Part shown: positions 1-64,000 of the stretch, one piece after another
How the letters are laid out: each line of letters begins with the position of its first letter
Numbering within the stretch: position 1 is the stretch's first letter
Notes under the pieces: model-generated
Seen by the model: the letters and a program-made list of their open reading frames with translations, nothing else
What the model was told of the DNA's origin: nothing
The model's database searches: none
Translations under genes and position numbers: made by a program
Source of the DNA: an uncultured bacterium
Lineage (GTDB): Bacteria; CAIJMQ01
Length of the DNA: 64,000 nucleotides
Direction: 5' to 3'
NCBI GenBank assembly: GCA_903821905.1
Contig: CAIJMQ010000001.1
Span: 2,267-66,266 of the forward strand

Positions 1-1086
1 GGGGATGTCATATCAAGAATTGAATACGCAATAGTAGAAGATAATAAACTCGTCTATCGCACGGATGAAGAAATAAAAGAGAAAATAAAAGAATTACAGA
101 AATGCGTGACGGATACAATAAACCAATCCTTGAAAGAATTTAAAACTCTTGCGCCCTATATTTATGAAGCTGTGGTTGTTGGAAACTCCACAATGAGAAA
201 TATCTTCTTCGAGTTGGGTATCTTTTCTCTGGGGATGATGCCTTATGAACCAGACCATAAAGAACCGATTATAAAGGAAGCAAAAAAGCTCGGGCTTAAT
301 ATCTTCCCCAAGGGAAAAGTTTACGGACCTGCTTTAATCGGTGGACACGCTGGTGCAGATGCTTTGGCTGATATACTGGCTTGCGAAATTTACAAGAGTG
401 ATAAACCGAGTATGCTCATTGATATCGGGACAAACGGTGAAGTAATACTTGGGAATTCCCAAAGATTAATTAGTGCAACTCTTGCTGCCGGCGGTGCCTA
501 CGAAGGAGCAAATGTAAGTTTAGGAACAGGTGCTATTGAAGGAGCGATAAAGAATATTCAAATTAAGAATGGTAAGGCTATATACGAGACAATAGGTGAT
601 AAGAAACCCATTGGCATATGCGGTTCAGGACTTATTGATTTATTAGCAGAACTTTTGAGGTGTGGAATAATGGATAAAGAAGCAAAGCTAAAAGAAGATT
701 TTTATGTAACCGACAAAATAAAATTAACCCAGTCCGATGTGTTTCAGCTTGTCAGTGCAAAAGCTTGTTTGAAAACAGACCAACTTATTCTCCTAAAACA
801 TTATGGTATAGATGTTAAAGATTTGGATAAAATTTATCTTTCCGGCGGTTTCGGCAATTATATAAATATTAAGAATGCTATAAAGATTGGTCTCTTACCC
901 GATGCCGAAGAAAAAATAGTCAAGATAGGCAACGGTGCTTTAGAAGGCGCAAGAGAAATGCTTGTTTCCAAGGATAGCAGAAAAACTTCAGAGGAAATAG
1001 CCAAGAAGATTGAACACAAGAAACCCAACGAACTGGAAAAGAATTTTTCTTACTTAGTTGCAGATAATATGTACTTTGAAAATTGA
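1..1086 (+). CDS. ASKHA-domain protein (DUF4445-like, C-terminal region of corrinoid-activation RACo-type proteins). It is 5'-truncated: the frame is open from base 1 and the first in-frame start in the ORF track is GTG at 106.
   Basis: The frame stays open from nt 1 to the stop at 1086. Gly-rich sugar-kinase/Hsp70/actin-like motifs are present (DIGTNGEV, GICGSGLIDL, LSGGFGNYI). Confidence 0.6.
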   Translation, partial: GDVISRIEYAIVEDNKLVYRTDEEIKEKIKELQKCVTDTINQSLKEFKTLAPYIYEAVVVGNSTMRNIFFELGIFSLGMMPYEPDHKEPIIKEAKKLGLNIFPKGKVYGPALIGGHAGADALADILACEIYKSDKPSMLIDIGTNGEVILGNSQRLISATLAAGGAYEGANVSLGTGAIEGAIKNIQIKNGKAIYETIGDKKPIGICGSGLIDLLAELLRCGIMDKEAKLKEDFYVTDKIKLTQSDVFQLVSAKACLKTDQLILLKHYGIDVKDLDKIYLSGGFGNYINIKNAIKIGLLPDAEEKIVKIGNGALEGAREMLVSKDSRKTSEEIAKKIEHKKPNELEKNFSYLVADNMYFEN

Positions 1087-1295
1087 ACTCAGTATAGTTT
1101 AATTTTCCATCCCCCTCCTGTTAGTTTTACCCCATGGAATTCGAAGAATTCCCGGGACTAAAGTCCTTGAAATTGCATTCGCAATTTCTAAGGGTGAAGT
1201 AAAACTAGGGGAGATTAGCAAGTAGAGAGAAAGTCAAAATTTACCTCTTGTGATTCTTCTATTCGATAAACCTCGGGGTATTTCACAATAGCTAC

Positions 1296-1748
1296 TTATT
1301 TTTTTTGTTTTTCCTCTCTTTTTCTTTCATCATGCATTACGCTTTTCCCGGCAGCAAAACATAAAATTTCTAATAAAAGTAGAATAAATATTGTTGTCTT
1401 AATATTAGTTTCAAAAAACACATTGAATAGTATCAATACAGAAATACAAATCACTGTAAGCATTGCTCCTGTAGACATTATCACAAGAAAAAATTTCAGG
1501 TCTTCTCTAGGTATCAAAGTTATTATAATAAAACAATTTAAGATGTAAACAGGAGAAGTAATAGCAAAAGATAACAATAGTAGTTTAAAGATATCTAGTT
1601 TAAAGAATAAGTCTTGATTAAAGACAAAAATAAAAAGAGTTCCCATAGATACTAGTGCAGTAATAATAGATGAATAAAAATATAACTTTCGAGAGGATAA
1701 TTTTTCTAGTTCAGAAATTATTGACATATTTAAAAACTCCTTACACAT
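1296..1748 (-). CDS. Hypothetical integral membrane protein with about 4 TM helices.
   Basis: 150-aa ORF with hydrophobic helical segments. No recognisable family. Confidence 0.4.
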   Translation of the reverse strand: MCKEFLNMSIISELEKLSSRKLYFYSSIITALVSMGTLFIFVFNQDLFFKLDIFKLLLLSFAITSPVYILNCFIIITLIPREDLKFFLVIMSTGAMLTVICISVLILFNVFFETNIKTTIFILLLLEILCFAAGKSVMHDERKREEKQKK

Positions 1749-1902
1749 ACATTGTTTATTAATTATATCGCGGCTTTACATTTTTTACTAATTAGGATTG
1801 TTGATATGAGTTTGCATTTCAATAATAAGTAGCAAGCCCTATATTAGATATCAGTATATTGACGATAACCTGCCCAATTTCATACTGCTTCACTTACTAC
1901 TT

Positions 1903-1940
1903 AAAAAATAAGGCCCGACACTAATGTGCCGAGCCTTATT
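1903..1940 (-). terminator. Rho-independent terminator of the cold-shock gene.
   Basis: On the minus strand there is an imperfect GC-containing hairpin, ATAAGGC...GCCTTAT with inner CCGAC/GTGCCG pairing. It is immediately followed by ATTTTTT, just 3' of the csp stop. Confidence 0.55.
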
Positions 1941-1958
1941 TCTATCAACGATTACTCG

Positions 1959-2162
1959 TTATATTTTTACTACGTTTTTTGCCTGAGGACCTTTTGGACC
2001 TTCTTCGATTTCAAACTCTACTTCTTGACCTTCTTCTAAAGACTTGAAACCTTCGCCCTGAATTGCATTGTGGTGAACAAAACAATCTTTGCTTCCGTCA
2101 TCTGGTGTTATGAAACCGTAGCCTTTCTGATCGTTGAACCACTTCACTTTACCTTTTGCCAT
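1959..2162 (-). CDS. csp: Cold-shock protein, CspA family (S1-like cold-shock domain).
   Basis: 67 aa. It begins [18 protein letters not shown] and carries the VHH..I motifs (RNP1/RNP2) diagnostic of CspA-family proteins. Confidence 0.95.
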
Positions 2163-2213
2163 TACTTACTTCACCCCCTTTTTGTTCTATTACAGTAAAT
2201 AATGGCAGAAATC

Positions 2214-2251
2214 AAAAAAATCCGTAAGGCGAATTGCATTTTGCCTTACGG
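2214..2251 (-). promoter_or_regulatory. Terminator-like hairpin plus U7 tract inside the csp 5' leader. Putative transcription attenuator or RNA thermosensor element.
   Basis: Perfect 9-bp stem CCGTAAGGC/GCCTTACGG (2222-2230 and 2243-2251) with a 12-nt loop. On the minus strand it is followed by TTTTTTT (2214-2220). It lies between the predicted csp -10 element (2288-2293) and the start codon (2162). Confidence 0.5.
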
Positions 2252-2287
2252 CCTAAAATCTCTACTCACCTATTTACCTCGAAACAC

Positions 2288-2316
2288 AATATACTACCTT
2301 TCTTTTTGTTTGTCAA
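2288..2316 (-). promoter_or_regulatory. Sigma70-type promoter for csp.
   Basis: Minus-strand reading gives consensus TTGACA (2311-2316), a 17-nt spacer, then TATATT (2288-2293). This predicts a leader of about 120 nt, as is typical for cspA-like genes. Confidence 0.5.
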
Positions 2317-2331
2317 GCCCAGTAAAGATTG

Positions 2332-2360
2332 TTGATGAGAATTCGTATTTAACATATAAT
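2332..2360 (+). promoter_or_regulatory. Sigma70-type promoter for the GH5 gene, back-to-back with the csp promoter.
   Basis: TTGATG (2332-2337), 17-nt spacer, TATAAT (2355-2360). The SD AAAGGAG sits 8 nt before the ATG at 2410. Confidence 0.5.
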
Positions 2361-2409
2361 CTTCCCCAATGAATAATAAATATATTATCTTTATGAAAAG
2401 GAGAAATAA

Positions 2410-4251
2410 ATGCAATTAATGACAATATATCACGTAAAGTTAATTGTTTTGTTTGCGATGGTTTTGATGTTATCGGTAAACTGGGGAAACATTTTTGCGT
2501 CCGAGAAGTCAGATATGGAGACAAAGGTAAAAGCTGTAGCGCCTCTTCCTTTAAAAGTAATAGGAACGGAGATTCTCAACAGTAAGAATAAAATAGTAAA
2601 ACTGCGCGGTGTGAATGTGGACAGTCTTGAATGGACAAGCGACGGAGAAGGGCATATTTTAGAGACAGTTAGGGTGGCAATTGATGACTGGAAAGTAAAC
2701 TGTGTCCGTTTACCTTTGGCGCAGGACAGGTGGTTCGGCAAGGCTCCGGAACAAAAAGGTATATATGAACCATATCGCGCTCTTGTCAAAGAGATAGTTG
2801 ACTTGTGCAGCTTGAAGGGCTGTTACATTATTTTAGATTTGCACTGGTCGAGTGCTGGACAGGAGGGAGGGACAAATATTGGGCAACATTTGATGCCGGA
2901 TAGGGGCAGTGTGGCGTTTTGGAAGGATATCGCTGTTATATATGCTAATAATCCTGCAGTTATTTTTGACCTTTATAACGAGCCACATGATGTAAGTTGG
3001 AATGTATGGCTTAATGGAGGTTCAGTTGAGGAGAAGTCCGACAGTCCGGATCATAAAATGCTGACATACGAGGCGGTTGGGATGCAGGAGCTTTTGGATA
3101 CGGTGCGCTTGACGGGTGCAAAGAATGTTGTTATTGCAGGCGGTTTAGGTTGGGCATATGATATGTCGGGATTTCTAGAGGGAAAGCAGCTTATGGATTC
3201 GGATGGCAACGGTGTGATATATGCCAATCATACATACGATATCAAAGGTGAGAGCGTATTTAAGTGGATATCGGATATGAAAAAAGCGTCTGCGAAGGTA
3301 CCTGTGATTGTTTCGGAGTTCGGCGGTTCGGGCGGACCTGATTGGAGGCGGGGGTGGTGGGGTCAAAGTCCTTCTACGGCGATGGGGGATGACTGGCTGT
3401 TACATGTTTTGCAGGCAATACAAGATAACAATTGGTCATTTACGGCGTGGGATTTGCATCCTACGGCGGGACCAACTTTGATTTCCGGATGGGATTATAA
3501 ACCGACACCGAATTTTGGCGTCTATGTGAAGAAACTTTTGGTGGAAGGCAGATTACTGAAATATACGCCACCTGATTTGACTACACTGACTAAAGAACCA
3601 ATAACAACACTACCTGAGACTGCACGTATTGGAGGAAAAGAATTATACGGTGATTGGCAGCTCAAAACAGAGGATGGAAAAAGGGGCGGCTCAATACTGG
3701 CTTTTTCGGGAGACGATGAAGGCAGATTGGTTGGGCAGTGGATTGATTCCAGGGGGATGAGCGAATTGGAAGACGTAAGGTTTAATGAGAATAAGGTCAA
3801 TTTTTCTCAGACTGTCAGATTTGGCAAAGATAAATTCAAAGCGCAATTTTTAGGCATTATTGATGGCGATAATCTTTCAGGGACATTTACGCACGGCGGG
3901 GCTCAGGACAAAATTGAGGCTGGTTGCATTAAGGAAATGATGACGGAAAATATACAAGCTGATTCGCCACTTATTGGCACCTGGAATCTCGAGGTAACAA
4001 GCAACTGGGGCAGTTCAAAACAGCGGCTGAAGGTCAACCCTGATATGAGCGGTATGTACGGGATTAACCCAATAGAGAAGATAAATCTCGAGGGAGACAA
4101 TATTAGCTTCAAGATAGTAATGGAATGGGGTACCTATAAATTCGAGATGAATTTCAAAGGTAAACTGGAAGGGTCAACACTTACAGGAGAATTTAGCACT
4201 TCTAGGGGTTCACAGAAGGTAGTAGGCAAAAAGGCGAATACCGTCCGTTAG
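2410..4251 (+). CDS. Secreted glycoside hydrolase family 5 (cellulase/endoglucanase-like) with a C-terminal tandem duplicated beta-rich domain of unknown function.
   Basis: N-terminal signal peptide. The GH5 acid/base motif NEP is present (LYNEPHD). The catalytic nucleophile region reads VSEFG. The last 220 aa or so consist of two divergent copies of a domain of about 100 aa (G.W.L....G / F.G.L.G.F pattern). Confidence 0.8.
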   Translation: MQLMTIYHVKLIVLFAMVLMLSVNWGNIFASEKSDMETKVKAVAPLPLKVIGTEILNSKNKIVKLRGVNVDSLEWTSDGEGHILETVRVAIDDWKVNCVRLPLAQDRWFGKAPEQKGIYEPYRALVKEIVDLCSLKGCYIILDLHWSSAGQEGGTNIGQHLMPDRGSVAFWKDIAVIYANNPAVIFDLYNEPHDVSWNVWLNGGSVEEKSDSPDHKMLTYEAVGMQELLDTVRLTGAKNVVIAGGLGWAYDMSGFLEGKQLMDSDGNGVIYANHTYDIKGESVFKWISDMKKASAKVPVIVSEFGGSGGPDWRRGWWGQSPSTAMGDDWLLHVLQAIQDNNWSFTAWDLHPTAGPTLISGWDYKPTPNFGVYVKKLLVEGRLLKYTPPDLTTLTKEPITTLPETARIGGKELYGDWQLKTEDGKRGGSILAFSGDDEGRLVGQWIDSRGMSELEDVRFNENKVNFSQTVRFGKDKFKAQFLGIIDGDNLSGTFTHGGAQDKIEAGCIKEMMTENIQADSPLIGTWNLEVTSNWGSSKQRLKVNPDMSGMYGINPIEKINLEGDNISFKIVMEWGTYKFEMNFKGKLEGSTLTGEFSTSRGSQKVVGKKANTVR

Positions 4252-4349
4252 GCGCCGGGTTAGGTTATGAGGCGAACAATTGTTGTGCCGATGGAGTTTT
4301 AGTTTCTCATTCTTGCCTCAATATTCTATTTACCTTATAATCTTCTCAA

Positions 4350-5123
4350 ATGAGCAATAAACACATTTTCGGGCCTGTTCCTTCAAGAAGATTAGGTTTT
4401 TCTTTAGGTGTGGATATTGTTCCTTCCAAAACATGCACTCTTAACTGCATATATTGTCAGGTTGGCAGAACAACGTGCGAGACAATCGAAAGAAAAGAAT
4501 ATATAGCTCCTGACAAAATTCTTGCTGAATTAAAAGAGGTATTGAAGTCAGGTAAAAAGATTGACTATATTACTCTATCTGGTAATGGTGAGCCGACGCT
4601 GAATTCAAGTATAGAAAAGCTTATAAAAGGAATAAAAGAGATTTCTAATCTTCCGGTTGCTGTTATTACCAACGGAACACTACTTACTGATAAAAATGTG
4701 AGAGAAGAATTATTGTCGGCGGATTTGGTAATGCCTTCGCTTGATGCAGCAACGCAGGAAACTTTCAAAAAGATTGATAGACCTTATCCATCACTTAAGA
4801 TAGAAAACATAATTGAAGGTATGGCAGAGTTCAGAAAAATCTATCATGGAAAATTTTGGCTTGAAATAATGCTTGTTAAAGGTATTAACAACAATCAAGA
4901 TGAGCTTAATGCTTTAAAAACCGCCATAGAAAAAATTAATCCCGATAGAATTCAGCTTAATACTCCTGTCCGTCCCACTTGTGAAAAAGGAGTGGAGATA
5001 TTATCTTCAAAGAAACTTTTGGAAATAAAAGAATTTTTTGGGAAAAAGTGCGAGATTATTCCGGAGCTTAACAAGAGAGAACACGAAGAACATATTAAAC
5101 ACATCAAATATGAGCATAGCTAA
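4350..5123 (+). CDS. Radical SAM protein (COG0731-like family with an N-terminal GPVPSRRLG motif).
   Basis: CxxxCxxC cluster motif CTLNCIYC. The N-terminus FGPVPSRRLGFSLGVD is characteristic of this radical-SAM subfamily. Confidence 0.8.
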   Translation: MSNKHIFGPVPSRRLGFSLGVDIVPSKTCTLNCIYCQVGRTTCETIERKEYIAPDKILAELKEVLKSGKKIDYITLSGNGEPTLNSSIEKLIKGIKEISNLPVAVITNGTLLTDKNVREELLSADLVMPSLDAATQETFKKIDRPYPSLKIENIIEGMAEFRKIYHGKFWLEIMLVKGINNNQDELNALKTAIEKINPDRIQLNTPVRPTCEKGVEILSSKKLLEIKEFFGKKCEIIPELNKREHEEHIKHIKYEHS

Positions 5124-5778
5124 CAATTATCAGAAAACCCGAAAAGTAATTCCCGGTAATGTGACAATAATTTTAGCGGGGAAGGGGAGAACCAACAAAG
5201 AGATTGAAGAAGTTATAGATGCGGGTGCGGAGGATTTGGGAGAAAACTATGTTCAGGAAGCAGAAAGAATGTATGAAGTTTTGGGCGAAAAGGCAGGAAA
5301 AGTGAAATGGCATATGATAGGGCATCTGCAGAAAAATAAAATCAACAAAGCACTCAAAATATTTGATGTTATCCAGACAATTGATTCTCAAGAAATAGCC
5401 GAAGCTTTAAATGAAAGAGCAGAAAAAATAGGGAAGACCGTTCCTGTTTATATCGAGGTAAACATCGGCGATGAAGAAGCAAAAAGCGGTGTAAAGGCGG
5501 ACTACAGAGTTATAGAGAGTTTAGCTCGAGGGATTTCACAACTCCAATCTTTACGTTTAGAAGGTCTTATGACAATGGAACCGCAAGTCGAAAATCCCGA
5601 AGATTCAAGACCATATTTCCAAAAAACAAAAGATATATTCGATAGAATTAAAGATCTTAACTTGCCTAACGTTGATATGAAATATCTTTCTATGGGTATA
5701 TCGGGTTCATACAAAATAGCAATTGAAGAAGGAAGTAATATGGTGAGGTTGGGAACGGTTATATTTGGAGAGAGATAA
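5110..5778 (+). CDS. yggS: YggS-family pyridoxal-phosphate homeostasis protein (PLPHP, alanine-racemase-N fold).
   Basis: Motifs: GENYVQE, WHMIGHLQKNK, SMGISGSY, RLGTVIFG. I place the start at the internal Met (MSIANNY), which gives a 14-nt overlap with the upstream gene. The ORF-track start at 5038 would give a 25-codon N-terminal extension. Confidence 0.8.
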   Translation: MSIANNYQKTRKVIPGNVTIILAGKGRTNKEIEEVIDAGAEDLGENYVQEAERMYEVLGEKAGKVKWHMIGHLQKNKINKALKIFDVIQTIDSQEIAEALNERAEKIGKTVPVYIEVNIGDEEAKSGVKADYRVIESLARGISQLQSLRLEGLMTMEPQVENPEDSRPYFQKTKDIFDRIKDLNLPNVDMKYLSMGISGSYKIAIEEGSNMVRLGTVIFGER

Positions 5779-5811
5779 TTAATAAAGTAAAAGAGGGAGG
5801 TTAAGTAATAT

Positions 5812-7386
5812 ATGGAAAAGCTATATATAATTATATTTGTTTTATTAATAGGTATGGTGTGGACAGGTTCAGCTCGCGCAAAAACAACGATTACTTCGGA
5901 TAAAGATAACGTCAATCAACTCATTGTTCATGTAGATAAAGGTAAAGAAAAAATTGCGCCCGAAATCTACGGCCATTTTGCCGAACATTTGGGTCGCTGT
6001 GTATATGAAGGTTTCTGGGTTGGAGAGACTTCAGATATTCCCAATGTAAGAGGTATCCGTAAAGATGTGGTCGATGCCCTCAAAAAAATTCAGGTACCGG
6101 TACTACGTTGGCCCGGCGGTTGTTTTGCAGATGACTATCATTGGAAAGATGGAATAGGACCACGTGATGAGCGCAGCAAGAAGATTAACAACTGGTGGGG
6201 TAGTATGATAGATGCCAATCAATTCGGTACACATGAATTTATGGACCTATGCGAGCAACTTGGCTGTGAAGCATATATCGCAGGTAATGTTGGTTCGGGG
6301 ACCGTTGAAGAAATGCGGGACTGGGTTGAGTATATGACTTCCGATAGTGGCAGCGATATGGCTAATCTGCGTCGTAAGAATGGCCGAGATAAACCCTGGA
6401 AGATTCCTTATTTTGGTATAGGCAATGAGAACTGGGGATGCGGCGGTAATATGACTCCTGAATACTATGCGGATATCTATAAACGTTTTCAAACTTATGT
6501 GCGCAACTATTCCGGCAATGAAATCGTGAAAGTGGCATGTGGCCCGAACGGTGCGGATTTGCACTGGATGGATATTGTTATGCAAAAAGCTGTCTGGCAG
6601 ATGAATGCAATTACTGTGCACTATTATGTAAGAGGCAGCGGAGACTGGACGAATAAAGGAAGCGCTACGCAGTTTGGTGAAAAAGAATGGTTTGCACTTA
6701 TGAAAAACACTCTGGGAATAGATGATGTTATTGCCAAAGACATTAAGATTATGGACAAGTATGATCCAAACAAACGGGTAGCTCTATTTGTAGATGAATG
6801 GGGTACCTGGTGGGATTCTGAACCGGGCGGGACAGCTCTGTATCAGCAGAATACCATGCGTGATGCTGTTTCAGCCGGTATTTTCCTGAATGTTTTCAAT
6901 TCTCATTGTGATAGAGTTAAAATGACTAATATTGCCCAAATTAACAATGTGCTTCAGGCAATGATTTTGACCAAAGGCAAAGATATGATAGTTACTCCGA
7001 CTTATCACGTGTTTGAAATGTTTAAAGTTCATCAGGGAGCTACATTACTGCCTACCGATATATCATGTCCTGCTTATAAATACGATAAAGAAAATGTGCC
7101 GTCGATGATAGTGTCTGCATCAAAAAATTCATCAGGAACAGTTCATATCTCGTTATGCAATCTCGATCCCAATAATGATGCTAAGTTGAATTGTAAGTTG
7201 GAAGGTCTGAAACCGAGCAAAGTTACAGGGCGAGTGTTGACTGCCGAAACTATGAACGCACACAACACTTTTGAAAATCCTGACACGATTAAGCCTACTA
7301 CTCTGAAAGGTATAACTATTAAAGATAATATTATTACTGTAACAATACCTTCCAAGTCGGTAGTTGTTTTAGCGGTTCAGCCATAA
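5812..7386 (+). CDS. Secreted alpha-L-arabinofuranosidase, GH51.
   Basis: Signal peptide, then RWPGGCFAD and the GIGNENWGCGG motif typical of GH51 AbfA. Confidence 0.85.
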   Translation: MEKLYIIIFVLLIGMVWTGSARAKTTITSDKDNVNQLIVHVDKGKEKIAPEIYGHFAEHLGRCVYEGFWVGETSDIPNVRGIRKDVVDALKKIQVPVLRWPGGCFADDYHWKDGIGPRDERSKKINNWWGSMIDANQFGTHEFMDLCEQLGCEAYIAGNVGSGTVEEMRDWVEYMTSDSGSDMANLRRKNGRDKPWKIPYFGIGNENWGCGGNMTPEYYADIYKRFQTYVRNYSGNEIVKVACGPNGADLHWMDIVMQKAVWQMNAITVHYYVRGSGDWTNKGSATQFGEKEWFALMKNTLGIDDVIAKDIKIMDKYDPNKRVALFVDEWGTWWDSEPGGTALYQQNTMRDAVSAGIFLNVFNSHCDRVKMTNIAQINNVLQAMILTKGKDMIVTPTYHVFEMFKVHQGATLLPTDISCPAYKYDKENVPSMIVSASKNSSGTVHISLCNLDPNNDAKLNCKLEGLKPSKVTGRVLTAETMNAHNTFENPDTIKPTTLKGITIKDNIITVTIPSKSVVVLAVQP

Positions 7387-7442
7387 AGAAATATGATAAA
7401 ACTTAAACTTAACAATAAAAAACAATTTCATAGGAGGAAGAT

Positions 7443-9515
7443 ATGATAAAAAAATATCCACCGATTAATCCTAGATTCCCGCATTTTCTTCACGGCGGTG
7501 ATTATAATCCCGAACAGTGGCAGGATACGCCTAAAGTTTGGGATGAGGATATCCGTTTAATGAAGCTTTCGCATTGCAATACTATGTCAGTCGGAATATT
7601 TTCCTGGGTTAGTTTGGAACCGGAAGAAGGCAAATTCACGTTTGGATGGCTTGATACTATTATGGATAAATTTTCTAAGAATGGGATTTATGCAGTTCTT
7701 GCAACTCCAAGTGGTGCCCGACCTGCCTGGATGTCTAAAAAATATCCTGAGGTGCTTAGGGTGAATTCAGATCGGGTAAGAATATTACACAGCGGTCGCC
7801 ACAACCATTGTTTTACATCTCCTATTTACCGCGAAAAATGCAGAATCATAAATCAGAAACTTGCCGAAAGATACAAAGACCATCCTGCGCTTTTCGTCTG
7901 GCATATTTCAAACGAATATGGTGGTGATTGTCACTGCGAGCTTTGTCAGGAAGCTTTCAGGAAATGGTTGAAGAATAAATACGGAACACTTGATAAACTC
8001 AACCATGCTTGGTGGACAAGATTCTGGAGCCATACTTTTACCGATTGGTCTCAAATAGAATCTCCTGCTCCATATCCGCACGGTGAAAGTTCAGTTCATG
8101 GTATGAACCTTGATTGGAAACGTTTTGTGACATATCAGACAGTAGATTTCTTCAAAAATGAAATTGTTCCTCTTAGAAAAATCACTCCTAAAATACCTGT
8201 GACGACAAACTTTATGGGAACATACCAGGGGTTAAATTATTGGAAGTTTGCAGATGAATTAGATGTTGTTGCTTGGGATAACTATCCCCAGTGGCATGGT
8301 TGGGAAGAAGACTGGATGCTTGGTTGTAAGGTGTCTTTTGTTCATGATATCAACCGCTGTATTAAAGGCGGTAAACCGTTTATGTTGATGGAAAGCACTC
8401 CGAGCATGCAAAACTGGGCTGATGTATGCAAACCCAAACGACCAGGCATGCATCTCTTATCTTCTATTCAGGCTGTTGCGCACGGTGCGGATACCGTCCA
8501 GTATTTCCAATGGCGCAAGAGTAGGGGGAGCTGTGAGAAATTTCACGGTGCAGTAGTTGACCACTGCGGACACGAGAATACACGTGTTTTTCACGATGTA
8601 ACTGAAGTTGGTAAGACAATTGAGAAACTCGATGCAGTAATTGGAACTACAGTAAGACCTGAGGTAGCTCTTATTTTCGATTGGGAAAATAATTGGGCTA
8701 TTGACGATACTCAAGGTCCACGCCGTTATAAGAAAGATTATCAGTCAACTTGCGAGAATCATTATCGTCAGTTCTGGATTAGAGGCATACCCGTAGATGT
8801 CATAAATATGGACTGTGATTTCTCTAAGTACAAAATTGTAATTGCTCCTATGCTTTATATGGTTAGACAAGGCGTAGCAAAGCGTTTGGACAATTTTGTA
8901 CAGAGGGGGGGAACATTAATTGCCACGTATTGGACAGGCATAGTAGATGACAATGACCTTTGCTTCTTGGGAGGATTCCCCGGCCCGCTTAGAAAAGTGC
9001 TTGGTATATGGTCTGAAGAGATTGATGCTTTATATGATAAGGACAGAAATTATGTTGTCCCTTTCAAAAATAACCCGCTTAAACTTTCAGGCAAATATGA
9101 AGCAAGAGAACTATGCGATTTAATCCACGCAGAAAAGGCAAAAGTTCTTGCTGAATATAAGCAGGATTTCTATGCAGGACGACCTGCGCTTACCGTTAAT
9201 AAGTTTGGCAGAGGCGAAGCGTATTATATGGCTTCCCGCAACGATGAGAAGTTCCTGAATGATTTCTATCAAGCCATAATCAAAAAACTTAATATCAGAA
9301 GAGTTATAGATACCAAATTACCTCAAGGGGTTACAGCGCAAGTCCGCACAGACGGTAAAAAAGAGTTCGTGTTTCTTATGAACTTCAAACAGGAAAAGCA
9401 GGAAGTACAGTTAGGCAAAACTTCATATAAGAATCTATTGAATGGAAAAACAGTGAGTGGTAAATTGGTCCTTCCATCTTTTGGCATAGCAGTGCTAGAA
9501 AGAGCAGAGAGATAA
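7443..9515 (+). CDS. Beta-galactosidase, GH42.
   Basis: N-terminal GGDYNPEQW and ISNEYGG motifs and a length of about 690 aa match the GH42 BgaB type. No signal peptide. Confidence 0.85.
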   Translation: MIKKYPPINPRFPHFLHGGDYNPEQWQDTPKVWDEDIRLMKLSHCNTMSVGIFSWVSLEPEEGKFTFGWLDTIMDKFSKNGIYAVLATPSGARPAWMSKKYPEVLRVNSDRVRILHSGRHNHCFTSPIYREKCRIINQKLAERYKDHPALFVWHISNEYGGDCHCELCQEAFRKWLKNKYGTLDKLNHAWWTRFWSHTFTDWSQIESPAPYPHGESSVHGMNLDWKRFVTYQTVDFFKNEIVPLRKITPKIPVTTNFMGTYQGLNYWKFADELDVVAWDNYPQWHGWEEDWMLGCKVSFVHDINRCIKGGKPFMLMESTPSMQNWADVCKPKRPGMHLLSSIQAVAHGADTVQYFQWRKSRGSCEKFHGAVVDHCGHENTRVFHDVTEVGKTIEKLDAVIGTTVRPEVALIFDWENNWAIDDTQGPRRYKKDYQSTCENHYRQFWIRGIPVDVINMDCDFSKYKIVIAPMLYMVRQGVAKRLDNFVQRGGTLIATYWTGIVDDNDLCFLGGFPGPLRKVLGIWSEEIDALYDKDRNYVVPFKNNPLKLSGKYEARELCDLIHAEKAKVLAEYKQDFYAGRPALTVNKFGRGEAYYMASRNDEKFLNDFYQAIIKKLNIRRVIDTKLPQGVTAQVRTDGKKEFVFLMNFKQEKQEVQLGKTSYKNLLNGKTVSGKLVLPSFGIAVLERAER

Positions 9516-9526
9516 GGATTATAACA

Positions 9527-10732
9527 ATGGCTATTAATAAAATCCGTATAGTATTTGGATTGTTAGTTGTGAGTTTAATTTTAACATTGCCATGTTTTGG
9601 TGAAGAGCAAAAAATGCCTAACAAACAAAACTATGAACGACTTAAACATAAGGAATTTGGTGTATTGATGAATACGTTATTGGAACGCACTCTCTATGAC
9701 TGCTCAAAAGCACAAGAAGAGATAAATGCAATTGTATCTGACCCAAAAACCAAGATAACTAAAAATGCTGATGGTTTTTGGGTTGTTCTCGAGGAAAAAG
9801 GTAATCAGCTAATTAATATTGACTTCTGGTCGCAGAATGGACCACTACAAACTGCTTCCAAGAATTTCTATTGGAACAAGATTACTTGGAAACAAATACC
9901 CGGTTCTCCTGGATACGATATTGAGTATGATGAAAAGGGAAATATTATTACGTTTGGGAGAAGACCCCCAGGGGAGATATTAGATTTCTATCCGAATGGT
10001 AAATTAAAGCTCTTTTTTGTCAGGCTTTCCGAAAAGCAAAGTTTCTCAGCAGAATGGGATGCTGAAGGCAAGCTTATTCGAGAGGGGACAAGGATAACAG
10101 GTCCCCTGCCTTCTCAATTTGAGGGAGAGATAAATGATTATCAGAAAGTTGCAGATAGCCATCCCAACACTCCAGAAGCAGTTGATTCTTTACGTAAGAT
10201 AGCAGAGATATATGAAAAAGAAGAAAGGGAGTACGAGAAAGCAATAGAATATTACAAACGTGCAATAGAAAATTCTACGAATGAAGATGTTATTGCAGAG
10301 ATGAAATGGTTTATCAGCCAGGACTATCTCAATCAAAAGGAATATTCCAAAGCAATTGAGGTGCTGCAAGAGATAATAGAGAAATATCCGAAAAGTAGCT
10401 ATGTTGCCCAGTCGAAATTGTTAATTGCTGACTGTTATGAAAAAATGGAAGACTACGCAAAAGCTATAAGCCAATATGAAGAGATTGCTAAGAATTATCC
10501 CAAGGAAGAACAGAAACAGTCTGCTCTGTCAAAGATTGGAATGCTTTATACCGCTATGAGAGATTATAAAAATGCCGTTGAATCATATGAGAAGATAATA
10601 ACGAAATATCCTGGCACTCTTGTTGCAAAGGTTGCTAAATACCAGATAAGGGTTATTAAGGAATATTATGAAAAGGGGCTTGAGCCATCTGTGGAAGAAC
10701 TCCAGAAAATATCCAAAGAAGAGGGGTTTTGA
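9527..10732 (+). CDS. Secreted TPR-repeat protein. The N-terminal part resembles MORN/YwqK-like repeats and the C-terminal part resembles YbgF-like TPRs.
   Basis: Signal peptide. Several 34-aa TPR-like units in the C-terminal half (AIEYYKRAIE, AISQYEEIAKNYP and others). Confidence 0.55.
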   Translation: MAINKIRIVFGLLVVSLILTLPCFGEEQKMPNKQNYERLKHKEFGVLMNTLLERTLYDCSKAQEEINAIVSDPKTKITKNADGFWVVLEEKGNQLINIDFWSQNGPLQTASKNFYWNKITWKQIPGSPGYDIEYDEKGNIITFGRRPPGEILDFYPNGKLKLFFVRLSEKQSFSAEWDAEGKLIREGTRITGPLPSQFEGEINDYQKVADSHPNTPEAVDSLRKIAEIYEKEEREYEKAIEYYKRAIENSTNEDVIAEMKWFISQDYLNQKEYSKAIEVLQEIIEKYPKSSYVAQSKLLIADCYEKMEDYAKAISQYEEIAKNYPKEEQKQSALSKIGMLYTAMRDYKNAVESYEKIITKYPGTLVAKVAKYQIRVIKEYYEKGLEPSVEELQKISKEEGF

Positions 10733-10745
10733 TATTCAGTCCCTC

Positions 10746-10774
10746 TTGAGATTTTGGCGCAGTATAGATATAAT
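10746..10774 (+). promoter_or_regulatory. Sigma70-type promoter of the hydrogenase/MTHFR/hypF operon.
   Basis: TTGAGA (10746-10751), 17-nt spacer, TATAAT (10769-10774). The SD AAGGAG lies 6 nt upstream of the ATG at 10844. Confidence 0.5.
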
Positions 10775-10843
10775 TCCACTCTTCAAGGTAGCAAAATATG
10801 AATTTGGACTTCTCATTTAAGCCATAGTAATAAGGAGATAAAT

Positions 10844-11890
10844 ATGCGGTATGTGAGTTTGCAGAAGGACAAGTTACCCCAGTTCGTCAATTCTTTGCAA
10901 AAAAAGTATAAAGTTGTTGCTCCCGTGAAGAAAGAAAATCTGTTTGTATTTGCTACGATAGAAGACCCCGAAGAAGTAGAACTTGATTATATGCCTACAA
11001 TACTACCTCCCAAAAAATATTTCCTTCCGCAACACGAAAAATTAGGAAGTTTTGTGAAAGATAATGTTGCGATGGCGGATACCAATATTGATGTTGAGCC
11101 AACTGTTTTGTTTGGCGCGCATACCTGTGATATTGAGGGTATAGAATGTCTTGATATTGTTTTCCACGATACGCCTGCAGACCCTTATTTCGGAAGAAGG
11201 AAAAAATCTATCATTATCATAGGTTATGAGTGCATGAAACCGTGCGATGAATATTCTACGTGCGTTACTATGGATACGCTCAATCCCAGAGCCGGTTATG
11301 ACATTATGATTACGGATATCGGCGATAAATATATTCTATACATAAATTCACCCGAAGGTATGGGGATAATAGGGAAAAACCCGATTTTTGGGAAAGTTGA
11401 AAATGAACGTGATGTGAAGACGAAACTCTTGAAACTCAGGGAAGATAAAGTGAAAAATTTTAAAGTTCAGATTGATGCTGATTATAAGGAACTTAATAAA
11501 ATATTCGGCACTTCTTATAACAGTAAAACATGGCAAGATGTGGGGAAGAGATGTGTTTCCTGCGGCAATTGCACGGCTGTATGCCCTACGTGTTATTGCT
11601 TTGATATAAACGATGAAGTTAAGCTTGATATGAGTGGCGGGAAAAGGGAAAGAGTGTGGGATTCCTGCCAGCTTGATGAATTTGCAATGGTTACAGGCGG
11701 TGAGAATTTCCGTAAAGAACGTTCTTCAAGACAACGGCACCGATATTACAGGAAATTTGATTATTCCGTAAAAAAATACAGCAAGTTTTTCTGTGTAGGA
11801 TGTGGAAGATGTACCCGCACTTGTATGGCTGATATTAGTTTGATTGAGACTGTAAATGAATTGGCAAAGGAGCATAAAAATGCAAAGTAA
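10844..11890 (+). CDS. hydB: Cytoplasmic [NiFe] hydrogenase (group 3b / sulfhydrogenase-type) beta subunit: Fe-S protein, HydB/AsrA-like.
   Basis: Two Cys clusters, CVSCGNCTAVCPTCYCF and CVGCGRCTRTC. It is the first gene of a beta-gamma-delta-alpha set. Confidence 0.8.
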   Translation: MRYVSLQKDKLPQFVNSLQKKYKVVAPVKKENLFVFATIEDPEEVELDYMPTILPPKKYFLPQHEKLGSFVKDNVAMADTNIDVEPTVLFGAHTCDIEGIECLDIVFHDTPADPYFGRRKKSIIIIGYECMKPCDEYSTCVTMDTLNPRAGYDIMITDIGDKYILYINSPEGMGIIGKNPIFGKVENERDVKTKLLKLREDKVKNFKVQIDADYKELNKIFGTSYNSKTWQDVGKRCVSCGNCTAVCPTCYCFDINDEVKLDMSGGKRERVWDSCQLDEFAMVTGGENFRKERSSRQRHRYYRKFDYSVKKYSKFFCVGCGRCTRTCMADISLIETVNELAKEHKNAK

Positions 11891-12743
11891 ACTATTGAAA
11901 AAAGAGATGACAATTCCTGCCGATTTTTTATATTCGCCGCGGGCTGCTACGATAGTTAAAACCAAACAAATGACGGCAAATGAGAAATTTTTTGAAATCA
12001 AATTTGATGACGGAGAACCCCTTGGGCATGAGCCGGGACAATTTATTCAACTTTCTATTTTCGGGATAGGTGAAGCTCCTGTTGGTATTTGTTCGTCTCC
12101 GACAAAAGAAGATAGAAGCACTTTTGAAGTTTGCGTGCGGAAAGTAGGGACATTTACCAATGCGTTACATAAACTTGATGTAGGCGATAAACTCGGCATC
12201 AGAGGTCCTTATGGAAGAGGGTTCCCGATTGATGAACTCAAAGGTAATGATGTTCTTATTGTTGCGGGAGGGCTTGGTATTGTTCCGCTTCGGTCTCTTA
12301 TAAATTTTATTATTGATAGAAGAAGGGATTTCGGTAATGTAATGATACTACTTGGTTGTAAAGGTCCCAAAGACAGGCTTTTCACCGATGATATGAAAGA
12401 ATGGGAACGCATGCTTAATATCAATTATGCATGTACTGTTGATAGAGCTGACCCTGATTGGAAAGGAAACGTAGGTGTAATTACTACTCTTATGCCGGGT
12501 GTTCATATTGATAAAAACAGAACATATGCCGTTGTTGTCGGTCCGCCCATTATGTATAAATTTGTAATAGCTGAACTTCTCAAGAAAGGTCTGTCTGAAA
12601 ACCAGATAATCCTTTCCTTGGAACGCCGGATGAAATGCGGTCTCGGCAAATGCGGGCATTGCCAGATAAATAGTGTATATGTATGCAAAGATGGTCCAAC
12701 ATTTACCTATGCTGAATTAAAAGGATTGGGGGAGGCGTTATGA
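11880..12743 (+). CDS. hydG: Hydrogenase gamma subunit: FAD/NAD(P)-binding oxidoreductase with a C-terminal 2Fe-2S site (HydG/AsrB/PyrK-like).
   Basis: Ferredoxin-reductase-like fold motifs and the C-terminal CGLGKCGHCQ. I choose the start ATG at 11880, which is preceded by AAGGAG. The ORF-track start at 11856 lacks an SD. Confidence 0.8.
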   Translation: MQSKLLKKEMTIPADFLYSPRAATIVKTKQMTANEKFFEIKFDDGEPLGHEPGQFIQLSIFGIGEAPVGICSSPTKEDRSTFEVCVRKVGTFTNALHKLDVGDKLGIRGPYGRGFPIDELKGNDVLIVAGGLGIVPLRSLINFIIDRRRDFGNVMILLGCKGPKDRLFTDDMKEWERMLNINYACTVDRADPDWKGNVGVITTLMPGVHIDKNRTYAVVVGPPIMYKFVIAELLKKGLSENQIILSLERRMKCGLGKCGHCQINSVYVCKDGPTFTYAELKGLGEAL

Positions 12744-13516
12744 GCCAGAGTAAAAACAAAAAAGTGCGCATTGCTTTATTTGATTTTGCCGATTGCGAAG
12801 GTTGCCAGCTCCAAGTTACTTATCTTAATGACCAGTTGGTTGGACTTTTGGAACACTGTGAAATAGTGAATTTTAGAGAGGCAATTTCAGAAAGAAGCGA
12901 TGATTATGATATAGCCCTTGTTGAAGGTTCAATTACAAGAAAACACGATGAAGAACGCGTCAAAAAAATACGCGAGAATGCAAAGATACTGATTGCTTAT
13001 GGTTCATGTGCTTGTATAGGCGGAGTGAACGGTTTAAGGAAAAAATTCACTCAAGAAGAAGCAAAAGATATAGTTTATAAAGGCAGGGAATTTCCCATTG
13101 ATGTAGGAGAACCAAGACCGGTTCACGAAGTCGTTAAAGTTGATTATTTTATATACGGTTGTCCTACTAATAATGAAGAAACAATAAAAGCACTGAAATC
13201 AATTCTTATCGGCAAAGGTTATACTCCGCCCAGATATCCTGTTTGTGTCGAATGTAAACTAAAAGAAAACGTCTGCTTGTTTGAAAAAGGTCAGGTTTGT
13301 CTGGGACCGGTGACAAGGGGCGGTTGCGGCGCTTGGTGTACGAGTTATGGAAATACTTGTTACGGATGCAGAGGACTTCTTGATAAACCCGCGCAAGAGG
13401 GACAGATGGATATATTAAAGAAAAACGGATATACACTGGAAGAACTAAAGCAAAAATTCGAAACTTATAATTTATGCAGAATGATGGGAGAGCAAAATGC
13501 AACAGAAAAATCTTAA
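12740..13516 (+). CDS. hydD: [NiFe] hydrogenase small (delta) subunit.
   Basis: N-terminal FDFADCEGCQ small-subunit proximal-cluster motif plus further Cys ligands. The start overlaps the stop of the upstream gene (ATGA). Confidence 0.85.
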   Translation: MSQSKNKKVRIALFDFADCEGCQLQVTYLNDQLVGLLEHCEIVNFREAISERSDDYDIALVEGSITRKHDEERVKKIRENAKILIAYGSCACIGGVNGLRKKFTQEEAKDIVYKGREFPIDVGEPRPVHEVVKVDYFIYGCPTNNEETIKALKSILIGKGYTPPRYPVCVECKLKENVCLFEKGQVCLGPVTRGGCGAWCTSYGNTCYGCRGLLDKPAQEGQMDILKKNGYTLEELKQKFETYNLCRMMGEQNATEKS

Positions 13517-14831
13517 TATAAATGTTGATTACTTGACCCGGGTTGAAGGACACGGGGATATCGTAATCAATGTTAAGGAAGGTAAGCTCGAGAAATGTGA
13601 GCTTCAGGTAATAGAAGCTCCCCGGTTTTTCGAGGCTATGCTGAGAGGCAGGTCTATATTTGAAGCACAGCATATTACTTCCAGAATTTGCGGAATATGT
13701 TCAACGGGACACAGCCTTGCTTCGATAAAAGCTTCTGAAGATGCAGCCGGTTTTACACCTACGCAACAAACTGTTCTACTTCGGAAACTGCTCCTTCATT
13801 ATGAAACTCTTGACAGCCATCTTTTACACGCGGCTTTTCTTGTGGCGCCGGATGCTTTGGGTGTGCCCAGTGTTCTTCCGCTTTTAACTACTCATAAAGC
13901 TCTTGTTCTCATGGTATTGGGTATGAAGAAAGATTATAGCGACCTTTGCGATATTCTTGCGGGAAGACATACTCATCCCATTACAGTATGTCCGCGCGGA
14001 TTTACTAAGCTTCCCACGAAAAAAGAACTCCAGAAAACAAAAGATATTCTTACCCAGCATGTAGCAAAACTTAACAAGATTGTAGACCTCTTTACGACAT
14101 TAAAATTGCCAAACTTTGAGAGAGCGACAGAATACGTGGCATTGACCCATCCCGAAGAATATGCATTTTTAGACGGTAATATTACTACCACGGATATGAG
14201 GGATTCCGTTATTCATCCCCACGATTATAAAGAAGTTATTCATGAGTTTCATGTTGCTCACAGCACATCAAAACATTCTAAAAATAAAAGAGATTCATAT
14301 ATGGTAGGTGCTTTGGCAAGGATTAATATCAACTTTAATAAACTAAACAAGCAGGCAAAATCCGTTGCAAGTGCGCTGAATTTTAAAACTCCTTCGTATA
14401 ATCCATATATGAATACGATTGCCCAGGTTATTGAATCGGCTCATTGTTTATACGATGCAATAGCAATCGTTGACCATTTCTTGAAGATAGGCATTAACTA
14501 TGATGAAGTTGTCAGTTCCTGGCCGAAAGTTGACGAATGGCCTACATTTAAATGCAAAGCAAGAAAAGGCGTGGGTGCTGTTGAAGTCCCGCGCGGGATT
14601 CTTATACACGAATATACCATCAATGAGCGCGGTATAATAAAAAATGCCAATTGCTGTATTCCGACTAACCAGAACCTTGCCAATATCGACCTTGATATGA
14701 AGAAACTCGTTCCCGAGGTATTGGATAAATCAAAAGAAGAGATTACACTACTTGCCGAAATGTTAGTTAGAGCATATGACCCGTGCATTTCATGTTCGTG
14801 CCATATGCTTGATGTGAAATTTATCGAGTAA
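13497..14831 (+). CDS. hydA: [NiFe] hydrogenase large (alpha) catalytic subunit.
   Basis: N-terminal RVEGHG and the L1 motif RICGICSTGH. The C-terminal L2 motif DPCISCSCH binds Ni-Fe and marks the protease cleavage site. Confidence 0.9.
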   Translation: MQQKNLNINVDYLTRVEGHGDIVINVKEGKLEKCELQVIEAPRFFEAMLRGRSIFEAQHITSRICGICSTGHSLASIKASEDAAGFTPTQQTVLLRKLLLHYETLDSHLLHAAFLVAPDALGVPSVLPLLTTHKALVLMVLGMKKDYSDLCDILAGRHTHPITVCPRGFTKLPTKKELQKTKDILTQHVAKLNKIVDLFTTLKLPNFERATEYVALTHPEEYAFLDGNITTTDMRDSVIHPHDYKEVIHEFHVAHSTSKHSKNKRDSYMVGALARININFNKLNKQAKSVASALNFKTPSYNPYMNTIAQVIESAHCLYDAIAIVDHFLKIGINYDEVVSSWPKVDEWPTFKCKARKGVGAVEVPRGILIHEYTINERGIIKNANCCIPTNQNLANIDLDMKKLVPEVLDKSKEEITLLAEMLVRAYDPCISCSCHMLDVKFIE

Positions 14832-14840
14832 TACCAATTA

Positions 14841-15302
14841 ATGGAGAAAACACTCGTCATAGGTGTAGGTTCTGTATTAAGAAGTGACGATGGTATAGGA
14901 ATAAGAGTAGTAGAAGAGCTTCAGAAGGAAAAATTCCCCTCCAAGGTTAAGTTCATAAGTGGCGATATCTCTGGTTTAGAGCTTATAAAATATTTCTCCG
15001 ACTTTGCGCGGGTTATTATTATTGATGCTGCGGATATAAAAGAAAAACCCGGCACGATTAAGTCATTCAAGGGTTCCCAGCTAAAGAAAAGCGATTTCTC
15101 CGATATTGTTTCAACTCATGGCATGAATCTTATTGAGACATTAACACTTGCGGAAAAGTTGGATATCTCACCTGAAATAGTTATTGTAGGCATCCAGCCG
15201 AAAGATACTTCATTCAAATTAGAACTGACACTTGAAATAGAAGAGAAAATACCTTATATAGTAAATGCAGTTAAAAAGATAATTAATAGAGATAAAAAAT
15301 GA
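14841..15302 (+). CDS. Hydrogenase maturation endopeptidase (HycI/HoxW/HyaD family).
   Basis: The IGVGSVLRSDDGIGIRVV motif, a size of 153 aa, and its position directly downstream of the large subunit. Confidence 0.85.
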   Translation: MEKTLVIGVGSVLRSDDGIGIRVVEELQKEKFPSKVKFISGDISGLELIKYFSDFARVIIIDAADIKEKPGTIKSFKGSQLKKSDFSDIVSTHGMNLIETLTLAEKLDISPEIVIVGIQPKDTSFKLELTLEIEEKIPYIVNAVKKIINRDKK

Positions 15303-17296
15303 TTGATTATACGAAATACCGGCTGAAATCAAAGGAAGAACTCGCGGAGATTCTCTCTGGAATTTCCAGTATTTTTGTTGTCTTGTGCCTGAAATGTTAC
15401 AAAGAATTTCAGGTTGTAGAAGAGCCGGAATGTCCTGATTTCCAGGAATATCTAAAAGAGAAAGGGATAAAATTTGCAGGATGTATTGACCAAGATTTTT
15501 TATGCAATAACTATCTCACAGATAAAAAATTGGCTGAAGTTAAGCTCAATGATGCGGAAGCGGTCGGCGTTATATCCTGCGGTTTAGGAATTCAGAATAT
15601 TGCTAAATCATTGGAAGGTAAAAGAGTTATAGCTCTTGCTGATTCAATTCCCCATGGCGGAAATGCAACAAGTATTGTAGGCTATCATGGAATAGCACTT
15701 GAGAGCGAGAAATGTTCTGCCTGCGGAGAGTGCTATTTAAATATTACAGGCGGGATTTGTCCTATAGTAGATTGTGCCAAGAGTCTTTTAAATGGTCCCT
15801 GCGGCGGAGCTAAAAACGGCAAATGCGAAGTAAATTCCAACCTTGACTGTGCATGGGAAAAAATATACGAACGGCTTAAAAACCAAAACAGAGAATTCAT
15901 AAGTAAAAAGATAGAAATAAGGGATTATGGCAAATTCAAATTTGATAATAAAAAGAAGCTTTCTCTTTCTAATCAGGCACGAAGAAAAGAAAGTTTTTAC
16001 GGCGGTGTATATCCCTTAGATAAGAAAGAAGATACCCAAAATCTTGCCATTGCAGTTTTTCCTGAACCCCAACAAGTAACTATATTCCTCTCTCAACATA
16101 CAGGTTCTCCGGCTGAAGCTTTAGTAAAAGTCGGCGATACGGTAAAAATTGGGCAGAAAATAGCAAAAAGCACAGGACTGATATCTTCCTCGATTCATTC
16201 GAGTGTCAACGGTAAAGTTGTTTCTTTGAAAAAAAGAATTCATCCTTCCATATTAAAACCTCTCCCTGCGATAGTTATTGAAAACGATGGTTTGGATGAG
16301 TTTGATTCTTCAGTAAAACCTATTTTAAATTGGGAAAACGAGTCAAAAGAGTCATTGACACAGATATTGCAAGATAAAGGGATTGTCGGTTTAGGCGGTG
16401 CTATGTTTCCCACTCACGTTAAACTCTCTGCGCCGAAACCTGTTGATACTTTGATTATCAATGGCTGTGAATGTGAACCGTATCTGAGTGCAGATAACAG
16501 AGTGATGGTCGAGTATCCCGAACAAATAATGAAGGGTATTAGTGTTGCGAAAAAACTTCTCGGTGTGGAAAATGTTATTGTCGTAGTTGATGAGAATAAA
16601 CCTGAAGCGATTGAGAAACTTAAGAGTTTACCAAACATCAAAGTTGAAGTTCTGAAAACCAAGTATCCTCAAGGCGCAGAAAAGATATTAGTAAAGAAGT
16701 TGCTTAATAGGGAAGTTCCTGAAGCGGGTTTACCTTTTGATGTCGGGGTTGTAGTTTCCAATGTGAGCACAATTTTTGCAATCTATCAGGCAATCTTTGA
16801 AGGACTGCCTCTGATTCAAAGAGTGGTTACGGTTTCCGGTGACAGTATAGTGCGAAGCGGTAATTTTTTGATGAAAATAGGCACTTCCCTAAACGATATC
16901 GTCAAGTTCTGCTTTAAAGGAAATAAAGAAAAAATTTTTGAAGAATATCATATTAAAATGGGTGGTCCGATGATGGGTATAGACCAGATTAGTCTTGATT
17001 CAAGTGTTATCAAAGGTTCAACGGGATTCACTTTCCTGAAGAAAAACCCAGCTGAGCTTTCGGAAGAGCGCGCCTGTATAAAATGCGGTCGTTGTGTTGA
17101 AGTATGTCCTGTGGAACTTGAACCTCTGTATTATGCCTATTACGGACAGAAGAAAATGTGGAATGAAACTATCAAGTATAATGTTGCCAATTGTATAGAA
17201 TGCGGCGCATGCGAATATGTCTGTTCATCAAAAATAAGTCTTTTGAGTTTAATAAAAAAGGCAAAGAAAAATGCTCATAACAAAGTTAAAAAATAA
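15299..17296 (+). CDS. Fusion protein. The N-terminal domain is MetV-like and Cys-rich (MTHFR_C, PF12225-type). The C-terminal module is an RnfC-like NADH-binding, 2x[4Fe-4S] unit. It is the candidate electron-input subunit of an NADH-dependent methylene-THF reductase.
   Basis: The N-terminal 200 aa carry CGLGIQ...CSACGECYLNITGGICPIVDCAKSLLNGPCGGAKNGKCEV, which is near-identical in pattern to the next gene. The C-terminus carries GGAMFPTHVKL and INGCECEPYLSADNRVM (RnfC SLBB/51K-like) plus two CxxCGxCxxxCP ferredoxin motifs. The start overlaps the protease stop (ATGA). Confidence 0.7.
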   Translation: MIDYTKYRLKSKEELAEILSGISSIFVVLCLKCYKEFQVVEEPECPDFQEYLKEKGIKFAGCIDQDFLCNNYLTDKKLAEVKLNDAEAVGVISCGLGIQNIAKSLEGKRVIALADSIPHGGNATSIVGYHGIALESEKCSACGECYLNITGGICPIVDCAKSLLNGPCGGAKNGKCEVNSNLDCAWEKIYERLKNQNREFISKKIEIRDYGKFKFDNKKKLSLSNQARRKESFYGGVYPLDKKEDTQNLAIAVFPEPQQVTIFLSQHTGSPAEALVKVGDTVKIGQKIAKSTGLISSSIHSSVNGKVVSLKKRIHPSILKPLPAIVIENDGLDEFDSSVKPILNWENESKESLTQILQDKGIVGLGGAMFPTHVKLSAPKPVDTLIINGCECEPYLSADNRVMVEYPEQIMKGISVAKKLLGVENVIVVVDENKPEAIEKLKSLPNIKVEVLKTKYPQGAEKILVKKLLNREVPEAGLPFDVGVVVSNVSTIFAIYQAIFEGLPLIQRVVTVSGDSIVRSGNFLMKIGTSLNDIVKFCFKGNKEKIFEEYHIKMGGPMMGIDQISLDSSVIKGSTGFTFLKKNPAELSEERACIKCGRCVEVCPVELEPLYYAYYGQKKMWNETIKYNVANCIECGACEYVCSSKISLLSLIKKAKKNAHNKVKK

Positions 17297-17915
17297 GGAA
17301 GAACTCCTTGCGTCTTTTGAGAAAAAGCCGTTCATCATAAAATGTTTCGGCTGTAAGGAAGTATATTTTCCCGAAGACAAGATTGAAGAGTTACTAAAAG
17401 AAAACGAGAGCAAAATAACAGGAGTTGCCCGTTTGGATTATCTCTGCAGGGAAGAGTTCAGTAAACTTTATCTGGCAAAATACGGCCAGCAGATTAAAAA
17501 TTCCGGTGTAGTAATAGTTTTTTCCTGCGGAGTAGGTGTTCAAGTTATAGCGAAACTGTGTCCTGAAAAAGAAGTTCTTGCCGGCTGTGATACTTATTAT
17601 CTGGACGGCTTTCAGGGATTATCAGTCCAGGATTTAAACTGCGAACAATGCGGCGAATGTTATCTGAATTATACCGGCGGCATTTGTCCTATTACGGCTT
17701 GTTCCAAAGGTTTATTGAATGGTCAATGCGGCGGTGCTAAAAACGGCAAATGTGAAGTGAATGTAGAAATGGATTGTGGCTGGGAATTAATATATAAGAA
17801 ATTAAAAGGTCTGAAGCTTGAGAATGTAACAAAACAGTCAAAGGTTCTAATCAGAAACTATAAACGCATTCTTGATGAATTAGGGTATAATAAAGACCAT
17901 ATTAAAGAGGAATAA
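17271..17915 (+). CDS. metV: MetV-like small subunit of methylene-THF reductase (MTHFR_C domain, Cys-rich, Zn/Fe-S-like).
   Basis: CGVGVQ...CEQCGECYLNYTGGICPITACSKGLLNGQCGGAKNGKCEV. It is a paralogue of the N-terminal domain of the upstream fusion protein. Confidence 0.7.
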   Translation: MLITKLKNKEELLASFEKKPFIIKCFGCKEVYFPEDKIEELLKENESKITGVARLDYLCREEFSKLYLAKYGQQIKNSGVVIVFSCGVGVQVIAKLCPEKEVLAGCDTYYLDGFQGLSVQDLNCEQCGECYLNYTGGICPITACSKGLLNGQCGGAKNGKCEVNVEMDCGWELIYKKLKGLKLENVTKQSKVLIRNYKRILDELGYNKDHIKEE

Positions 17916-17916
17916 A

Positions 17917-18789
17917 ATGGATTTTGCTAAAAAAATACAAAGCGGACAATTTGTCATTACTTCGGAAATCGGTCCTCCTAAGGGTGTGGAAATAGAAGGA
18001 GCTTTAAAAGAAGCAGAAACTCTAAAAGGTAAGGTGGACGCTTTCAACGTTACAGATTTACAGAGTTCTGTAATGAAATTGGGCTCTCTTGCTACATGCC
18101 GTCTGCTTGTTGAAAGAGGGTTAGAACCGATATTCCAGATTACTTGCCGCGACAGAAACAGGTTGGCTTTACAATCGGATTTACTTTCTGCTTATGTGCT
18201 GGGAATAAGAAATGTTCTTGTTCTTACCGGTGACCATCCTGTTTTAGGCGACCATCCACAAGCAAAACCCGTATTTGACCTTGATTCTATAAGTTTACTG
18301 AAAGCGGCAACAGGTCTTATGGAAGGTAAAGATATGGTCGGCAATGACCTTGTTGGTAAACCGGAATTTTTGCTCGGTGCAGTTGTCAATCCGAGTGCAG
18401 ACCCTTTAGAACCTCAGATTATCAAGATGGAGAAAAAGATCCAAGCAGGTGCAAAATTTTTCCAGACTCAAGCAATATATGATGTAAAGAGTTTTGAAAA
18501 TTTCATGAACATAGTCAAAAAATTCAATGTTCCCATTCTTGGCGGAATAGTTCTTTTGAAATCCGCCGGTATGGCAAAATTCATGAACGAGAAAGTTGCA
18601 GGTATAAATGTTCCCGACAAATATATCGCGATGATGGCAGAGGCAAGTAAAGAAGATAGACCTAAAGTCAGTGTTCAAATAGCTGCAGAGCTGATAAAAG
18701 GCATGAAAGGTCTCTGTCAGGGAATACACATTATGCCTCTTGGCTGGGAGAAACATGTCCCGTCTGTTCTACAGGAATCTGGATTCTAG
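17917..18789 (+). CDS. metF: 5,10-methylenetetrahydrofolate reductase catalytic subunit (MetF, acetogen/clostridial type).
   Basis: 290 aa with TIM-barrel MTHFR motifs (ITCRDRNR, VLTGD). It starts 2 nt after the metV stop. Confidence 0.7.
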   Translation: MDFAKKIQSGQFVITSEIGPPKGVEIEGALKEAETLKGKVDAFNVTDLQSSVMKLGSLATCRLLVERGLEPIFQITCRDRNRLALQSDLLSAYVLGIRNVLVLTGDHPVLGDHPQAKPVFDLDSISLLKAATGLMEGKDMVGNDLVGKPEFLLGAVVNPSADPLEPQIIKMEKKIQAGAKFFQTQAIYDVKSFENFMNIVKKFNVPILGGIVLLKSAGMAKFMNEKVAGINVPDKYIAMMAEASKEDRPKVSVQIAAELIKGMKGLCQGIHIMPLGWEKHVPSVLQESGF

Positions 18790-18831
18790 AAATATACACC
18801 CCATATTTTCTGCATCGGTAACCTAAAAGCT

Positions 18832-21147
18832 ATGAAGAAAATCTCTCGGTTTAGAATAGAAATCAAAGGCAAGGTTCAGGGGGTAGGTTTTAGGCCCACT
18901 GTTTACAGATACGCTGTTCAAAGAAAGCTAATGGGGTGGGTGAGTAATAGCTCTACAGGTGTAATTATAGAGATTCAAGGGAAGAAAAATGATGTGGAGA
19001 GTTTTATTGCCATGTTAAAGAAATTTCCACCTTCCCGTGCAGAAATAACAGCTTTTCAAATCACCGAAATCAAACCCAAAAGAGAAACATCCTTCAAAGT
19101 TCTTTCAAGTATTATCGGAAAAGAGATGAAAACAAGAATATCTCCCGATATTGCCGTCTGTAAAGATTGTTTGAAAGAACTTTTTGATAAAAAAGATAGG
19201 CGCTATCTTTACCCTTTCACAAACTGCACTAACTGCGGACCGCGTTTTACCATCATAAAAAACATCCCTTACGACAGACCTAATACCACAATGAAAAGGT
19301 TCAAGATGTGTAAGTCCTGCCAGAGTGAATATGACAATCCTTCTAACCGCAGATTCCATGCTCAACCAAATGCTTGCAGCGTATGTGGTCCTAAGGTGTT
19401 ACTGATACAAAAAACCAAAGTTAAAAGTGCAGGGACAGAAGCTATAAAGAAAACTACTGAACTACTCAAAGAGGGGAGGATTGTTGCGATAAAAGGATTG
19501 GGAGGATTTCATCTTGCCTGTGATGCTCTGAATGATGAAACAGTTAAGACATTACGGAGCAGAAAATACAGAGAAGATAAACCATTTGCTCTTATGGCGA
19601 AAGATTTAAAAACAATAAAACAATATTGTGAGGTTTCACGGGAAGAAGAAAAACTTCTACTCTCCTGGAAATCTCCGATTGTTCTCCTAAAGAAAAAAGC
19701 GAATTCATCTATTTCAAAACATATAGCACCAAATAACAAATATCTCGGCTTTATGCTTCCGTATACTCCTTTACACCATTTATTATTTTCTAAACTCACG
19801 GTTCTTGTTATGACAAGTGGTAATATAAGCGATGAACCGATTGCGTACGATAACGATGAAGCGATGAAACGGCTTAAGAATATAGCTGACTATTTTCTTA
19901 TTCACAACCGCGATATTTATATCCGCTCTGATGATTCCGTTACAAGAATTTTCCCCCCTCCCAAAAAGGAATTTATTCTCCGTCGTTCCAAAGGTTATAT
20001 TCCTGACCCAATCCGCAATCCGAATTCCGCAATCCGCAATGTAATCCTTGCTTGCGGTGGACATTCCAAAAACACTTTTGCCATAGCTAAAGGCGAAGAA
20101 GTAATCCTAAGCCACCACATAGGAGATTTGGAAAATGTAGAGACATATAATTCCTTTGTAAACGGTATAGAACATTTCAAGAAATTACTTGAAATTAAAC
20201 CCAAAATTATTGCTCACGATTTACATCCTGAATATTTCTCTACTCAATATGCCAAGCAATTTGCTTCTCGCCACTCATCATTTACCACTGTTGCTGTTCA
20301 GCATCACCATGCACATATCGCTTCAGTTATGGCTGATAATCTATTGAATAATCGTAGAGTAATAGGTGTTGCTTTTGACGGAACAGGGCTTGGTTCTGAC
20401 GGGAATTTATGGGGAGGTGAATTCCTGATTGCTGATTATAAGGATTTCAAACGGTTCGCACATCTTAAATATATTCCTCTTCCCGGAGGAGAAAAGGCAA
20501 TAAAAGAACCGTGGAGAATAGCATTTAGTTATCTTTATTCCATATTCGGTGATGGACTCTGGAGGCTTGACATAAACTTTGTCAAAAAACTTGATAAGAA
20601 AAAGAGTAAAGTTTTAAAGGGAATGCTCGACAAAGGTATCAACACACCTCTCACTTCAAGCGTCGGTAGATTGTTTGATGCAGTCGCTTCCTTAATCGGT
20701 ATAAGAGATACGGTAAATTATGAGGGACAAGCGGCGATAGAATTGGAGATGGCAATTGAGGAAAGACAAAAGGTAAAAGGCAAAACGCAAAATTACGGAT
20801 ATACAATACAAAAAGAAAACAATATCTACATTATTAATCCGGATGGAATCATCAAAGGAATAGTGGAGGATTTAAAGCGTGGGTTATCCAAAGAAATTAT
20901 TTCTCTAAAGTTCCACAACACAATTGTTAAGCTGATTGTTAAGATGGCTAAGAAACTCAGAGAGGATACGGGATTAAAAGAAGTTGCTCTTGGTGGGGGT
21001 GTGTTCCAGAATATGTTTATTTTAACTGGTGCTTACAACGGACTTAAAAAAGTAGGATTTAGAGTGTATATCCACAAAAAAGTCCCGACAAATGACGGCG
21101 GTCTTTCATTAGGACAGGCGGTGATTGCAGCGCATCAGGATGATTGA
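18832..21147 (+). CDS. hypF: [NiFe] hydrogenase maturation carbamoyltransferase HypF.
   Basis: Acylphosphatase domain and two CxxC-x18-CxxC zinc-finger pairs (CKDC...CTNC; CKSC...CSVC). YrdC-like and Kae1/HypF carbamoyltransferase domains are present. 771 aa. Confidence 0.95.
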   Translation: MKKISRFRIEIKGKVQGVGFRPTVYRYAVQRKLMGWVSNSSTGVIIEIQGKKNDVESFIAMLKKFPPSRAEITAFQITEIKPKRETSFKVLSSIIGKEMKTRISPDIAVCKDCLKELFDKKDRRYLYPFTNCTNCGPRFTIIKNIPYDRPNTTMKRFKMCKSCQSEYDNPSNRRFHAQPNACSVCGPKVLLIQKTKVKSAGTEAIKKTTELLKEGRIVAIKGLGGFHLACDALNDETVKTLRSRKYREDKPFALMAKDLKTIKQYCEVSREEEKLLLSWKSPIVLLKKKANSSISKHIAPNNKYLGFMLPYTPLHHLLFSKLTVLVMTSGNISDEPIAYDNDEAMKRLKNIADYFLIHNRDIYIRSDDSVTRIFPPPKKEFILRRSKGYIPDPIRNPNSAIRNVILACGGHSKNTFAIAKGEEVILSHHIGDLENVETYNSFVNGIEHFKKLLEIKPKIIAHDLHPEYFSTQYAKQFASRHSSFTTVAVQHHHAHIASVMADNLLNNRRVIGVAFDGTGLGSDGNLWGGEFLIADYKDFKRFAHLKYIPLPGGEKAIKEPWRIAFSYLYSIFGDGLWRLDINFVKKLDKKKSKVLKGMLDKGINTPLTSSVGRLFDAVASLIGIRDTVNYEGQAAIELEMAIEERQKVKGKTQNYGYTIQKENNIYIINPDGIIKGIVEDLKRGLSKEIISLKFHNTIVKLIVKMAKKLREDTGLKEVALGGGVFQNMFILTGAYNGLKKVGFRVYIHKKVPTNDGGLSLGQAVIAAHQDD
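20009..20041 (+). repeat. Imperfect heptanucleotide tandem repeat (CAATCCG-like, about 4.5 units) inside hypF.
   Basis: Seen directly: CAATCCG CAATCCG AATTCCG CAATCCG CAATG. It encodes PIRNPNSAIRN. Confidence 0.6.
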
Positions 21148-21151
21148 TTGG

Positions 21152-21931
21152 TTAGAATTTTTTTCTTTCTTTATCAGGTAAAGCAACTTTAGCTGAATAT
21201 TGTTTCATATTGATAGTTTGCAAGTGATTCAAATGATGTTTTTCTCTTAAATAACTGATAATTTTATTTTCTTCTTTTCTATCAAAATTGCAATCGGCAA
21301 TCAATGTACCTTCTTTTTCCCTTAAGACTTCCGGATCACAGAGTCCTTTTGAAAGAGTCTGATACATGTATGATTGTTTGAAAGTTTGATAATTGGGAGA
21401 TAGTGTATTTACGCAAAGTTGTAATTTGTTTCGATAAGTTAAAATAGCACCATCTAACTCGTTAAAGTGGGAATAAAAAGCACTCTCCTTAAAATAATAA
21501 CAAGTCATCAAATCTGTCCTTTGCATACTAAATAAATCTTGTGTGCCGAATAGTGTTGCATGAAAACGCATGTTGAGTAACGAATCATTATGGCCTGACG
21601 AATGTAGCCAGATGATATGAAAGATGTTATGATTTGGATCATAATTCTTCATTTGTTCTACACCATCAGATATAATAGCGTATAACCTGTTTCTCGGACC
21701 AGTAGGTGTTTCATTCCCTACGATTTCCCCTCTTTTTAATGATTCTCTTTCTCGCTTTGTTTCTTCTAGATCATCACTTTTAACTTTTAGTTCAATAATA
21801 TATTTATCTTTTTCATGCCATGCATTTATATCAGGAGTTTTTACATCAGCCTGAGATGGAATCTTCTTCGCCTCAAGTCCAATTTCTTTTAATATTTCTA
21901 TAACAACGTTTTTTGAATAGTTATCTTTCAT
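21152..21931 (-). CDS. Hypothetical protein with an N-terminal PD-(D/E)xK-type nuclease-like motif (restriction-endonuclease/Hjc/NERD-like fold). The C-terminal 180 aa match no known family.
   Basis: Motif ...VKTPDINAWHEKDKYIIELKVK (PD ... ExK). I prefer the start at MKDNYSKN (21931) because the longer ORF-track start (22102) overlaps the upstream GNAT gene by 131 nt. The stop is 5 nt from the hypF stop, convergent. Confidence 0.45.
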   Translation of the reverse strand: MKDNYSKNVVIEILKEIGLEAKKIPSQADVKTPDINAWHEKDKYIIELKVKSDDLEETKRERESLKRGEIVGNETPTGPRNRLYAIISDGVEQMKNYDPNHNIFHIIWLHSSGHNDSLLNMRFHATLFGTQDLFSMQRTDLMTCYYFKESAFYSHFNELDGAILTYRNKLQLCVNTLSPNYQTFKQSYMYQTLSKGLCDPEVLREKEGTLIADCNFDRKEENKIISYLREKHHLNHLQTINMKQYSAKVALPDKERKKF

Positions 21932-21971
21932 AATTTTATTTTTATCTCTCCACTCTTTCTCTGTCAATTTA

Positions 21972-22691
21972 CTATAAATCAAACCGCATAACGATAGAAT
22001 CTTTAGCTTTTTCCGGGTCGATGCCGGCAGATTTTGCTTGTTCTTCAAGCGTCGTGACGAATTCTTTATATTCGCATAAATAGGGATGAGGGAATCTATC
22101 AACCATTTTGAACCCTAAATTTTCCCAGAATGTATGTCCTGCGCTTCCCGTTGTCTGGTAGATGATGGGGAGGTCTTCAAAAGAATCGGTTTCTATTTGT
22201 TTCCATCCGTTTTCTCTTGCCCAATCAATAAGTGTTTTCACCATTCGTGAACCTATACCTTTGCGCTGATAGGGATTTTTCTCCTGACCGGGAGAACCTA
22301 TCATCAGACAGTGGACTTTCAATGTCTTGTCTTCAAGTTTATCAAGTGGTGGGAAATCCATTTCTGTAAAATCATCTGACGGTCCTATGGGATAATCCTG
22401 CTGGAGGCAAAGAGAACCTGCATCTTTCATCTTACATATCGTTTTTGGATAAAAGCGTATCTTTCCTATAATGTTGTCACCATCTCGCGCTACGACGACG
22501 CAAGCTCCATATACATCGGTGAGTTTTGTGAGTAATGCTTTGTTTCTGGCGCGGTATTGTTCCCACGGCATCTTATTGTTAGACGGCAATTGGTCTATGG
22601 TTTTGCGTGTGAGTGGTCCACTGTGAAGGCATCGCCACAGAATAAAATCCTTCGTCATCATTTCGATAACGATATCATTGGGCATATTCAT
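21972..22691 (-). CDS. GNAT-family N-acetyltransferase.
   Basis: Acetyl-CoA binding motif QRKGIGSRMVKTLIDWARENG. 239 aa. Confidence 0.8.
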   Translation of the reverse strand: MNMPNDIVIEMMTKDFILWRCLHSGPLTRKTIDQLPSNNKMPWEQYRARNKALLTKLTDVYGACVVVARDGDNIIGKIRFYPKTICKMKDAGSLCLQQDYPIGPSDDFTEMDFPPLDKLEDKTLKVHCLMIGSPGQEKNPYQRKGIGSRMVKTLIDWARENGWKQIETDSFEDLPIIYQTTGSAGHTFWENLGFKMVDRFPHPYLCEYKEFVTTLEEQAKSAGIDPEKAKDSIVMRFDL

Positions 22692-23416
22692 TTTTTACTT
22701 TTACCGGTTACGATACAATCGAGCATATTAACCAAAGCTTCAGGTGCAGTACGTTGCGGGTTATGGTCTGATTCTAATTTATAAATAGGCCATCCTCGTT
22801 TCTTTGCTCTTTCTGCATGAAATACAAAATCATTTTCATTAGCAATATGATTTGGTTGTACCATAAGAATATAAGATGCAGGCAGCTTTCTCGCGGATTG
22901 ATTCTTGAGTATGATAGGCTCTGTAAAAGTTTTTGCAGATTGTGGCACGTCCTTTGGGAATGGCTGGTCTGCTTCAACCCAATGAGGTACAACAAAGCCG
23001 CCTTCCAATTTATATTCATTCCATTTACCACGAGGTTTCTGTATGCTTTCTACGCTCTCCCCATTTTCAGGAAGGAAGGCATCAATGTATATAAGACGTT
23101 GAATTCGGTCAGGTATCCTGTCTGCAACACCGGTAACGACCATTCCACCATAACTATGGCCTATAAGAATAACATTATGCAGGTCTTCGAATATAAACAC
23201 ATTAACTATGTCATTGATATGGGTGGATAAACTTATATCGGGTGTGGCTAAATGCATTCGTTCGCCGAGTCCTGTAAGTGATGGTCTATAGACAGTATAG
23301 CCTTTCCGGGTGAGCATTGAAGCTGCTTGGCGCCACGTCCAACTACCGCCCCAAGCGCCGTGGACAATGACTAAAACTGGTTTATCTGATGTGTTACTTC
23401 TTTTAGTGTGATTCAT
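22688..23416 (-). CDS. Alpha/beta-hydrolase fold esterase (methyl-esterase/salicylate-esterase-like).
   Basis: LVIVHGAWGGSWTW oxyanion region and the nucleophile elbow IGHSYGG. My start at MNHTKRSN gives a 6-nt overlap with the upstream gene. The alternative start at 23485 would overlap the SDR gene by 65 nt. Confidence 0.75.
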   Translation of the reverse strand: MNHTKRSNTSDKPVLVIVHGAWGGSWTWRQAASMLTRKGYTVYRPSLTGLGERMHLATPDISLSTHINDIVNVFIFEDLHNVILIGHSYGGMVVTGVADRIPDRIQRLIYIDAFLPENGESVESIQKPRGKWNEYKLEGGFVVPHWVEADQPFPKDVPQSAKTFTEPIILKNQSARKLPASYILMVQPNHIANENDFVFHAERAKKRGWPIYKLESDHNPQRTAPEALVNMLDCIVTGKSKK

Positions 23417-23420
23417 ATTA

Positions 23421-24356
23421 TTACTTTTCCAGCGCAATGTAATAATCGAGATGTTCCAGGATTTTTTGCCAGGGGTCGAACTCAAGGCCGAAATCCTTTT
23501 TCATCTCGGAGACATCCCAAAAACTTCCACCTTCTCCCCAGCCCTTATCAACCAACTCCACGTGGCTCTTTGAACCTATCTTTTCCACAGCTGCTTTAGC
23601 GATGTCATACCATGAGACAAATTTTTTGGAGAGGCCGAGATATGTTTTCCGATTCATATTCCCGTGAAGAACTTCTATATAGAGCTTTGCCAAGTCGCCT
23701 GCCCAAATGAATTGAGTGCCGTCATTCTTGGTGACGGATATAGGTTCGTTTTGTACTGCGTTTCTTACAATGTTGCGAAAACGCGTATCACCCTGGATAC
23801 TGCCTCCAGGAACTACGGGATTTCCAAATACGTAGCCTGGGCGGATGATGTTGACCCGTATCGGATAAAGATGTGATTGTGCAGTGATAAAATTTTCACT
23901 GGCTGCCTTCGTTGCGCCATAGAATGTTGCAGGGTGTTGTTTGGTAGTTGAGGTAACACTTTTGAGGTCTTTCTCGGCTTCGTCCCGTGGACCCATGTAA
24001 AGGCTGTCATTCACTGCCGTGGACGAGGTGTAGATAAAGTGTTTCACTTTTGCCTGCGCCGCCGCGTTGGACAGAAACACAGTCGGCAGTGTATCGTCTA
24101 AAAGAACTTCCCATCCGGTTTTCTTGGTGTAATTCAGCGCGACCAGGATACAGGCATCTTTTCCAATGACTAATTTCCCGAGCAGCTTTCGGTCAGTGAT
24201 GTTGCCCTGCACAATTTCAAGCGCATTGATTTTGTTAAGTTCCGGCACCTTGTTACGGTTGCGGGCCAGGATGGTTACGTGATGTCCATGTTTCACGAGT
24301 TCCATGGCTACGTACGAACCGATGAAACCCGTTCCACCAGTCAAGAATATTTTCAT
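23421..24356 (-). CDS. NAD-dependent epimerase/dehydratase (extended SDR family).
   Basis: N-terminal MKIFLTGGTGFIGSYV Rossmann motif and the YxxxK region (YGATKAASE). Confidence 0.85.
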   Translation of the reverse strand: MKIFLTGGTGFIGSYVAMELVKHGHHVTILARNRNKVPELNKINALEIVQGNITDRKLLGKLVIGKDACILVALNYTKKTGWEVLLDDTLPTVFLSNAAAQAKVKHFIYTSSTAVNDSLYMGPRDEAEKDLKSVTSTTKQHPATFYGATKAASENFITAQSHLYPIRVNIIRPGYVFGNPVVPGGSIQGDTRFRNIVRNAVQNEPISVTKNDGTQFIWAGDLAKLYIEVLHGNMNRKTYLGLSKKFVSWYDIAKAAVEKIGSKSHVELVDKGWGEGGSFWDVSEMKKDFGLEFDPWQKILEHLDYYIALEK

Positions 24357-24380
24357 GATTTCTCCTTTTTTCTGCCGATT

Positions 24381-25244
24381 TTAGATTCTAACACGTGAGA
24401 AAAATTCGGGCAATCCATATATCCCATCGATTCTTAACCTGAAGAGTGCTCCTGCACCTGTGCCTTCTTTGGCTTTGGTGCTTTCTGTGAGCGCAGTCGT
24501 AACATATATATCGCCTAAATTATCACCACCGAATGTAACACTTGAAACTTTCTTTGCGGGAAATTCAATGCGTCTTTTTTCTTTGCCATCGTGCGTATAA
24601 CGATATAGTGCACCACCATCCCACCGTGCAGACCAGATATAACCTTGTGAGTCAACTGTCATACCGTCAGGTGTTCCTGCATTTTCGGGTGTCTGTAGCC
24701 ATAGACGCTGATTAGTCAGCGTGCCTGTTTTTTTATTGTAATCGAAAATATAGATAGTACGTAGAAGCGAATCGGTATAGTACATTTGTCTATGGTCTGG
24801 TGTAAATGCCATACCATTTGATATGCCTATACCTTCAAGAATTGAACGCAAAGAGCCGTCTGTGTCAAGGCGATAGAGGCGACCGCGGTGCTCGAGTGTA
24901 CCAATTGTCCCGCAGAATACTCGTCCCTCCGGATCTGCAATTACATCATTAAAACGGCTATTACGTTCGGTGGGAATTTCCTTCACAATGTAATCAAGTT
25001 TGCCGTTATGCCATTTAGCAATTGCCCCGTGCGCCATGAACAAAAGAAGCGCGCCGTCGGCTTGAACGGTGAAGCCGCCTACCGGAATACCGCTGTAGCA
25101 TTGTTCGTGATTTCCAGTAGCAGGGTCATAACGAAAGAGTTTGCCTCGAGGAATATCGGTCCAATAAATACGATGTTCTAACGGATGCCACAGTGGGTTC
25201 TCACCGGTGTGACATTGATAATCGGCAATAAGTTCAGGTTGCAT
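24381..25244 (-). CDS. SMP-30/gluconolactonase/LRE-family protein (six-bladed beta-propeller lactonase).
   Basis: ENPLWHP, NDVIADPEGRVF, PDGMTVDSQGYIW and repeated NG/DG propeller motifs. Confidence 0.8.
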   Translation of the reverse strand: MQPELIADYQCHTGENPLWHPLEHRIYWTDIPRGKLFRYDPATGNHEQCYSGIPVGGFTVQADGALLLFMAHGAIAKWHNGKLDYIVKEIPTERNSRFNDVIADPEGRVFCGTIGTLEHRGRLYRLDTDGSLRSILEGIGISNGMAFTPDHRQMYYTDSLLRTIYIFDYNKKTGTLTNQRLWLQTPENAGTPDGMTVDSQGYIWSARWDGGALYRYTHDGKEKRRIEFPAKKVSSVTFGGDNLGDIYVTTALTESTKAKEGTGAGALFRLRIDGIYGLPEFFSRVRI

Positions 25245-25301
25245 AGGTTTATTCTAACTGCAAATGCAAGAAAAAGAAAGATTTGATAAGATTGCATTAC
25301 T

Positions 25302-25514
25302 ATGTGTTTAGCGATACCAATGAAGGTGGTAAAAATAGAGGGCCCTAGTGGAATTGTTGAGCTTGGAGGAGTGAAGAGGAATATTAATCTTGAACTCCTT
25401 GATGGTGTTAGAGTTGGGGAATATGTAATAGTCCACGCAGGTTTTGCTATACAGAAGATAGATGATAAAGAAGCAGAAGAGACGATTGAGATTTTAAAAG
25501 AAATAGCTAAATGA
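25302..25514 (+). CDS. hypC: Hydrogenase maturation factor HypC.
   Basis: Starts with MCLAIP, the essential Cys2 signature of HypC/HybG. 70 aa. Confidence 0.95.
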   Translation: MCLAIPMKVVKIEGPSGIVELGGVKRNINLELLDGVRVGEYVIVHAGFAIQKIDDKEAEETIEILKEIAK

Positions 25515-26605
25515 AATACATTGACGAGTTTAGAAATCCGGAACTGACGAAGAAGCTTATTGCGAAGATAAGCGGGATGGTTTCGGATTATAAGAAAGAT
25601 ATAAAACTAATGGAGGTTTGCGGAACGCATACGGTAGCTATTTCACGTGCAGGGTTAAGAAAACTTTTTCCGCCAAACCTTAAACTGCTTTCGGGACCGG
25701 GGTGTCCTGTATGTGTAACGCCCAATAATTATCTTGACAGGGCGATTGCTTACTGCCGAAAAAACGATGTTATTGTGATTACTTTTGGCGATATGATGAA
25801 AGTTCCCGGCTCAACTTCTTCTTTGGAGAAGGAAAAGAGTAGGGGAGCAGATATTCGGGTTATTTATTCGCCCATTGATGCTTTGAAGATTGCGAATGAT
25901 AATCCGAAGAAGAAAATAATATTTCTCGGAGTAGGGTTTGAAACGACTTCTCCAACTATTGCTGCAACTATCAAAACTGCCGAAGCAGGGAATATTAAAA
26001 ACTTCCTTGTTCAGTCAGGGCATAAAGTTATCCCGCCGGCAATGGAAACACTTCTTGCAGATAAAGAAGTAAAAGTGGATGGCTTTATATGCCCCGGTCA
26101 CGTAAGCACGATTATTGGCTCTATTCCTTATGAGTTCATACCTAAAAAATATAATATTCCCTGTGTTATTGTGGGGTTCGAGCCGCTTGATGTAGTTGAG
26201 GGTGTCTACATGCTTGTTAAGCAGATTGTTGAGGGAGAAAAAGCAAGTGTCCAGGTTCAATACACCCGTTCGGTGAAAAGAGAAGGAAATCCCAAAGCTG
26301 TTGTGCTTATGGGAGAAGTGTTTGAACGAGAAAATTCCAACTGGCGGGGTTTAGGGATGATTTCCCAAAGCGGATTGAAGATAAGAAAAGAGTTCTCGGC
26401 TTTTGATGCTGTGAAGAATATAGAAGTTAAGGTAGAACCTACAAAAGAAAATAGACAGTGTATATGCGGTGAGGTTTTAAGGGGAGTAAAGAGCCCGCTG
26501 CAATGTAAACTCTTCGGGAAAATGTGCACTCCAGAAAATCCTATAGGTGCGTGTATGGTTTCTTCGGAAGGTACTTGTGCAGCATATTATAAGTATGGGG
26601 AGTAA
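25511..26605 (+). CDS. hypD: Hydrogenase maturation factor HypD.
   Basis: CGTHT, GPGCPVC and FETT motifs plus a C-terminal Cys-rich region. Its start overlaps the hypC stop (ATGA). Confidence 0.95.
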   Translation: MKYIDEFRNPELTKKLIAKISGMVSDYKKDIKLMEVCGTHTVAISRAGLRKLFPPNLKLLSGPGCPVCVTPNNYLDRAIAYCRKNDVIVITFGDMMKVPGSTSSLEKEKSRGADIRVIYSPIDALKIANDNPKKKIIFLGVGFETTSPTIAATIKTAEAGNIKNFLVQSGHKVIPPAMETLLADKEVKVDGFICPGHVSTIIGSIPYEFIPKKYNIPCVIVGFEPLDVVEGVYMLVKQIVEGEKASVQVQYTRSVKREGNPKAVVLMGEVFERENSNWRGLGMISQSGLKIRKEFSAFDAVKNIEVKVEPTKENRQCICGEVLRGVKSPLQCKLFGKMCTPENPIGACMVSSEGTCAAYYKYGE

Positions 26606-26701
26606 AGTCACAGTTCTTCTTTGACTTCTTTCTTTATATCTTATATATTTAGCTCTCAACAACTGAAATTAAAGGTAACATACAAACAAAAGGAGATGGT
26701 T

Positions 26702-27403
26702 ATGTTAAAACGAGTTTTTGCAGTAGCTTTAGTAGTAGGTATAGTTTCGTGCGGGATGGTATTTGCTCAAGATAAGGGGAAAGGGTTGAATACCGATTCC
26801 GAAAAATTGAGTTACACATTAGGAATGGATATCGGGAAATTTTTAAAAGATGTGCCCAGAGATATCGATTTCGAGATTTTCATCCAAGGTATTAAGGATA
26901 GTTTTAACGGAGATACGACTATTCTTACAGAGGAAGAGGCAACACAAATAAAACAGGAGTTTATTAAAGAAATACAGGCGGAAAATATGAAAAAGATGGA
27001 AGAAATAGCTGCAAAAAATAAAAAGGACGGTGAAACATTTCTTGCTGAAAACAAGAAGAAAGCAGGAGTTAAAACTACAAAAAGTGGTCTACAGTATGTA
27101 ATATTGAAAGAAGGAAATGGTCCGACTCCTAAGATAGATGATAAAGTCAAAGTGCACTACCGTGGCACTCTAATTGACGGAACAGAGTTTGATAGTTCTT
27201 ATGCACGCGGTGAACCGGTTACATTCCAATTGAATAGTGTAATTACCGGTTGGACTGAAGGATTACAGCTTATGAAAGTAGGAGGGAAATATAAATTGTT
27301 CGTTCCTTCGGAGCTTGGATATGGCGAACGTGGTGCTGGTACTCAAATCGGCCCGGATACTGTGCTAATATTTGAAGTAGAATTGTTAGGAATCGAGAAA
27401 TAA
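26702..27403 (+). CDS. FKBP-type peptidyl-prolyl cis-trans isomerase, Mip/FkpA-like, predicted lipoprotein.
   Basis: Signal peptide with lipobox IVSC. N-terminal dimerisation helix, then the FKBP domain (VHYRGTLIDGTEFDSS ... GWTEGLQLMKVGGKYKLFVPSELGYG). I place the start at the second ATG (26702) because an AGGAG SD lies 6 nt upstream of it. Confidence 0.85.
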   Translation: MLKRVFAVALVVGIVSCGMVFAQDKGKGLNTDSEKLSYTLGMDIGKFLKDVPRDIDFEIFIQGIKDSFNGDTTILTEEEATQIKQEFIKEIQAENMKKMEEIAAKNKKDGETFLAENKKKAGVKTTKSGLQYVILKEGNGPTPKIDDKVKVHYRGTLIDGTEFDSSYARGEPVTFQLNSVITGWTEGLQLMKVGGKYKLFVPSELGYGERGAGTQIGPDTVLIFEVELLGIEK

Positions 27404-27420
27404 GAAAATAATTAAAACAA

Positions 27421-27478
27421 GGGACGGTTCTATTTTAAAACAATAGCAAAATAGAACCGTCCCTTGTTATCCTTTTTA
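27421..27478 (+). terminator. Strong Rho-independent terminator after the FKBP gene.
   Basis: Perfect 16-bp inverted repeat GGGACGGTTCTATTTT / AAAATAGAACCGTCCC (27421-27436 and 27448-27463) followed by TTGTTATCCTTTTT. Confidence 0.7.
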
Positions 27479-27483
27479 ACCTT

Positions 27484-28155
27484 ATGAAAATTATTCAGCC
27501 AAGAGAAGGCGAAACGTTTGATATTGAGTTGGAAGAATCGCTACTTTCTAAGAATAGAGAGTTGGCTGATAATAATAGAAAAATCTTAGATGAAAATGAA
27601 ATCATTGCGATAGATGTTATGGGTTCTATCGGCTCAGGCAAGACATCTCTTATCAAGAATTTAATCAAAGGACTTAAAGCTGGACATAGAATTGGTGTAA
27701 TTGCCGGTGACCTTACTACTGAAATAGATGCGGAAAGGCTAAGAGAAGGAAGCACTCAAGTTTTGCAGGTTAATACGGGCAAAGAATGTCATCTGGATGC
27801 AAATCTTATAAAAAGAGCTTTAGAAAACATTAAACTGAAAGAAATTGATATATTGTTTATAGAGAATGTTGGTAATCTTATATGTCCTGCGGAATTTCCT
27901 CTAGGCGCTCATAAAAGATTAGTTGTCATTTCAGTTACAGAAGGCCCTTATATGGTTGTAAAACATCCATTTATATTCAGAGAAGCAGATATTGTTGTAA
28001 TCAATAAGATTGACCTTCAGGTTCAAATGGGTGTTTCTGCGGCTAAGCTAAAAGAAGATGTGTTAAAGATAAACAAAAAAGCCAAGGTTGTTCTTACGAA
28101 TTGTGTAACTGGAGAAGGTGTTAAAGAGATTATCAAATGCATGAACTTTCAGTAG
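27484..28155 (+). CDS. hypB: Hydrogenase nickel-incorporation GTPase HypB. It lacks a His-rich N-terminus.
   Basis: P-loop GSIGSGKTSLI, ENVGNLICP and NKIDL G-motifs. Confidence 0.9.
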   Translation: MKIIQPREGETFDIELEESLLSKNRELADNNRKILDENEIIAIDVMGSIGSGKTSLIKNLIKGLKAGHRIGVIAGDLTTEIDAERLREGSTQVLQVNTGKECHLDANLIKRALENIKLKEIDILFIENVGNLICPAEFPLGAHKRLVVISVTEGPYMVVKHPFIFREADIVVINKIDLQVQMGVSAAKLKEDVLKINKKAKVVLTNCVTGEGVKEIIKCMNFQ

Positions 28156-28505
28156 CAAATCAGATAGTTGAACGAGCTTTAGAAGTAGCCAAAGAAAAGA
28201 AAGCAAAAAAGATTAAAAGTATAGAACTTGCTGTGGGGGAATTAAGTTTGCTTGGAGAAGAACAGTTAAAGTTCTGGGTGAAAGAAATACTTAAGAGTAA
28301 AGAGATTGGTAAAGATGTACAGATAAAGGTAAATTCAGTTAAAGCGAAGATAAAATGTAAGAAATGCGGATATGAGGGGAATTTGAAGCCAGCCAATCAA
28401 GACCATTTCCAGCCCGTGTTTTTCTGCCCGGATTGCGGAGAAAGTGATATTCAAATAGAGGGAGGCAGAGATTGCGTAATAAAAAAGGTACAAGTACAAA
28501 TATAA
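28137..28505 (+). CDS. hypA: Hydrogenase nickel-insertion metallochaperone HypA.
   Basis: N-terminal MHELS and zinc-ribbon CKKCG...CPDCG. 122 aa. It overlaps hypB by 19 nt. Confidence 0.9.
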   Translation: MHELSVANQIVERALEVAKEKKAKKIKSIELAVGELSLLGEEQLKFWVKEILKSKEIGKDVQIKVNSVKAKIKCKKCGYEGNLKPANQDHFQPVFFCPDCGESDIQIEGGRDCVIKKVQVQI

Positions 28506-29515
28506 GACGGGTTCTTCTTGCTCACGGTGACGGCGGGAAGTTAATGCACCAGCTTATAGAAGAAGTCTTCAGAAAAAAATTCAATAACGAAATATTAAAT
28601 GAGCTGAATGATTCTGCGGTTATTAAGTCATTTCTTCCTAAAAATTCAAAGCTCTCTTTTACGACAGATTCTTATGTAGTAAATCCTCTCTTTTTCCCGG
28701 GCGGAGATATAGGAAAACTTGCAATATGCGGCACGATAAATGACTTGGCGGTTACAGGTGCAAAACCTTTATACATATCCTCTGCTTTTATAATCGAAGA
28801 AGGTTTGGAATATAAAATCTTAGAAAAAATAACCGATTCTATGGCGAGAATTGCCAGACAAGAGAATGTGAAGATTGTTACTGGTGATGTTAAAGTTGTA
28901 GAAAAGGGCAGTGCTGATAAGCTCTTTATCAATACTTCTGGTATAGGTGTCATAGGTAAAGACATTAATCTTTCCCAAAAAACAATAGTTGCAGGAGACA
29001 AAGTCATTGTAAGCGGTTCGATTGGTGAACACGGTTTAGCTATTTTGTCTGCAAGAGGTAACTTCGATTTTCAAAGCAAAACAAGAAGCGATTGCGCATC
29101 TTTGGCGGGTCTTATTGCACAAATGCTCAAAACTTCAAAAAACATAAAATTCATGCGCGACCCTACAAGAGGTGGTTTGGCTACTACATTAAACGAAATA
29201 GTTGGAGGAATGGATTTCGGGATTTCAATAAATGAAAAAGATGTCCCAATAAAAGAAGAAGTTAAAGCCATTTGTGAGATTCTTGGATTCGATCCTTTGT
29301 ATATGGCAAATGAGGGTAAAATTGTTGCGATTGTGTCCAATAAAGATGCTGATACGATATTGAAAGCTATGCGTAACCACCCATTAGGTAAGAATAGCCG
29401 GATCATAGGTGAAGTTATCAAAACTCCAAAGCAAAAAGTCATATCAAAAACAAAAATTGGTGGTACACGAATAATAGAAATGCTAACTTCTGCCCAGTTG
29501 CCGCGAATTTGTTGA
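28472..29515 (+). CDS. hypE: Hydrogenase maturation factor HypE (AIR-synthase-like carbamoyl dehydratase).
   Basis: LAHGDGG near the N-terminus, PurM-like fold motifs, and the invariant C-terminal PRIC. Confidence 0.9.
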   Translation: MRNKKGTSTNIRRVLLAHGDGGKLMHQLIEEVFRKKFNNEILNELNDSAVIKSFLPKNSKLSFTTDSYVVNPLFFPGGDIGKLAICGTINDLAVTGAKPLYISSAFIIEEGLEYKILEKITDSMARIARQENVKIVTGDVKVVEKGSADKLFINTSGIGVIGKDINLSQKTIVAGDKVIVSGSIGEHGLAILSARGNFDFQSKTRSDCASLAGLIAQMLKTSKNIKFMRDPTRGGLATTLNEIVGGMDFGISINEKDVPIKEEVKAICEILGFDPLYMANEGKIVAIVSNKDADTILKAMRNHPLGKNSRIIGEVIKTPKQKVISKTKIGGTRIIEMLTSAQLPRIC

Positions 29516-29586
29516 TTTTCTTTTTTAATCTCCCAAAATGATATGCGGAGCTTTTTTCTGTATAATTAATATCGGAGTAATTCAAT

Positions 29587-30318
29587 ATGCAGAGGGAATC
29601 TACTAAATTAACAATAAAAGGTTTTATTCGGAACTCACTTCTTGACTGGGACGGGAAGATTGTATCAACCCTTTATACGCCAAACTGCAATTTCCGCTGT
29701 CCGTTTTGTCAGAATGCTGAGCTTGTCCTAACTCCCGAGAAATTAGAAACTATTCCTCTGGAAGTAATTGGAGAATATCTAAAGAACAATAAAGGATGGG
29801 TCGATGGGGTATGTATAACCGGTGGGGAACCCTGCATGTATAAAGATTTGCCTGAATTCATTAGAGAAATCCGTAAACTCAATATGTTGATTAAACTAGA
29901 TACAAATGGGGGATTCCCTGTTTTACTTCAGGATATAATCGAGAAGAAATTAGTGGATTATGTAGCTTTGGATATAAAAGCGCCTTTGGATTTAGCATCA
30001 TATTCAAAAGTGGTTGGTGTAAATAATCCCAAAGTTTTGGAGAATGTTAAAGACAGTATAAAATTAATAATGGATTCCGGTATAGATTATGAATTCAGAA
30101 CTACAGTTGTTCCGACTTTGCACGAAGAGAAAGATATAGAACAGATAGCTAAATTTATCAAAGGAGCAAAGAAGTACGCTCTTCAAAATTTTTCTACCCA
30201 GGGGGAAATATTAGACCCGAAATTTAAGGATATTAAACCTTATCACATAGAAATTTTATATAGAATACAGAGGATAGTATCTGTCTATGTAAAGAAATGT
30301 GTTGTTAGAGGAAGCTGA
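29587..30318 (+). CDS. Small radical-SAM activating enzyme (NrdG/PflA-like activase family, TIGR02495-like pattern).
   Basis: The N-terminal region reads LLDWDGKIVSTLYTPNCNFRCPFCQN (CxxxCxxC). ITGGEP is present. 243 aa. No glycyl-radical partner is present in the window. Confidence 0.6.
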   Translation: MQRESTKLTIKGFIRNSLLDWDGKIVSTLYTPNCNFRCPFCQNAELVLTPEKLETIPLEVIGEYLKNNKGWVDGVCITGGEPCMYKDLPEFIREIRKLNMLIKLDTNGGFPVLLQDIIEKKLVDYVALDIKAPLDLASYSKVVGVNNPKVLENVKDSIKLIMDSGIDYEFRTTVVPTLHEEKDIEQIAKFIKGAKKYALQNFSTQGEILDPKFKDIKPYHIEILYRIQRIVSVYVKKCVVRGS

Positions 30319-30323
30319 CAATA

Positions 30324-31208
30324 ATGAAAACTTTAATAAAAAATAAACTGCCCAAAGTAAGGTTGTCTTCTGATATGAGAGGATATGAAAACATGCTGGA
30401 TATGATACGAGAAAAAAGCTTGAACACGGTATGCCAGGAGGCAGATTGTCCGAATATATTTAATTGTTTTTCAAAGGGCACTTTAACATTTATGATTCTC
30501 GGAGATATCTGTACGAGGAATTGTTCTTACTGCAATGTTAAAACGGGAAGTCCTTTACCTTTGGATGAAAATGAGCCAAAGAAAATTGCAGGTGTGATTA
30601 AGGAACTTGCACTAGATTATGTAGTTATTACATGTGTAACAAGGGATGATTTGAAAGATGGTGGTGCAAGTGTTTTTGCTGAAACAGTCAGAGAAATAAA
30701 AAATAGGAATCCTGAGTGTAAAGTTGAATTATTGATCTCAGATTTAAATGGTAATGAGAATGCTTTGAAGGTAGTTATAGGTGCAAATCCCGCAGTAATA
30801 GGTCATAATATTGAAGTTGCAAGAGAACTTTTTCCTCAAATGAGGCCACATGGAGATTACGAAAGGTCGATAGATTTGCTTAAAAATCTTAAAAAATATG
30901 ACCCGGATATCATAACAAAATCAGGGATAATGGTAGGGTTGGGCGAAACACAGGAAGAAATAATCCGGACCATTAAAGATATAAAAAATACAGATTGCGA
31001 TATAATAACGATAGGGCAATATCTTGCTCCAAGTGCGAAGCATGCTTTAGTAAAGAAATTTTATAGTATGGAAGGATTTTCTTTCTTTAAAAAATTAGGA
31101 GAATCACTAGGTTTTAAATGTGTAGAATCCGGATCATTAGTGAGAAGTTCATTTAATGCGAGTCAATCTTATGAAAAGATAAGGAGAAAAATATGCGCCG
31201 TTTCTTAA
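30324..31208 (+). CDS. lipA: Lipoyl synthase LipA.
   Basis: Auxiliary-cluster motif CQEADCPNIFNCF and the radical-SAM cluster CTRNCSYC. VVITCVTRDD and the C-terminal RSS region are present. Confidence 0.9.
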   Translation: MKTLIKNKLPKVRLSSDMRGYENMLDMIREKSLNTVCQEADCPNIFNCFSKGTLTFMILGDICTRNCSYCNVKTGSPLPLDENEPKKIAGVIKELALDYVVITCVTRDDLKDGGASVFAETVREIKNRNPECKVELLISDLNGNENALKVVIGANPAVIGHNIEVARELFPQMRPHGDYERSIDLLKNLKKYDPDIITKSGIMVGLGETQEEIIRTIKDIKNTDCDIITIGQYLAPSAKHALVKKFYSMEGFSFFKKLGESLGFKCVESGSLVRSSFNASQSYEKIRRKICAVS

Positions 31209-32005
31209 AAGGAAGAGATAAGTCGGGAATAGAAGCAGCAAGAAAAGCAGGCAAGATCCTTATTGAAAATTTTAATAAAATCCACAAAATCAGCAAAAAA
31301 GCGGATGGTACTCTGGTTACAGATGTTGATTTGAAGATGGAAAAACAAATTGTAAATATAATCCGAAGAAAATTCTCGGGTGACGAGATACTTTCAGAGG
31401 AAAACGCATATCCTGTAAAAGGGGCTCATTATAAATGGATAATTGACCCGCTGGACGGAACACACAATTATATCCGCGGTGTAAACATAGTAGGTATTTC
31501 AATTGCACTTGCCTTCAATAAGGAAATTGTAATGGGGATTATATATATGCCGTTTACAGAAGAACTTTATTTTGCTTCCAAAGGGGAAGGTTCATATCTG
31601 AATGGCAAAAAAATATATGTGTCCAATAAAACCCTTAGAGAAACTACTCTTATTTATGATAGTAATGTAATAAATGAGCAGACTGAGGTTATGCTTCAGC
31701 ATCTAAAAAAACTTAAGAACAAAGTTTTTATTATTATGAGAATGTTCGGTTCTACAGCGAGAAGTCTTTCTTATATTGCTGAAGGTAAAGCCGATTTAGA
31801 AATAGAATACACGGACAAGGTATGGGATTTCGCAGCAGGGGCTTTACTAATAGAAGAAGCGGGCGGAAAATTTACCAACCACAAAGGTAAGCATTGGGAT
31901 ATAAACAATACGGATTACATAGCTTCAAACGGACTTATACACAATGAAGTTTTAAAAATAATAAATAATCATTCAAAAGATTTACAAAGTGGTGAGATAT
32001 GTTAA
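31193..32005 (+). CDS. Inositol-monophosphatase-family phosphatase (SuhB/CysQ-like).
   Basis: The WIIDPLDGTHNYIRG metal-binding motif and the WDxAAG region. Confidence 0.8.
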   Translation: MRRFLKGRDKSGIEAARKAGKILIENFNKIHKISKKADGTLVTDVDLKMEKQIVNIIRRKFSGDEILSEENAYPVKGAHYKWIIDPLDGTHNYIRGVNIVGISIALAFNKEIVMGIIYMPFTEELYFASKGEGSYLNGKKIYVSNKTLRETTLIYDSNVINEQTEVMLQHLKKLKNKVFIIMRMFGSTARSLSYIAEGKADLEIEYTDKVWDFAAGALLIEEAGGKFTNHKGKHWDINNTDYIASNGLIHNEVLKIINNHSKDLQSGEIC

Positions 32006-32565
32006 AGTATTTCGATATGGTAAAAAAATCTATCTTTATTTTCTTGATTGTTGGTCTTATTGCCGGATGTTCTGGAGGAGAACCTTCCAATACAACCAGT
32101 GAAAACCAGGAAAATATTCCTCCGTTGTTAAAGAGACCGGAATCATTTGGAAGTGCATCCGATTTTACAACAGTTAAAATAGGTGGGGGGGAATTCAAAC
32201 TCTCATCTTTGCAAGGTAAAGTGATTCTCCTTAATTTTTGGGCTGTAGGGTGTGGTATATGTAAAATGCAGATACCAATTCTTGTAGAACTTTATAAGCA
32301 ATATAACAGTGAAGGATTAGAGGTTGTAGGGGTTTGTTTAGACCGTGAATCTATAGCTAAAAGTTATGCTGGATCAATGCATATGGAATATACATTGGTT
32401 TTGGTTAATCGGGAAATTGCAAATAAATATCGTGAGGTACGAGGTATTCCAATGACTTTTATCATTGATCGTCAAGGTAATATTTTGGAAAAACATATTG
32501 GTTATACTACTAAGAGTAAGTTTGAGGAAGAAATTAAAAAACTCCTTAACAATAAAGATAAGTAA
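31999..32565 (+). CDS. TlpA/ResA-like thiol:disulfide oxidoreductase (thioredoxin fold), predicted lipoprotein.
   Basis: Lipobox LIAGC. Active site WAVGCGICK (CxxC) within a thioredoxin-like fold. Confidence 0.7.
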   Translation: MLKYFDMVKKSIFIFLIVGLIAGCSGGEPSNTTSENQENIPPLLKRPESFGSASDFTTVKIGGGEFKLSSLQGKVILLNFWAVGCGICKMQIPILVELYKQYNSEGLEVVGVCLDRESIAKSYAGSMHMEYTLVLVNREIANKYREVRGIPMTFIIDRQGNILEKHIGYTTKSKFEEEIKKLLNNKDK

Positions 32566-32573
32566 CTTATCAT

Positions 32574-33338
32574 ATGCAGGAAATATCTCTTTTTATTGCT
32601 TTCGGAGCCGGACTTTTGTCATTTTTTGCACCCTGCGTATTGCCGTTGATTCCAAGCTATATATGTTTTATCACCGGTCTTTCTCTTGATGAACTTCGAG
32701 AAAGCGAAACCCGAGACAGAAAAACTCAAAATCTTAAGAGAATATTTTTACAGACAGTTCTCTTTGTCTTAGGATTCTCTTTTGTGTTTGTTTCTTTAGG
32801 GGCAATGGTTTCTGTTTTAGGTGGTTTTCTTTTTACATATGAGAAAGTAATCGGAATAATTGGCGGTTGTATAGTTATTGTCTTGGGATTACATGTTGCA
32901 GGAGTTTTTAATATTAAAAGTCTTGAATATGAGAAAAAAATACATCTGAGAAATAAACCTGTCAATATGTTCGGTTCTTTTATAGTTGGATTGGTTTTTG
33001 CCCTTGGCTGGACACCGTGTATAGGTCCTGCATTGGCAGCAATTTTCGCTTTAGCCGGAGCAGAAAAAACATTAGTTAAAGGCATAGTGCTTTTGAGCGC
33101 TTATTCTCTCGGTTTAGGTATTCCTTTTGTTTTGACAGGTTTAGCATTAAATGTGTTTTTTAATGTATTTGATAAAATAAAGAAGTATCTCAAAATAATT
33201 ACTATAATAAGCGGATTACTGCTTATAGTAATTGGAATCCTGATTGTATTCGGTTGGCCAAGGGTTTCCGTAATTGAGATTATTTTATTAGTTAAAGACC
33301 AAATATTGATTATATTCAATTGGCTAAGAACTTTTTAA
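32574..33338 (+). CDS. ccdA: Cytochrome c-type biogenesis / thiol-disulfide electron-transfer membrane protein CcdA (DsbD beta-domain family).
   Basis: Polytopic membrane protein with conserved Cys in TM1 (FFAPCVLPLIP) and TM4 (WTPCIGP). Confidence 0.85.
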   Translation: MQEISLFIAFGAGLLSFFAPCVLPLIPSYICFITGLSLDELRESETRDRKTQNLKRIFLQTVLFVLGFSFVFVSLGAMVSVLGGFLFTYEKVIGIIGGCIVIVLGLHVAGVFNIKSLEYEKKIHLRNKPVNMFGSFIVGLVFALGWTPCIGPALAAIFALAGAEKTLVKGIVLLSAYSLGLGIPFVLTGLALNVFFNVFDKIKKYLKIITIISGLLLIVIGILIVFGWPRVSVIEIILLVKDQILIIFNWLRTF

Positions 33339-33355
33339 GAAAGGAGGGATTTAAA

Positions 33356-33694
33356 ATGGCAAAAGGAAAATCAATTGAAGTGAATGATACGAACTTTGAG
33401 GTAGAAGTGATTAACTCCGAAATTCCTGTATTGGTGGATTTTTGGGCTCCGTGGTGTGGAGCTTGTCGGACTGCCGGTCCTATCATAGAAAAATTAGCCG
33501 GAGAATATGATGGTAAGGTAAAAGTATGCAAACTGAGTGTTGATGACGGCGGGCAGACAGCTACGAAATATTCGGTTATGAGCATACCCACCATAATTCT
33601 ATTCGAAAATGGAAAAGTTGTAGACCAAGTTGTTGGAGTTATGCCGAGTTTTGAATCTGATATTAAAGGAAAAATAGACTCGATTATTAAATAA
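33356..33694 (+). CDS. trxA: Thioredoxin.
   Basis: WCGACR active site (FWAPWCGACR). 112 aa. The SD AAAGGAGGG precedes the ATG at 33356. Confidence 0.9.
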   Translation: MAKGKSIEVNDTNFEVEVINSEIPVLVDFWAPWCGACRTAGPIIEKLAGEYDGKVKVCKLSVDDGGQTATKYSVMSIPTIILFENGKVVDQVVGVMPSFESDIKGKIDSIIK

Positions 33695-33713
33695 TAATAG
33701 AAAGTCATTTCAC

Positions 33714-34655
33714 ATGGTTAAGAATACATATGATGTCATTATTATAGGCGGAGGGCCGGCAGGTTTGACTGCCGGAATATATACCTCCAGAGATAGATTA
33801 AAAACTCTTCTCTTGGAAAAAGCAATCTGTGGAGGTCTTGTTGCTACTGCAGATTCTATTGAGAACTATCCTGGGTTTCCAGATGGCATTAAAGGCAAAG
33901 ACTTATTGCTCAAGTTTAAAAAACAAGCCGAAGAATTCGGAACAGAGGTTAAAGAACTAGAAGGAGTTAAGAGTATTAAACAAGAAAATGGAAAAATAAA
34001 AGTCCAGACAAATAAAGAAGAATATAATACTCATTCATTAATAGTGGCATCCGGAAGTATACCCAAAAGTTTGGGAATACCGGGTGAAAAGGAACTTCTT
34101 GGTAGAGGGGTTTCGTATTGTGTGATTTGTGACGGTCCTTTTTTCAAAGATAAAGATGTTGTTGTAGTAGGTTGTGGTAATTCAGGATTACAAGAAGGTG
34201 AAGCATTGCTAAAGTTTGTAAAAAGTGTAACATTTGTAGAGTTTTTACCTTACATGAAAGCTGCAAAAATATTGCAAGAACGGCTCCAGAAAAATAAAAA
34301 AGCGACATTTTTACTAAACCACAAGATTACTTCTATAAACGGTAAAAATATAGTGGATTCCATTACTGTAAAGAACCGTGAAACTAATGAAGAAAAAAAA
34401 CTTCAGGTTGCAGGTGTCTTCATGTATGTAGGGTTTTTACCAAATTCCAAATTTTTAGAAGGTGTTGTTAAATTGGACAATACAGGATATATCAAAACGA
34501 ACGAAAGAATGGAGACATCTGTCCCCGGCATATATGCGATAGGTGATATCCGTTCAAAAGAAGTCCGCCAGATAGATGTTGCCTGCGGTGAAGCCACTGT
34601 TGCAGCTGTATCTATTCAATATTATTTGGAAGAAATGAAGACTAAGACAAAATGA
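33714..34655 (+). CDS. trxB: Thioredoxin-disulfide reductase.
   Basis: FAD motif VIIIGGGPAGLTAG, redox-active CVICDG, and NADPH motif GCGNSG. Confidence 0.9.
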   Translation: MVKNTYDVIIIGGGPAGLTAGIYTSRDRLKTLLLEKAICGGLVATADSIENYPGFPDGIKGKDLLLKFKKQAEEFGTEVKELEGVKSIKQENGKIKVQTNKEEYNTHSLIVASGSIPKSLGIPGEKELLGRGVSYCVICDGPFFKDKDVVVVGCGNSGLQEGEALLKFVKSVTFVEFLPYMKAAKILQERLQKNKKATFLLNHKITSINGKNIVDSITVKNRETNEEKKLQVAGVFMYVGFLPNSKFLEGVVKLDNTGYIKTNERMETSVPGIYAIGDIRSKEVRQIDVACGEATVAAVSIQYYLEEMKTKTK

Positions 34656-34710
34656 ATATTAGGGAAGGAGCATTTGTAAGATTGAGAATTGCTAGAAAGG
34701 AGTTGTACAA

Positions 34711-35622
34711 ATGAAGAACGTGAAATGTGTATTTGACATCATAGCAATTGGTTTTTGTCTTTTATTCATTAGCATACGCATATCAGCCGCAGATTTACCG
34801 CAACCTGTCTCACAATCTATCTGGCCTACCCTGAATCCAACGCAGTGGTACTGGTATGAGCCGGAGGTAAATCTTACTGTCGAACAGGTCGATACCATAT
34901 TCAAGAACGTAGTCGCTACCAAAATTTCCCTCTTTGACTCCCGGTATTCCAATGTGGTGTTCAGTGTAGAAAATATCCAACCATCTATTGAAAAACCGAA
35001 GGAGACTAAAAAAGACTACACCGTTGAACCTTGGAAGTCAGCAAGTATCAGAGTTAAAACTTACTGCACGAGTACTACGGGGAATACTGCGGCGAATGGT
35101 CCTTACACTATTTTGATGCCTTTGGATGACATCCAGAAAATGTTCCTGTATTATCTCTCAAATGCCAATAATAGCCAGTGGCTTATGAGAATAGCCGCCG
35201 CTGACTCTTCAAAAGACTTTTACTTTAAAGATGAAGATTCTGCGCGCAAATTCGGGAGTGCGGTTGCTTCTGTTCTCACGCAAAAAGGCTTCAGCCTAAA
35301 GTTTCACAAACTCGGATTATCCACAGCGGACCTTACTCCTGCGCAGGCAGAGGCGTTAGGAAAGACAAGGATCGATAATGTTTTAGTCACGCTTGTTGCC
35401 ATTGACGGACCTGCAGACAAGGCTGGTATCCAGCCTTTAGATGTTATCACTGATGTTAACAGCGTCAAGGTAAAAAATTACTCCTATTTCAATTCACTTA
35501 TCGAAGGCATTGCTTCTGGCACAAAGGTCACACTTACCTGTCTGCGACGCACAGAGATTGTGGAGAAAGACCAAAAACAGTTTGTCTGGAAGCCAACCGT
35601 GATTGAGGTGACAGCAAAATAA
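34711..35622 (+). CDS. Secreted protein with a C-terminal PDZ domain.
   Basis: Signal peptide. A PDZ-like segment (VTLVAIDGPADKAGIQPLDVITDVNSVKV) lies near the C-terminus. Confidence 0.5.
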   Translation: MKNVKCVFDIIAIGFCLLFISIRISAADLPQPVSQSIWPTLNPTQWYWYEPEVNLTVEQVDTIFKNVVATKISLFDSRYSNVVFSVENIQPSIEKPKETKKDYTVEPWKSASIRVKTYCTSTTGNTAANGPYTILMPLDDIQKMFLYYLSNANNSQWLMRIAAADSSKDFYFKDEDSARKFGSAVASVLTQKGFSLKFHKLGLSTADLTPAQAEALGKTRIDNVLVTLVAIDGPADKAGIQPLDVITDVNSVKVKNYSYFNSLIEGIASGTKVTLTCLRRTEIVEKDQKQFVWKPTVIEVTAK

Positions 35623-35699
35623 CTGCCCCAGTTTAATAAACAACTGCAACACTGGTTTTGAGTTTCACATATGACATTTTCCCCTCTTTATTCTCCTAT

Positions 35700-36692
35700 T
35701 TAATATGAGTTTTTTGAAGTGGGGATTAGATGGCATGCAACGAAATGGTTTTTATTCTTTTCTTCAAGTTGCGGCTCTTCTTCCGAACATCTCTTTTCTG
35801 CAATCGGACATCTTGGATGAAATCTGCAGCCAGAGGGAGGATTTGAGGGAGAAGGAACATCTCCTTTTAATATTGTCCGTTTTTCTTTCAGTATTCCTGC
35901 GCGGGGTATTGCCGATATCAATGCTTTTGTGTAAGGATGAAGTGGTTTATTTATTATAGTTGAAGTATCTGCATATTCCACAATCTTTCCAAGATACATT
36001 ACCGCTGTCCTGTCAGCTATGTTACTGACAATACTCAAATCGTGCGAAATAAATAGATAAGATAACTTATGTTCATTTCTTAATTCTATAAGCAAATTGA
36101 TAACCTGTGCCTGGATAGAAACATCTAAGGCACTTACCGCTTCATCACATATCACCAAACCCGGTTTTGTTGAAATTGCACGCGCAATACTGATTCTTTG
36201 TCTCTGTCCGCCCGAGAATTCGTGAGGATAACGGTGTAGTGCATCCGCATCCATTGCTACATTGTTAAGTAATTGCAGGGCTTCTTCTTTTTTTTGCCGA
36301 AGGTGAATCACACGGTGTTCAATCAATCCTTCAGTCAATATATCCATAACAGTCATTCTGGGATTTAGGGAAGAAAAAGGGTCCTGGAATATTATTTGTA
36401 TTTTGTTCCTTAATAAACGTATATTTTTTTCATCCTTGGTTAAAATATCATTTCCTTCAAATAATATGGAGCCCGATTTTGCCTGGTCCAGCCTTACGAT
36501 TGTTCTGGCAAGTGTGGTTTTTCCGCAACCTGATTCACCTACTAAACCTAAAGTTTCTCCCTGATGGATCTCAAGATTTACACCGTCTACAGCACGTATA
36601 TATCCGACTGTTCTGGATAAAATTCCCCGGCGGATTGGGAAATAAGTCTTAAGATTATTAATATCAAGAATCGGCTTATTAAAGTTTTCCAT
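35700..36692 (-). CDS. oppF: Oligopeptide/dipeptide ABC transporter ATP-binding protein (OppF/DppF-like).
   Basis: Walker A GESGCGKTT, signature LSGGQRQR, Walker B ICDEAVSALD. A C-terminal oligopeptide-transporter extension is present. Confidence 0.85.
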   Translation of the reverse strand: MENFNKPILDINNLKTYFPIRRGILSRTVGYIRAVDGVNLEIHQGETLGLVGESGCGKTTLARTIVRLDQAKSGSILFEGNDILTKDEKNIRLLRNKIQIIFQDPFSSLNPRMTVMDILTEGLIEHRVIHLRQKKEEALQLLNNVAMDADALHRYPHEFSGGQRQRISIARAISTKPGLVICDEAVSALDVSIQAQVINLLIELRNEHKLSYLFISHDLSIVSNIADRTAVMYLGKIVEYADTSTIINKPLHPYTKALISAIPRAGILKEKRTILKGDVPSPSNPPSGCRFHPRCPIAEKRCSEEEPQLEEKNKNHFVACHLIPTSKNSY

Positions 36693-36695
36693 TTT

Positions 36696-37667
36696 TTATT
36701 TGTTCCTGTCTTCTGCCAAGAAACATCTCGCTTGGTTGCCGCCAATGTTGTAAAGAGGAGGATGTTCCCTACGACATTTATCAAAAGTATATTTGCATCT
36801 GTCTTGGAATCTGCACCCTTTAGGATAATTAAGAGGAGATGGAACCTGTCCGGGTATAGATTCCAATTTATTTCGTTTTACAGAAATTAGAGGAATTGAA
36901 TTTAACAATGCTTCTGTATATGGATGTAGGGGTTTCTTAAAAATCCCCATAACTGTCCCGACTTCAACGATTTCTGAAGCATACATAACAGCTACACGGT
37001 CACACATTTCCCAGATAATACCCATGTTGTGTGTTATTAATAGCAATGATGTGTCCTTCTTCTTCATTTCGCGCATAAGGTCAAAAACCTGTGCTTGAAT
37101 CGTAACGTCAAGAGCAGTTGTGGGTTCGTCGGCAATAATCAGTTTCGGGTCAAGCATAAGAGCCATAGCAATCATAACCCGCTGACACATACCGCCAGAT
37201 AGTTGGAACGGATATGCATACATATTTTTTACAGGGTCGCTAATCCCTGTTTTATGAAGCCATTCTTCTCCTACCTGCCACGCTTTTTTTGTATTGATAT
37301 TTGTATGAAATTGCAGTGTTTCAACCAACTGGTTGCCTATGCAATGCAGTGGTGATAAAGCTGTCATAGGTTCCTGGAAAATCATGCTGATAGATTTTCC
37401 TCTGATTTTGCGCAGTTCCTCAATGGGAAGCGATAACAAATTCTTATTATCAAATGTTATTTCTCCCGAATCTATACTGCCAGGTGGTGATGATACCAAT
37501 CGTAAAATACTCATTGAAGTTACCGATTTCCCGCAGCCGGATTCACCAACTAATCCCAATACTTCACCTTTATTGATTGTAAGAGATACGCTGTCAACCG
37601 CACGCACGATTCCTTCATCTGTCTTAAAAGAAACCGACAAATCTTTAATATTCAATAAATTTTCCAT
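36696..37667 (-). CDS. oppD: Oligopeptide/dipeptide ABC transporter ATP-binding protein (OppD/DppD-like).
   Basis: Walker A GESGCGKSV, signature LSGGMCQR, Walker B IADEPTTALD. Confidence 0.85.
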   Translation of the reverse strand: MENLLNIKDLSVSFKTDEGIVRAVDSVSLTINKGEVLGLVGESGCGKSVTSMSILRLVSSPPGSIDSGEITFDNKNLLSLPIEELRKIRGKSISMIFQEPMTALSPLHCIGNQLVETLQFHTNINTKKAWQVGEEWLHKTGISDPVKNMYAYPFQLSGGMCQRVMIAMALMLDPKLIIADEPTTALDVTIQAQVFDLMREMKKKDTSLLLITHNMGIIWEMCDRVAVMYASEIVEVGTVMGIFKKPLHPYTEALLNSIPLISVKRNKLESIPGQVPSPLNYPKGCRFQDRCKYTFDKCRREHPPLYNIGGNQARCFLAEDRNK

Positions 37668-37669
37668 AT

Positions 37670-39259
37670 TTATTCCATCTTGCTGTAAGGGTGTGGGTCA
37701 AAAGCATCGCGAACACCTTCTCCTACAAAAATCCCCAGCATCATAACTACAAACAAAACCAATGAAGGATACAGTATCAGCCACCATGCCCAGCGGAACT
37801 GCTGTGCCTGATGTAAAAGTTCACCCCAGCTTGGGGTAGGTGGTGGCAGCCCGAATCCGAGAAAGTCCAATGCTGCCAATGACCCTATTGCGCCAACAAG
37901 ATAAAAAGGGAAAAAAGTAATGATAGGCGTAAGAGCATTGGGCATAATATGCCGCAGAATAATTTTCAAAGGAGATAATCCTATACATTTTGCCGAATCT
38001 ACAAAAGGTTGTTTGCGCAAACGCAGGAATTCGGCACGCATATAATACGAGATGCCTATCCAGTTAAAAATTCCGTAACAGAAAAGCAGTAAAGCAAAAC
38101 TTCTTCCATAAATTGACCCCACTAATATCATTACATAAAGGAAAGGAAGAGCGCTCCAGATTTCAATCAAACGTTGTCCTGTAATATCCAACATACCTCC
38201 ATAGTATCCTTGGATAGCTCCTATAAAAGTACCCAGAACCATTGATGCGGCAACCAAAAGAAATCCAAATGTCATAGAAATACGCAGTCCGTAAATTATA
38301 CGCGCCAACACGTCACGTCCTGTGCTGTCAATCCCCAGCCAATGTCCGCGGACAGGAGAATAAGGCCAGCTGATATCATTTTTATCAACATTTATTTTGT
38401 AGGTTATGTTTTTGATAGTCAACGTAAAAGGTTCTACATATTCACTGAAACGTTCAATTACTACACCAAGTAAAAGATTATCCTCATCCTTTCCAATTTC
38501 TTTCCATAATATGGAAATCTGTCCGACTGTTTTTAAATCCCTATTAAAAACAACAGTTTCAGGTTTAAAAGTTCCCCTGAAAGTTTCTTGGAAACTTATA
38601 CGAACTGTATCGGGCGGGCTATCTCGCTCAGAGAATTTTGACAGCGAAACTTCCGCTTTGAGTTCAGGATTTATTTTACTGGTCAAGATAACTGATAAAG
38701 ATGTAGACTCTTTATTAAGAAACCGTTCTTTTATTGCATCTTCTAATTGGGGCTCTATGTTCCAATAATCGGTTAATGTTAGACCATCAACAGAATCATC
38801 TTGCGTATTAAAAAAGAAACCGGATGATGTTGATTGAGCTATGCTGAAATCAGGGCGGATATTGATATTCCCGACCCTGGGAATAGGTGTCATTGTCAAT
38901 ATGACCTTCTCTTCTGAGCGTAATGATTCAGCATCTATGTTTTCGTTCGGACCATATGGTATAAACGGAAAAACCATGAAATTTTCCCTACGAGTTTTGA
39001 AAACTTTCATGTTGTTTACCTTCTTGTAATTAGGTCGTGTTTGTTTCCCGTTATGTAAAAAGGCATCTTCAGGATAATACTTTAAAATAGGGAAATAGGA
39101 CTTGGCGTTATAGCGGATATATAGCGGTTTATCATTACAGATTAATTCAGAAGCAAGGCTCAATATATAAAGAGCAATAAGTAACAATAATGACCAATAT
39201 GCCCGTTTTTTAGCTTTGAACCGTGTAATTCTTTTTTGTGTTATTGTGCTTGTATTCAT
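37670..39259 (-). CDS. oppC: ABC transporter permease (OppC/DppC family) with an extra N-terminal domain of about 240 aa.
   Basis: The C-terminal roughly 290 aa form a BPD-transport permease core with an EAA-like loop. The N-terminal region begins with a TM helix followed by a large non-membrane domain. Confidence 0.75.
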   Translation of the reverse strand: MNTSTITQKRITRFKAKKRAYWSLLLLIALYILSLASELICNDKPLYIRYNAKSYFPILKYYPEDAFLHNGKQTRPNYKKVNNMKVFKTRRENFMVFPFIPYGPNENIDAESLRSEEKVILTMTPIPRVGNINIRPDFSIAQSTSSGFFFNTQDDSVDGLTLTDYWNIEPQLEDAIKERFLNKESTSLSVILTSKINPELKAEVSLSKFSERDSPPDTVRISFQETFRGTFKPETVVFNRDLKTVGQISILWKEIGKDEDNLLLGVVIERFSEYVEPFTLTIKNITYKINVDKNDISWPYSPVRGHWLGIDSTGRDVLARIIYGLRISMTFGFLLVAASMVLGTFIGAIQGYYGGMLDITGQRLIEIWSALPFLYVMILVGSIYGRSFALLLFCYGIFNWIGISYYMRAEFLRLRKQPFVDSAKCIGLSPLKIILRHIMPNALTPIITFFPFYLVGAIGSLAALDFLGFGLPPPTPSWGELLHQAQQFRWAWWLILYPSLVLFVVMMLGIFVGEGVRDAFDPHPYSKME

Positions 39260-39263
39260 TTAT

Positions 39264-39590
39264 TTATCGTATTCCTAAAAAATGAGGATATATTAAGGAA
39301 GTAATAATAAATATTACTCCGCAGAATATTCCAATTTGCCATCGCCTTTTATCAAAAAACAAACTAAAAAACCAACCCAAGAAAATTGCCATGATTATTG
39401 GAATTAGAAGATTATACTGAGAGATAAAAAAAGTGAATGTTTCATATCTTGTAGTACGTGACCATCTTAACGCAACAATCTGTGAATTCCACCAGCCGCT
39501 TACTATCCAGCCACACAAACCGGCGAATATTATAAAGAGTGTTTCTTTTCTGGATATCTTTTTAAACATTGTTTCTATCAATCTCCTCAT
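39264..39590 (-). CDS. Small hypothetical membrane protein (3 TM) embedded between the two permease genes.
   Basis: 108 aa, hydrophobic. Its start overlaps the oppB stop by 4 nt. Confidence 0.4.
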   Translation of the reverse strand: MRRLIETMFKKISRKETLFIIFAGLCGWIVSGWWNSQIVALRWSRTTRYETFTFFISQYNLLIPIIMAIFLGWFFSLFFDKRRWQIGIFCGVIFIITSLIYPHFLGIR

Positions 39591-40627
39591 TTTTGGAAAT
39601 TAATCCTCGGGTCAATTAATACATAACAGAAATCGGAAAGAATATTGCCTAAAAGTGTCAGTATGGATGTAAGAGAAAGTATTGCCATAAATACAGCATA
39701 GTCCCGTCCCATTATGGCTTCCAAGCTTAGACGTCCCATGCCTGGGATTTCAAATATGTTTTCGATTATTACGGACCCGGCAAACATAACCATTAGAATA
39801 CCGCCGAAGCCCGTAGCAATAGGTATAAGAGAGTTTCTAAGTGCATGTCCCCAGACAGCTCTTCTGGAACTGCCTCCTTTTGCAAGGACAGTGCGTATGT
39901 AATCTTTTCCTATCTGTTCCATAAGAGAATTTTTCATCAAAAGAGTTAAAACTGCGAAGTTGCCTATTACGTAACAGAGCACAGGCAGAAACATATGCAT
40001 AAAAATATCTTTCGTTTTTGCTGAGAGTGAGAGTAGTGCAAAATTATACGATTGGAATCCTGTGCCTGGGAAAATGTCCCATAAACCTTCCACTGTTCCG
40101 CATAAAACCATTTTCAAAATCATACCGAAGGCAAACGAAGGGATAGCATAGCCGATGAATACGATTACACTTGAGGTGAGGTCGAATTTGCTTCCGTGCC
40201 GTAGTGCTTTAGCAATCCCGAGGGGAATACATATAAGATAACTTAATAAAAATCCGGTGATTCCAAAAATCAGAGAAACAGGTAATCTTTCGCGTATAAG
40301 CTGCCAGGCGGTTTTGTTGGGGAACTTGTAGGACTCCATCCGTAGTCCAATCCGGTCGGTAATCAGCCATTTCAGATACCGTTTGTAGAACGGCTTATCG
40401 AAGCCGAAATGGATTTCTAACTGTTTGCGGTATTCCGGCGTTATAGCCGTAGTTGCGGATGAGCCTCTTTCCGCTTCACCGCTTGCAGATGCTCTCATCT
40501 GCATTATCTTCTGTTCTACCGGACCTCCGGGAACGAATTGGAGAATACCAAAACAAACGATAGTTATCCCGATAAACGTCGGCACTATTAATAAAATACG
40601 CCGTATAAAATATTCCGTTCTTTCCAT
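39587..40627 (-). CDS. oppB: ABC transporter permease (OppB/DppB family).
   Basis: 346 aa, 6 TM, BPD_transp_1 core with a conserved EAA-like region. Confidence 0.85.
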   Translation of the reverse strand: MERTEYFIRRILLIVPTFIGITIVCFGILQFVPGGPVEQKIMQMRASASGEAERGSSATTAITPEYRKQLEIHFGFDKPFYKRYLKWLITDRIGLRMESYKFPNKTAWQLIRERLPVSLIFGITGFLLSYLICIPLGIAKALRHGSKFDLTSSVIVFIGYAIPSFAFGMILKMVLCGTVEGLWDIFPGTGFQSYNFALLSLSAKTKDIFMHMFLPVLCYVIGNFAVLTLLMKNSLMEQIGKDYIRTVLAKGGSSRRAVWGHALRNSLIPIATGFGGILMVMFAGSVIIENIFEIPGMGRLSLEAIMGRDYAVFMAILSLTSILTLLGNILSDFCYVLIDPRINFQK

Positions 40628-40717
40628 AGAAATACTGGAAGTATTTTAACATAAACTGGTGATGGTCTAAATTAAAATAAAACGATGAGTAAACTGATAA
40701 GATTTAACAGATGGAAT

Positions 40718-41902
40718 TTATTTGGCGTCTTCTTCAAGTCCTGGAGGAACCTTCTTCCAATCGTATCCTCTCAAGGCCTCTTCAAAACCCAAATTAAAAA
40801 GTGCCTGCATTTCAATAGGGTCAAAAAGTTCTTTTGCTTTAGATACATGCGTTGCCGGGATATAGGCAAGATTAAAATCACCTCTGCCTAATTTTGTAAA
40901 ATTATATAATTGGTAAATGTCACCACCACTTTGAGACTTAATCATTGTATCAACAGTGCGGTCAGCAATAGAAAGGAGTTTATCCGGAACCTCTTCCCAA
41001 ACAGCATCTATATAACCATTTCTAATAATATAAATTTTGTATTGTATCTTGGAAATATCTACTCCTTTTTCTTTGGCAGCTTTCTCAACACCCTGGACAA
41101 CATCATAAAGAAAAAACACTTGCTTCACTACTCCGCCATCAACATGCATCTCATCGTACTTTTTATCATTAGCCTCTACATTTAAATAAACTGGTGGAAA
41201 TGCAATTGGAACGGATGCTGATGCCAATATGACTTTGCGAAACAACTTTAAGGCATTATCATCGCCTATGGAAGCAATTTTACCCATATCCCAAATAACA
41301 AGCCGTTGCGCATCCAGATTAGTAGTTCCCACATAAAGCCTACGACCTTTGTTATATTCAATGGCTATCTCTTTTAGCAATTCCGCATCAAAGTACCGCT
41401 CAATAAGACGCTCTAATGGTTTACTGCTGGCGAAGGAATTATTAGATGGATGTATTCGCACAATATCCTTCGTTGAATACTTTGTGTAGAGTTCCTTTAA
41501 TTTATCATCATACTCACTTCCCAAAAAGGCAAATGGTGCAGTTATCGCTCCGGTACTTATTCCGGTAACAACCTTAAAAACTGGACGCGTTCCAGACTGC
41601 GACCATCCGTTAAGTAATCCCGCACCATAAGCACCATTATTGCTTCCTCCTGAAATAGCAAGTAGGTAATAAGTCCGATTGGTTTTGAAACTAAGAAAAG
41701 AAGAACTTCCTTTTTCTTCTTGTTCCAACAATTTAATAAAATCTTTCTTGAAAGAATCACTGGGATTGCCACTGAACGCCCTGATATCATGCATACCATA
41801 AATCCGAACGCTGTTTAATAAATCTGGTGGGACTGCATGGCGTACACTTGCGCATCCAGACACAAAAAAAAGTATAATCAGCCAATATAATTGTTTTCTC
41901 AT
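40718..41902 (-). CDS. Patatin-like phospholipase, predicted lipoprotein.
   Basis: Lipobox VSGC. Oxyanion/Gly-rich ISGGSNNGAYGAG, serine hydrolase GISTGA (GxSxG), and a DGG catalytic Asp motif (HVDGGV). Confidence 0.8.
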   Translation of the reverse strand: MRKQLYWLIILFFVSGCASVRHAVPPDLLNSVRIYGMHDIRAFSGNPSDSFKKDFIKLLEQEEKGSSSFLSFKTNRTYYLLAISGGSNNGAYGAGLLNGWSQSGTRPVFKVVTGISTGAITAPFAFLGSEYDDKLKELYTKYSTKDIVRIHPSNNSFASSKPLERLIERYFDAELLKEIAIEYNKGRRLYVGTTNLDAQRLVIWDMGKIASIGDDNALKLFRKVILASASVPIAFPPVYLNVEANDKKYDEMHVDGGVVKQVFFLYDVVQGVEKAAKEKGVDISKIQYKIYIIRNGYIDAVWEEVPDKLLSIADRTVDTMIKSQSGGDIYQLYNFTKLGRGDFNLAYIPATHVSKAKELFDPIEMQALFNLGFEEALRGYDWKKVPPGLEEDAK

Positions 41903-41994
41903 CTAATATTTTCCTGAATCGCGATTCAAATAAAAAATCAACATAACTTTATCGTTCTTCGCGTTTATTTTATCACTTCATTACTAAAAAACTT

Positions 41995-43764
41995 TTATTC
42001 CTTGAATTCTTCGTCGAAGAAAACAGAAGCTTTTCGTCCAGGCAGATATTCGCCTTTTTCCATAGCACTGGTTAAGTCTTCAGCCGAGTCCTTGTCATAC
42101 CACCAGTAACCGAAAACAGAGCTTTCATTAGCATATTTGGAAAGCACCGTCGACGGAGTGCCGAATTTATTCCAGTAAAGCAGACGAACATAATTTATCC
42201 TCCAGAGTAAGATATACGGACATTGTGAAGTTACAATAGCATCAACTTCACGGCAAATTGCATTCCTCTGGTCTACTTCAAAAATCGTTTTTTGTTTTTC
42301 GATAAGAGCGTCGACATTCGGGTCTTTAAAACCCGTATAATTATTTCCGCTATTTCTTTCTGCTTCTTTAGATGCCCACATGCTTTCAGGGTCTTTGAAT
42401 ATTACAGAACTCCAAGCTGACCAGGTCATATCAAAATTGAATTCATCCATGTCCTTTATCCAAGCTGTCCAGTCCTTATTGTCTATTTTGAGTTCTATCC
42501 CAACATCTTTCAGGTCTTCTGCATAAATGCTGATAAATTTTTCGGTGGATGAATCACTTAAGAGAAATTTAAAAGAAAATCTTTGTCCGTTTTTTTCGAG
42601 GAACCCGGTTTGGGGATTTACTTTCCATCCGGCTTCTTTTAATAACTCTCGTGCTTTTTCCTTATCAAAATTAAAAACAGGATTTTTACAGGGATTTTCC
42701 GGCGAATAAAGGTCTTCAAAGTAGGAACATTGCATAGTATATTGGTTATACATAAGAGTACGGTTCATCTCTTCCCTGTCAAGCAAATACGCCATAGCTT
42801 TTCGTACCCGTATATCATCAAACGGCGGACGCCTCATATTCATTGCAAAACCCTGAAAAGATGCCGGCTCATAGTTATAAATTTTCTGTTTTATAATCCA
42901 GTTCTTTTCGAATTTTTCACCTTTTGTTTCATTTACCCAAAGGCGTGCCGTATAAACGGGATATATGTCTATTAATCCTTTTTTAAACGCTTCAAACGCA
43001 TTTTCCCGTTCTTCAAAGAATTTATAGATAATCGTTTGGAAATTACCTGTATTCTGAAAACGCTTGGCAGAACTAAGCCACCAGTCGTTTCTGCGTTGCA
43101 CCTTGATAAAAAGCCCTTCATTGATTTCCCCAAGTTTATACGGGCCGGATACAACCGGAAATTCAAAATTTATCTTATTGAAATCCTGTTTTTCGAAAAC
43201 GTGCTTGGGCAGGATATTAAGTCCGCCCAGTGCCAACAGGTTTCTCCAATGAACTTCTTTTGTTTTGAATTTTATTGTCTGTTCATCTATCACTTCTGGA
43301 GGAAAGAATTTTTCCAATGCTACTTTATAAGAACCGGTTAAATTCTTGGGGTCCATAATGGCTTGGAATGTCCACTGAACATCATATGCGGTAATAGGTT
43401 TGCCGTCACTCCATCTTGCGCGTTTATCGAGCCAGAATGTAAATGTTGTTTTGTCTTCTGAAATACTCCACCGCTCTGCTATCATCGGCTCATATTCGGC
43501 GGTAATCGGATGCAAGGTAAGAAGAGAATCATACATAGAAGAAAAAACATCATATGTAAAAGAATTGTTATCAAGATAAGCATTCAAACTCTTGGGATAT
43601 TGACCGGAGTAGGTTGATATTTCTCCTCCTACTTTAGCATTAGGACTTGCTAATGGATTGGGCTGGTCTTTCCAGTTCTCTTTGGGAAAAAACTCGTCTG
43701 CTGGAACTTGAGTTAATGCAACGAATAAGATTATGAGAATTAGGAATATTCTTTTGCCCCACAT
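41995..43764 (-). CDS. oppA: ABC transporter substrate-binding protein, family 5 (OppA/DppA-like).
   Basis: SBP_bac_5-like, about 590 aa, with a signal peptide starting MWGKRIFLILIILFVALT. I use this internal start. The ORF-track start at 43971 adds 69 residues that do not look like a signal peptide and leaves no room for the divergent promoter. Confidence 0.75.
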   Translation of the reverse strand: MWGKRIFLILIILFVALTQVPADEFFPKENWKDQPNPLASPNAKVGGEISTYSGQYPKSLNAYLDNNSFTYDVFSSMYDSLLTLHPITAEYEPMIAERWSISEDKTTFTFWLDKRARWSDGKPITAYDVQWTFQAIMDPKNLTGSYKVALEKFFPPEVIDEQTIKFKTKEVHWRNLLALGGLNILPKHVFEKQDFNKINFEFPVVSGPYKLGEINEGLFIKVQRRNDWWLSSAKRFQNTGNFQTIIYKFFEERENAFEAFKKGLIDIYPVYTARLWVNETKGEKFEKNWIIKQKIYNYEPASFQGFAMNMRRPPFDDIRVRKAMAYLLDREEMNRTLMYNQYTMQCSYFEDLYSPENPCKNPVFNFDKEKARELLKEAGWKVNPQTGFLEKNGQRFSFKFLLSDSSTEKFISIYAEDLKDVGIELKIDNKDWTAWIKDMDEFNFDMTWSAWSSVIFKDPESMWASKEAERNSGNNYTGFKDPNVDALIEKQKTIFEVDQRNAICREVDAIVTSQCPYILLWRINYVRLLYWNKFGTPSTVLSKYANESSVFGYWWYDKDSAEDLTSAMEKGEYLPGRKASVFFDEEFKE

Positions 43765-43828
43765 TTTATTAATTTTACCACATTCTATAGGTTGGATTAC
43801 ACGCAGTTCTCTGATAAGATAATACCTG

Positions 43829-45592
43829 ATGATACGCAAACTATTTATCATATTATTCCTTATCCTTTTTGCTTCCACCTGCTGTTTCTCAAGAACTACA
43901 GATGAAGACAGGCGTTTCAAAGCAGGGTTAATGATAGCGCAAAAAGTGGAAGAAGAATATCCTGTTTCCAAAGATGAAAAGGAATTCCTAAGAGTTAATG
44001 CTATAGGTTTGCGTATTGTAAGCCAGATTAAGGACTTGAAATATCCTTACAGCTTTAGTGTTATAAAAATAGAAGATGCTAACGCTTTTGCTTTGCCCGG
44101 CGGGTTTGTATATGCAACAACAGGGCTTCTTGACCTTGGTTTAAATGATTCGGAACTTGCCTTTGTCCTCGCCCACGAAATTGCCCATAACGAATGCGAC
44201 CATATATTCAAAATACAAAATACTCAGAACTTACTCTCTGCAATAATGATAGGAGTGGAAATTTTTGCAATGAGTAATACATCTGCCTCTAAAGATGTAA
44301 ACGAAATCCAGGCAGAATCTGCTGCCCGCTCTTTGGCATATTCGCTTTCAGGCGCAATGATAACAAGCGGTTATTCGCGTGAATTTGAAAAGGAAGCCGA
44401 TTACTGGGGAAAAATCTATACAGCAAAAGCAGGTTATGATGTAGGCGGAGCAAAGACCGCTTTAGATAAAATAGATATTATGAAAGAAAAACGCCCCGAC
44501 TTATTCTCAAGCTTGTTAATGACCCATCCTTATATCCTTGAAAGAATCGAAGAAGCGGGAACATCGGCAATCACTTTCCCCAAAAATGAATTTATTGAAG
44601 AAGAAATTAGAGAGTCGGGCAACTTCATACAATCCAAACTTGTAAAAGAAGCGGGTTACTATCAAAACAAGAAAGAAAAAATTCTCCCGCTTATGCTTTA
44701 CAGGAATGCTTACTTTATATGTCCCCAAGGCAGCCAGAGTGATAAAGCTTTATATGAGCTTGTCAGAAATAAGGAAGAGCTGGAAAGAAAGAAAACTAAA
44801 TTCCTCATAAACTGGGATTCCTTGATTAAGGGTTATGGGAAACTGTTGAAAGAGCACCCGGATACACCGCTAAAAAAAGAAGTTACGGCTAAACTTGAAT
44901 CGCTGACACAAGAACGAGACGAAGTTTACAAATGGTATGAAGAACATATCGGGACAGATATGAAATTGGACTATTATTCCAATTTCATCGTATTCTTTCC
45001 CGAAAGCCCTTTAGTTCCCAAGGCGCGATACTTCCTCGCACAGAAATATGTTTCATCAGGTGATTACGATAAGGGCTTAAACGAGTTTATAACTCTGGCA
45101 AAAGATTCTAAAAACGATGAGTGGAGCAGTAAAGCAAAAGAAGAAATTGTTCCTGTAATAGACAAGGCAACAGATATAGTTCTTTTAGGAAGATTACTGA
45201 ATATGGATTTCCCAACGGAAGTTAAAGATAAAGTAAACGCATGGCTTAAAGAAACTATTCCTCAAGTGAAGGGGCTTGAACCGTTAGAGGTCCCAGTACA
45301 TACTAAAGGTGCAGCAGTCGTCTCCGGCGATTTACTTCCAACAGGTCTTGAAAAATTAGATAAATTCTCCAAAGAATTCCCGGAAAGTCCCTACAAAGCT
45401 CTTGTTGACCAAAGGAAGGGAAAGTTAGCGGAGGAATTGTACATTGAAGCACGAGCCCAAAGCTTGTCAGGCAACTGGCCCAAGACAGTCAGCATCTACC
45501 GTCAAATCCTAAAATACGCCCCCGATACTCCCAGCGCCGAACAGATAAGACAAGAGTTCGACAGGTTAGAGAAGATAAGGAAAGAGACGTAA
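43829..45592 (+). CDS. M48-family zinc metallopeptidase with a C-terminal TPR region (BepA-like periplasmic protease/chaperone).
   Basis: Signal peptide. HExxH motif LAHEIAHNECDH. TPR-like helical repeats in the C-terminal half. Confidence 0.8.
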   Translation: MIRKLFIILFLILFASTCCFSRTTDEDRRFKAGLMIAQKVEEEYPVSKDEKEFLRVNAIGLRIVSQIKDLKYPYSFSVIKIEDANAFALPGGFVYATTGLLDLGLNDSELAFVLAHEIAHNECDHIFKIQNTQNLLSAIMIGVEIFAMSNTSASKDVNEIQAESAARSLAYSLSGAMITSGYSREFEKEADYWGKIYTAKAGYDVGGAKTALDKIDIMKEKRPDLFSSLLMTHPYILERIEEAGTSAITFPKNEFIEEEIRESGNFIQSKLVKEAGYYQNKKEKILPLMLYRNAYFICPQGSQSDKALYELVRNKEELERKKTKFLINWDSLIKGYGKLLKEHPDTPLKKEVTAKLESLTQERDEVYKWYEEHIGTDMKLDYYSNFIVFFPESPLVPKARYFLAQKYVSSGDYDKGLNEFITLAKDSKNDEWSSKAKEEIVPVIDKATDIVLLGRLLNMDFPTEVKDKVNAWLKETIPQVKGLEPLEVPVHTKGAAVVSGDLLPTGLEKLDKFSKEFPESPYKALVDQRKGKLAEELYIEARAQSLSGNWPKTVSIYRQILKYAPDTPSAEQIRQEFDRLEKIRKET

Positions 45593-45700
45593 TTAAATAT
45601 TATCTTGCAAGGTTTGATTCCGTTTCACTTCATTTTATGTTTGGAATCTAACTTGGAGCTAGTTAGATACACATGCACAAGTGTAGCCAGTTGCTACATG

Positions 45701-46399
45701 TTATGTTGAATTAACTTCAGCATGTTCTTTGTTCCAGAGAGCTTCATCCTTAAACTTGAACATTGTCTTCTTCTTTTCGGCAAGCTGGGCGATTTTTTTA
45801 CCGAGCTCAGTTAGTTTGCAAGTGAAGTAATCGCTACCCTGAATTGACAAAAGACCACCCTGAATAAGTTCCTGTACATCATCTTCCAATCCTCTGCCTT
45901 TCCATTTATTGACGGTAGCTGACCAAAACTCTGGTCTGAAATAAAGTTCACTTAACGTTCTTCTCCACCCAAAGCGTTCAACAGTTTGTTCAAGTGCGAA
46001 TTGCTGGAGAGTTGTTTGAATTGGTTTGAATTTATCTTCCGTAGCATAACCAAGTTGTTTTGCAATGTTACGCGCCACATCATCAATTCGGTTATCTACA
46101 TTGGTTTTTGTGAAGGAAATACTGCTACCAGAATAACGTCTTTTAAGATATTTTGAGTAATAAGAGTCCTCTTGCATTTCAGGTCTGAACTTGGTTTGCA
46201 GTAAAAAAATTGCGAATAAGAAAATTGGAACATTTATGATGGCTGATATTACCAGTGCGCCGGAAGCCCAGGTGGGATCGGATATCTTTTGTGCTGAGAA
46301 TAGGAAAGAACCGTCTATGAGAATCAAGCCAATTAGCCACGCTGCTAACAACTGGATTGGTTTGGTTATTTTTTCGGGCGATATCTTATTTCCATTCAT
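45701..46399 (-). CDS. Hypothetical membrane-anchored protein: 2 N-terminal TM helices plus a cytoplasmic domain.
   Basis: 232-aa ORF. No family recognised. Confidence 0.4.
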   Translation of the reverse strand: MNGNKISPEKITKPIQLLAAWLIGLILIDGSFLFSAQKISDPTWASGALVISAIINVPIFLFAIFLLQTKFRPEMQEDSYYSKYLKRRYSGSSISFTKTNVDNRIDDVARNIAKQLGYATEDKFKPIQTTLQQFALEQTVERFGWRRTLSELYFRPEFWSATVNKWKGRGLEDDVQELIQGGLLSIQGSDYFTCKLTELGKKIAQLAEKKKTMFKFKDEALWNKEHAEVNST

Positions 46400-46457
46400 A
46401 TGTAGACCCCCTAATCCAACAAGATCTAATTTTCAAAATAATAGTCTTTACCTCTTT

Positions 46458-46530
46458 TTTTCAAATGCTGCTTTAGTTGTTCTTCAACTTAATTCACAAT
46501 CAAGGTCTGCCTGAGTTTGGAGATTCCAAG
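46458..46530 (-). repeat. Degenerate copy of the 3' end of the 47362..47763 gene (first copy of the roughly 55-bp repeat).
   Basis: TGCTGCTTTAGTTGTTCTTCAA...CTGCCTGAGTTTGGAGATTCCA aligns with 47362-47420, apart from a roughly 16-nt insertion that breaks the frame. Confidence 0.6.
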
Positions 46531-46539
46531 TTTCCAGAC

Positions 46540-46881
46540 TTAACTCTTTTTTATATGCCGAATTGCAAAAATAAACCAAATAAAAATTACTACGAACTCA
46601 ATTAAAAAAGCTATGTTTGATGGGTATTTAGCAGGAAAATAAATTTGCGTTAAACCTTGGACAATAGAAAATACACCCAATATAAGCCCCAAAAAAATAG
46701 CCAAATACAAGTCAAGCTTCCGGCAAAAATAATTAAAACCATTCACTAAAAGAAAAAATACACCAATCACGATCCAAAACCAACCTTTTGCAATATTTGT
46801 GCGGAATATAAAATGCTCACATAACATCAAAATTACAACAAATAGCACCAAAAACAACCATGGAAAGATTCTTTTTTTCAT
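46540..46881 (-). CDS. Hypothetical small membrane protein (4 TM).
   Basis: 113 aa, hydrophobic. Confidence 0.4.
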   Translation of the reverse strand: MKKRIFPWLFLVLFVVILMLCEHFIFRTNIAKGWFWIVIGVFFLLVNGFNYFCRKLDLYLAIFLGLILGVFSIVQGLTQIYFPAKYPSNIAFLIEFVVIFIWFIFAIRHIKKS

Positions 46882-46950
46882 TAATTAACCCTCTTTTTCT
46901 AAATTATCTTCCTCGCCAGCGAATATGTCAAACTTCTGACTGTTAATTCT

Positions 46951-47322
46951 TTAAGAACGGGCTCGGAGTTCTTTTCTGTATAGCCAATTTATCAAGAATA
47001 AAACACCAATCAGGATAGGAGGACAGCCAATCGGCAATGTCCGGGTTAAATGCCCACCCAATCGGCTACAGAACATGACGATGTACAATACACCAAGTCC
47101 AATAAATATAATACCTATAACCCATTCCCAGCGCCGCCAGCATATTATTAGCAGGGCAAGGATGATCCACGTTGGGATTAGATGCATCAGTAGAGCTACA
47201 GTTGTCCCCCAGAACCCATAGTGACCAAATACATCGAGGGCAAATATGCTGATGAACGCGGCAAACAGAATACACAGAATCCTGGGTGTCCAGAACAGCA
47301 ATTGCTTCGCAGGTTTTGTCAT
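46951..47322 (-). CDS. Hypothetical small membrane protein (4 TM).
   Basis: 123 aa, hydrophobic. Confidence 0.4.
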   Translation of the reverse strand: MTKPAKQLLFWTPRILCILFAAFISIFALDVFGHYGFWGTTVALLMHLIPTWIILALLIICWRRWEWVIGIIFIGLGVLYIVMFCSRLGGHLTRTLPIGCPPILIGVLFLINWLYRKELRARS

Positions 47323-47361
47323 AATTTCATCTCCTTTTAATAATTATCTCTCCAGATTATT

Positions 47362-47763
47362 TTACAATTGCTGCTTTAATTGTTCTTCCAAACTCTGCCT
47401 AAGTTTGGAGATTTCCATTTTACGAACAGTTTGAGTTTCGCGGGGTGATTGTCTGGCGGATACGGTTCGCTGGGACTCTAATAAAGAAATGTGTTCTATG
47501 GTTTCGTTTGCTATATGTCCGGCTCGTATCATTGCTTGTGCAAATACAATAAACTCCCGCCAGTAGATTTTATCTTTTTCCAAATCGTAGATAAGTTCCA
47601 ACAGGAGTTTAGCTGCTGCTTTCTCGGGCGTAATTCCCTGATAAAGCGCTAAATCTTTGACTATTTTTGTGATGTCTCTGGATGACTTTCTGCAGTAGTA
47701 TTTGGTAAGAACTAATGTGAGGATAATGCTTCCCAAAACCAACAGAACAACTGTAAGTACCAT
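47362..47763 (-). CDS. Hypothetical protein: N-terminal TM anchor plus a cytoplasmic helical domain.
   Basis: 133 aa. The C-terminal coding region carries the second copy of the 55-bp repeat, including an 8-bp stem hairpin. Confidence 0.4.
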   Translation of the reverse strand: MVLTVVLLVLGSIILTLVLTKYYCRKSSRDITKIVKDLALYQGITPEKAAAKLLLELIYDLEKDKIYWREFIVFAQAMIRAGHIANETIEHISLLESQRTVSARQSPRETQTVRKMEISKLRQSLEEQLKQQL

Positions 47764-47838
47764 AACTTAACCTCCAGTGTTCAAATATATTAAACTGCTT
47801 AGGTGGATTATCTTTAACACCAGCGAATAAGTCAAATA

Positions 47839-48726
47839 TCAAAACAGAGCATCTTTGAGAACTGTACCTTCCGGCAATGCAAACTGAAAATCTTTCTTAC
47901 TCATTTTAGGAGATGAGATTTCCATGTGGGTCTCAGTAAAAGAACCTTTAATTGTCTTTAGGATTTCTCTTGTTTTATTCGTCATCTCTCTCATTTTTTG
48001 CTTGTTCTCTTCTGTGACTTCCTGCCCTGCCCCCTTGAGCGTTTCTGTAAGCTGTTCATCAGTCATTTCAGGCATTTCCATTCTCTCTGCAGGAAGTTCA
48101 AGAGAACGAGAGTATTTCAAGATGAGATACTTCTCCTTTGAAATCCAAAATGTTTCCTTCTTTGATATTGTTGATGCTCCACTGATAACGTAGCAGTCTT
48201 CTTCTCCAACTTTCTCGGTTTTTTCGATTATCGGGTCTTTTAGTCTTGAGAATGGATCACTCTGCCCGAATACGGATAGGAAAAGTGAAGGTATCGTTAA
48301 AGCGGCACCACTGGAGATTCCTGTCGCGCTGCTCAATGCAATTTCGTCACTGCTCATTTTCGAATATGCCTTCATCACTCCCATATAGAGGTATGGCTGG
48401 GTACCATCGCTCCATACAGCTCCGGACTGACTCATGCCTGGCATCGGCATATTTTCCTGAGTCCAGGAAATGAGGTAGAGATTCGGTTTCTGTAGAATTA
48501 TCGAAAATGAAGTCTTTATGTTCATTTTTATTGCACCAGTGTCGATATCCGACAAAACAGTTCCCTGTGCTTTATAGGTTTGCATGGACTTGTAGGTTGA
48601 CATGACTTTTCCAAATATATAGTTGCTTGGACTATCATCATCCATTGCCAGCACATGTGTGCTCAGCAGCACCATGGCAGCAAGTACAAAGTATCTAATT
48701 CTGGTCATGTTCATCTCCTTTCTCAA
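47839..48726 (-). CDS. Secreted hypothetical protein (LolA-like / DUF-type beta-rich fold suspected).
   Basis: Signal peptide MRKEMNMTRIRYFVLAAMVLLSTHVLA. 295 aa. Confidence 0.45.
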   Translation of the reverse strand: MRKEMNMTRIRYFVLAAMVLLSTHVLAMDDDSPSNYIFGKVMSTYKSMQTYKAQGTVLSDIDTGAIKMNIKTSFSIILQKPNLYLISWTQENMPMPGMSQSGAVWSDGTQPYLYMGVMKAYSKMSSDEIALSSATGISSGAALTIPSLFLSVFGQSDPFSRLKDPIIEKTEKVGEEDCYVISGASTISKKETFWISKEKYLILKYSRSLELPAERMEMPEMTDEQLTETLKGAGQEVTEENKQKMREMTNKTREILKTIKGSFTETHMEISSPKMSKKDFQFALPEGTVLKDALF

Positions 48727-48732
48727 TTTACG

Positions 48733-49125
48733 TCATATTCCATACTTAATCCCTTTAAAGATATAAACTATAGAGGAAAACATTTTTGTTGGCGAAATGA
48801 AAAATATGTAAATTAAAACTATTAAAATAATAGCTGTTATTATGGCAGATAGAATCCGGACTCTTTTGTCGTATTTTCTCGTGATTCTGCAGGTAATTCC
48901 CATAACTAAAGAAACTATCCCAAACAAGATTCCTCCTGTAATTGCGTAAAGTATAACAAGCATAAAGAAGTGAGGGTAGGGGTGGTAATTCCTGGAAAAA
49001 GCCCGGGCTAAAAGGCTGTATGTAGAGCCAAAAATTACACCTAATATGGTAGCAATTATAGTGGCTAACACTACTGCCTTATTAATGATTTTTTCCATTT
49101 CCCGATTAGATTCTTTTATTTTCAT
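48733..49125 (-). CDS. Hypothetical small membrane protein (4 TM).
   Basis: 130 aa, hydrophobic. Confidence 0.4.
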   Translation of the reverse strand: MKIKESNREMEKIINKAVVLATIIATILGVIFGSTYSLLARAFSRNYHPYPHFFMLVILYAITGGILFGIVSLVMGITCRITRKYDKRVRILSAIITAIILIVLIYIFFISPTKMFSSIVYIFKGIKYGI

Positions 49126-49128
49126 ATG

Positions 49129-49905
49129 TTACTTTCTTATTGCCGCTACATTTAAAAGTCCTGTTGGTTCTTCGGGGTTATTTTTGTCGTATTTGAAATA
49201 TTCGGTAATCATAGGGGAAAAACCTGCTTGTCTTAGTTCGGATAAAAGAGATTTCCAATGCGCTATATACCGCATAGGAATATATTCTTTTCCTCCTATG
49301 ACTCTTGAACCTTCAAATTTACCGTAAATTTTTGCATCGATATAAATTATATTGCCCAAAATTCTCTGACTGCTATATGTTTTTAGAAGGTTCTTACGGC
49401 TGATAGGGGAGCACATACTCATAAATACTAAAATTCCGCTCGGGTTAAGAATTTGACGGATTTTATTCAAAGCTATCTTTCTGTCTTTTTTGTCGGTGAT
49501 GCAATGCATAAAATGTCCGTCTATACAAAGGTTGTATTTGCCCAAAGATTTTACATTTGTAGAACAAAAATCTTTGTTTATGTATTTTATTTTAAATGTT
49601 TTGGATTGGGCTTTTGCCATTTGTATCGCAGTTTTACTGATATCTATGCCTGTAACGGTAAACCCTTTTTTTGCAAGCCATCTGCTGATTGTTCCCGTTC
49701 CGCAGCCGAGTTCTATTGCGCGGGTTTTCTTCGGAGCCCATTTCAGCATAAAAACATTTTCTATAAAATGTCTATCAGGAGGGAATATCGACCAAGGATA
49801 ATTTCTTCGTTCCCAGGATTTAATCCCTTTGGATTTCATCCTTTTATATTCGTTCTCATGCGCTTCATAAGATTTCCGCATTGTTGCTGTGGTATCCTTT
49901 CCCAA
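49129..49905 (-). CDS. Class I SAM-dependent methyltransferase.
   Basis: Motif I ELGCGTGTISRWLAKKGFTVTGIDIS. Confidence 0.75.
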   Translation of the reverse strand: MGKDTTATMRKSYEAHENEYKRMKSKGIKSWERRNYPWSIFPPDRHFIENVFMLKWAPKKTRAIELGCGTGTISRWLAKKGFTVTGIDISKTAIQMAKAQSKTFKIKYINKDFCSTNVKSLGKYNLCIDGHFMHCITDKKDRKIALNKIRQILNPSGILVFMSMCSPISRKNLLKTYSSQRILGNIIYIDAKIYGKFEGSRVIGGKEYIPMRYIAHWKSLLSELRQAGFSPMITEYFKYDKNNPEEPTGLLNVAAIRK

Positions 49906-49908
49906 AAG

Positions 49909-50112
49909 TTATTTATCTTTACCAACTCTGTTTAGGTAAGTCAGGATTATTGCAATTACTGAACCTAAGATGATTCCGTTGACAAAGGGGAACCACTTGG
50001 AAGATTGACTTATATGAAATACTTCCATCACGGCGATTTTTAATACCGCGACGATAATCCCAACTCCTAATCCTACGATAATAGCGGTCTTATAATCTCT
50101 TAATGGTTTCAT
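49909..50112 (-). CDS. Small membrane protein (2 TM).
   Basis: 67 aa beginning MKPLRDYK. Its ATG overlaps the TGA of the upstream small gene (ATGA). Confidence 0.4.
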   Translation of the reverse strand: MKPLRDYKTAIIVGLGVGIIVAVLKIAVMEVFHISQSSKWFPFVNGIILGSVIAIILTYLNRVGKDK

Positions 50113-50351
50113 TGGGTATTTTTTTGTTTCAGAGCCGGCCATTCTGCAAATGCAATGTATAGAATTAGAATAAAATTTGCGATTGGCACAAACATGAGTA
50201 GTGATAGTGGACCAGGAAAACCTGCTTTCTCGCAAATTTTCCAATATGCAATTACCATTAACACTGCAAGAGCCAGGAACAGACATATAAAAAACAGGTA
50301 AAACAATCCTATCATTGCAACAAGAGCAGATGCTGCTGGATGTACCATCAT
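50109..50351 (-). CDS. Small membrane protein (2 TM).
   Basis: 80 aa, hydrophobic. Translationally coupled to the downstream small ORF. Confidence 0.45.
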   Translation of the reverse strand: MMVHPAASALVAMIGLFYLFFICLFLALAVLMVIAYWKICEKAGFPGPLSLLMFVPIANFILILYIAFAEWPALKQKNTQ

Positions 50352-50406
50352 ATTTCCTCCTTTTAATCGGAATATAGTTCCGATGGCTTACGTTGCGGGG
50401 CTCATT

Positions 50407-52749
50407 TTATTCTTTAACAGGAAGAGCAAAATGAAATGTGGCTCCTTTGCCTGGCTTGGAGTCAGCCCATATTTTCCCTTTGTGGCCGAGAATTATCTCT
50501 CTGGAAATAACCAGCCCCAGTCCCGTCCCGCCTGTTTTTCTATTTTGAGGGTTTCCCAACTGCTTAAAACTTTGAAAGAGTTTAGGCATATCTTCGGGAG
50601 TAATCCCGGGACCTGTATCAGATATGGAAACACGGACGGAGTTTTTATCAAGAAGTGTGGAGATTTCCACACTGCCTTTATCGGTAAACTTTAAGGCATT
50701 ATTGATTAAGTTGTTCAACACCTGAATAATTTTGTCACGGTCAAACTTAATTTTGGGTAAGGTATCATCAAGTTTGATGTTGAACTTCAAATTTTTTCCT
50801 TGGGCGAGTGGCTTCATAGAATTGTAAACTTCCAGAATGGTTTCATTGATATCATTTTCGCGTAGATCAAATGGCATTTTTCCGGCTTCTAACTTCTGGT
50901 AATCCAAAACCTCGTTTATAAGACGGGTTAATCTATCCACGTTTCTTTTTGCAATTTCCAGAAAATCTTTCTGCTCATCGTTTACAGCACCGGCGGAGCC
51001 GTCATACACGATATCAATACCTTCTTTTATGGCCGTGAGGGGTGTTCTTAATTCATGGGAAACAGTAGAAGTAAATCGCGATTTTGCTTCTAAGGATTCC
51101 CGTAAAATTCTTTCCGTTTCTTTAATCTGGGTTATATCTTTTGCAATATGTACTGACCCTTTGAGATTACCGTTGTCATCAAAGATAGGCGAAGTAGTTA
51201 CTAAAAGAGGAATTCCTATATTAGGGTCATTGATTTCTTCGACATGCATTTTTTTGTCTTTTTGGGTTTGTTCGAAAGGACATCCTGCAAACGGCTTGTC
51301 TTTTTTGTGTAGTACCTCATAGCATTTCCGTCCGATAATATCCTCCGGCTTCATTTTGAGTGTGTCAGCAAATGCCTTATTTACTTTTATAATGGTGAAG
51401 TTTGTATCCTGAATAAATACCATATCCGATATAGAGTTAAACGTTCGGCTCCATTCTTCTTCTGCCCGCCTTATTTTTTCTTCGGCTTTTTTGCGTTCGG
51501 TAATCTCCCTATTAAGATTGTCTATGGAAGTGGTGCTTTTCTCTAGGTGGGAAGTCATAATATTAAATGAATCAGCAAGCTGTTCTAGTTCATCTCCTGT
51601 TTTTATATTCACCTTATAGCTAAGGTCTCCAGTCACAATACGGTCTGTAGCATCGTGAAGATAGTGTATTGGTTTTATGAATATCCCGCTTATGACAAAA
51701 CTCATAAATGTTAATACCAATATCATCATTGTTCCAAAGATAGACCAGAAAATAAGGAGTGCGTTTAAAGGTGAAAAAACCTCTTTTACGTCCTGTTCTA
51801 TACAAACTTTCCACTGCATTGTTTTTTCTGTAAACAGTGGATGCTTCACTAAGGCTGAGGCAATAAACATACGCTTGCTATTTGGTTCGTCGAGGATATT
51901 CGTTACTATCCAATTATTTCTTTTGGTCAAGAGCTTTGTGAGGTTTTTTTCTTCAATAAATTTACGACTTAATGGTTCAACACCTTCACGGTATAAAATA
52001 AATCCATTCTGGTCTATGATGACGGCATGTCCTGTTTTACCTATTTTAAATGCCTTCATAGGTTCGAAAAACTTACGCACATCTACCCTCTCTATTAATA
52101 TACCAATAACATCTTCGGTTTTATCTATTACCGGAATAGCAAAGGTAATAGCCAATATTCCCGTAGATTGGTCAACTTTTCCGCTTTCTATAAATAGCTT
52201 CCCTTTTCCACCATTAAACGTTTCCTGCCACCAGGTCTCGTCTGCTTGATAGAAATCCGAGGTTCTACCGGATGAAGCTACTAGACCCCCAAACTTATCG
52301 GTTAAAAATATTTCAGCAATCTCTTTCCTCTCTTTTAGAAAAACCTCCCGCAAATAGGTACTTATCTCATTATTGAGATATTTTTTTATTAAGGGTGCAT
52401 TATCCGAGGCGCCAATCCATGCTTTATCGGTAGTTTCCAGATATTCCTTTATCGTCCTATCATCCTTATCAATGTATTGTGCATTTGCCTCTTTTATGGC
52501 ATTTTGCCACAAAATGCGGCTGGCATGGATTTTCATGTCGGCTATTCTTTCGTCTATCATTCCTGAAAAATCCTCTGCCAAAAGCTGTGCCATTTTTACG
52601 TGACTCTCGCCTATGGTATTTTGGAAAAATTTCATTCCCCATAAGTATGCCAGAATTAATCCCACAACTATTACAAAAATGGCAGGTAAACATATGAGCA
52701 GCGTGAGTTTTCGTCTCATACCTGTTTTTTGCTTACGGTGAACTGTCAT
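50407..52749 (-). CDS. Sensor histidine kinase: TM, extracytoplasmic Cache-like domain, TM, HAMP, PAS, HisKA, HATPase.
   Basis: H-box FTSTVSHELRTPL. N, G1 and G2 boxes are present (GTGLGL). Two TM segments flank a sensor domain of about 260 aa. Confidence 0.85.
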   Translation of the reverse strand: MTVHRKQKTGMRRKLTLLICLPAIFVIVVGLILAYLWGMKFFQNTIGESHVKMAQLLAEDFSGMIDERIADMKIHASRILWQNAIKEANAQYIDKDDRTIKEYLETTDKAWIGASDNAPLIKKYLNNEISTYLREVFLKERKEIAEIFLTDKFGGLVASSGRTSDFYQADETWWQETFNGGKGKLFIESGKVDQSTGILAITFAIPVIDKTEDVIGILIERVDVRKFFEPMKAFKIGKTGHAVIIDQNGFILYREGVEPLSRKFIEEKNLTKLLTKRNNWIVTNILDEPNSKRMFIASALVKHPLFTEKTMQWKVCIEQDVKEVFSPLNALLIFWSIFGTMMILVLTFMSFVISGIFIKPIHYLHDATDRIVTGDLSYKVNIKTGDELEQLADSFNIMTSHLEKSTTSIDNLNREITERKKAEEKIRRAEEEWSRTFNSISDMVFIQDTNFTIIKVNKAFADTLKMKPEDIIGRKCYEVLHKKDKPFAGCPFEQTQKDKKMHVEEINDPNIGIPLLVTTSPIFDDNGNLKGSVHIAKDITQIKETERILRESLEAKSRFTSTVSHELRTPLTAIKEGIDIVYDGSAGAVNDEQKDFLEIAKRNVDRLTRLINEVLDYQKLEAGKMPFDLRENDINETILEVYNSMKPLAQGKNLKFNIKLDDTLPKIKFDRDKIIQVLNNLINNALKFTDKGSVEISTLLDKNSVRVSISDTGPGITPEDMPKLFQSFKQLGNPQNRKTGGTGLGLVISREIILGHKGKIWADSKPGKGATFHFALPVKE

Positions 52750-52755
52750 TTCTGT

Positions 52756-53145
52756 CTATTGCTCCTTCTCATCTTTACCATATGTTTCCAGAATGTATTT
52801 AATTGTATTTATCAGTTCATTCGGAGCATAGGGCTTTTCCATATAAGCATCTACGCCTTCTTCAAGGACTTTCTTTTTGTAGTCTTCGTCTTTTTGCCCG
52901 GTAAGGACAACAATGGGAATAAATTTGGTATAGTCAGAATTACGCAGATTCTTCAAAACAAAAAGGCCATCTCCGCTGGGGAGCATTAAATCCAAAATAA
53001 TAAGGTCAGGTTTATTTTTGATGGCCATTGCGGTTCCACGATAACCATCACTGGCTACTATAACCTTAAAACCGTTCTGAGAAAGCCGCTTGAAAAGAAC
53101 TTTAGCGATATCAGACTCATCTTCTATTATCAAGATTTCAGCCAT
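52756..53145 (-). CDS. Single-domain response regulator (CheY-like receiver only).
   Basis: The residues D-D...D(phospho-acceptor)...T...K are present (ILIIEDE, DLIILDLMLP). 129 aa with no output domain. Confidence 0.85.
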   Translation of the reverse strand: MAEILIIEDESDIAKVLFKRLSQNGFKVIVASDGYRGTAMAIKNKPDLIILDLMLPSGDGLFVLKNLRNSDYTKFIPIVVLTGQKDEDYKKKVLEEGVDAYMEKPYAPNELINTIKYILETYGKDEKEQ

Positions 53146-53210
53146 ACTAACCTCTTCCTATATTTTAAAGGGATATCAAATATTAAACGAGATGCTTTAA
53201 GTAAATTCCC

Positions 53211-54344
53211 TTACTTATTAATATGTAAAATCTTGGCGCCGTCGAAGCCGTTGAATTTTGTTGTTGAAGCAGTACTGTAGGCACCGATATTTTTTGTATA
53301 AAGATAATCGCCTATTTCCAGATTACCTGGCAGGTGTTCAGAGACGGATACTTTATCGAAGCTATCGCATGTGGGACCGACAACTGCACAAACTTCTTTT
53401 TTACCACGTTTGAACGTTTGAAAGTTAGGAGTCCAGTGGTCGTAAACAATCCCTGAAAATGTATGATAGACACCGTCGTTTATATGATAGAAGATTTTGC
53501 CGTCTCTTCGTGCTTTTCCTATTACCTCTGAGATAAGTATTGCTGCTGTTGCGACCATAAATCTGCCGGGTTCAGCTATAAGTTCTATATCGTCGGGGAA
53601 TAATCTTTTACATTCGGAATCTATTACTTTTGCAAGTTTTTCAAATCTGGGAACCATGTTATCATAAGGAACCGGGAATCCGCCGCCTATATCAATTATG
53701 TTCATCTTGTAACCTTTTTTTCTGGAATGATTGAAAATATCGGAAGTTATATGCAGCGCCGATGTGTAATTGTCAAAGTTGGTGCACTGACTTCCTACGT
53801 GGAAGCTTAAACCTTCGACATTCAAGCCTAAACCAAATGCCTGTTGTATTAAATCAGCTGCTTCACCGGGTTCTGCGCCGAATTTAGAACTCATCTCTAC
53901 CTGTGAGCCGGTATCGGGAACTTTTAGCCGTAAAACCAGTCCTGCCGTCGGACAATATTCTTTTATTTTCTTAAGCTCATCTACATTATCATAAGTAACA
54001 AGCGGCTTATATTTTTTTATCTTTTTTAAAGTGTCCCGGTCTTTTATCGTGTTAGAGAAGATTATCTTATCCCAGACGAAGAAGTCCTTGTCTTTTTTTC
54101 TGAAACTTCTTATTTGGTCATAAATCTGTATGAACTCGTTATAGGAAGCTACATCAAAGCTGGAACCCTCGTCGAATAATGTCCTGATTATTTCCTGGTT
54201 GGAGTTTGCCTTTACTGCATAATAGACCTGAACATTGGGCAAATTTTTACTGAAAATACGGAAGTTTTCCCTTATCTTGTCATGGTCGATTATGAATAGG
54301 GGAGTCCCGTGTTTCTTTGCTAATTTAAGAAGTTTCTCTTTCAT
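53211..54344 (-). CDS. PLP-dependent Orn/Lys/Arg decarboxylase of the alanine-racemase fold (ornithine-decarboxylase-like).
   Basis: YAVKAN (PLP Lys), GGG loop IDIGGGFPV, HVGSQ, and C-terminal GPTCDSFD. Confidence 0.75.
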   Translation of the reverse strand: MKEKLLKLAKKHGTPLFIIDHDKIRENFRIFSKNLPNVQVYYAVKANSNQEIIRTLFDEGSSFDVASYNEFIQIYDQIRSFRKKDKDFFVWDKIIFSNTIKDRDTLKKIKKYKPLVTYDNVDELKKIKEYCPTAGLVLRLKVPDTGSQVEMSSKFGAEPGEAADLIQQAFGLGLNVEGLSFHVGSQCTNFDNYTSALHITSDIFNHSRKKGYKMNIIDIGGGFPVPYDNMVPRFEKLAKVIDSECKRLFPDDIELIAEPGRFMVATAAILISEVIGKARRDGKIFYHINDGVYHTFSGIVYDHWTPNFQTFKRGKKEVCAVVGPTCDSFDKVSVSEHLPGNLEIGDYLYTKNIGAYSTASTTKFNGFDGAKILHINK

Positions 54345-54345
54345 T

Positions 54346-55530
54346 TTAAGCAGATAGTTTCCTGATAGAAGTTTTTAGTTTCTCCACTTCTTTGTTATTT
54401 TCAAGATAGGATTCTATCAGCTTTTGGTGTAATTCATTGCCTCTGTCATATAATCTTTTTAGCTTTTTGGGTTTAGTAGACTGTATCGTATAAGCAACCA
54501 TAATCGGAAATGCTACTGTTACATCAAGATAAGCGGTTACTGTTTCTTCTAATTTTGTCGGGTCAATTTTTCCCCAGCTTACAGCTTCAGTTGGTGGAGC
54601 GCCTGATAGTCCGCCAGTGTCGGGTCTTGCATCTGTTATATTGATGTCATAATCTTGTCCGAGTTCCGGTATCATCAAAACTTCCTGAATCTGTGGTTCG
54701 GTCTGGAGCATAAAGTTCTTTGGACTTCCGCCGCCGATTAAGATAACACCTGTTTTGCCTTTTTCATATCTCTTGGCATTTAGGATTATTGCAGTGGAAT
54801 CGTTAACATCTATGCTCGGATTTATTTTTAGTTTGAATTTGTTTAATAATCCGGAGGCTTCAGCCAGAAGCTCGATACCTGCCACATTCATTCCGATTGT
54901 CGAATCACCGGGTGATGATGTGAAAACAGGTATTCCGTTTCTATATGCTGCAGCCAGAATACTTACTTCGCCGATTTTGTTTTTTTGTTCCAGTTCGCTA
55001 AGGATTTTGCCAAGGTGATGGTAGCACTCACGAGTGCCCATTTCTTTCTGAAATTCTGGACGTATAAGTATTGCTCTTAATCTCCTGTCGGTTTCCATCA
55101 GAACGTCTTCATAATCAAAGAGAATATCGTAAATTCTTGTTACGCCTTTGTCTCTCAAATCCGCATCGTCAACATTGTGACTTCCTCGAAACATAGGAAG
55201 ATTGAATGCATAATGTATGTCGTGATACATATTTGCGCCGGTTGCGACTATCCAGTCGACAAAACCGTGGTTCATTAGTGGTATTACAGCTGATGGCCCA
55301 AGCCCTGCCGGTGTGAGTGCACCTGCCAGGCTTAATCCTATAGTAACATCTTCTTTTGAATATCTATCTCTCAGAAGCTGACAAGCGGCTCGCAATCTTC
55401 CGCCATTATAAGCATCTAAGTTATCTATCAGTTTTACTATATCTGTGTCTTTGTTAATAGGTTTTGGAAGAATTCTTTTTCCTGATAAATATTTCGCTTT
55501 ATTTGGGCAGTTTGACTTATTATGTTCCAT
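54346..55530 (-). CDS. Deoxyhypusine-synthase-family protein (bacterial DHS-like; candidate homospermidine synthase).
   Basis: NAD-binding DHS-like motifs (GLSLAGALTPAGLG, VATGANMYHD). 394 aa. The start is 2 nt after the decarboxylase stop on the minus strand. Confidence 0.65.
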   Translation of the reverse strand: MEHNKSNCPNKAKYLSGKRILPKPINKDTDIVKLIDNLDAYNGGRLRAACQLLRDRYSKEDVTIGLSLAGALTPAGLGPSAVIPLMNHGFVDWIVATGANMYHDIHYAFNLPMFRGSHNVDDADLRDKGVTRIYDILFDYEDVLMETDRRLRAILIRPEFQKEMGTRECYHHLGKILSELEQKNKIGEVSILAAAYRNGIPVFTSSPGDSTIGMNVAGIELLAEASGLLNKFKLKINPSIDVNDSTAIILNAKRYEKGKTGVILIGGGSPKNFMLQTEPQIQEVLMIPELGQDYDINITDARPDTGGLSGAPPTEAVSWGKIDPTKLEETVTAYLDVTVAFPIMVAYTIQSTKPKKLKRLYDRGNELHQKLIESYLENNKEVEKLKTSIRKLSA

Positions 55531-55598
55531 TTCTTCTCCTTATATTTTATTTTAATAGAATTATCTTTAATACCGATATTAATGTCAATTTTTATCTA

Positions 55599-56057
55599 TT
55601 AATATCCGGATTTTTTGCCTGTCATCCGTGATATTTTGACTTTCATAACCGCGGTTTTATTTAGTGCTTGGTCAGGGAAAGAAAAGGTATCTTTTGAATA
55701 CTGTTTCATTATGATATTAAATGCTTTTCTTTTTTCCTCTATTGTTTCTAAAAATGAAAGCTTTCCCATTGCAATTACAGATTTGTATTTCATGTCCCAA
55801 TTACAAGCTTGGTCTGATTTTATAAGTTCCGTATCAATTTCAAATTCAAGACAAACTTTCGGATTTTTCTTTAGAATGTCGATTTTCATTCCTTCGGTCG
55901 CACCATGCAGATATACGACGTCGTTTTCATATCCGAAACACATCGGGACAATATAAGGGATATTATTATCACTCATTCCGAGACGGCATACTTGGGACTG
56001 TTTAATAATATCTTCAATCTGGGATTTGTCTATTATTTCTCTATCTTTTCTTCTCAT
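55599..56057 (-). CDS. Pyridoxamine-5'-phosphate-oxidase-like FMN-binding split-barrel protein (NimA/general-stress family).
   Basis: 152 aa. CRLGM...PYIVPMCFGY...VYLHGATEG pattern. Confidence 0.7.
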   Translation of the reverse strand: MRRKDREIIDKSQIEDIIKQSQVCRLGMSDNNIPYIVPMCFGYENDVVYLHGATEGMKIDILKKNPKVCLEFEIDTELIKSDQACNWDMKYKSVIAMGKLSFLETIEEKRKAFNIIMKQYSKDTFSFPDQALNKTAVMKVKISRMTGKKSGY

Positions 56058-56090
56058 AATTTATAACAATTATATTTAACACTAATTTTT

Positions 56091-56122
56091 AATCGCGTAA
56101 GACTGCCGGGAATTTATCATTA
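56091..56122 (-). repeat. Remnant copy of the 3' end of a GH28-like gene (encodes ...DKFPAVLRD*), located downstream of the 56164..56961 ORF.
   Basis: An 18-bp identical core ACTGCCGGGAATTTATCA (56102-56119) matches 57040-57057. The extended match of about 30 bp differs only at synonymous positions. Confidence 0.65.
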
Positions 56123-56163
56123 TAGGTTCTATTTTCCCCTCTCTTATCTAAAACAAGATTAGT

Positions 56164-56961
56164 TTATTGGGTTGATATAGACGTTTTCTTTAATACTATT
56201 CTATTTTTGTTGTTTTCAAATTCCAACCATTTCTTCTGGTTTAAATCACGAATCTTAAAATTCAAGCCGTCTTCGCTAAGCCAAATTAAATTTTTGTTAA
56301 AGGAATAACCTCGAATTATTTCCTTTTCCCATAGCAATTTGCCTTCCCTGTTAAGATAAGAAAAATGGACATTATAAGTTGTGTGGTTGAATGTGCTTAT
56401 TAATATATAAGCACCGTCTTGGCTTATGAGGATATTGTTAAGGTCGGACTCCGTTTTTTTATCTCCTATTTTTTTGTCCCACGAGGTAGTCTGTGTCGCG
56501 ACACGGTAAAGGGTAACCTGTGAAGAGCGGTCTGCTATAAGATAATACTTTCCGTTGCCGGAGAGGCAAGTTTTGCTTATCCATCTCAAGCCTCCGCCCA
56601 ATTCAACTGTTTTTAATAGCTCGCCGTCACCTTTGTAAAAAGATATGCTTTTAAAACCACCTTCATCGTACCAGCCCCAGTTTACAAGAACAAAATAGTT
56701 GCCATCGTTTGAAATATCTACGAATCCCGGCGTAGTGGGAAGTTGTTTTGTCCAAAGTATTTCATTGTTTTGTTTAAGTGAACATTCCGAAGGACTATTA
56801 TCGGGATAGCCGAGAATTTTGATATCTATGGAATAAATACTGTTCTGCGATGAGAACGTTTTTGTCGTGCCTATTTCGGGAGGGACTGATTTGGCATATA
56901 GGAACTGGCAGGATAAAACGAAAAAAACAAGCAGTGTGAAACCCAATATTTTTCTATTCAT
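56164..56961 (-). CDS. Secreted hypothetical protein (beta-rich).
   Basis: Signal peptide. 265 aa. No family recognised. Confidence 0.45.
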   Translation of the reverse strand: MNRKILGFTLLVFFVLSCQFLYAKSVPPEIGTTKTFSSQNSIYSIDIKILGYPDNSPSECSLKQNNEILWTKQLPTTPGFVDISNDGNYFVLVNWGWYDEGGFKSISFYKGDGELLKTVELGGGLRWISKTCLSGNGKYYLIADRSSQVTLYRVATQTTSWDKKIGDKKTESDLNNILISQDGAYILISTFNHTTYNVHFSYLNREGKLLWEKEIIRGYSFNKNLIWLSEDGLNFKIRDLNQKKWLEFENNKNRIVLKKTSISTQ

Positions 56962-57027
56962 TTTGCTATCTTATAGTATCAAATTGATTTATGCAAGACT
57001 TTATAATATTCCCACTTTGGCATAAAT

Positions 57028-58392
57028 TTAGTCACGCAATACTGCCGGGAATTTATCAGGGAAAGCTGATTCACCTTGAAAGTTTTCTATGATTAGATTG
57101 GCAGCGTTGTGAATTTCAAGTGCGTGGCGGAAATATGTTTGGCGGTTTTTACCCCAAACCACTTCACAATTGCGCATGGTGACGTTCGTTGCATTTTGAA
57201 TGTAGAATCCAGCCGTTGGATTATCTATTATACCCTTGCCGTTGAAGGGGCGGATATCGTACTGTCCACCGGGTACTTTTGACCATTTGTCAATTTCTAA
57301 TCGTATATTTTCCAAGAGTATATTTTCTATTAATCCGGGTTTTGAACCGTGAATAAAGACGCTATTTTCACTATGTGCTATAACATTCACAAAACGTATA
57401 TTTCTAATATGTCCCACCTTATCTACCCACGGAGCAGCAGATATATATATTGGTTCACCACGGCCCCACCATGCAGTGCTAAAGATGCGGGTTTCTATTA
57501 TCATATTCTGAAAAAGTACATTCTCAATATTGCTTTCTTCATTAAGATGGACTCCCAAGCCACGATGGCTTGAGTGAATAACACAAGAATCAAAAATTAC
57601 ATTGCGGATTGGCTGGCGGCATTCACAACCGACATTTAGCGGGGTTGAAGTAGACATGATAGTACAGTTTGTGACAGTAATATTTTCACATGCACCGAAC
57701 GTAGCTGCCGGACTGCGGCATGTTTTAAGGCATATGCCGTCATCTCCTGCTACGATGTGGCAGTCGCTGATGGCTACATTTTTACAACAGTCCAGGTCTA
57801 TACCGTCATTGTTGGGTAGTTTAGTATCGTTGGCTATACGGATACCGTTGATGACGACATCATTGCAACCAGTTAGTCGCACTGTCCAGAAAGCGGCATC
57901 TTTTATAGTTAAGTCACGCATAGTTAGATTATTACATCCGATTAAATAGAGAGTGAAAGGGCGTTCTTTATATGGGTTGGGCGGACGCATTTCATAAATG
58001 TCACCAAGGTCTTTTTCGATAAAAGCGTGTCCTTGTCCGTCTATTATGCCGCCTCCGGTTATTGCAATATTATTGGCGTGAAAGGCAACGATGAATGCGC
58101 GTTTCGGGAATTCGTCTTCTACTATCAATCTGTCTGTAAGTATGTCTATATCTAATTTGTTAGGGTAATCTGCATAGTTGCTGCTGGCGAGTAGGGTAGT
58201 GCCGCGCTCGAGATGTAATTCCACGTTGGATTTCAGTTCCAGAGTGCCGCTTAAGAAAGTATGACCTGCCGGCACAAGAACAGTGCCACCGCCAGATTTT
58301 GTACACTTATCAATTGCACTTTGGATTGCCTTGGCATCGTTTGTTTTATCGTTGCCTTTGGCACCAAAATCCAGAATATTGTAAGTCGACAT
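57028..58392 (-). CDS. Glycoside hydrolase family 28 (polygalacturonase/rhamnogalacturonase-like, pectate-lyase fold).
   Basis: GH28 motifs NNDGIDL, AGDDGICLK and SHRGLGV in parallel beta-helix repeats. Confidence 0.85.
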   Translation of the reverse strand: MSTYNILDFGAKGNDKTNDAKAIQSAIDKCTKSGGGTVLVPAGHTFLSGTLELKSNVELHLERGTTLLASSNYADYPNKLDIDILTDRLIVEDEFPKRAFIVAFHANNIAITGGGIIDGQGHAFIEKDLGDIYEMRPPNPYKERPFTLYLIGCNNLTMRDLTIKDAAFWTVRLTGCNDVVINGIRIANDTKLPNNDGIDLDCCKNVAISDCHIVAGDDGICLKTCRSPAATFGACENITVTNCTIMSTSTPLNVGCECRQPIRNVIFDSCVIHSSHRGLGVHLNEESNIENVLFQNMIIETRIFSTAWWGRGEPIYISAAPWVDKVGHIRNIRFVNVIAHSENSVFIHGSKPGLIENILLENIRLEIDKWSKVPGGQYDIRPFNGKGIIDNPTAGFYIQNATNVTMRNCEVVWGKNRQTYFRHALEIHNAANLIIENFQGESAFPDKFPAVLRD

Positions 58393-58421
58393 AGAATCTT
58401 CTTTTAAGCCGTGACAGGGAA

Positions 58422-59789
58422 TTATTTCAATATTTCTTTTGTTCTCCTGATGATTTCAAGACAAGCTCTGCTGTTATGATAGGGGCATTTCCACTCAGAG
58501 ACTTTATACTTGATTTCTTTTGGGTTGTCTTTTTGATAAGAATCCCAGAACCATTCTCCGTTCTTAGAATCAACAATATCTTCTTGAATAAATGCCCAGC
58601 ATTTTTCAGCAGCTTTAAAGAAATGTTCTTGTTTGCTTAGCTGGTAGGCATTAATGAAACCAACTACCGCTTCTGCTTGTGGCCACCAGTCTTTGTTGGC
58701 AGCTGTTATTTTTCCGTTCTCACCTTCATAGAAAAGACTGCCGTCAGTATCTAAACCCTGTTCATATACTGCTTGTGCCATTTTCAATGCTGTTGCTTGT
58801 ATTTCTTTTATTGTTTCCTCATTACCTAAAACTTCAGCTGCTTCGCATAATAGCCAATTTGCTTCGATATCATGACCAAAAGAAACTGTCTCTTTTGTAG
58901 AATTCCACTTTTCGTCAAAGAATAACTTCAAGTGAGAAGTTTCAGGATTGATTATATATTTTTGATGGATTTCTATAAGTTCTTCTAATCTTGTTTTTAC
59001 TTGAGGGTCTTTCCAAATGCGATACAGGTTTGTATATGCTTCAAGCAAGTGAAGATGTGTGTTCATAGTTTTTTTCTCCCTTACATCGCCGCTTGCTAAC
59101 ATTGCTTTCTCAGCAGGTTTCCAATCTCGGCTAAATGTTTCGAAGTAGCCTTTATTTGCATCGTCGTGACAATTCTTTTCAACAGTATAAAAAAGCTCTT
59201 TTGCTTTTTCCAGAGCAGTTTCATCTCCTGTTGCAAGATAATATTCCGATAGGGAATAAATTAGAAATGCTTGGCCGTATACTTCTTTGCTGGTATCTTG
59301 TGGTACGCCATTTGCGTAAAGCATCCAATACGCACCACCGAATTCTTTGTCCCAGAAGTATTGGTTTATATAGTCATAGGATTTTTTTGCCATCTCAAGA
59401 TACTGGTCATTTTCTTTGAATCTATAGGCAGCTGAAAATGTCCACAAAATTCTTGCGTTTAGCACCAGCCCCTTTGGGCCATCCTCCTCAATGACATTTT
59501 TATTCGACATCCTGCCGATAAAACCACTAAATTCTTTGTCTTGGCAATTCTTTATCCAAAACGGAAGAATGTCATTTTCCAATTCAATCTGTGCACTTCT
59601 TGAAAGAATCCTGACTTCTGCTTTGTTAACCATTGTGTTTGAACCTCCATAATTTGTACCAGGTGTTGATATTATATTACCGAAATTATCTGCATAGAGT
59701 TTTACAGAATCTGTAATGATGAATGTAAAAAGCATGGCTATTGCTATCGTAATTATTTTGATACTCTTCTTAATCGTTATATAATTCAT
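58422..59789 (-). CDS. Secreted N-acylglucosamine-2-epimerase-superfamily (AGE, (alpha/alpha)6 barrel) protein.
   Basis: Signal peptide. AGE-like motifs NARILWTFSAAYR, YGQAFLIYSLSEYY and WWPQAEAV. Confidence 0.65.
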   Translation of the reverse strand: MNYITIKKSIKIITIAIAMLFTFIITDSVKLYADNFGNIISTPGTNYGGSNTMVNKAEVRILSRSAQIELENDILPFWIKNCQDKEFSGFIGRMSNKNVIEEDGPKGLVLNARILWTFSAAYRFKENDQYLEMAKKSYDYINQYFWDKEFGGAYWMLYANGVPQDTSKEVYGQAFLIYSLSEYYLATGDETALEKAKELFYTVEKNCHDDANKGYFETFSRDWKPAEKAMLASGDVREKKTMNTHLHLLEAYTNLYRIWKDPQVKTRLEELIEIHQKYIINPETSHLKLFFDEKWNSTKETVSFGHDIEANWLLCEAAEVLGNEETIKEIQATALKMAQAVYEQGLDTDGSLFYEGENGKITAANKDWWPQAEAVVGFINAYQLSKQEHFFKAAEKCWAFIQEDIVDSKNGEWFWDSYQKDNPKEIKYKVSEWKCPYHNSRACLEIIRRTKEILK

Positions 59790-59907
59790 GCGATTATTTC
59801 CCTTTCCGTAGCCTATTTCTTATGTATCAGCGAGTGGCTACAAAAATATCGCTGATGTATTAATTCTTGTAAATTATATTAAAAAGTTTAAAACAATAAT
59901 CTTGAAA

Positions 59908-60393
59908 TTATACACTTTTTTCAGTTTTAATAGTGATATGTTCTTCGTCTTTTCCGAGCGGTTCAAATCGTTTTTTAAACAGATCGATAGCAGCTTCGTT
60001 TATCCATAAAGTTCCTTCCGGAAGTTGCTCTGTGCGTTTTAGGACTCTACGGCGCATTTTATCTTCCTTGCAGACAATATAATAAAGTCTGATGTCTGCA
60101 CCTAATTCTTCCGCTTTTTTCCTTGCTTCATCGCGAGAACTTCGTGACCAGAACCCAAAATCCAGTATCACATCAATATCCAGAGCTACTAACCGCTCGG
60201 AATTTAACCATATCAAGTCAATGATATTAGCCAGATATTTTTGGAAATGTTTAGCTGGAGGATTGCTCCCATAAAGTTTACTCATCCATTCGTCCGGAGT
60301 AAAACGGACTGCGTTCAACTTTCGCTCCAATTTTTTGGCAAAAGTGGTTTTACCTGCGCCTACAAATCCGTGTAAAAGATGAATCGTTGCCAT
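59908..60393 (-). CDS. Small P-loop kinase/ATPase (AAA_33-type).
   Basis: Walker A GFVGAGKTT. 161 aa. Confidence 0.6.
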   Translation of the reverse strand: MATIHLLHGFVGAGKTTFAKKLERKLNAVRFTPDEWMSKLYGSNPPAKHFQKYLANIIDLIWLNSERLVALDIDVILDFGFWSRSSRDEARKKAEELGADIRLYYIVCKEDKMRRRVLKRTEQLPEGTLWINEAAIDLFKKRFEPLGKDEEHITIKTEKSV

Positions 60394-60407
60394 ATTTAAT
60401 CAAGTAG

Positions 60408-61055
60408 TCATTCAGTGCCTTTTTTAGAAAAATTAGGAATTGAATAATGCTGTTTGAGGAAACGTCTTATCCGCCTTTGAAATGGCGTTTCGTCGCGTGG
60501 AAGATATTGGTATTTTTCAATAAGCGATTTAATCTTAAGTTTATCAATATATTCCTTTTTCTTAAAAAGTCCCAAAGTATCCGCCCTTTCTATTTCATTC
60601 AGGAATTGGAGGACAATATGATATCTAGGCCTGTTCCAAAAATCATGGATTAATATTTTTATGTTATTTATATTCAAGATAGTGTTGAGAATACAGGAAA
60701 TTCTGAATCTCCCATCAATTAATACCAAATCATAATCTTTATTTTTGTTAAAGATGCTTGTCGAGTAATTGGGCCAGAGATGTTTCATTGAAGCGTCAAC
60801 TGGTTGCCCCCATTTTTTCGTTGGACCTATGTCTATAAAGTGAATACGTAGACGGTTAGAATCTAGTGCTTGGACAATGTTCGCATCAATTAGTAAGTTT
60901 TTTTCTATGAAGTTTTTGTCTGATTCAATGGAATCTATTCTTTTTATATTGAGAAACTTTACCGCGAGTTTAGTGCTTTCTCCGGAACCAAATTCCAGGT
61001 AATTAGCGCAGTTTTTTAATGATTTCTCAAGAAGTTTGATTTCTGATTCTGTCAT
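60408..61055 (-). CDS. Putative class-I SAM-dependent (O-)methyltransferase-like protein.
   Basis: The YLEFGSGEST motif-I-like segment and DLVLIDG motif-like segment. Family assignment is tentative. Confidence 0.4.
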   Translation of the reverse strand: MTESEIKLLEKSLKNCANYLEFGSGESTKLAVKFLNIKRIDSIESDKNFIEKNLLIDANIVQALDSNRLRIHFIDIGPTKKWGQPVDASMKHLWPNYSTSIFNKNKDYDLVLIDGRFRISCILNTILNINNIKILIHDFWNRPRYHIVLQFLNEIERADTLGLFKKKEYIDKLKIKSLIEKYQYLPRDETPFQRRIRRFLKQHYSIPNFSKKGTE

Positions 61056-61140
61056 ATGTTTATTTCCTCTAATATTTTTCCTTTACTTAGCAGTCACCGC
61101 AAATCCTTAAGCGAAATTTATAGGTCATGGCGGGTTAAGG

Positions 61141-61986
61141 TCAATTACTACGATTTGTTATAGATTTCTTGCTTCTTGTTGTTTGCAGTTCGTTGTTCGG
61201 CATTCGCCGGTTTAAGAAATCAATGGAAAGGTCAATTACCTCTTTTGCTTCGTCCGGAGTTGTGGTGCCAACTGTTACCATATCTTGCTCGCGGATAGTA
61301 TTCCAGACATATGCCAAGCCTACCGGAGGCAGAAGTTGACCTGCAGCTAACGGTTTGATTGTAATTACAGGTTTTTTGGCATTCTTAATTATTCGCATTA
61401 CCCAATCCACTTCGATTTGCATAAGGAAACCAACTGCATTATAGATTTGGATGTACGTTTCCACGTCGGTTCCTGTAGCATCTGCGATTGTAACAGCTTC
61501 CGGCATGTGGGTGGACAGTCCAGGAATCATCTCTCGTTCCCGTATCATACGGGTGTACTTATCAATATCGCGGATTGTATTGTGCATGCGGTCGATTAAA
61601 ATATCAGTTACGCATTGATGAGGCATACAGACTGTTGTTCCCAGTTCTTTACATCTGTCGAACACGCGCTCGGGTTCATTTTCAGGCTCTCCTCCGGGAA
61701 GGATGTTGAAGTGTGGGGTTATAATAAGTTTTGCTTTCCGGCCTGTTCGCTCCTGTGCATCCCGAATTGCGTCGTGAAGAATTGGCGCTTGTGTTCCCAT
61801 GATCGTATCAACACCAGCATTCATAAAAATGGTGAGGACATCAGCTATGTTCTTTCGTGTTTGATAGTTCTGAATAAATATATCTTTAGCTTTGCTCGTA
61901 TGAGAATAACCCAAAAACCAGTTGGTTCCGATGATAAGACGTGAAAGAGAAACACCACCCACAGTAGTTCTCGCAAAGTCACTCAT
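61141..61986 (-). CDS. Hypothetical protein (possibly TIM-barrel-like). No family recognised.
   Basis: 281-aa ORF with clear coding character and higher GC than its neighbours. Confidence 0.35.
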   Translation of the reverse strand: MSDFARTTVGGVSLSRLIIGTNWFLGYSHTSKAKDIFIQNYQTRKNIADVLTIFMNAGVDTIMGTQAPILHDAIRDAQERTGRKAKLIITPHFNILPGGEPENEPERVFDRCKELGTTVCMPHQCVTDILIDRMHNTIRDIDKYTRMIREREMIPGLSTHMPEAVTIADATGTDVETYIQIYNAVGFLMQIEVDWVMRIIKNAKKPVITIKPLAAGQLLPPVGLAYVWNTIREQDMVTVGTTTPDEAKEVIDLSIDFLNRRMPNNELQTTRSKKSITNRSN

Positions 61987-62013
61987 AACAATGTACTCCT
62001 TTCTATTAAATCT

Positions 62014-62964
62014 TTAATAATTTTGTCCCGTGATTCGACGTACCATCAAGTTTTCGAAAGCATCGAGGTTTTTCCATTGGGTTGCTACATGAATTTGCTT
62101 GGCGTTTTGGTCAATGACGGTATATCCATCTTCGGTTATTCGTATACCAAGGTCTTCTATCTTAAGAAGTTCTTGAGTATATGCAAGGTAGATTGCAACA
62201 GTATCATATAGTATAGAGCTTTTATTATAGATGTCATCCTCCGGCCAATTGAGAGTCTTTAGCCATATTCTGTAATTTTCAATGAGTGCTTGAACAAGGG
62301 GGTCTTTACAGGAAAGAACTGCTTGGTATTTTTGTCCTTCCAGAATAACCCATCCGCATGTGTCCAAAGGTGTGATGGTCATGTCCCACGCAGCCGAGAA
62401 AACTTTCTGGCAATCGCTAGTGTGATTGACGACATTCCACTCTGAACAGATTTTGGGAGATGCTTTGTGTCCCTTGTGCACTGAGCCGTGCATTCCCACA
62501 AATCGTGCATTTTCAACGATACGAGGTTCTCGTCTAAGGGCTTCTGCAATATTGGGTACAGGACCGATGCAAATAAGTGTCACAGGTTTCGGAGATGTCA
62601 TGATTGTTTGTATGATTGCGTTCACCCCGTCGTCAAACATTTTCCCTTTGTACTTCGAAAGTAAATATCCATCAACCCATGCAGCTTGAGAGTACTGGTT
62701 TTGTTGCATCTTAAATGGGATACCAACTCCAACGGGGATATCTGTACGACCGGCAACCTCAAGCATCTTAGCGATAACCTTTGCCCTATAACTTGTATCA
62801 CCTGTATCCGATACAACGAGTTTCACATCGAGTTCCGGCGATTTCAACATCATCACTAATGCCCAAGTATCGTCAATATCACCGCCAATATCAGTATCAA
62901 GAATAACTGGTATTTGATTCTTGCAAGGGTCCACCACAGAAGTAGTTTTTCCTTTTAAATTCAT
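62014..62964 (-). CDS. Inosine-uridine-preferring nucleoside hydrolase family protein.
   Basis: N-terminal DTDIGGDIDD (DxDxxxDD) Ca-binding signature. 316 aa. Confidence 0.85.
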   Translation of the reverse strand: MNLKGKTTSVVDPCKNQIPVILDTDIGGDIDDTWALVMMLKSPELDVKLVVSDTGDTSYRAKVIAKMLEVAGRTDIPVGVGIPFKMQQNQYSQAAWVDGYLLSKYKGKMFDDGVNAIIQTIMTSPKPVTLICIGPVPNIAEALRREPRIVENARFVGMHGSVHKGHKASPKICSEWNVVNHTSDCQKVFSAAWDMTITPLDTCGWVILEGQKYQAVLSCKDPLVQALIENYRIWLKTLNWPEDDIYNKSSILYDTVAIYLAYTQELLKIEDLGIRITEDGYTVIDQNAKQIHVATQWKNLDAFENLMVRRITGQNY

Positions 62965-63155
62965 AATTAATTACTATTAGTTTATAAAAACGCAAACGAA
63001 TTTTCTATTTGGGATATTTTCTTGCAAAAGTAAACTTTCCTTGCTAAGATTACACTTTCCTAACATTAGAGAAAATTTTATATATAGGCTTATATCATAG
63101 CGGATGTAAAATGGGAAGTAAACCACTAAATGAAGCAAGAAAAACTATCTCATTA

Positions 63156-64000
63156 ATGAAGGTATTGGTTGTTGGTCAGGGTGGCAGAGAACATGCATTG
63201 GTCTGGAAAATTTCCCAAAGTCCTCTCGTAAAAAAAATCTATTGTGCCCCGGGAAACGGCGGCATCGGAAAACAAGTAGAATGTATTAATATTAAATCTG
63301 AAGATATTGAAGGACTTAAAAAATTTGCTCTTAAAGAAAAGATAGATTTAACTATTGTTGGTCCTGAAACTCCGCTTGTAAAAGGAATAATAGATGAATT
63401 CGAAAAAGCGAACTTGAAGATATTTGGGCCAAATAAAAAAGCTTCTCAGCTTGAAGGCAGTAAAGTCTTTTCTAAAAACTTAATGAAAAAGTATGAAATT
63501 CCAACTGCTGAATTTGAAGTTTTTGAAAATTCCAAGAAAGCCATTTCTTATGTTATCCCTTGTTTGGAAAGAAAAAAAGGTTCTATAGTTGTAAAAGCAG
63601 ACGGATTAGCAGCAGGTAAAGGAGTTGTTGTATGCAAAACCGAGGATGAAGCTCTCGATGCGATTGTTTCAATAATGGATGATAAAATATTCGGAGATGC
63701 CGGTAAGAAAGTTATAATTGAAGAATGTTTAGAAGGAGAAGAAGTATCAATACTTGCATTTACGGATGGTGAACACATTAAACTTTTACCAAGTTCACAA
63801 GACCATAAAAGAATATATGACGGTGATAAAGGTCCCAATACAGGGGGAATGGGAGCTTATTCTCCGGCACCGATTGTTAATGAGAATCTTTTACCAATAA
63901 TAGAAAAAAATATTATAAGACGAACGATAGAAGGATTAAAAAAAGAAGGTATTGTCTATAAAGGGATTATCTATGCCGGGCTTATGATAAAAGACGGCAA
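63156..64000 (+). CDS. purD: Phosphoribosylamine--glycine ligase PurD. It is 3'-truncated at the window end. An alternative start lies at 63111.
   Basis: MKVLVVGQGGREHALVWKI and ATP-grasp motifs (SQDHKRIYDGDKGPNTGGMGAYSP). The frame is open to nt 64000. Confidence 0.9.
   Translation, partial: MKVLVVGQGGREHALVWKISQSPLVKKIYCAPGNGGIGKQVECINIKSEDIEGLKKFALKEKIDLTIVGPETPLVKGIIDEFEKANLKIFGPNKKASQLEGSKVFSKNLMKKYEIPTAEFEVFENSKKAISYVIPCLERKKGSIVVKADGLAAGKGVVVCKTEDEALDAIVSIMDDKIFGDAGKKVIIEECLEGEEVSILAFTDGEHIKLLPSSQDHKRIYDGDKGPNTGGMGAYSPAPIVNENLLPIIEKNIIRRTIEGLKKEGIVYKGIIYAGLMIKDG

Follow-up and report, generated by a model that had tools for sequence, protein, structure and literature searches.

Why would an uncultivated bacterium keep the genes of an [NiFe] hydrogenase and those of a methylene-tetrahydrofolate (methylene-THF) reductase (MTHFR) in a single operon? 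The locus that raises this question lies at positions 10746 to 21147 of the 64,000-nucleotide stretch analyzed here (the window), where a promoter-like site is followed by nine plus-strand genes that overlap or almost touch, in the order hydB, hydG, hydD, hydA, a maturation protease gene, rnfC2, metV, metF, and hypF. The initial annotation had counted ten genes, and its description of a tight operon holds, since all junctions from hydB through metF are overlaps or gaps of no more than 9 nt. The hydG/hydD and protease/rnfC2 genes meet in ATGA overlaps, as it had claimed, but the rnfC2/metV junction, described in the same way, is a 26-nt overlap, and metV and metF are separated by 1 nt rather than 2 nt. 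A gap of 42 nt with no obvious Shine-Dalgarno sequence precedes hypF, and a convergent ORF begins 4 nt downstream of it. The promoter that had been placed ahead of hydB corresponds to a sigma-70-like candidate, by consensus match only (TTGAGA-17 nt-TATAAT, 10746 to 10774, plus strand), which agrees at 11 of 12 positions and is the top match between 7000 and 22500. It is located in a 111-nt intergenic gap 3′ of a TPR gene, with the hydB start 69 nt past the end of its −10 element. Across these 15.5 kb, promoter-like matches showed no excess overall (35 versus 44 expected from shuffling). Terminator-like matches were not enriched either (14 versus 11.2 ± 3.6 expected), and the five on the plus strand within the operon are weak and all inside coding sequence. 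No Rex operator was found near the promoter candidate. The nine genes probably form one co-transcribed unit with a single transcript.

The hydrogenase gene identities given in the initial annotation were confirmed by Pfam and NCBIfam matches and by comparison of HydA with PDB entries. The first gene, hydB (10844 to 11890, ribosome binding site AAGGAG), encodes an AsrA-like Fe-S protein of 348 amino acids, the beta subunit of a group 3b enzyme, which matches PF17179 (Fer4_22, 1.4e-31, 110 bits) as well as the ShyB (258 bits) and HydB (241 bits) models, in both cases under the cutoffs of these archaeal equivalog models. The gamma subunit gene, hydG, was listed at 11856 to 12743. However, its start is probably at 11880, because a GGAG motif lies 8 nt before that ATG; this would give 287 amino acids, the length at which the orthologues are called, and an 11-nt overlap with hydB. 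HydG is an FAD- and NAD(P)-binding, [2Fe-2S] protein with FAD_binding_6, NAD_binding_1, and DHODB_Fe-S_bind domains (PRK08345, 277 bits). The small subunit is encoded by hydD (12740 to 13516, 258 amino acids; PF01058, 1e-25; HydD model, 189 bits) and the large subunit by hydA (13497 to 14831, 444 amino acids; PF00374). HydA carries both Ni-binding CxxC motifs (RICGICSTGH and DPCISCSCH) and a C-terminal tail of 8 residues, and its top PDB matches are 3b enzymes (5yxy, 222 bits; 9nez, 219 bits), compared to 140 bits for Mvh (group 3c). It is 72% and 69% identical to the enzymes of “Candidatus Aadella gelida” and “Candidatus Tantalella remota,” respectively, which have been classed as group 3b (PMC8542988). 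Together with the maturation endopeptidase gene (14841 to 15302, 153 amino acids; PF01750, 86 bits; HycI/TIGR00072, 129 bits), the beta-gamma-delta-alpha set resembles that of Pyrococcus furiosus SHI/SHII and the cytosolic hydrogenase of Thermococcus kodakarensis.

The next three genes encode what, judged by its domains, is a complete and ordinary type III MTHFR, to which the hydrogenase is an extra neighbor. The NADH/FMN subunit with two [4Fe-4S] clusters is encoded by rnfC2 (15299 to 17296) and consists of a MetV-like domain (approximately residues 1 to 230; PF12225, 100 bits) followed by an RnfC domain (residues 232 to 661; RnfC_N and Complex1_51K). The latter scores 479 bits with TIGR01945, in agreement with its initial assignment, and can be aligned over its whole length with the RnfC of Acetobacterium woodii (9eri_C, 359 bits). 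Its Gly-rich GxGGAMFP motif, NGCECEP, and both Cys clusters (eight cysteines) are invariant across 16 homologues. The initial annotation had presented this protein as a MetV::RnfC fusion. It is nothing new but an ordinary RnfC2, and that of A. woodii has a MetV-like N-terminal extension of ~220 amino acids as well (PMC3315566, PMC8760232). The contrast drawn there between MetFV paired with RnfC2 and MetFV paired with HydBGDA fails: MetFV does pair with RnfC2 here. The small Fe-S/Zn subunit is encoded by metV (17271 to 17915, 214 amino acids), whose Cys-rich domain belongs to PF12225 (96 bits), like that of RnfC2; a sequence search for solved structures gave no relative of MetV. The catalytic TIM-barrel subunit is encoded by metF (17917 to 18789, 290 amino acids) and is assigned to the MTHFR family, covering PF02219 along its full length (positions 3 to 287 of 287, 130 bits) and matching the MTHFR part of PRK08645 (251 bits). 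The purified A. woodii trimer is NADH dependent and is not stimulated by ferredoxin (PMC8760232).

The operon closes with hypF (18832 to 21147), encoding an [NiFe] maturation carbamoyltransferase of 771 amino acids (TIGR00143, 835 bits). Five minus-strand genes separate it from a plus-strand block of hyp genes (25302 to 29515) containing hypC (25302 to 25514), hypD (25511 to 26605), an FkpA-like FKBP gene (26621 to 27403), hypB (27484 to 28155), hypA (28137 to 28505), and hypE (28472 to 29515).

To evaluate how unusual this arrangement is, we compared it with 43 further RnfC2 loci, taken from GTDB representative genomes; the upstream flank extended for 5 kb or more in 25 of them. The order rnfC2-metV-metF was found in 40 of them, including Blautia and Lachnospiraceae, while a hydrogenase, protease, or hypF gene near RnfC2 was found in none; RnfC2 identity to Firmicutes homologues is 44 to 49%. 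The type III MTHFR of A. woodii (Awo_c09290-09310; also Blautia spp.) has identical genes in the same order, with the same fused RnfC2, a PF12225 MetV, and a PF02219 MetF. However, in A. woodii and in the folD-linked relative L091, which has no hydrogenase, they belong to a Wood-Ljungdahl methyl-branch cluster that also contains fhs, fchA, and folD, whereas in the window they are embedded between the hydrogenase/protease cassette and hypF. Conversely, the 3b operon of “Ca. Aadella gelida” lacks MTHFR genes and reads Rex-hypF-hypCDE-hypAB-hydBGDA-protease, whereas in the window the end of the protease gene runs into rnfC2 and the hyp genes come afterwards. The linkage is therefore an unusual combination of known parts, nonstandard as the initial annotation had supposed, and literature searches found no description of it.

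Within the clade the picture is the opposite. The window and its relatives, MAGs labeled Omnitrophota or Ratteibacteria with RnfC2 proteins 70 to 83% identical, are monophyletic in the RnfC2 tree (100% bootstrap), and in all eight informative loci, the window included, a hydrogenase and a protease lie directly 5′ of rnfC2-metV. The gene metF follows in seven, the exception being L094, where the contig stops within metV. The hydrogenase is of group 3b in four loci (the window, L084, L085, and L088) and a membrane-bound Mrp-type group 4 enzyme in the others (L081, L086, L089, and L094), and the two types are interleaved on the tree (L088 and L089 group with 91% bootstrap). The linkage is thus conserved whichever hydrogenase is present, which points to selection for co-expression. 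Omnitrophota MAGs have been described as having a single hydrogenase each, 3b or 4g, read as a redox valve (PMC8542988).

The same loci could reflect nothing but shared history, if rnfC2-metVF had been inserted once between ancestral hydrogenase structural and hyp genes without functional coupling, the two hydrogenase types had arisen by reciprocal loss from an ancestor with tandem cassettes, and co-transcription were incidental. The restriction of the linkage to one clade would fit, as would the plastic flanks: L081 and L085 have unrelated genes separating metF from hypF, the window has such genes separating hypF from hypC, and in L086 hypFCDBAE follows metF almost directly. L093 has lost the hydrogenase and kept rnfC2-metV-metF; all that remains of its protease gene is ~90 nt, and of hypF a stretch of 23 codons. 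Short gaps would be the norm in streamlined Omnitrophota genomes (PMC10066038). We nevertheless consider this account rather unlikely. Eight lineages, with RnfC2 identities as low as 70%, have kept exactly the hydrogenase-protease-rnfC2 adjacency while the neighbors were reshuffled, and the protease/rnfC2 junctions were remodeled lineage by lineage (−4, −14, −23, +1, and +30 nt, negative values being overlaps) yet stayed tight. In the next relative, L090, rnfC2-metV is linked to a hydrogenase once more but in another gene order, lying beside a group 4 hydrogenase and HydB/HydG-like genes, with a Rex regulator inside the cluster and no metF.

The reading that we favor, with a probability of roughly 60%, is a redox-balancing operon in which two complete, separate enzymes are coupled via the soluble NAD(P)H pool and common transcription, in an uncultivated Omnitrophota/Ratteibacteria-like fermenter. 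HydBGDA would interconvert H2 and NAD(P)H in the cytoplasm, using the FAD/NAD(P) site of HydG together with Fe-S clusters; its maturation would depend on HypF and the protease from the operon itself and on the products of hypCDBAE close by. RnfC2 would oxidize NADH at its FMN site and pass electrons through its own [4Fe-4S] clusters and those of MetV to the MetF flavin, where methylene-THF would be reduced to methyl-THF. At low H2, glycolytic reductant might be disposed of through both enzymes; at high H2, the hydrogenase might work in uptake mode and H2 drive the methyl branch (net H2 + CH2-THF → CH3-THF, about −41 kJ/mol, with E0′ of −414 mV for H+/H2 and −200 mV for methylene-/methyl-THF). 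Cofactor use, flux direction, and coupling through the pool are all predicted here from gene content. What makes this the best reading is that each module has its own pyridine-nucleotide site: HydG retains FAD, NAD, and [2Fe-2S] domains and the RnfC2 nucleotide motif is invariant. The Rex regulator heading the “Ca. Aadella” 3b operon is also consistent with it. Of the two options in the initial annotation, strict co-regulation is thus the better supported. Against our proposal, the preferred cofactor of characterized 3b enzymes is NADPH, whereas that of A. woodii RnfC2 is NADH, and if these preferences hold here there would be no common pool without a transhydrogenase. In the ferredoxin-dependent Mbh-type sisters, pool coupling would need Rnf as an intermediary, making a single explanation less tidy. 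Of a possible Wood-Ljungdahl cluster, the window shows no more than a RACo-like fragment, and the MTHFR might serve either as an acetogenic sink or in methionine/C1 anabolism.

The flow could also be reversed, with the MTHFR oxidizing methyl-THF, supplied by corrinoid methyltransferases or acetate cleavage, and NADH vented as H2 in syntrophy with H2 consumers. A gene for a corrinoid activator (RACo, 106 to 1086) is compatible with this, 3b enzymes are considered bidirectional, and a reversed or syntrophic role has been suggested for Omnitrophota Wood-Ljungdahl enzymes (PMC10066038). Glycoside hydrolases (GH5, GH51, GH42, and GH28) are abundant in the genome context, pointing instead to a sugar-fermenting metabolism with a need for electron sinks. 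Electron transfer from methyl-THF (−200 mV) through NAD+ (−320 mV) to H+ (−414 mV) would be strongly endergonic, and the operon encodes no energy-input module, making this the least probable of the readings considered.

Finally, the hydrogenase might dock physically onto RnfC2-MetVF, for instance with HydB, which is rich in Fe-S clusters, contacting the MetV-like domain of RnfC2. This would wire H2 directly to methylene-THF, perhaps with electrons bifurcated or confurcated to NAD(P) or ferredoxin. The sister Mbh-Mrp enzyme would do likewise at the membrane, equivalent to the hypothesized Ech-MetVF coupling. Such a super-complex, the other option of the initial annotation, is suggested by the translational coupling of protease and rnfC2, the tight junctions in all eight loci, a linkage that outlasted changes of hydrogenase type, and L090, which without metF hints that RnfC2/MetV can serve a hydrogenase. 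Membrane-located MTHFR, RnfC2-Rnf docking, and an Ech-MetVF complex have been proposed in acetogen energetics (PMC3315566, PMC8760232), and a hydrogenase-Hdr-MetVF link has been proposed in Acetothermia (PMC9586279). Like the Moorella thermoacetica type IV system (HdrABC-MvhD-MetFV) and the MvhAGD-linked version proposed for Acetothermia, the window ties MetFV genetically to hydrogenase-related electron transfer and H2 metabolism; unlike them, its input module is RnfC2, its hydrogenase belongs to group 3b, not 3c, and brings an NAD(P) module of its own, and hdr genes or an adaptor such as MvhD are absent here. The neighbor of rnfC2 is the protease and not a structural subunit, both enzymes keep complete nucleotide sites, and the A. 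woodii trimer needs no further partner. The peripheral subunits of 3b and Mbh-Mrp hydrogenases are unrelated, so one docking interface could not explain both, and retention of the MTHFR without hydrogenase in L093 disfavors an obligate complex. We therefore regard a physical super-complex as highly doubtful; nothing in these comparisons indicates one. The hypothesis of an Ech-MetVF/Rnf-MetVF coupling at the membrane (Oppinger et al. 2021; Poehlein et al. 2012) was framed for the type II enzymes of Clostridium and Thermoanaerobacter, which consist of MetVF only, whereas the window itself encodes the soluble 3b hydrogenase. The operons of the four Mrp-type loci, in contrast, join an energy-converting group 4 hydrogenase to rnfC2-metV, with metF also present in L081, L086, and L089, and provide the sort of genetic link that this hypothesis had lacked.

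The tight hydrogenase and methylene-THF reductase (MTHFR) operon noticed in the initial annotation was borne out by ORF calls, profile searches and the gene junctions, with small corrections. Nine plus-strand ORFs, rather than the ten genes counted there, fill positions 10844 to 21147, in the order hydB, hydG, hydD, hydA, maturation protease, rnfC2, metV, metF and hypF. The first two genes overlap (the likely hydG start is at 11880), hydG and hydD meet at an ATGA, hydD and hydA overlap by 20 nt, and 9 nt separate hydA from the protease gene. Another ATGA joins the protease gene to rnfC2; the rnfC2/metV junction, also described as an ATGA, is actually a longer overlap of 26 nt, the gap before metF measures 1 nt and not 2 nt, and 42 nt lie between metF and hypF. 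A promoter-like site (TTGAGA-17-TATAAT, 10746 to 10774), the top sigma-70-like match in 15.5 kb with 11 of 12 positions, sits in the sole sizeable intergenic gap. Inside the operon, neither promoter-like nor terminator-like sites exceeded the shuffled expectation, and on these counts a split by internal terminators or promoters was rejected. With one coding strand, short or overlapping junctions, an upstream candidate promoter and no internal terminator, the genes have the sequence features of a single operon and are predicted to be transcribed as one. No Rex operator (TTGTGAA-N6-TTCACAA, up to three mismatches) was found near the promoter, between 10 and 11 kb, and the whole window held three such matches versus 7.6 expected. 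Rfam gave no riboswitch or leader RNA match within the operon, including its 5' UTR.

Profile searches confirmed the MTHFR genes. The MetF product matched the MTHFR TIM-barrel family over its full length (PF02219, 130 bits, residues 3 to 287 of 287), MetV (17271 to 17915, 214 aa) matched PF12225 with 96 bits, and the 665-aa protein encoded upstream carries a PF12225 domain (residues 124 to 205) ahead of a full RnfC (TIGR01945, 479 bits, residues 232 to 661). The latter had been taken for a MetV::RnfC fusion, but it is an ordinary RnfC2. All of its 120 best database homologues have the same architecture, and the named sources among them are Omnitrophica, Ratteibacteria, Aerophobetes, Dehalococcoidia and Elusimicrobia MAGs; identity is 80% to the Omnitrophica and 78% to the Ratteibacteria neighbors, and HydA matches were mostly from Omnitrophota, which together suggest the taxonomic affiliation of the window. 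Full-length homologues were also found in representative genomes (n = 43), including Blautia, Robinsoniella, Lachnospiraceae and Oscillospiraceae, with metV and metF directly following rnfC2 at 40 of these loci. The RnfC2 of Acetobacterium woodii has a MetV-similar N-terminal extension of ~220 aa, and its gene shares a transcript with metV and metF (PMC3315566). Once purified, the RnfC2-MetV-MetF trimer works as an MTHFR that depends on NADH and does not bifurcate, and it has been assigned to type III (PMC8760232). The fusion was therefore rejected as a novelty, given the widespread full-length homologues and the published A. woodii architecture.

The window shares with the A. woodii enzyme a full-length MetF TIM barrel, a separate Cys-rich MetV, an RnfC2 with the MetV-like extension and the rnfC2-metV-metF order. 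The A. woodii RnfC scored 359 bits against the window RnfC2, with the RnfC domain aligned end to end, and the Gly-rich nucleotide motif, the NGCECEP motif and both 4-Cys cluster motifs did not vary among 16 aligned homologues. Because of these motifs, the end-to-end alignment and the shared architecture, the module is, as judged from its sequence, an ordinary type III enzyme with no part missing, for which an NADH-dependent activity that needs no ferredoxin and does not bifurcate is predicted. It differs from the type IV enzyme (HdrABC-MvhD-MetFV), in which hdrABC and mvhD lie beside metFV; no Hdr (CCG) or MvhD/FlpD domain was detected in any window ORF scanned.

The hydrogenase has the sequence features of group 3b. 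HydA (PF00374) contains the N- and C-terminal CxxC Ni-Fe ligand motifs RICGICSTGH and DPCISCSCH, the second followed by an 8-residue C-terminal tail of the cleavable kind, and its best matches were solved group 3b enzymes (5yxy, 222 bits, and 9nez, 219 bits), versus 140 bits for Mvh, 113 and 108 for group 3d and 103 for Frh. The heterotetramer gene set is complete, with a PF01058 small subunit, the HydB-like AsrA-like beta subunit (Fer4_22) and the HydG-like AsrB-like FAD/NAD(P) gamma subunit (FAD_binding_6, NAD_binding_1 and DHODB_Fe-S_bind). The best NCBIfam matches were ShyB (258 bits for the HydB-like protein), ShyC and ShyD, yet all were below the cut-offs of these models, which are archaeal equivalogs. 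Maturation is represented by an endopeptidase (TIGR00072, 129 bits) and HypF (TIGR00143, 835 bits). Such an enzyme is predicted to turn over H2 with NAD(P)H. The group 3b operon of Ca. Aadella gelida, whose HydA is 72% identical, differs in its order (Rex-hypF-hypCDE-hypAB-hydBGDA-protease) and has no MTHFR.

Five minus-strand genes (21152 to 25244) stand between hypF and hypC in the window, encoding an unknown 316-aa protein, a GNAT protein, an alpha/beta hydrolase, an NAD-dependent epimerase and an SMP-30 gluconolactonase. The end of the first of them is 4 nt away from the stop codon of hypF, and no terminator hairpin intervenes. Unlike the window, the relative's locus L086 has a contiguous hypFCDBAE. 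An FkpA-like FKBP isomerase with a lipoprotein-like signal sequence (26621 to 27403, plus strand) is located between hypD and hypB and is unlikely to be a SlyD-type nickel chaperone; its position is kept in L084, and the gene is also kept in L093, which lacks the hyp genes.

The linkage of hydrogenase and MTHFR is conserved among close relatives, whose RnfC2 proteins are 70 to 83% identical and form a monophyletic clade (100% bootstrap). In every informative clade locus (n = 8) a hydrogenase is followed by protease, rnfC2 and metV, and metF comes next in all except L094, where the contig ends inside metV. Four of these loci are of the 3b type (the window, L084, L085 and L088). The other four, L081 (= L082, L083 and L092; 1 to 13503), L086 (1 to 13498), L089 (1 to 13663) and L094 (1 to 12470), with RnfC2 72 to 80% identical to that of the window, carry instead a 13-gene, membrane-bound Mrp-type group 4 [NiFe] hydrogenase (Mbh) with an MbhN-like ferredoxin subunit and its own HycI protease, directly upstream of rnfC2-metV and frequently overlapping it. 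The junction of protease and rnfC2 is tight throughout the clade, from a 23-nt overlap to a 30-nt gap. The closest relative compared, L084 (RnfC2 83% identical), has nearly all of its genes fragmented by frameshifts, which looks like uncorrected long-read assembly error and not pseudogenization. For two database proteins, an RnfC2 homologue (P0007, 76%) and a HydA homologue (P0124, 85%), the longest NCBI contig was in both cases 8,855 bp, and this contig probably represents another linked locus of the 3b type, the fifth. A metagenome scan for further close relatives gave none beyond L092, identical to L082.

The proteases are only ~30% identical between hydrogenase types and 60 to 78% within a type, while RnfC2, MetV and MetF do not sort by hydrogenase type. 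Those of the window are closest to the Mbh-type L081 (80%, 86% and 94%, respectively), L088 (3b) and L089 (Mbh) paired in the RnfC2 tree with 91% bootstrap, and the basal clade members are of the Mbh type. The hydrogenase cassette may have been exchanged more than once, or an ancestor with two hydrogenases may have been followed by reciprocal loss. The latter history fits the report that Omnitrophota MAGs have just one hydrogenase, of type 3b or 4g (PMC8542988). Under either history, the adjacency of rnfC2-metVF to a hydrogenase was kept while neighboring genes were reshuffled.

These loci bear on the proposal of the initial annotation that both enzymes could associate in a physical super-complex with direct electron transfer from hydrogenase to MTHFR. 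We consider this improbable, as each module has its own pyridine-nucleotide entry or exit site and the place of the 3b enzyme can be taken by a membrane hydrogenase of unrelated structure. A further argument against it comes from L093 (1 to 6400, RnfC2 79% identical), where rnfC2-metV-metF is intact and the hydrogenase has been lost; the MTHFR therefore persists without it. Of the flanking genes, a 3b-type protease gene survives as its final ~90 nt and hypF as 23 codons. No hyp genes were found downstream of the MTHFR in this locus, where the FKBP gene follows, and a HicA-type toxin-antitoxin pair occupies the former place of hypF.

Outside this clade, the hydrogenase linkage is absent among the loci surveyed. 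At all 43 representative-genome RnfC2 loci, of which 25 had at least 5 kb of upstream and 25 at least 5 kb of downstream flank, 3b subunits, Mbh subunits, protease and HypF gave no match (E <= 1e-4). L091, a more distant relative's locus (RnfC2 61% identical), has the classic fchA-folD-rnfC2-metV-metF order. In L090 (9274 to 22001, RnfC2 65% identical), an ANTAR regulator, rnfC2, metV, Rex, HydB-like and HydG-like genes are followed by a small group 4 hydrogenase, HycI, HypA and HypF, with no adjacent metF, and RnfC2 and MetV may serve the hydrogenase there instead of an MTHFR. All component families (type III MTHFR, group 3b hydrogenase, HycI/HypF maturation) are known. No description of a hydrogenase-type III MTHFR operon was found by full-text literature searches or in published Omnitrophota genomics (PMC10066038, PMC8542988). 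The operon-level wiring is real and conserved and, as had been claimed for the arrangement, apparently undescribed.

Its mechanism is likely conventional. The reading we favor, at a probability of roughly 60%, is a single transcription unit that would co-express two NAD(P)H-linked redox enzymes. At low H2, both hydrogenase and MTHFR would dispose of reductant, and at high H2 NAD(P)H from the hydrogenase would supply the MTHFR, with a net reaction of H2 + CH2-THF -> CH3-THF (about -41 kJ/mol). Functional co-regulation is suggested by the persistent hydrogenase-rnfC2 adjacency across eight lineages, by Rex genes at related hydrogenase loci (L090 and Ca. Aadella gelida) and by a fermentative, glycoside hydrolase-rich genome context, and Omnitrophota hydrogenases have been interpreted as redox valves (PMC10066038, PMC8542988). 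A neutral synteny appears rather unlikely, and an oxidative operation of the system highly improbable. The sole hint in the window of a context of Wood-Ljungdahl or corrinoid metabolism is a RACo-like fragment. If co-regulation is all there is, the operon would offer no new mechanism and would still be a useful marker of how reductant disposal is laid out in streamlined Omnitrophota.

How the strongly exergonic reduction of methylene-THF is wired into Wood-Ljungdahl energy metabolism is a long-standing question. For the answers put forward so far (docking of RnfC2 to Rnf, Ech-MetVF), we know of no genetic or biochemical support. In at least eight uncultivated lineages, the conserved operon joins the cell's hydrogenase, of either type, to a type III MTHFR. 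Conceptually nearest are the type IV Hdr-MvhD-MetFV enzyme, a proposed Mvh-linked MTHFR version in Acetothermia (PMC9586279) and the hypothetical Ech-MetVF and Rnf-MetVF couplings (PMC8760232). The Mbh-type sister loci bear on the Ech-MetVF hypothesis and are, to our knowledge and in the literature searched, the first genetic link of an energy-converting hydrogenase to an MTHFR. It is very doubtful that the cell's only hydrogenase (soluble 3b in the window, ion-pumping Mbh-Mrp in the sisters) and RnfC2-MetVF make up one functional unit in this Omnitrophota-related clade. Such a unit would drive methylene-THF reduction directly by H2, tie it to ion translocation in the Mbh lineages and be the first natural case of the long-hypothesized hydrogenase-coupled, energy-conserving MTHFR step. 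The 3b version comprises 8 kb of genes that could be cloned as a set, with which it becomes testable whether H2 and C1 reduction are coupled via NAD(P)H alone or more directly.

The RACo-type reductive activator of corrinoid proteins is encoded at 106 to 1086 (plus strand), with an internal GVG start and matches to the middle and C-terminal domains only, and may signal that a gene cluster for a corrinoid methyltransferase or acetyl-CoA synthase directly precedes the window. Carbohydrate genes of this Omnitrophota-like genome lie at 2410 to 9515 and 57028 to 59789 and include a GH5 cellulase, a GH51 arabinofuranosidase, a GH42 beta-galactosidase, a GH28 and an N-acylglucosamine 2-epimerase-like gene. 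Relative to L084, the stretch from the radical-SAM/YggS genes to the hydrogenase operon carries an insertion of glycoside hydrolase genes. A full-length Rfam cspA thermoregulator (RF01766, 88 bits; 1907 to 2273, minus strand) adjoins a small minus-strand ORF, and the syntenic position in L084 is taken by a cold-shock-domain gene.

Follow-up and report, generated by a model that had tools for sequence, protein, structure and literature searches.

The question raised by this locus is which enzyme is encoded where a MetV-type Cys-rich domain occurs twice in adjacent genes, once free and once fused to an RnfC-like flavo-FeS protein, as an earlier note on this DNA had claimed. The double occurrence was borne out in the window (the whole 64,000-nt stretch of DNA that was analysed): PF12225 is present in both proteins, and both ORFs lie on the + strand at the coordinates given by that note. 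The genes and modules concerned are as follows.

15299..17296, + strand: rnfC2, encoding a 665-aa protein in which a MetV-like module precedes an RnfC core (ORF list and Pfam).
15299..15943, + strand: MetV-like N-terminal module of RnfC2 (residues 1-215), recognized by PF12225 and by its identity to the free MetV.
15992..17236, + strand: RnfC core of RnfC2 (residues 232-646), with RnfC_N barrel-sandwich, FMN/NADH-binding Complex1_51K, SLBB and two ferredoxin-type motifs.
17271..17915, + strand: metV, encoding the free 214-aa MetV subunit, matched by PF12225 and placed in the free-MetV clade of a neighbor-joining (NJ) tree.
17917..18789, + strand: metF, encoding the 290-aa catalytic MTHFR subunit (PF02219, E 1.2e-37, full-length profile covered).

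Junction sequences place rnfC2-metV-metF, in this order, in one transcription unit whose genes overlap or lie 1 nt apart: the metV start overlaps the rnfC2 end by 26 nt, and metF begins 1 nt past the metV stop codon.

Pfam matched residues 124-205 of RnfC2 (E 5.8e-29, 100.1 bits) and residues 105-188 of the free MetV (E 1.1e-27, 95.9 bits) to PF12225 (MTHFR C-terminal/MetV), for which the cutoff is 23. The N-terminal domain of the large protein thus scores as a member of the MTHFR C-terminal family. The Cys-motif pattern quoted earlier reads SCGLGIQ in RnfC2 and SCGVGVQ in the free MetV, and the quoted motifs CSACGECYLNITGGICPIVDCAKSLLNGPCGGAKNGKCEV and CEQCGECYLNYTGGICPITACSKGLLNGQCGGAKNGKCEV, as well as CIKCGRCVEVCP and CIECGACEYVCS, were found in the translations. 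The fused and free MetV share 42% identity over 209 aligned positions by BLASTP (E 4e-42). This similarity is far beyond chance. Because the alignment runs from residue 8 to 212 in the fusion protein and from 5 to 199 in the free MetV, it covers the entire MetV protein, beyond the Cys-rich motif alone. The fused module is MetV-like as had been proposed; its extent, first given as residues 1-200, is corrected to about 1-215, and the RnfC core follows from about residue 232, after a linker of ~15 residues.

Cys conservation was scored in two sets, one of 29 fused plus 28 free homologues and one of 73 fused proteins. Twelve invariant Cys are shared by both MetV modules (C30, C33, C69, C94, C139, C142, C145, C154, C159, C168, C176 and C184 of the fused module); of the twelve in each module, eight fall within residues 139-184 of RnfC2 and eight within residues 124-169 of MetV. 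In the NJ tree the fused and free modules form two pure clades; members of one clade share 57% identity, members of different clades 38%. Compared by eye, the branching inside the two clades appears congruent. We conclude that the N-terminal domain of the 665-aa protein, which is joined to an RnfC-like flavo-FeS protein, is a true and ancient paralog of MetV.

The remaining part of the large protein had been said to carry RnfC hallmarks, and GGAMFPTHVK and GCECEPYL are both present in its translation. Pfam agrees, with RnfC_N at residues 232-331 (E 2.7e-29), Complex1_51K at residues 358-497 (E 3.4e-46) and a Fer4 dicluster at residues 589-646; the SLBB match is weak (0.0017, under cutoff). There are two ferredoxin-type CxxCxxCxxxCP motifs (C593-C603 and C632-C642), and all eight Cys of the ferredoxin domain, in residues 593-642, are invariant among 73 homologues. 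In the same set, the FMN/NADH motifs are nearly invariant: every Gly, Glu, Pro and Lys position is invariant, and the flanks are ≥90% conserved. These motifs, GLGGAMFPTHVK and NGCECEPYL, align with the NADH-bound A. woodii RnfC structure (PDB 9eri_C), which matches residues 232-658 with E 3.8e-106. An AF2 model of the RnfC core superimposes on NADH-bound 9eri_C with a target-normalised TM-score of 0.89 and an rmsd of 2.6 Å. The Cys-rich part of the model is of low confidence (pLDDT <50 at residues 118-147), and the model therefore gives no cluster geometry.

RnfC family models are also passed, by TIGR01945 rnfC (479 bits over residues 232-661; NCBIfam cutoff 246) and by the NF003454 RsxC equivalog (414 bits; cutoff 345), which accounts for the automated naming of the fusion proteins as "RsxC". 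These scores, the label "electron transport complex subunit RsxC" that homologues carry in the sources, and the speculated docking of RnfC2 onto Rnf (Poehlein 2012, PMC3315566) would all fit a 665-aa protein that serves a membrane Rnf complex as its RnfC/RsxC subunit. We consider such a role hardly credible. Although window residues 232-658 are homologous to the RnfC of Rnf and share its FMN/NADH site and pair of [4Fe-4S] motifs, that RnfC has no MetV-like N-terminal module, binds the membrane complex and is encoded in rnfCDGEAB operons. The window gene lies outside any such operon, flanked by hycI and metV-metF. Ordinary RnfC proteins (L061-L083) match only from about residue 230, without the MetV module. 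No Pfam match to rnfD, rnfG, rnfE, rnfA or rnfB was found among about 50 of the 57 window ORFs of ≥150 aa, a scan that took in ORFs up to 59.8 kb apart from a few overlapping ones. The A. woodii homologue, moreover, purifies as a soluble MTHFR subunit (PMC8760232). The name "RsxC" is misleading for MetV-RnfC fusion proteins.

Comparison with characterized systems points to the identity of the enzyme. For Acetobacterium woodii, Poehlein et al. 2012 (PMC3315566) described an RnfC2 (Awo_c09290) extended at its N-terminus by 220 aa with 59% similarity to MetV, so that the earlier question of whether this subunit has the same architecture is answered in the affirmative. The window locus has the same three genes in the same order as the A. 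woodii type III MTHFR (Awo_c09290-09310; Poehlein 2012, Bertsch 2015), and its RnfC2 likewise carries a MetV-like N-terminal module of about 215-220 aa on a full RnfC core. While the A. woodii architecture was taken from the literature (PMC3315566), the sequence comparison was made with Acetobacterium paludosum, whose RnfC2 (L040:9995-11959) lies in an rnfC2-metV-metF cluster and aligns end to end with the window protein (residues 1-656; 66% positives). Identity to this characterized Acetobacterium type is 47% only. PF12225 and the RnfC domains occur together in 119 of the 120 best database matches, and in about 57 species-representative genomes metV and metF come directly after the fused gene, the taxa including Acetobacterium (loci L040 and L041), Blautia, Lachnospiraceae, Oscillospiraceae, Dehalococcoidales, Aerophobetes and Omnitrophota. 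Acetogen MetVs that partner MetF are orthologues of the free MetV.

Purified A. woodii MTHFR contains RnfC2, MetV and MetF at 1:1:1, with 2 FMN and about 24 Fe, which fits six [4Fe-4S] clusters; its activity depends on NADH, and ferredoxin is not reduced, properties known for the A. woodii enzyme alone (PMC8760232). The window proteins likewise contain Cys ligands for six predicted clusters of this kind, one pair of clusters each in the RnfC Fer4 domain, the MetV-like module and MetV, and these ligands and the FMN/NADH motifs are conserved. Judged by sequence, the product of rnfC2-metV-metF is very probably a 5,10-methylene-tetrahydrofolate reductase of type III, NADH-dependent and of the Acetobacterium woodii kind. 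Two proposals had been made for the fusion. That of an MTHFR with unusual stoichiometry is not supported, the A. woodii enzyme of the same architecture being 1:1:1, and that of a dedicated electron-entry module agrees with the role of RnfC2 as the NADH-oxidising entry module of type III MTHFR (PMC8760232, summarising Bertsch 2015). The locus is an already described enzyme type: a MetV-RnfC fusion plus a free MetV is not new but textbook type III MTHFR, and no open question is resolved by it.

For the host lineage, we infer the electron donor, the stoichiometry and the reaction direction. By homology, NADH would be oxidised at the FMN in the RnfC core, and electrons would next cross the C-terminal pair of ferredoxin-type [4Fe-4S] clusters in RnfC2. 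The clusters of the eight-Cys motif in the fused MetV-like module would carry them onward, followed by those of the free MetV, to the MetF flavin, where methylene-THF would be reduced to methyl-THF; the reverse is also possible. Type II MTHFR has no RnfC2, cannot use NADH and forms (MetVF)2. The type II MetVF of Clostridium ljungdahlii, Thermoanaerobacter kivui and Eubacterium callanderi shares the catalytic core of MetV (Zn/FeS) and MetF (flavin) with the window enzyme, to which an NADH module with its own MetV paralog has been added. The fused MetV-like module most plausibly serves as both adaptor and wire, docking the NADH module on MetV-MetF; in doing so it could resemble the second MetV in the type II enzyme, (MetVF)2.

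The surroundings of the trio differ from those in Acetobacterium. The host is an uncultured Omnitrophota/Ratteibacteria-like bacterium and not a Firmicute; its MetF is 94% identical to that of an Omnitrophota MAG (L001). In Acetobacterium the type III genes are accompanied by fhs-fchA-folD and rnfC2 and metV are separated by a 1-nt gap, whereas here the two genes overlap and the trio unusually lies inside a nickel-iron hydrogenase operon, with hydBGDA-hycI upstream and hypF downstream. A RACo gene (activator of corrinoid Fe-S protein) is located at 106-1086 of the window. The hydrogenase genes and the associated site are listed here.

10746..10774, + strand: best-scoring candidate for a sigma-70-like operon promoter, an 11/12 match but a weak consensus match, 70 nt upstream of hydB.
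10844..14831, + strand: hydB-hydG-hydD-hydA, mutually overlapping genes for a four-subunit soluble group-3b-like [NiFe] hydrogenase, sulfhydrogenase-type and NAD(P)-linked.
14841..15302, + strand: hycI-type hydrogenase maturation protease (PF01750, E 3.1e-24; TIGR00072, 128.7 bits).
18832..21147, + strand: hypF, [NiFe] hydrogenase maturation carbamoyltransferase, directly 3' of metF (Acylphosphatase, zf-HYPF, Sua5 and HypF_C by Pfam).
25302..29515, + strand: hypC-hypD-(FKBP)-hypB-hypA-hypE, the remaining hydrogenase maturation genes, with HypD, cobW/HypB and AIRS/HypE identified by Pfam, and HypC (MCLAIP...) and HypA (122 aa) purely by reading translations.

Start and stop codons overlap along the series hydBGDA-hycI-rnfC2-metV-metF, by which the trio would be translationally coupled to the hydrogenase and its protease, and the TGA stop of hycI shares ATGA with the rnfC2 start codon. 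No intergenic terminator-like site was found between hydB and hypF, promoter-like sites were not enriched relative to shuffled sequence, and five minus-strand genes stand between hypF and the hypC-hypE set. Pfam assigned Fer4_22 (HydB), FAD_binding_6, NAD_binding_1 and DHODB_Fe-S (HydG), Oxidored_q6 (HydD) and NiFeSe_Hases (HydA). The large subunit contains RICGICSTGH and DPCISCSCH, candidate NiFe-binding CxxC pairs, and its best PDB match is the cytosolic NiFe hydrogenase of T. kodakarensis (5yxy_A, 1.7e-64). The predicted enzyme would fit the group 3b sulfhydrogenases (Pyrococcus furiosus SHI/SHII, T. kodakarensis 5yxy) in its four beta-gamma-delta-alpha subunits and its domain set. Its best-scoring NCBIfam models are those of sulfhydrogenase Hyd/Shy B, G, D and A, yet every score is under the equivalog cutoff. 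It also differs in being co-operonic with MTHFR genes, a linkage that we have not found described.

Because the trio would be co-transcribed with this group-3b-like NAD(P)-linked hydrogenase in the host lineage, the whole operon most likely links H2 to the Wood-Ljungdahl methyl branch via a diffusible pyridine nucleotide. Group 3b hydrogenases often prefer NADP(H) and the A. woodii RnfC2 uses NADH, so this link is not guaranteed.

Relatives provide a further view of the linkage. All eight genomes examined from the clade with ≥65% identity have rnfC2-metV beside a NiFe hydrogenase and its protease; the hydrogenase is group 3b in four, group 4 Mbh/Mrp in three and a hybrid in one. The HycI of the window and that of L001 are only 30% identical, while the rnfC2-metV-metF-hypF block is 72-94% identical (72-76% for HypF against its counterparts at the same position in L001 and L086). 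Since the hydrogenase-protease class differs while this block is retained, the adjacency outlived a swap of the cassette. Relatives outside this clade have fchA-folD upstream instead, and those at ≤61% identity have no hydrogenase linkage.

This pattern invites the proposal that RnfC2-MetV-MetF docks directly on the co-encoded [NiFe] hydrogenase (3b-like here, group 4 Mbh/Mrp in sisters) as an H2:methylene-THF oxidoreductase without free NAD(P)H, by analogy with respiratory modules of the Ech-MetVF or Rnf-MetVF kind that have been hypothesised. The eight-of-eight adjacency, its persistence through the cassette swap and the overlap of the hycI stop and rnfC2 start codons are consistent with it, and docking of the Ech-MetVF and Rnf-RnfC2 kinds has been suggested before (PMC8760232, PMC8578170, PMC3315566). 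Adjacency is no demonstration of a complex, however, and the trio, unlinked in the ≤61% relatives, may be a mere passenger between hycI and the hyp genes. The RnfC2 NADH/FMN motifs are kept in the hydrogenase-linked clade and the 3b-like hydrogenase retains its own FAD/NAD-binding gamma subunit, both of which argue for a soluble nucleotide intermediate. We therefore judge direct docking quite improbable. In the host clade the NADH-type MTHFR module can be read as an integral part of the [NiFe] hydrogenase operon, placed between protease and hypF and kept in that place through swaps of the cassette between a soluble group 3b and a membrane-bound, ion-translocating group 4 Mbh/Mrp type. The further reading, that hydrogenase and RnfC2-MetVF form a physical H2:methylene-THF oxidoreductase, energy-conserving in group 4 genomes, is in our estimate unlikely.

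One clade member, L089 (RnfC2 65% identical), has the order rnfC2-metV-rex-hydB-like-hydG-like-group 4 hydrogenase-hycI, with no metF in the 18-kb locus and none within 8 kb of rnfC2-metV. MTHFR may therefore not be the only enzyme to use the RnfC2-MetV pair, which could be a general NADH-linked electron-transfer module of the hydrogenase, a diaphorase-like accessory for which MetF is one of several possible partners. We find this very improbable: metF follows metV directly, or closely (L084, L091), in the window and six other clade members, the free MetV is of the type that partners MetF in acetogens, and the metF of L089 may be elsewhere in its genome.

Type IV MTHFR is the MetFV-HdrABC-MvhD enzyme of Moorella thermoacetica and Sporomusa ovata. 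As in type IV and in hypothesised Ech-MetVF or H2:methylene-THF chains, MetVF is here genetically tied to hydrogenase-related redox modules, and the shared theme is the reduction of methylene-THF by H2-derived electrons. No Hdr or MvhD genes are present here; the link is instead to a complete group-3b-like hydrogenase (group 4 in sisters) and the RnfC2 NADH module.

Hundreds of MetV-RnfC fusion proteins in candidate phyla are automatically named "RsxC/RnfC". In metabolic reconstructions of Omnitrophota, Aerophobetes, Dehalococcoidia and other groups, such names can lead to too many Rnf calls while an NADH-dependent MTHFR goes unnoticed. Research on acetogens has long asked how energy conservation is coupled to methylene-THF reduction. 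A clade with MTHFR genes embedded in hydrogenase operons, including those of ion-pumping Mbh/Mrp, is a natural test case for hydrogenase-linked methylene-THF reduction. If true, a physical hydrogenase-RnfC2-MetVF complex would give the Ech/Mbh-coupled methylene-THF reductase that has been hypothesised for acetogens its first genomic precedent.

The MetV-type Cys-rich domain had been read from the sequence as occurring twice, once free and once fused to the N-terminus of an RnfC-like protein, and both Pfam and BLASTP results bear this out.

Genes and protein domains of the rnfC2-metV-metF block
15299-17296, + strand: RnfC2, 665 aa (ORF calling)
RnfC2 residues 124-205: PF12225 (MetV, "MTHFR C-terminal"; Pfam, E 5.8e-29)
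RnfC2 residues 232-331: RnfC_N (Pfam)
RnfC2 residues 358-497: Complex1_51K (Pfam)
RnfC2 residues 589-646: 2x[4Fe-4S] ferredoxin domain (Pfam)
17271-17915, + strand: free MetV, 214 aa (ORF calling)
MetV residues 105-188: PF12225 (Pfam, E 1.1e-27)
17917-18789, downstream of metV: MetF, 290 aa, full-length PF02219 match (E 1.2e-37)

The domain scan proposed in the earlier note placed PF12225 in both proteins and RnfC_N, Complex1_51K, the ferredoxin domain and a weak Pfam match to SLBB in the large one, and the motifs quoted there were all found in the translations. BLASTP aligned residues 8-212 of the large protein with almost the whole of MetV (42% identity, 209 aligned positions, E 4e-42). Because PF12225 scores in both proteins and the 42% identity extends across nearly the entire MetV, the N-terminal domain of the large protein does score as MTHFR_C and the two Cys-rich regions are not unrelated folds.

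We assign the locus to the type III methylene-THF reductase (MTHFR) class as a new member, from an uncultured Omnitrophota/Ratteibacteria-like bacterium, the host placement being an uncertain one from named relatives (Ca. Omnitrophica at 80%, Ca. Ratteibacteria at 78%). Acetobacterium woodii RnfC2 (Awo_c09290) has a 220-aa N-terminal extension, absent from RnfC1, that is "surprisingly similar (59%)" to MetV, and rnfC2, metV and metF share a transcript (Poehlein et al., 2012; PMC3315566); the A. woodii protein, on which the earlier note had left the question open, therefore has the same architecture. Öppinger et al. (2021; PMC8760232), in a summary of Bertsch et al. (2015), give a 1:1:1 ratio of RnfC2, MetF and MetV for the purified enzyme and a content of 2 FMN and about 24 Fe, consistent with six predicted [4Fe-4S] clusters. 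In the same account it reduces methylene-THF with NADH, does not reduce ferredoxin, and is named "type III" MTHFR. An electron-entry module, one of two readings offered previously, was the right one, as it matches this characterised NADH-dependent enzyme. The other, an unusual stoichiometry, gives way to a known class with a 1:1:1 complex, and the implied novelty also falls away, since that class is defined by just this combination of a fusion and a second MetV.

A genome scan with one genome per GTDB species returned 80 loci, in which A. paludosum, A. tundrae and the published description stand in for the absent A. woodii. About 57 of these loci gave full-length matches (query residues 1/3-656/664), including A. 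paludosum (locus L040), A. tundrae (L041), Blautia, many Lachnospiraceae and Oscillospiraceae, Dehalococcoidales, Aerophobetes and Omnitrophota. Wherever the contig reaches far enough, the fused gene is followed by free metV and then metF. For ordinary RnfC genes (loci L061-L083) the match starts only at about residue 230. RnfC2 of the window and its A. paludosum ortholog align end to end (47% identity, 66% positives), and the PF12225 plus RnfC architecture is found in 119 of the 120 best matches from a 5.8-billion-protein collection. One Lachnospiraceae MAG (L014) carries, ~2.5 kb upstream of its rnfC2-metV-metF, an additional metV-metF pair (5961-7522) that is type II-like, with a different N-terminal Cys motif (GCGSC...) in the MetV; two MTHFR types appear to co-occur in this genome.

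A role as an Rnf complex subunit was rejected, since no rnfDGEAB genes accompany the fusion proteins, with about 50 of the window's 57 ORFs of at least 150 aa covered by Pfam. They score above the TIGR01945 and NF003454 cutoffs but lack such neighbours and are subunits of an MTHFR. Publicly, the homologous proteins P0003, P0005, P0023, P0068, P0091 and others are named "electron transport complex subunit RsxC/RnfC". For MetV-RnfC fusions this naming is misleading, and constitutes a systematic mis-annotation across candidate phyla.

A neighbour-joining tree of 29 fused N-modules and 28 free MetVs, aligned from the same loci, separates them into two pure clades (mean identity 57% inside each clade, 38% across). 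The internal topologies, judged by eye, look congruent, with shared groupings of the window and L001, of L005 and L006, of L004, L007 and L009, and of the Firmicutes. Pure clades with congruent topologies point to an old duplication and fusion, and to a three-gene cassette inherited or transferred as a unit. A recent or window-specific duplication was rejected because the reciprocally monophyletic fused and free clades are deep and span phyla.

Both paralogs (29 fused and 28 free) share twelve invariant Cys, namely C30, C33, C69, C94, C139, C142, C145, C154, C159, C168, C176 and C184 of RnfC2 and C25, C28, C59, C86, C124, C127, C130, C139, C144, C153, C161 and C169 of MetV. The eight C-terminal Cys fit the two predicted [4Fe-4S] clusters, and the four N-terminal Cys may account for the zinc that MetV is reported to contain (PMC9430772). 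Other positions are paralog-specific, with K32, F67 and H130 in the fused module versus G27, Y57 and Q115 in the free one. MetV C106 (window 17586-17588) is Cys in 100% of the 28 free MetVs and in 17% of the 29 fused modules; RnfC2 of the window has Ala114 here (15638-15640). C106 and the H130/K32/F67 versus Q115/G27/Y57 positions are candidate determinants of docking to MetF versus docking to the RnfC core.

The proposed path would take electrons from NADH to FMN of the RnfC core, to two ferredoxin-type clusters at C593-C642, to the clusters of the fused MetV-like module, to those of free MetV, to the MetF flavin, and finally to methylene-THF. Domain, structure-sequence and homologue comparisons show every cofactor-binding motif to be conserved, and orthology is also shown; the cluster order, the donor specificity and the fused module as a docking adaptor are predicted by homology. 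Such an adaptor might take the place that the second MetV has in the (MetVF)2 type II enzyme.

Residues 232-658 match RnfC in the A. woodii Rnf complex (PDB 9eri_C, E 3.8e-106). An AlphaFold2 model of the full fusion (73 homologues, pLDDT 78.7) compares with 9eri_C at a target-normalised TM-score of 0.89 and an rmsd of 2.6 Å, and is confident in the RnfC core and in the N-terminal alpha/beta subdomain (residues 1-118). Confidence drops in the Cys-rich segment (118-215), where pLDDT is mostly <50, so the model is uninformative on cluster geometry and domain docking and cannot test the adaptor idea for the fused module. Foldseek comparison of the fusion model with the PDB gave RnfC, NqrA and NuoF-type matches only, driven by the core. 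MetV had no homologue at E<0.1 among sequences of solved structures in the PDB copy searched, which therefore holds no template for this module.

The block is embedded among genes for a hydrogenase and its maturation.

Hydrogenase genes around the rnfC2-metV-metF block
10844-11890, upstream of rnfC2: hydB, subunit of a group-3b-like (sulfhydrogenase-type) [NiFe] hydrogenase that is soluble and has four subunits
11856-12743, upstream of rnfC2: hydG, group-3b-like hydrogenase subunit
12740-13516, upstream of rnfC2: hydD, group-3b-like hydrogenase subunit
13497-14831, upstream of rnfC2: hydA, group-3b-like hydrogenase subunit
14841-15302, between hydA and rnfC2: HycI-type maturation protease
18832-21147, downstream of metF: hypF

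The hyd genes overlap one another, and the HycI TGA stop and the rnfC2 start share the tetranucleotide ATGA. A promoter/terminator scan, whose sites were no commoner than in shuffled sequence, gave one good -35/-10 match upstream of hydB and no intergenic terminators. The genes hypC, hypD, hypB, hypA and hypE come after five minus-strand genes downstream of hypF. This block (21152-25244), splitting the hyp cluster between hypF and hypC, encodes a 316-aa protein without Pfam match, a GNAT acetyltransferase, an alpha/beta hydrolase, an NAD-dependent epimerase and an SMP-30/gluconolactonase. L086 has its hyp genes in one uninterrupted run, and L084 has other genes inserted at the same site (a CAP12-like gene with a TIR domain, one without annotation and one with a faint Nuc_deoxyrib_tr match); the block looks like a variable island.

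A gene for RACo, the reductive activator of the corrinoid Fe-S protein (106-1086; Raco_middle and RACo_C_ter), the ORF as listed being without the N-terminal Fer2 domain of a 535-aa homologue in L088, suggests acs/CODH genes just past the upstream window edge. In L084 this gene lies ~7 kb upstream of the hydrogenase. The remaining window genes are glycoside hydrolases, a peptide ABC transporter and housekeeping genes. The glycoside hydrolases (2410-9515 and 57028-59789) include a GH5 cellulase, an alpha-L-arabinofuranosidase, a GH42 beta-galactosidase and GH28; L085 and L091 carry an arabinofuranosidase and a beta-galactosidase-type enzyme (GH42 and GH2, respectively) right upstream of hydB. 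Their position next to the redox operon is consistent with a sugar fermenter that disposes of or recycles reductant via H2 and the methyl branch.

In 8 of 8 genomes examined with RnfC2 of at least 65% identity, rnfC2-metV adjoins a [NiFe] hydrogenase and protease.

Hydrogenases adjoining rnfC2-metV
Group 3b hydrogenase (3b-like in the window): window, L084, L085, L091
Group 4 Mbh/Mrp membrane-bound hydrogenase: L001, L086, L090
Hybrid HydBG-like plus group 4, downstream of rnfC2-metV, no metF within 8 kb: L089

In L089 (8001-18001; ENA ERZ27237542 k141_2527582), the rnfC2-metV pair is 65% identical; rex comes next, then the hybrid cluster (HydB-like, HydG-like, a Fer4_11 protein, group 4 subunits, ferredoxin and HycI). 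The whole 18-kb locus is devoid of metF, and from it RnfC2-MetV may have partners other than MetF. The window and L001 share 94% identity in MetF, 86% in MetV, 79% in RnfC2 and 72% in HypF, while their HycI proteases are only 30% identical and their hydrogenases belong to different classes. This comparison indicates that one hydrogenase-plus-protease cassette replaced another upstream of a rnfC2-metV-metF-hypF block that stayed conserved. Relatives at 61% identity or less have fchA-folD-rnfC2-metV-metF (L087, L092) or other contexts. In Acetobacterium L040, the sizes of the upstream ORFs agree with the published fhs-fchA-folD-rnfC2-metV-metF cluster (PMC3315566), and flanks of L004-L060 (up to 10 kb) gave no hydrogenase, HycI or HypF matches. 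Two genomics papers on Omnitrophota report the Wood-Ljungdahl pathway and hydrogenases of type 3b or 4g in that phylum, with no mention of RnfC2 or of a linkage to MTHFR. An incomplete search of these and of acetogen MTHFR papers, which is no proof of novelty, found no hydrogenase-rnfC2-metVF synteny described.

The conservative reading is operon-level coupling: H2 and NAD(P)H are interconverted by the 3b-like hydrogenase, and NADH is the nucleotide that RnfC2 uses. A physical hydrogenase-MTHFR complex would echo the Ech-MetVF and Rnf-RnfC2 docking hypotheses (PMC8760232, PMC8578170, PMC3315566), but we consider it improbable: RnfC2 retains its NADH/FMN motifs across the hydrogenase-linked clade, and the hydrogenase has a FAD/NAD subunit of its own; for both reasons a diffusible nucleotide intermediate is favoured. 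The fusion and second MetV, as such, belong to a known class; the hydrogenase-embedded operon, with its cassette swap, is the modestly more notable part.
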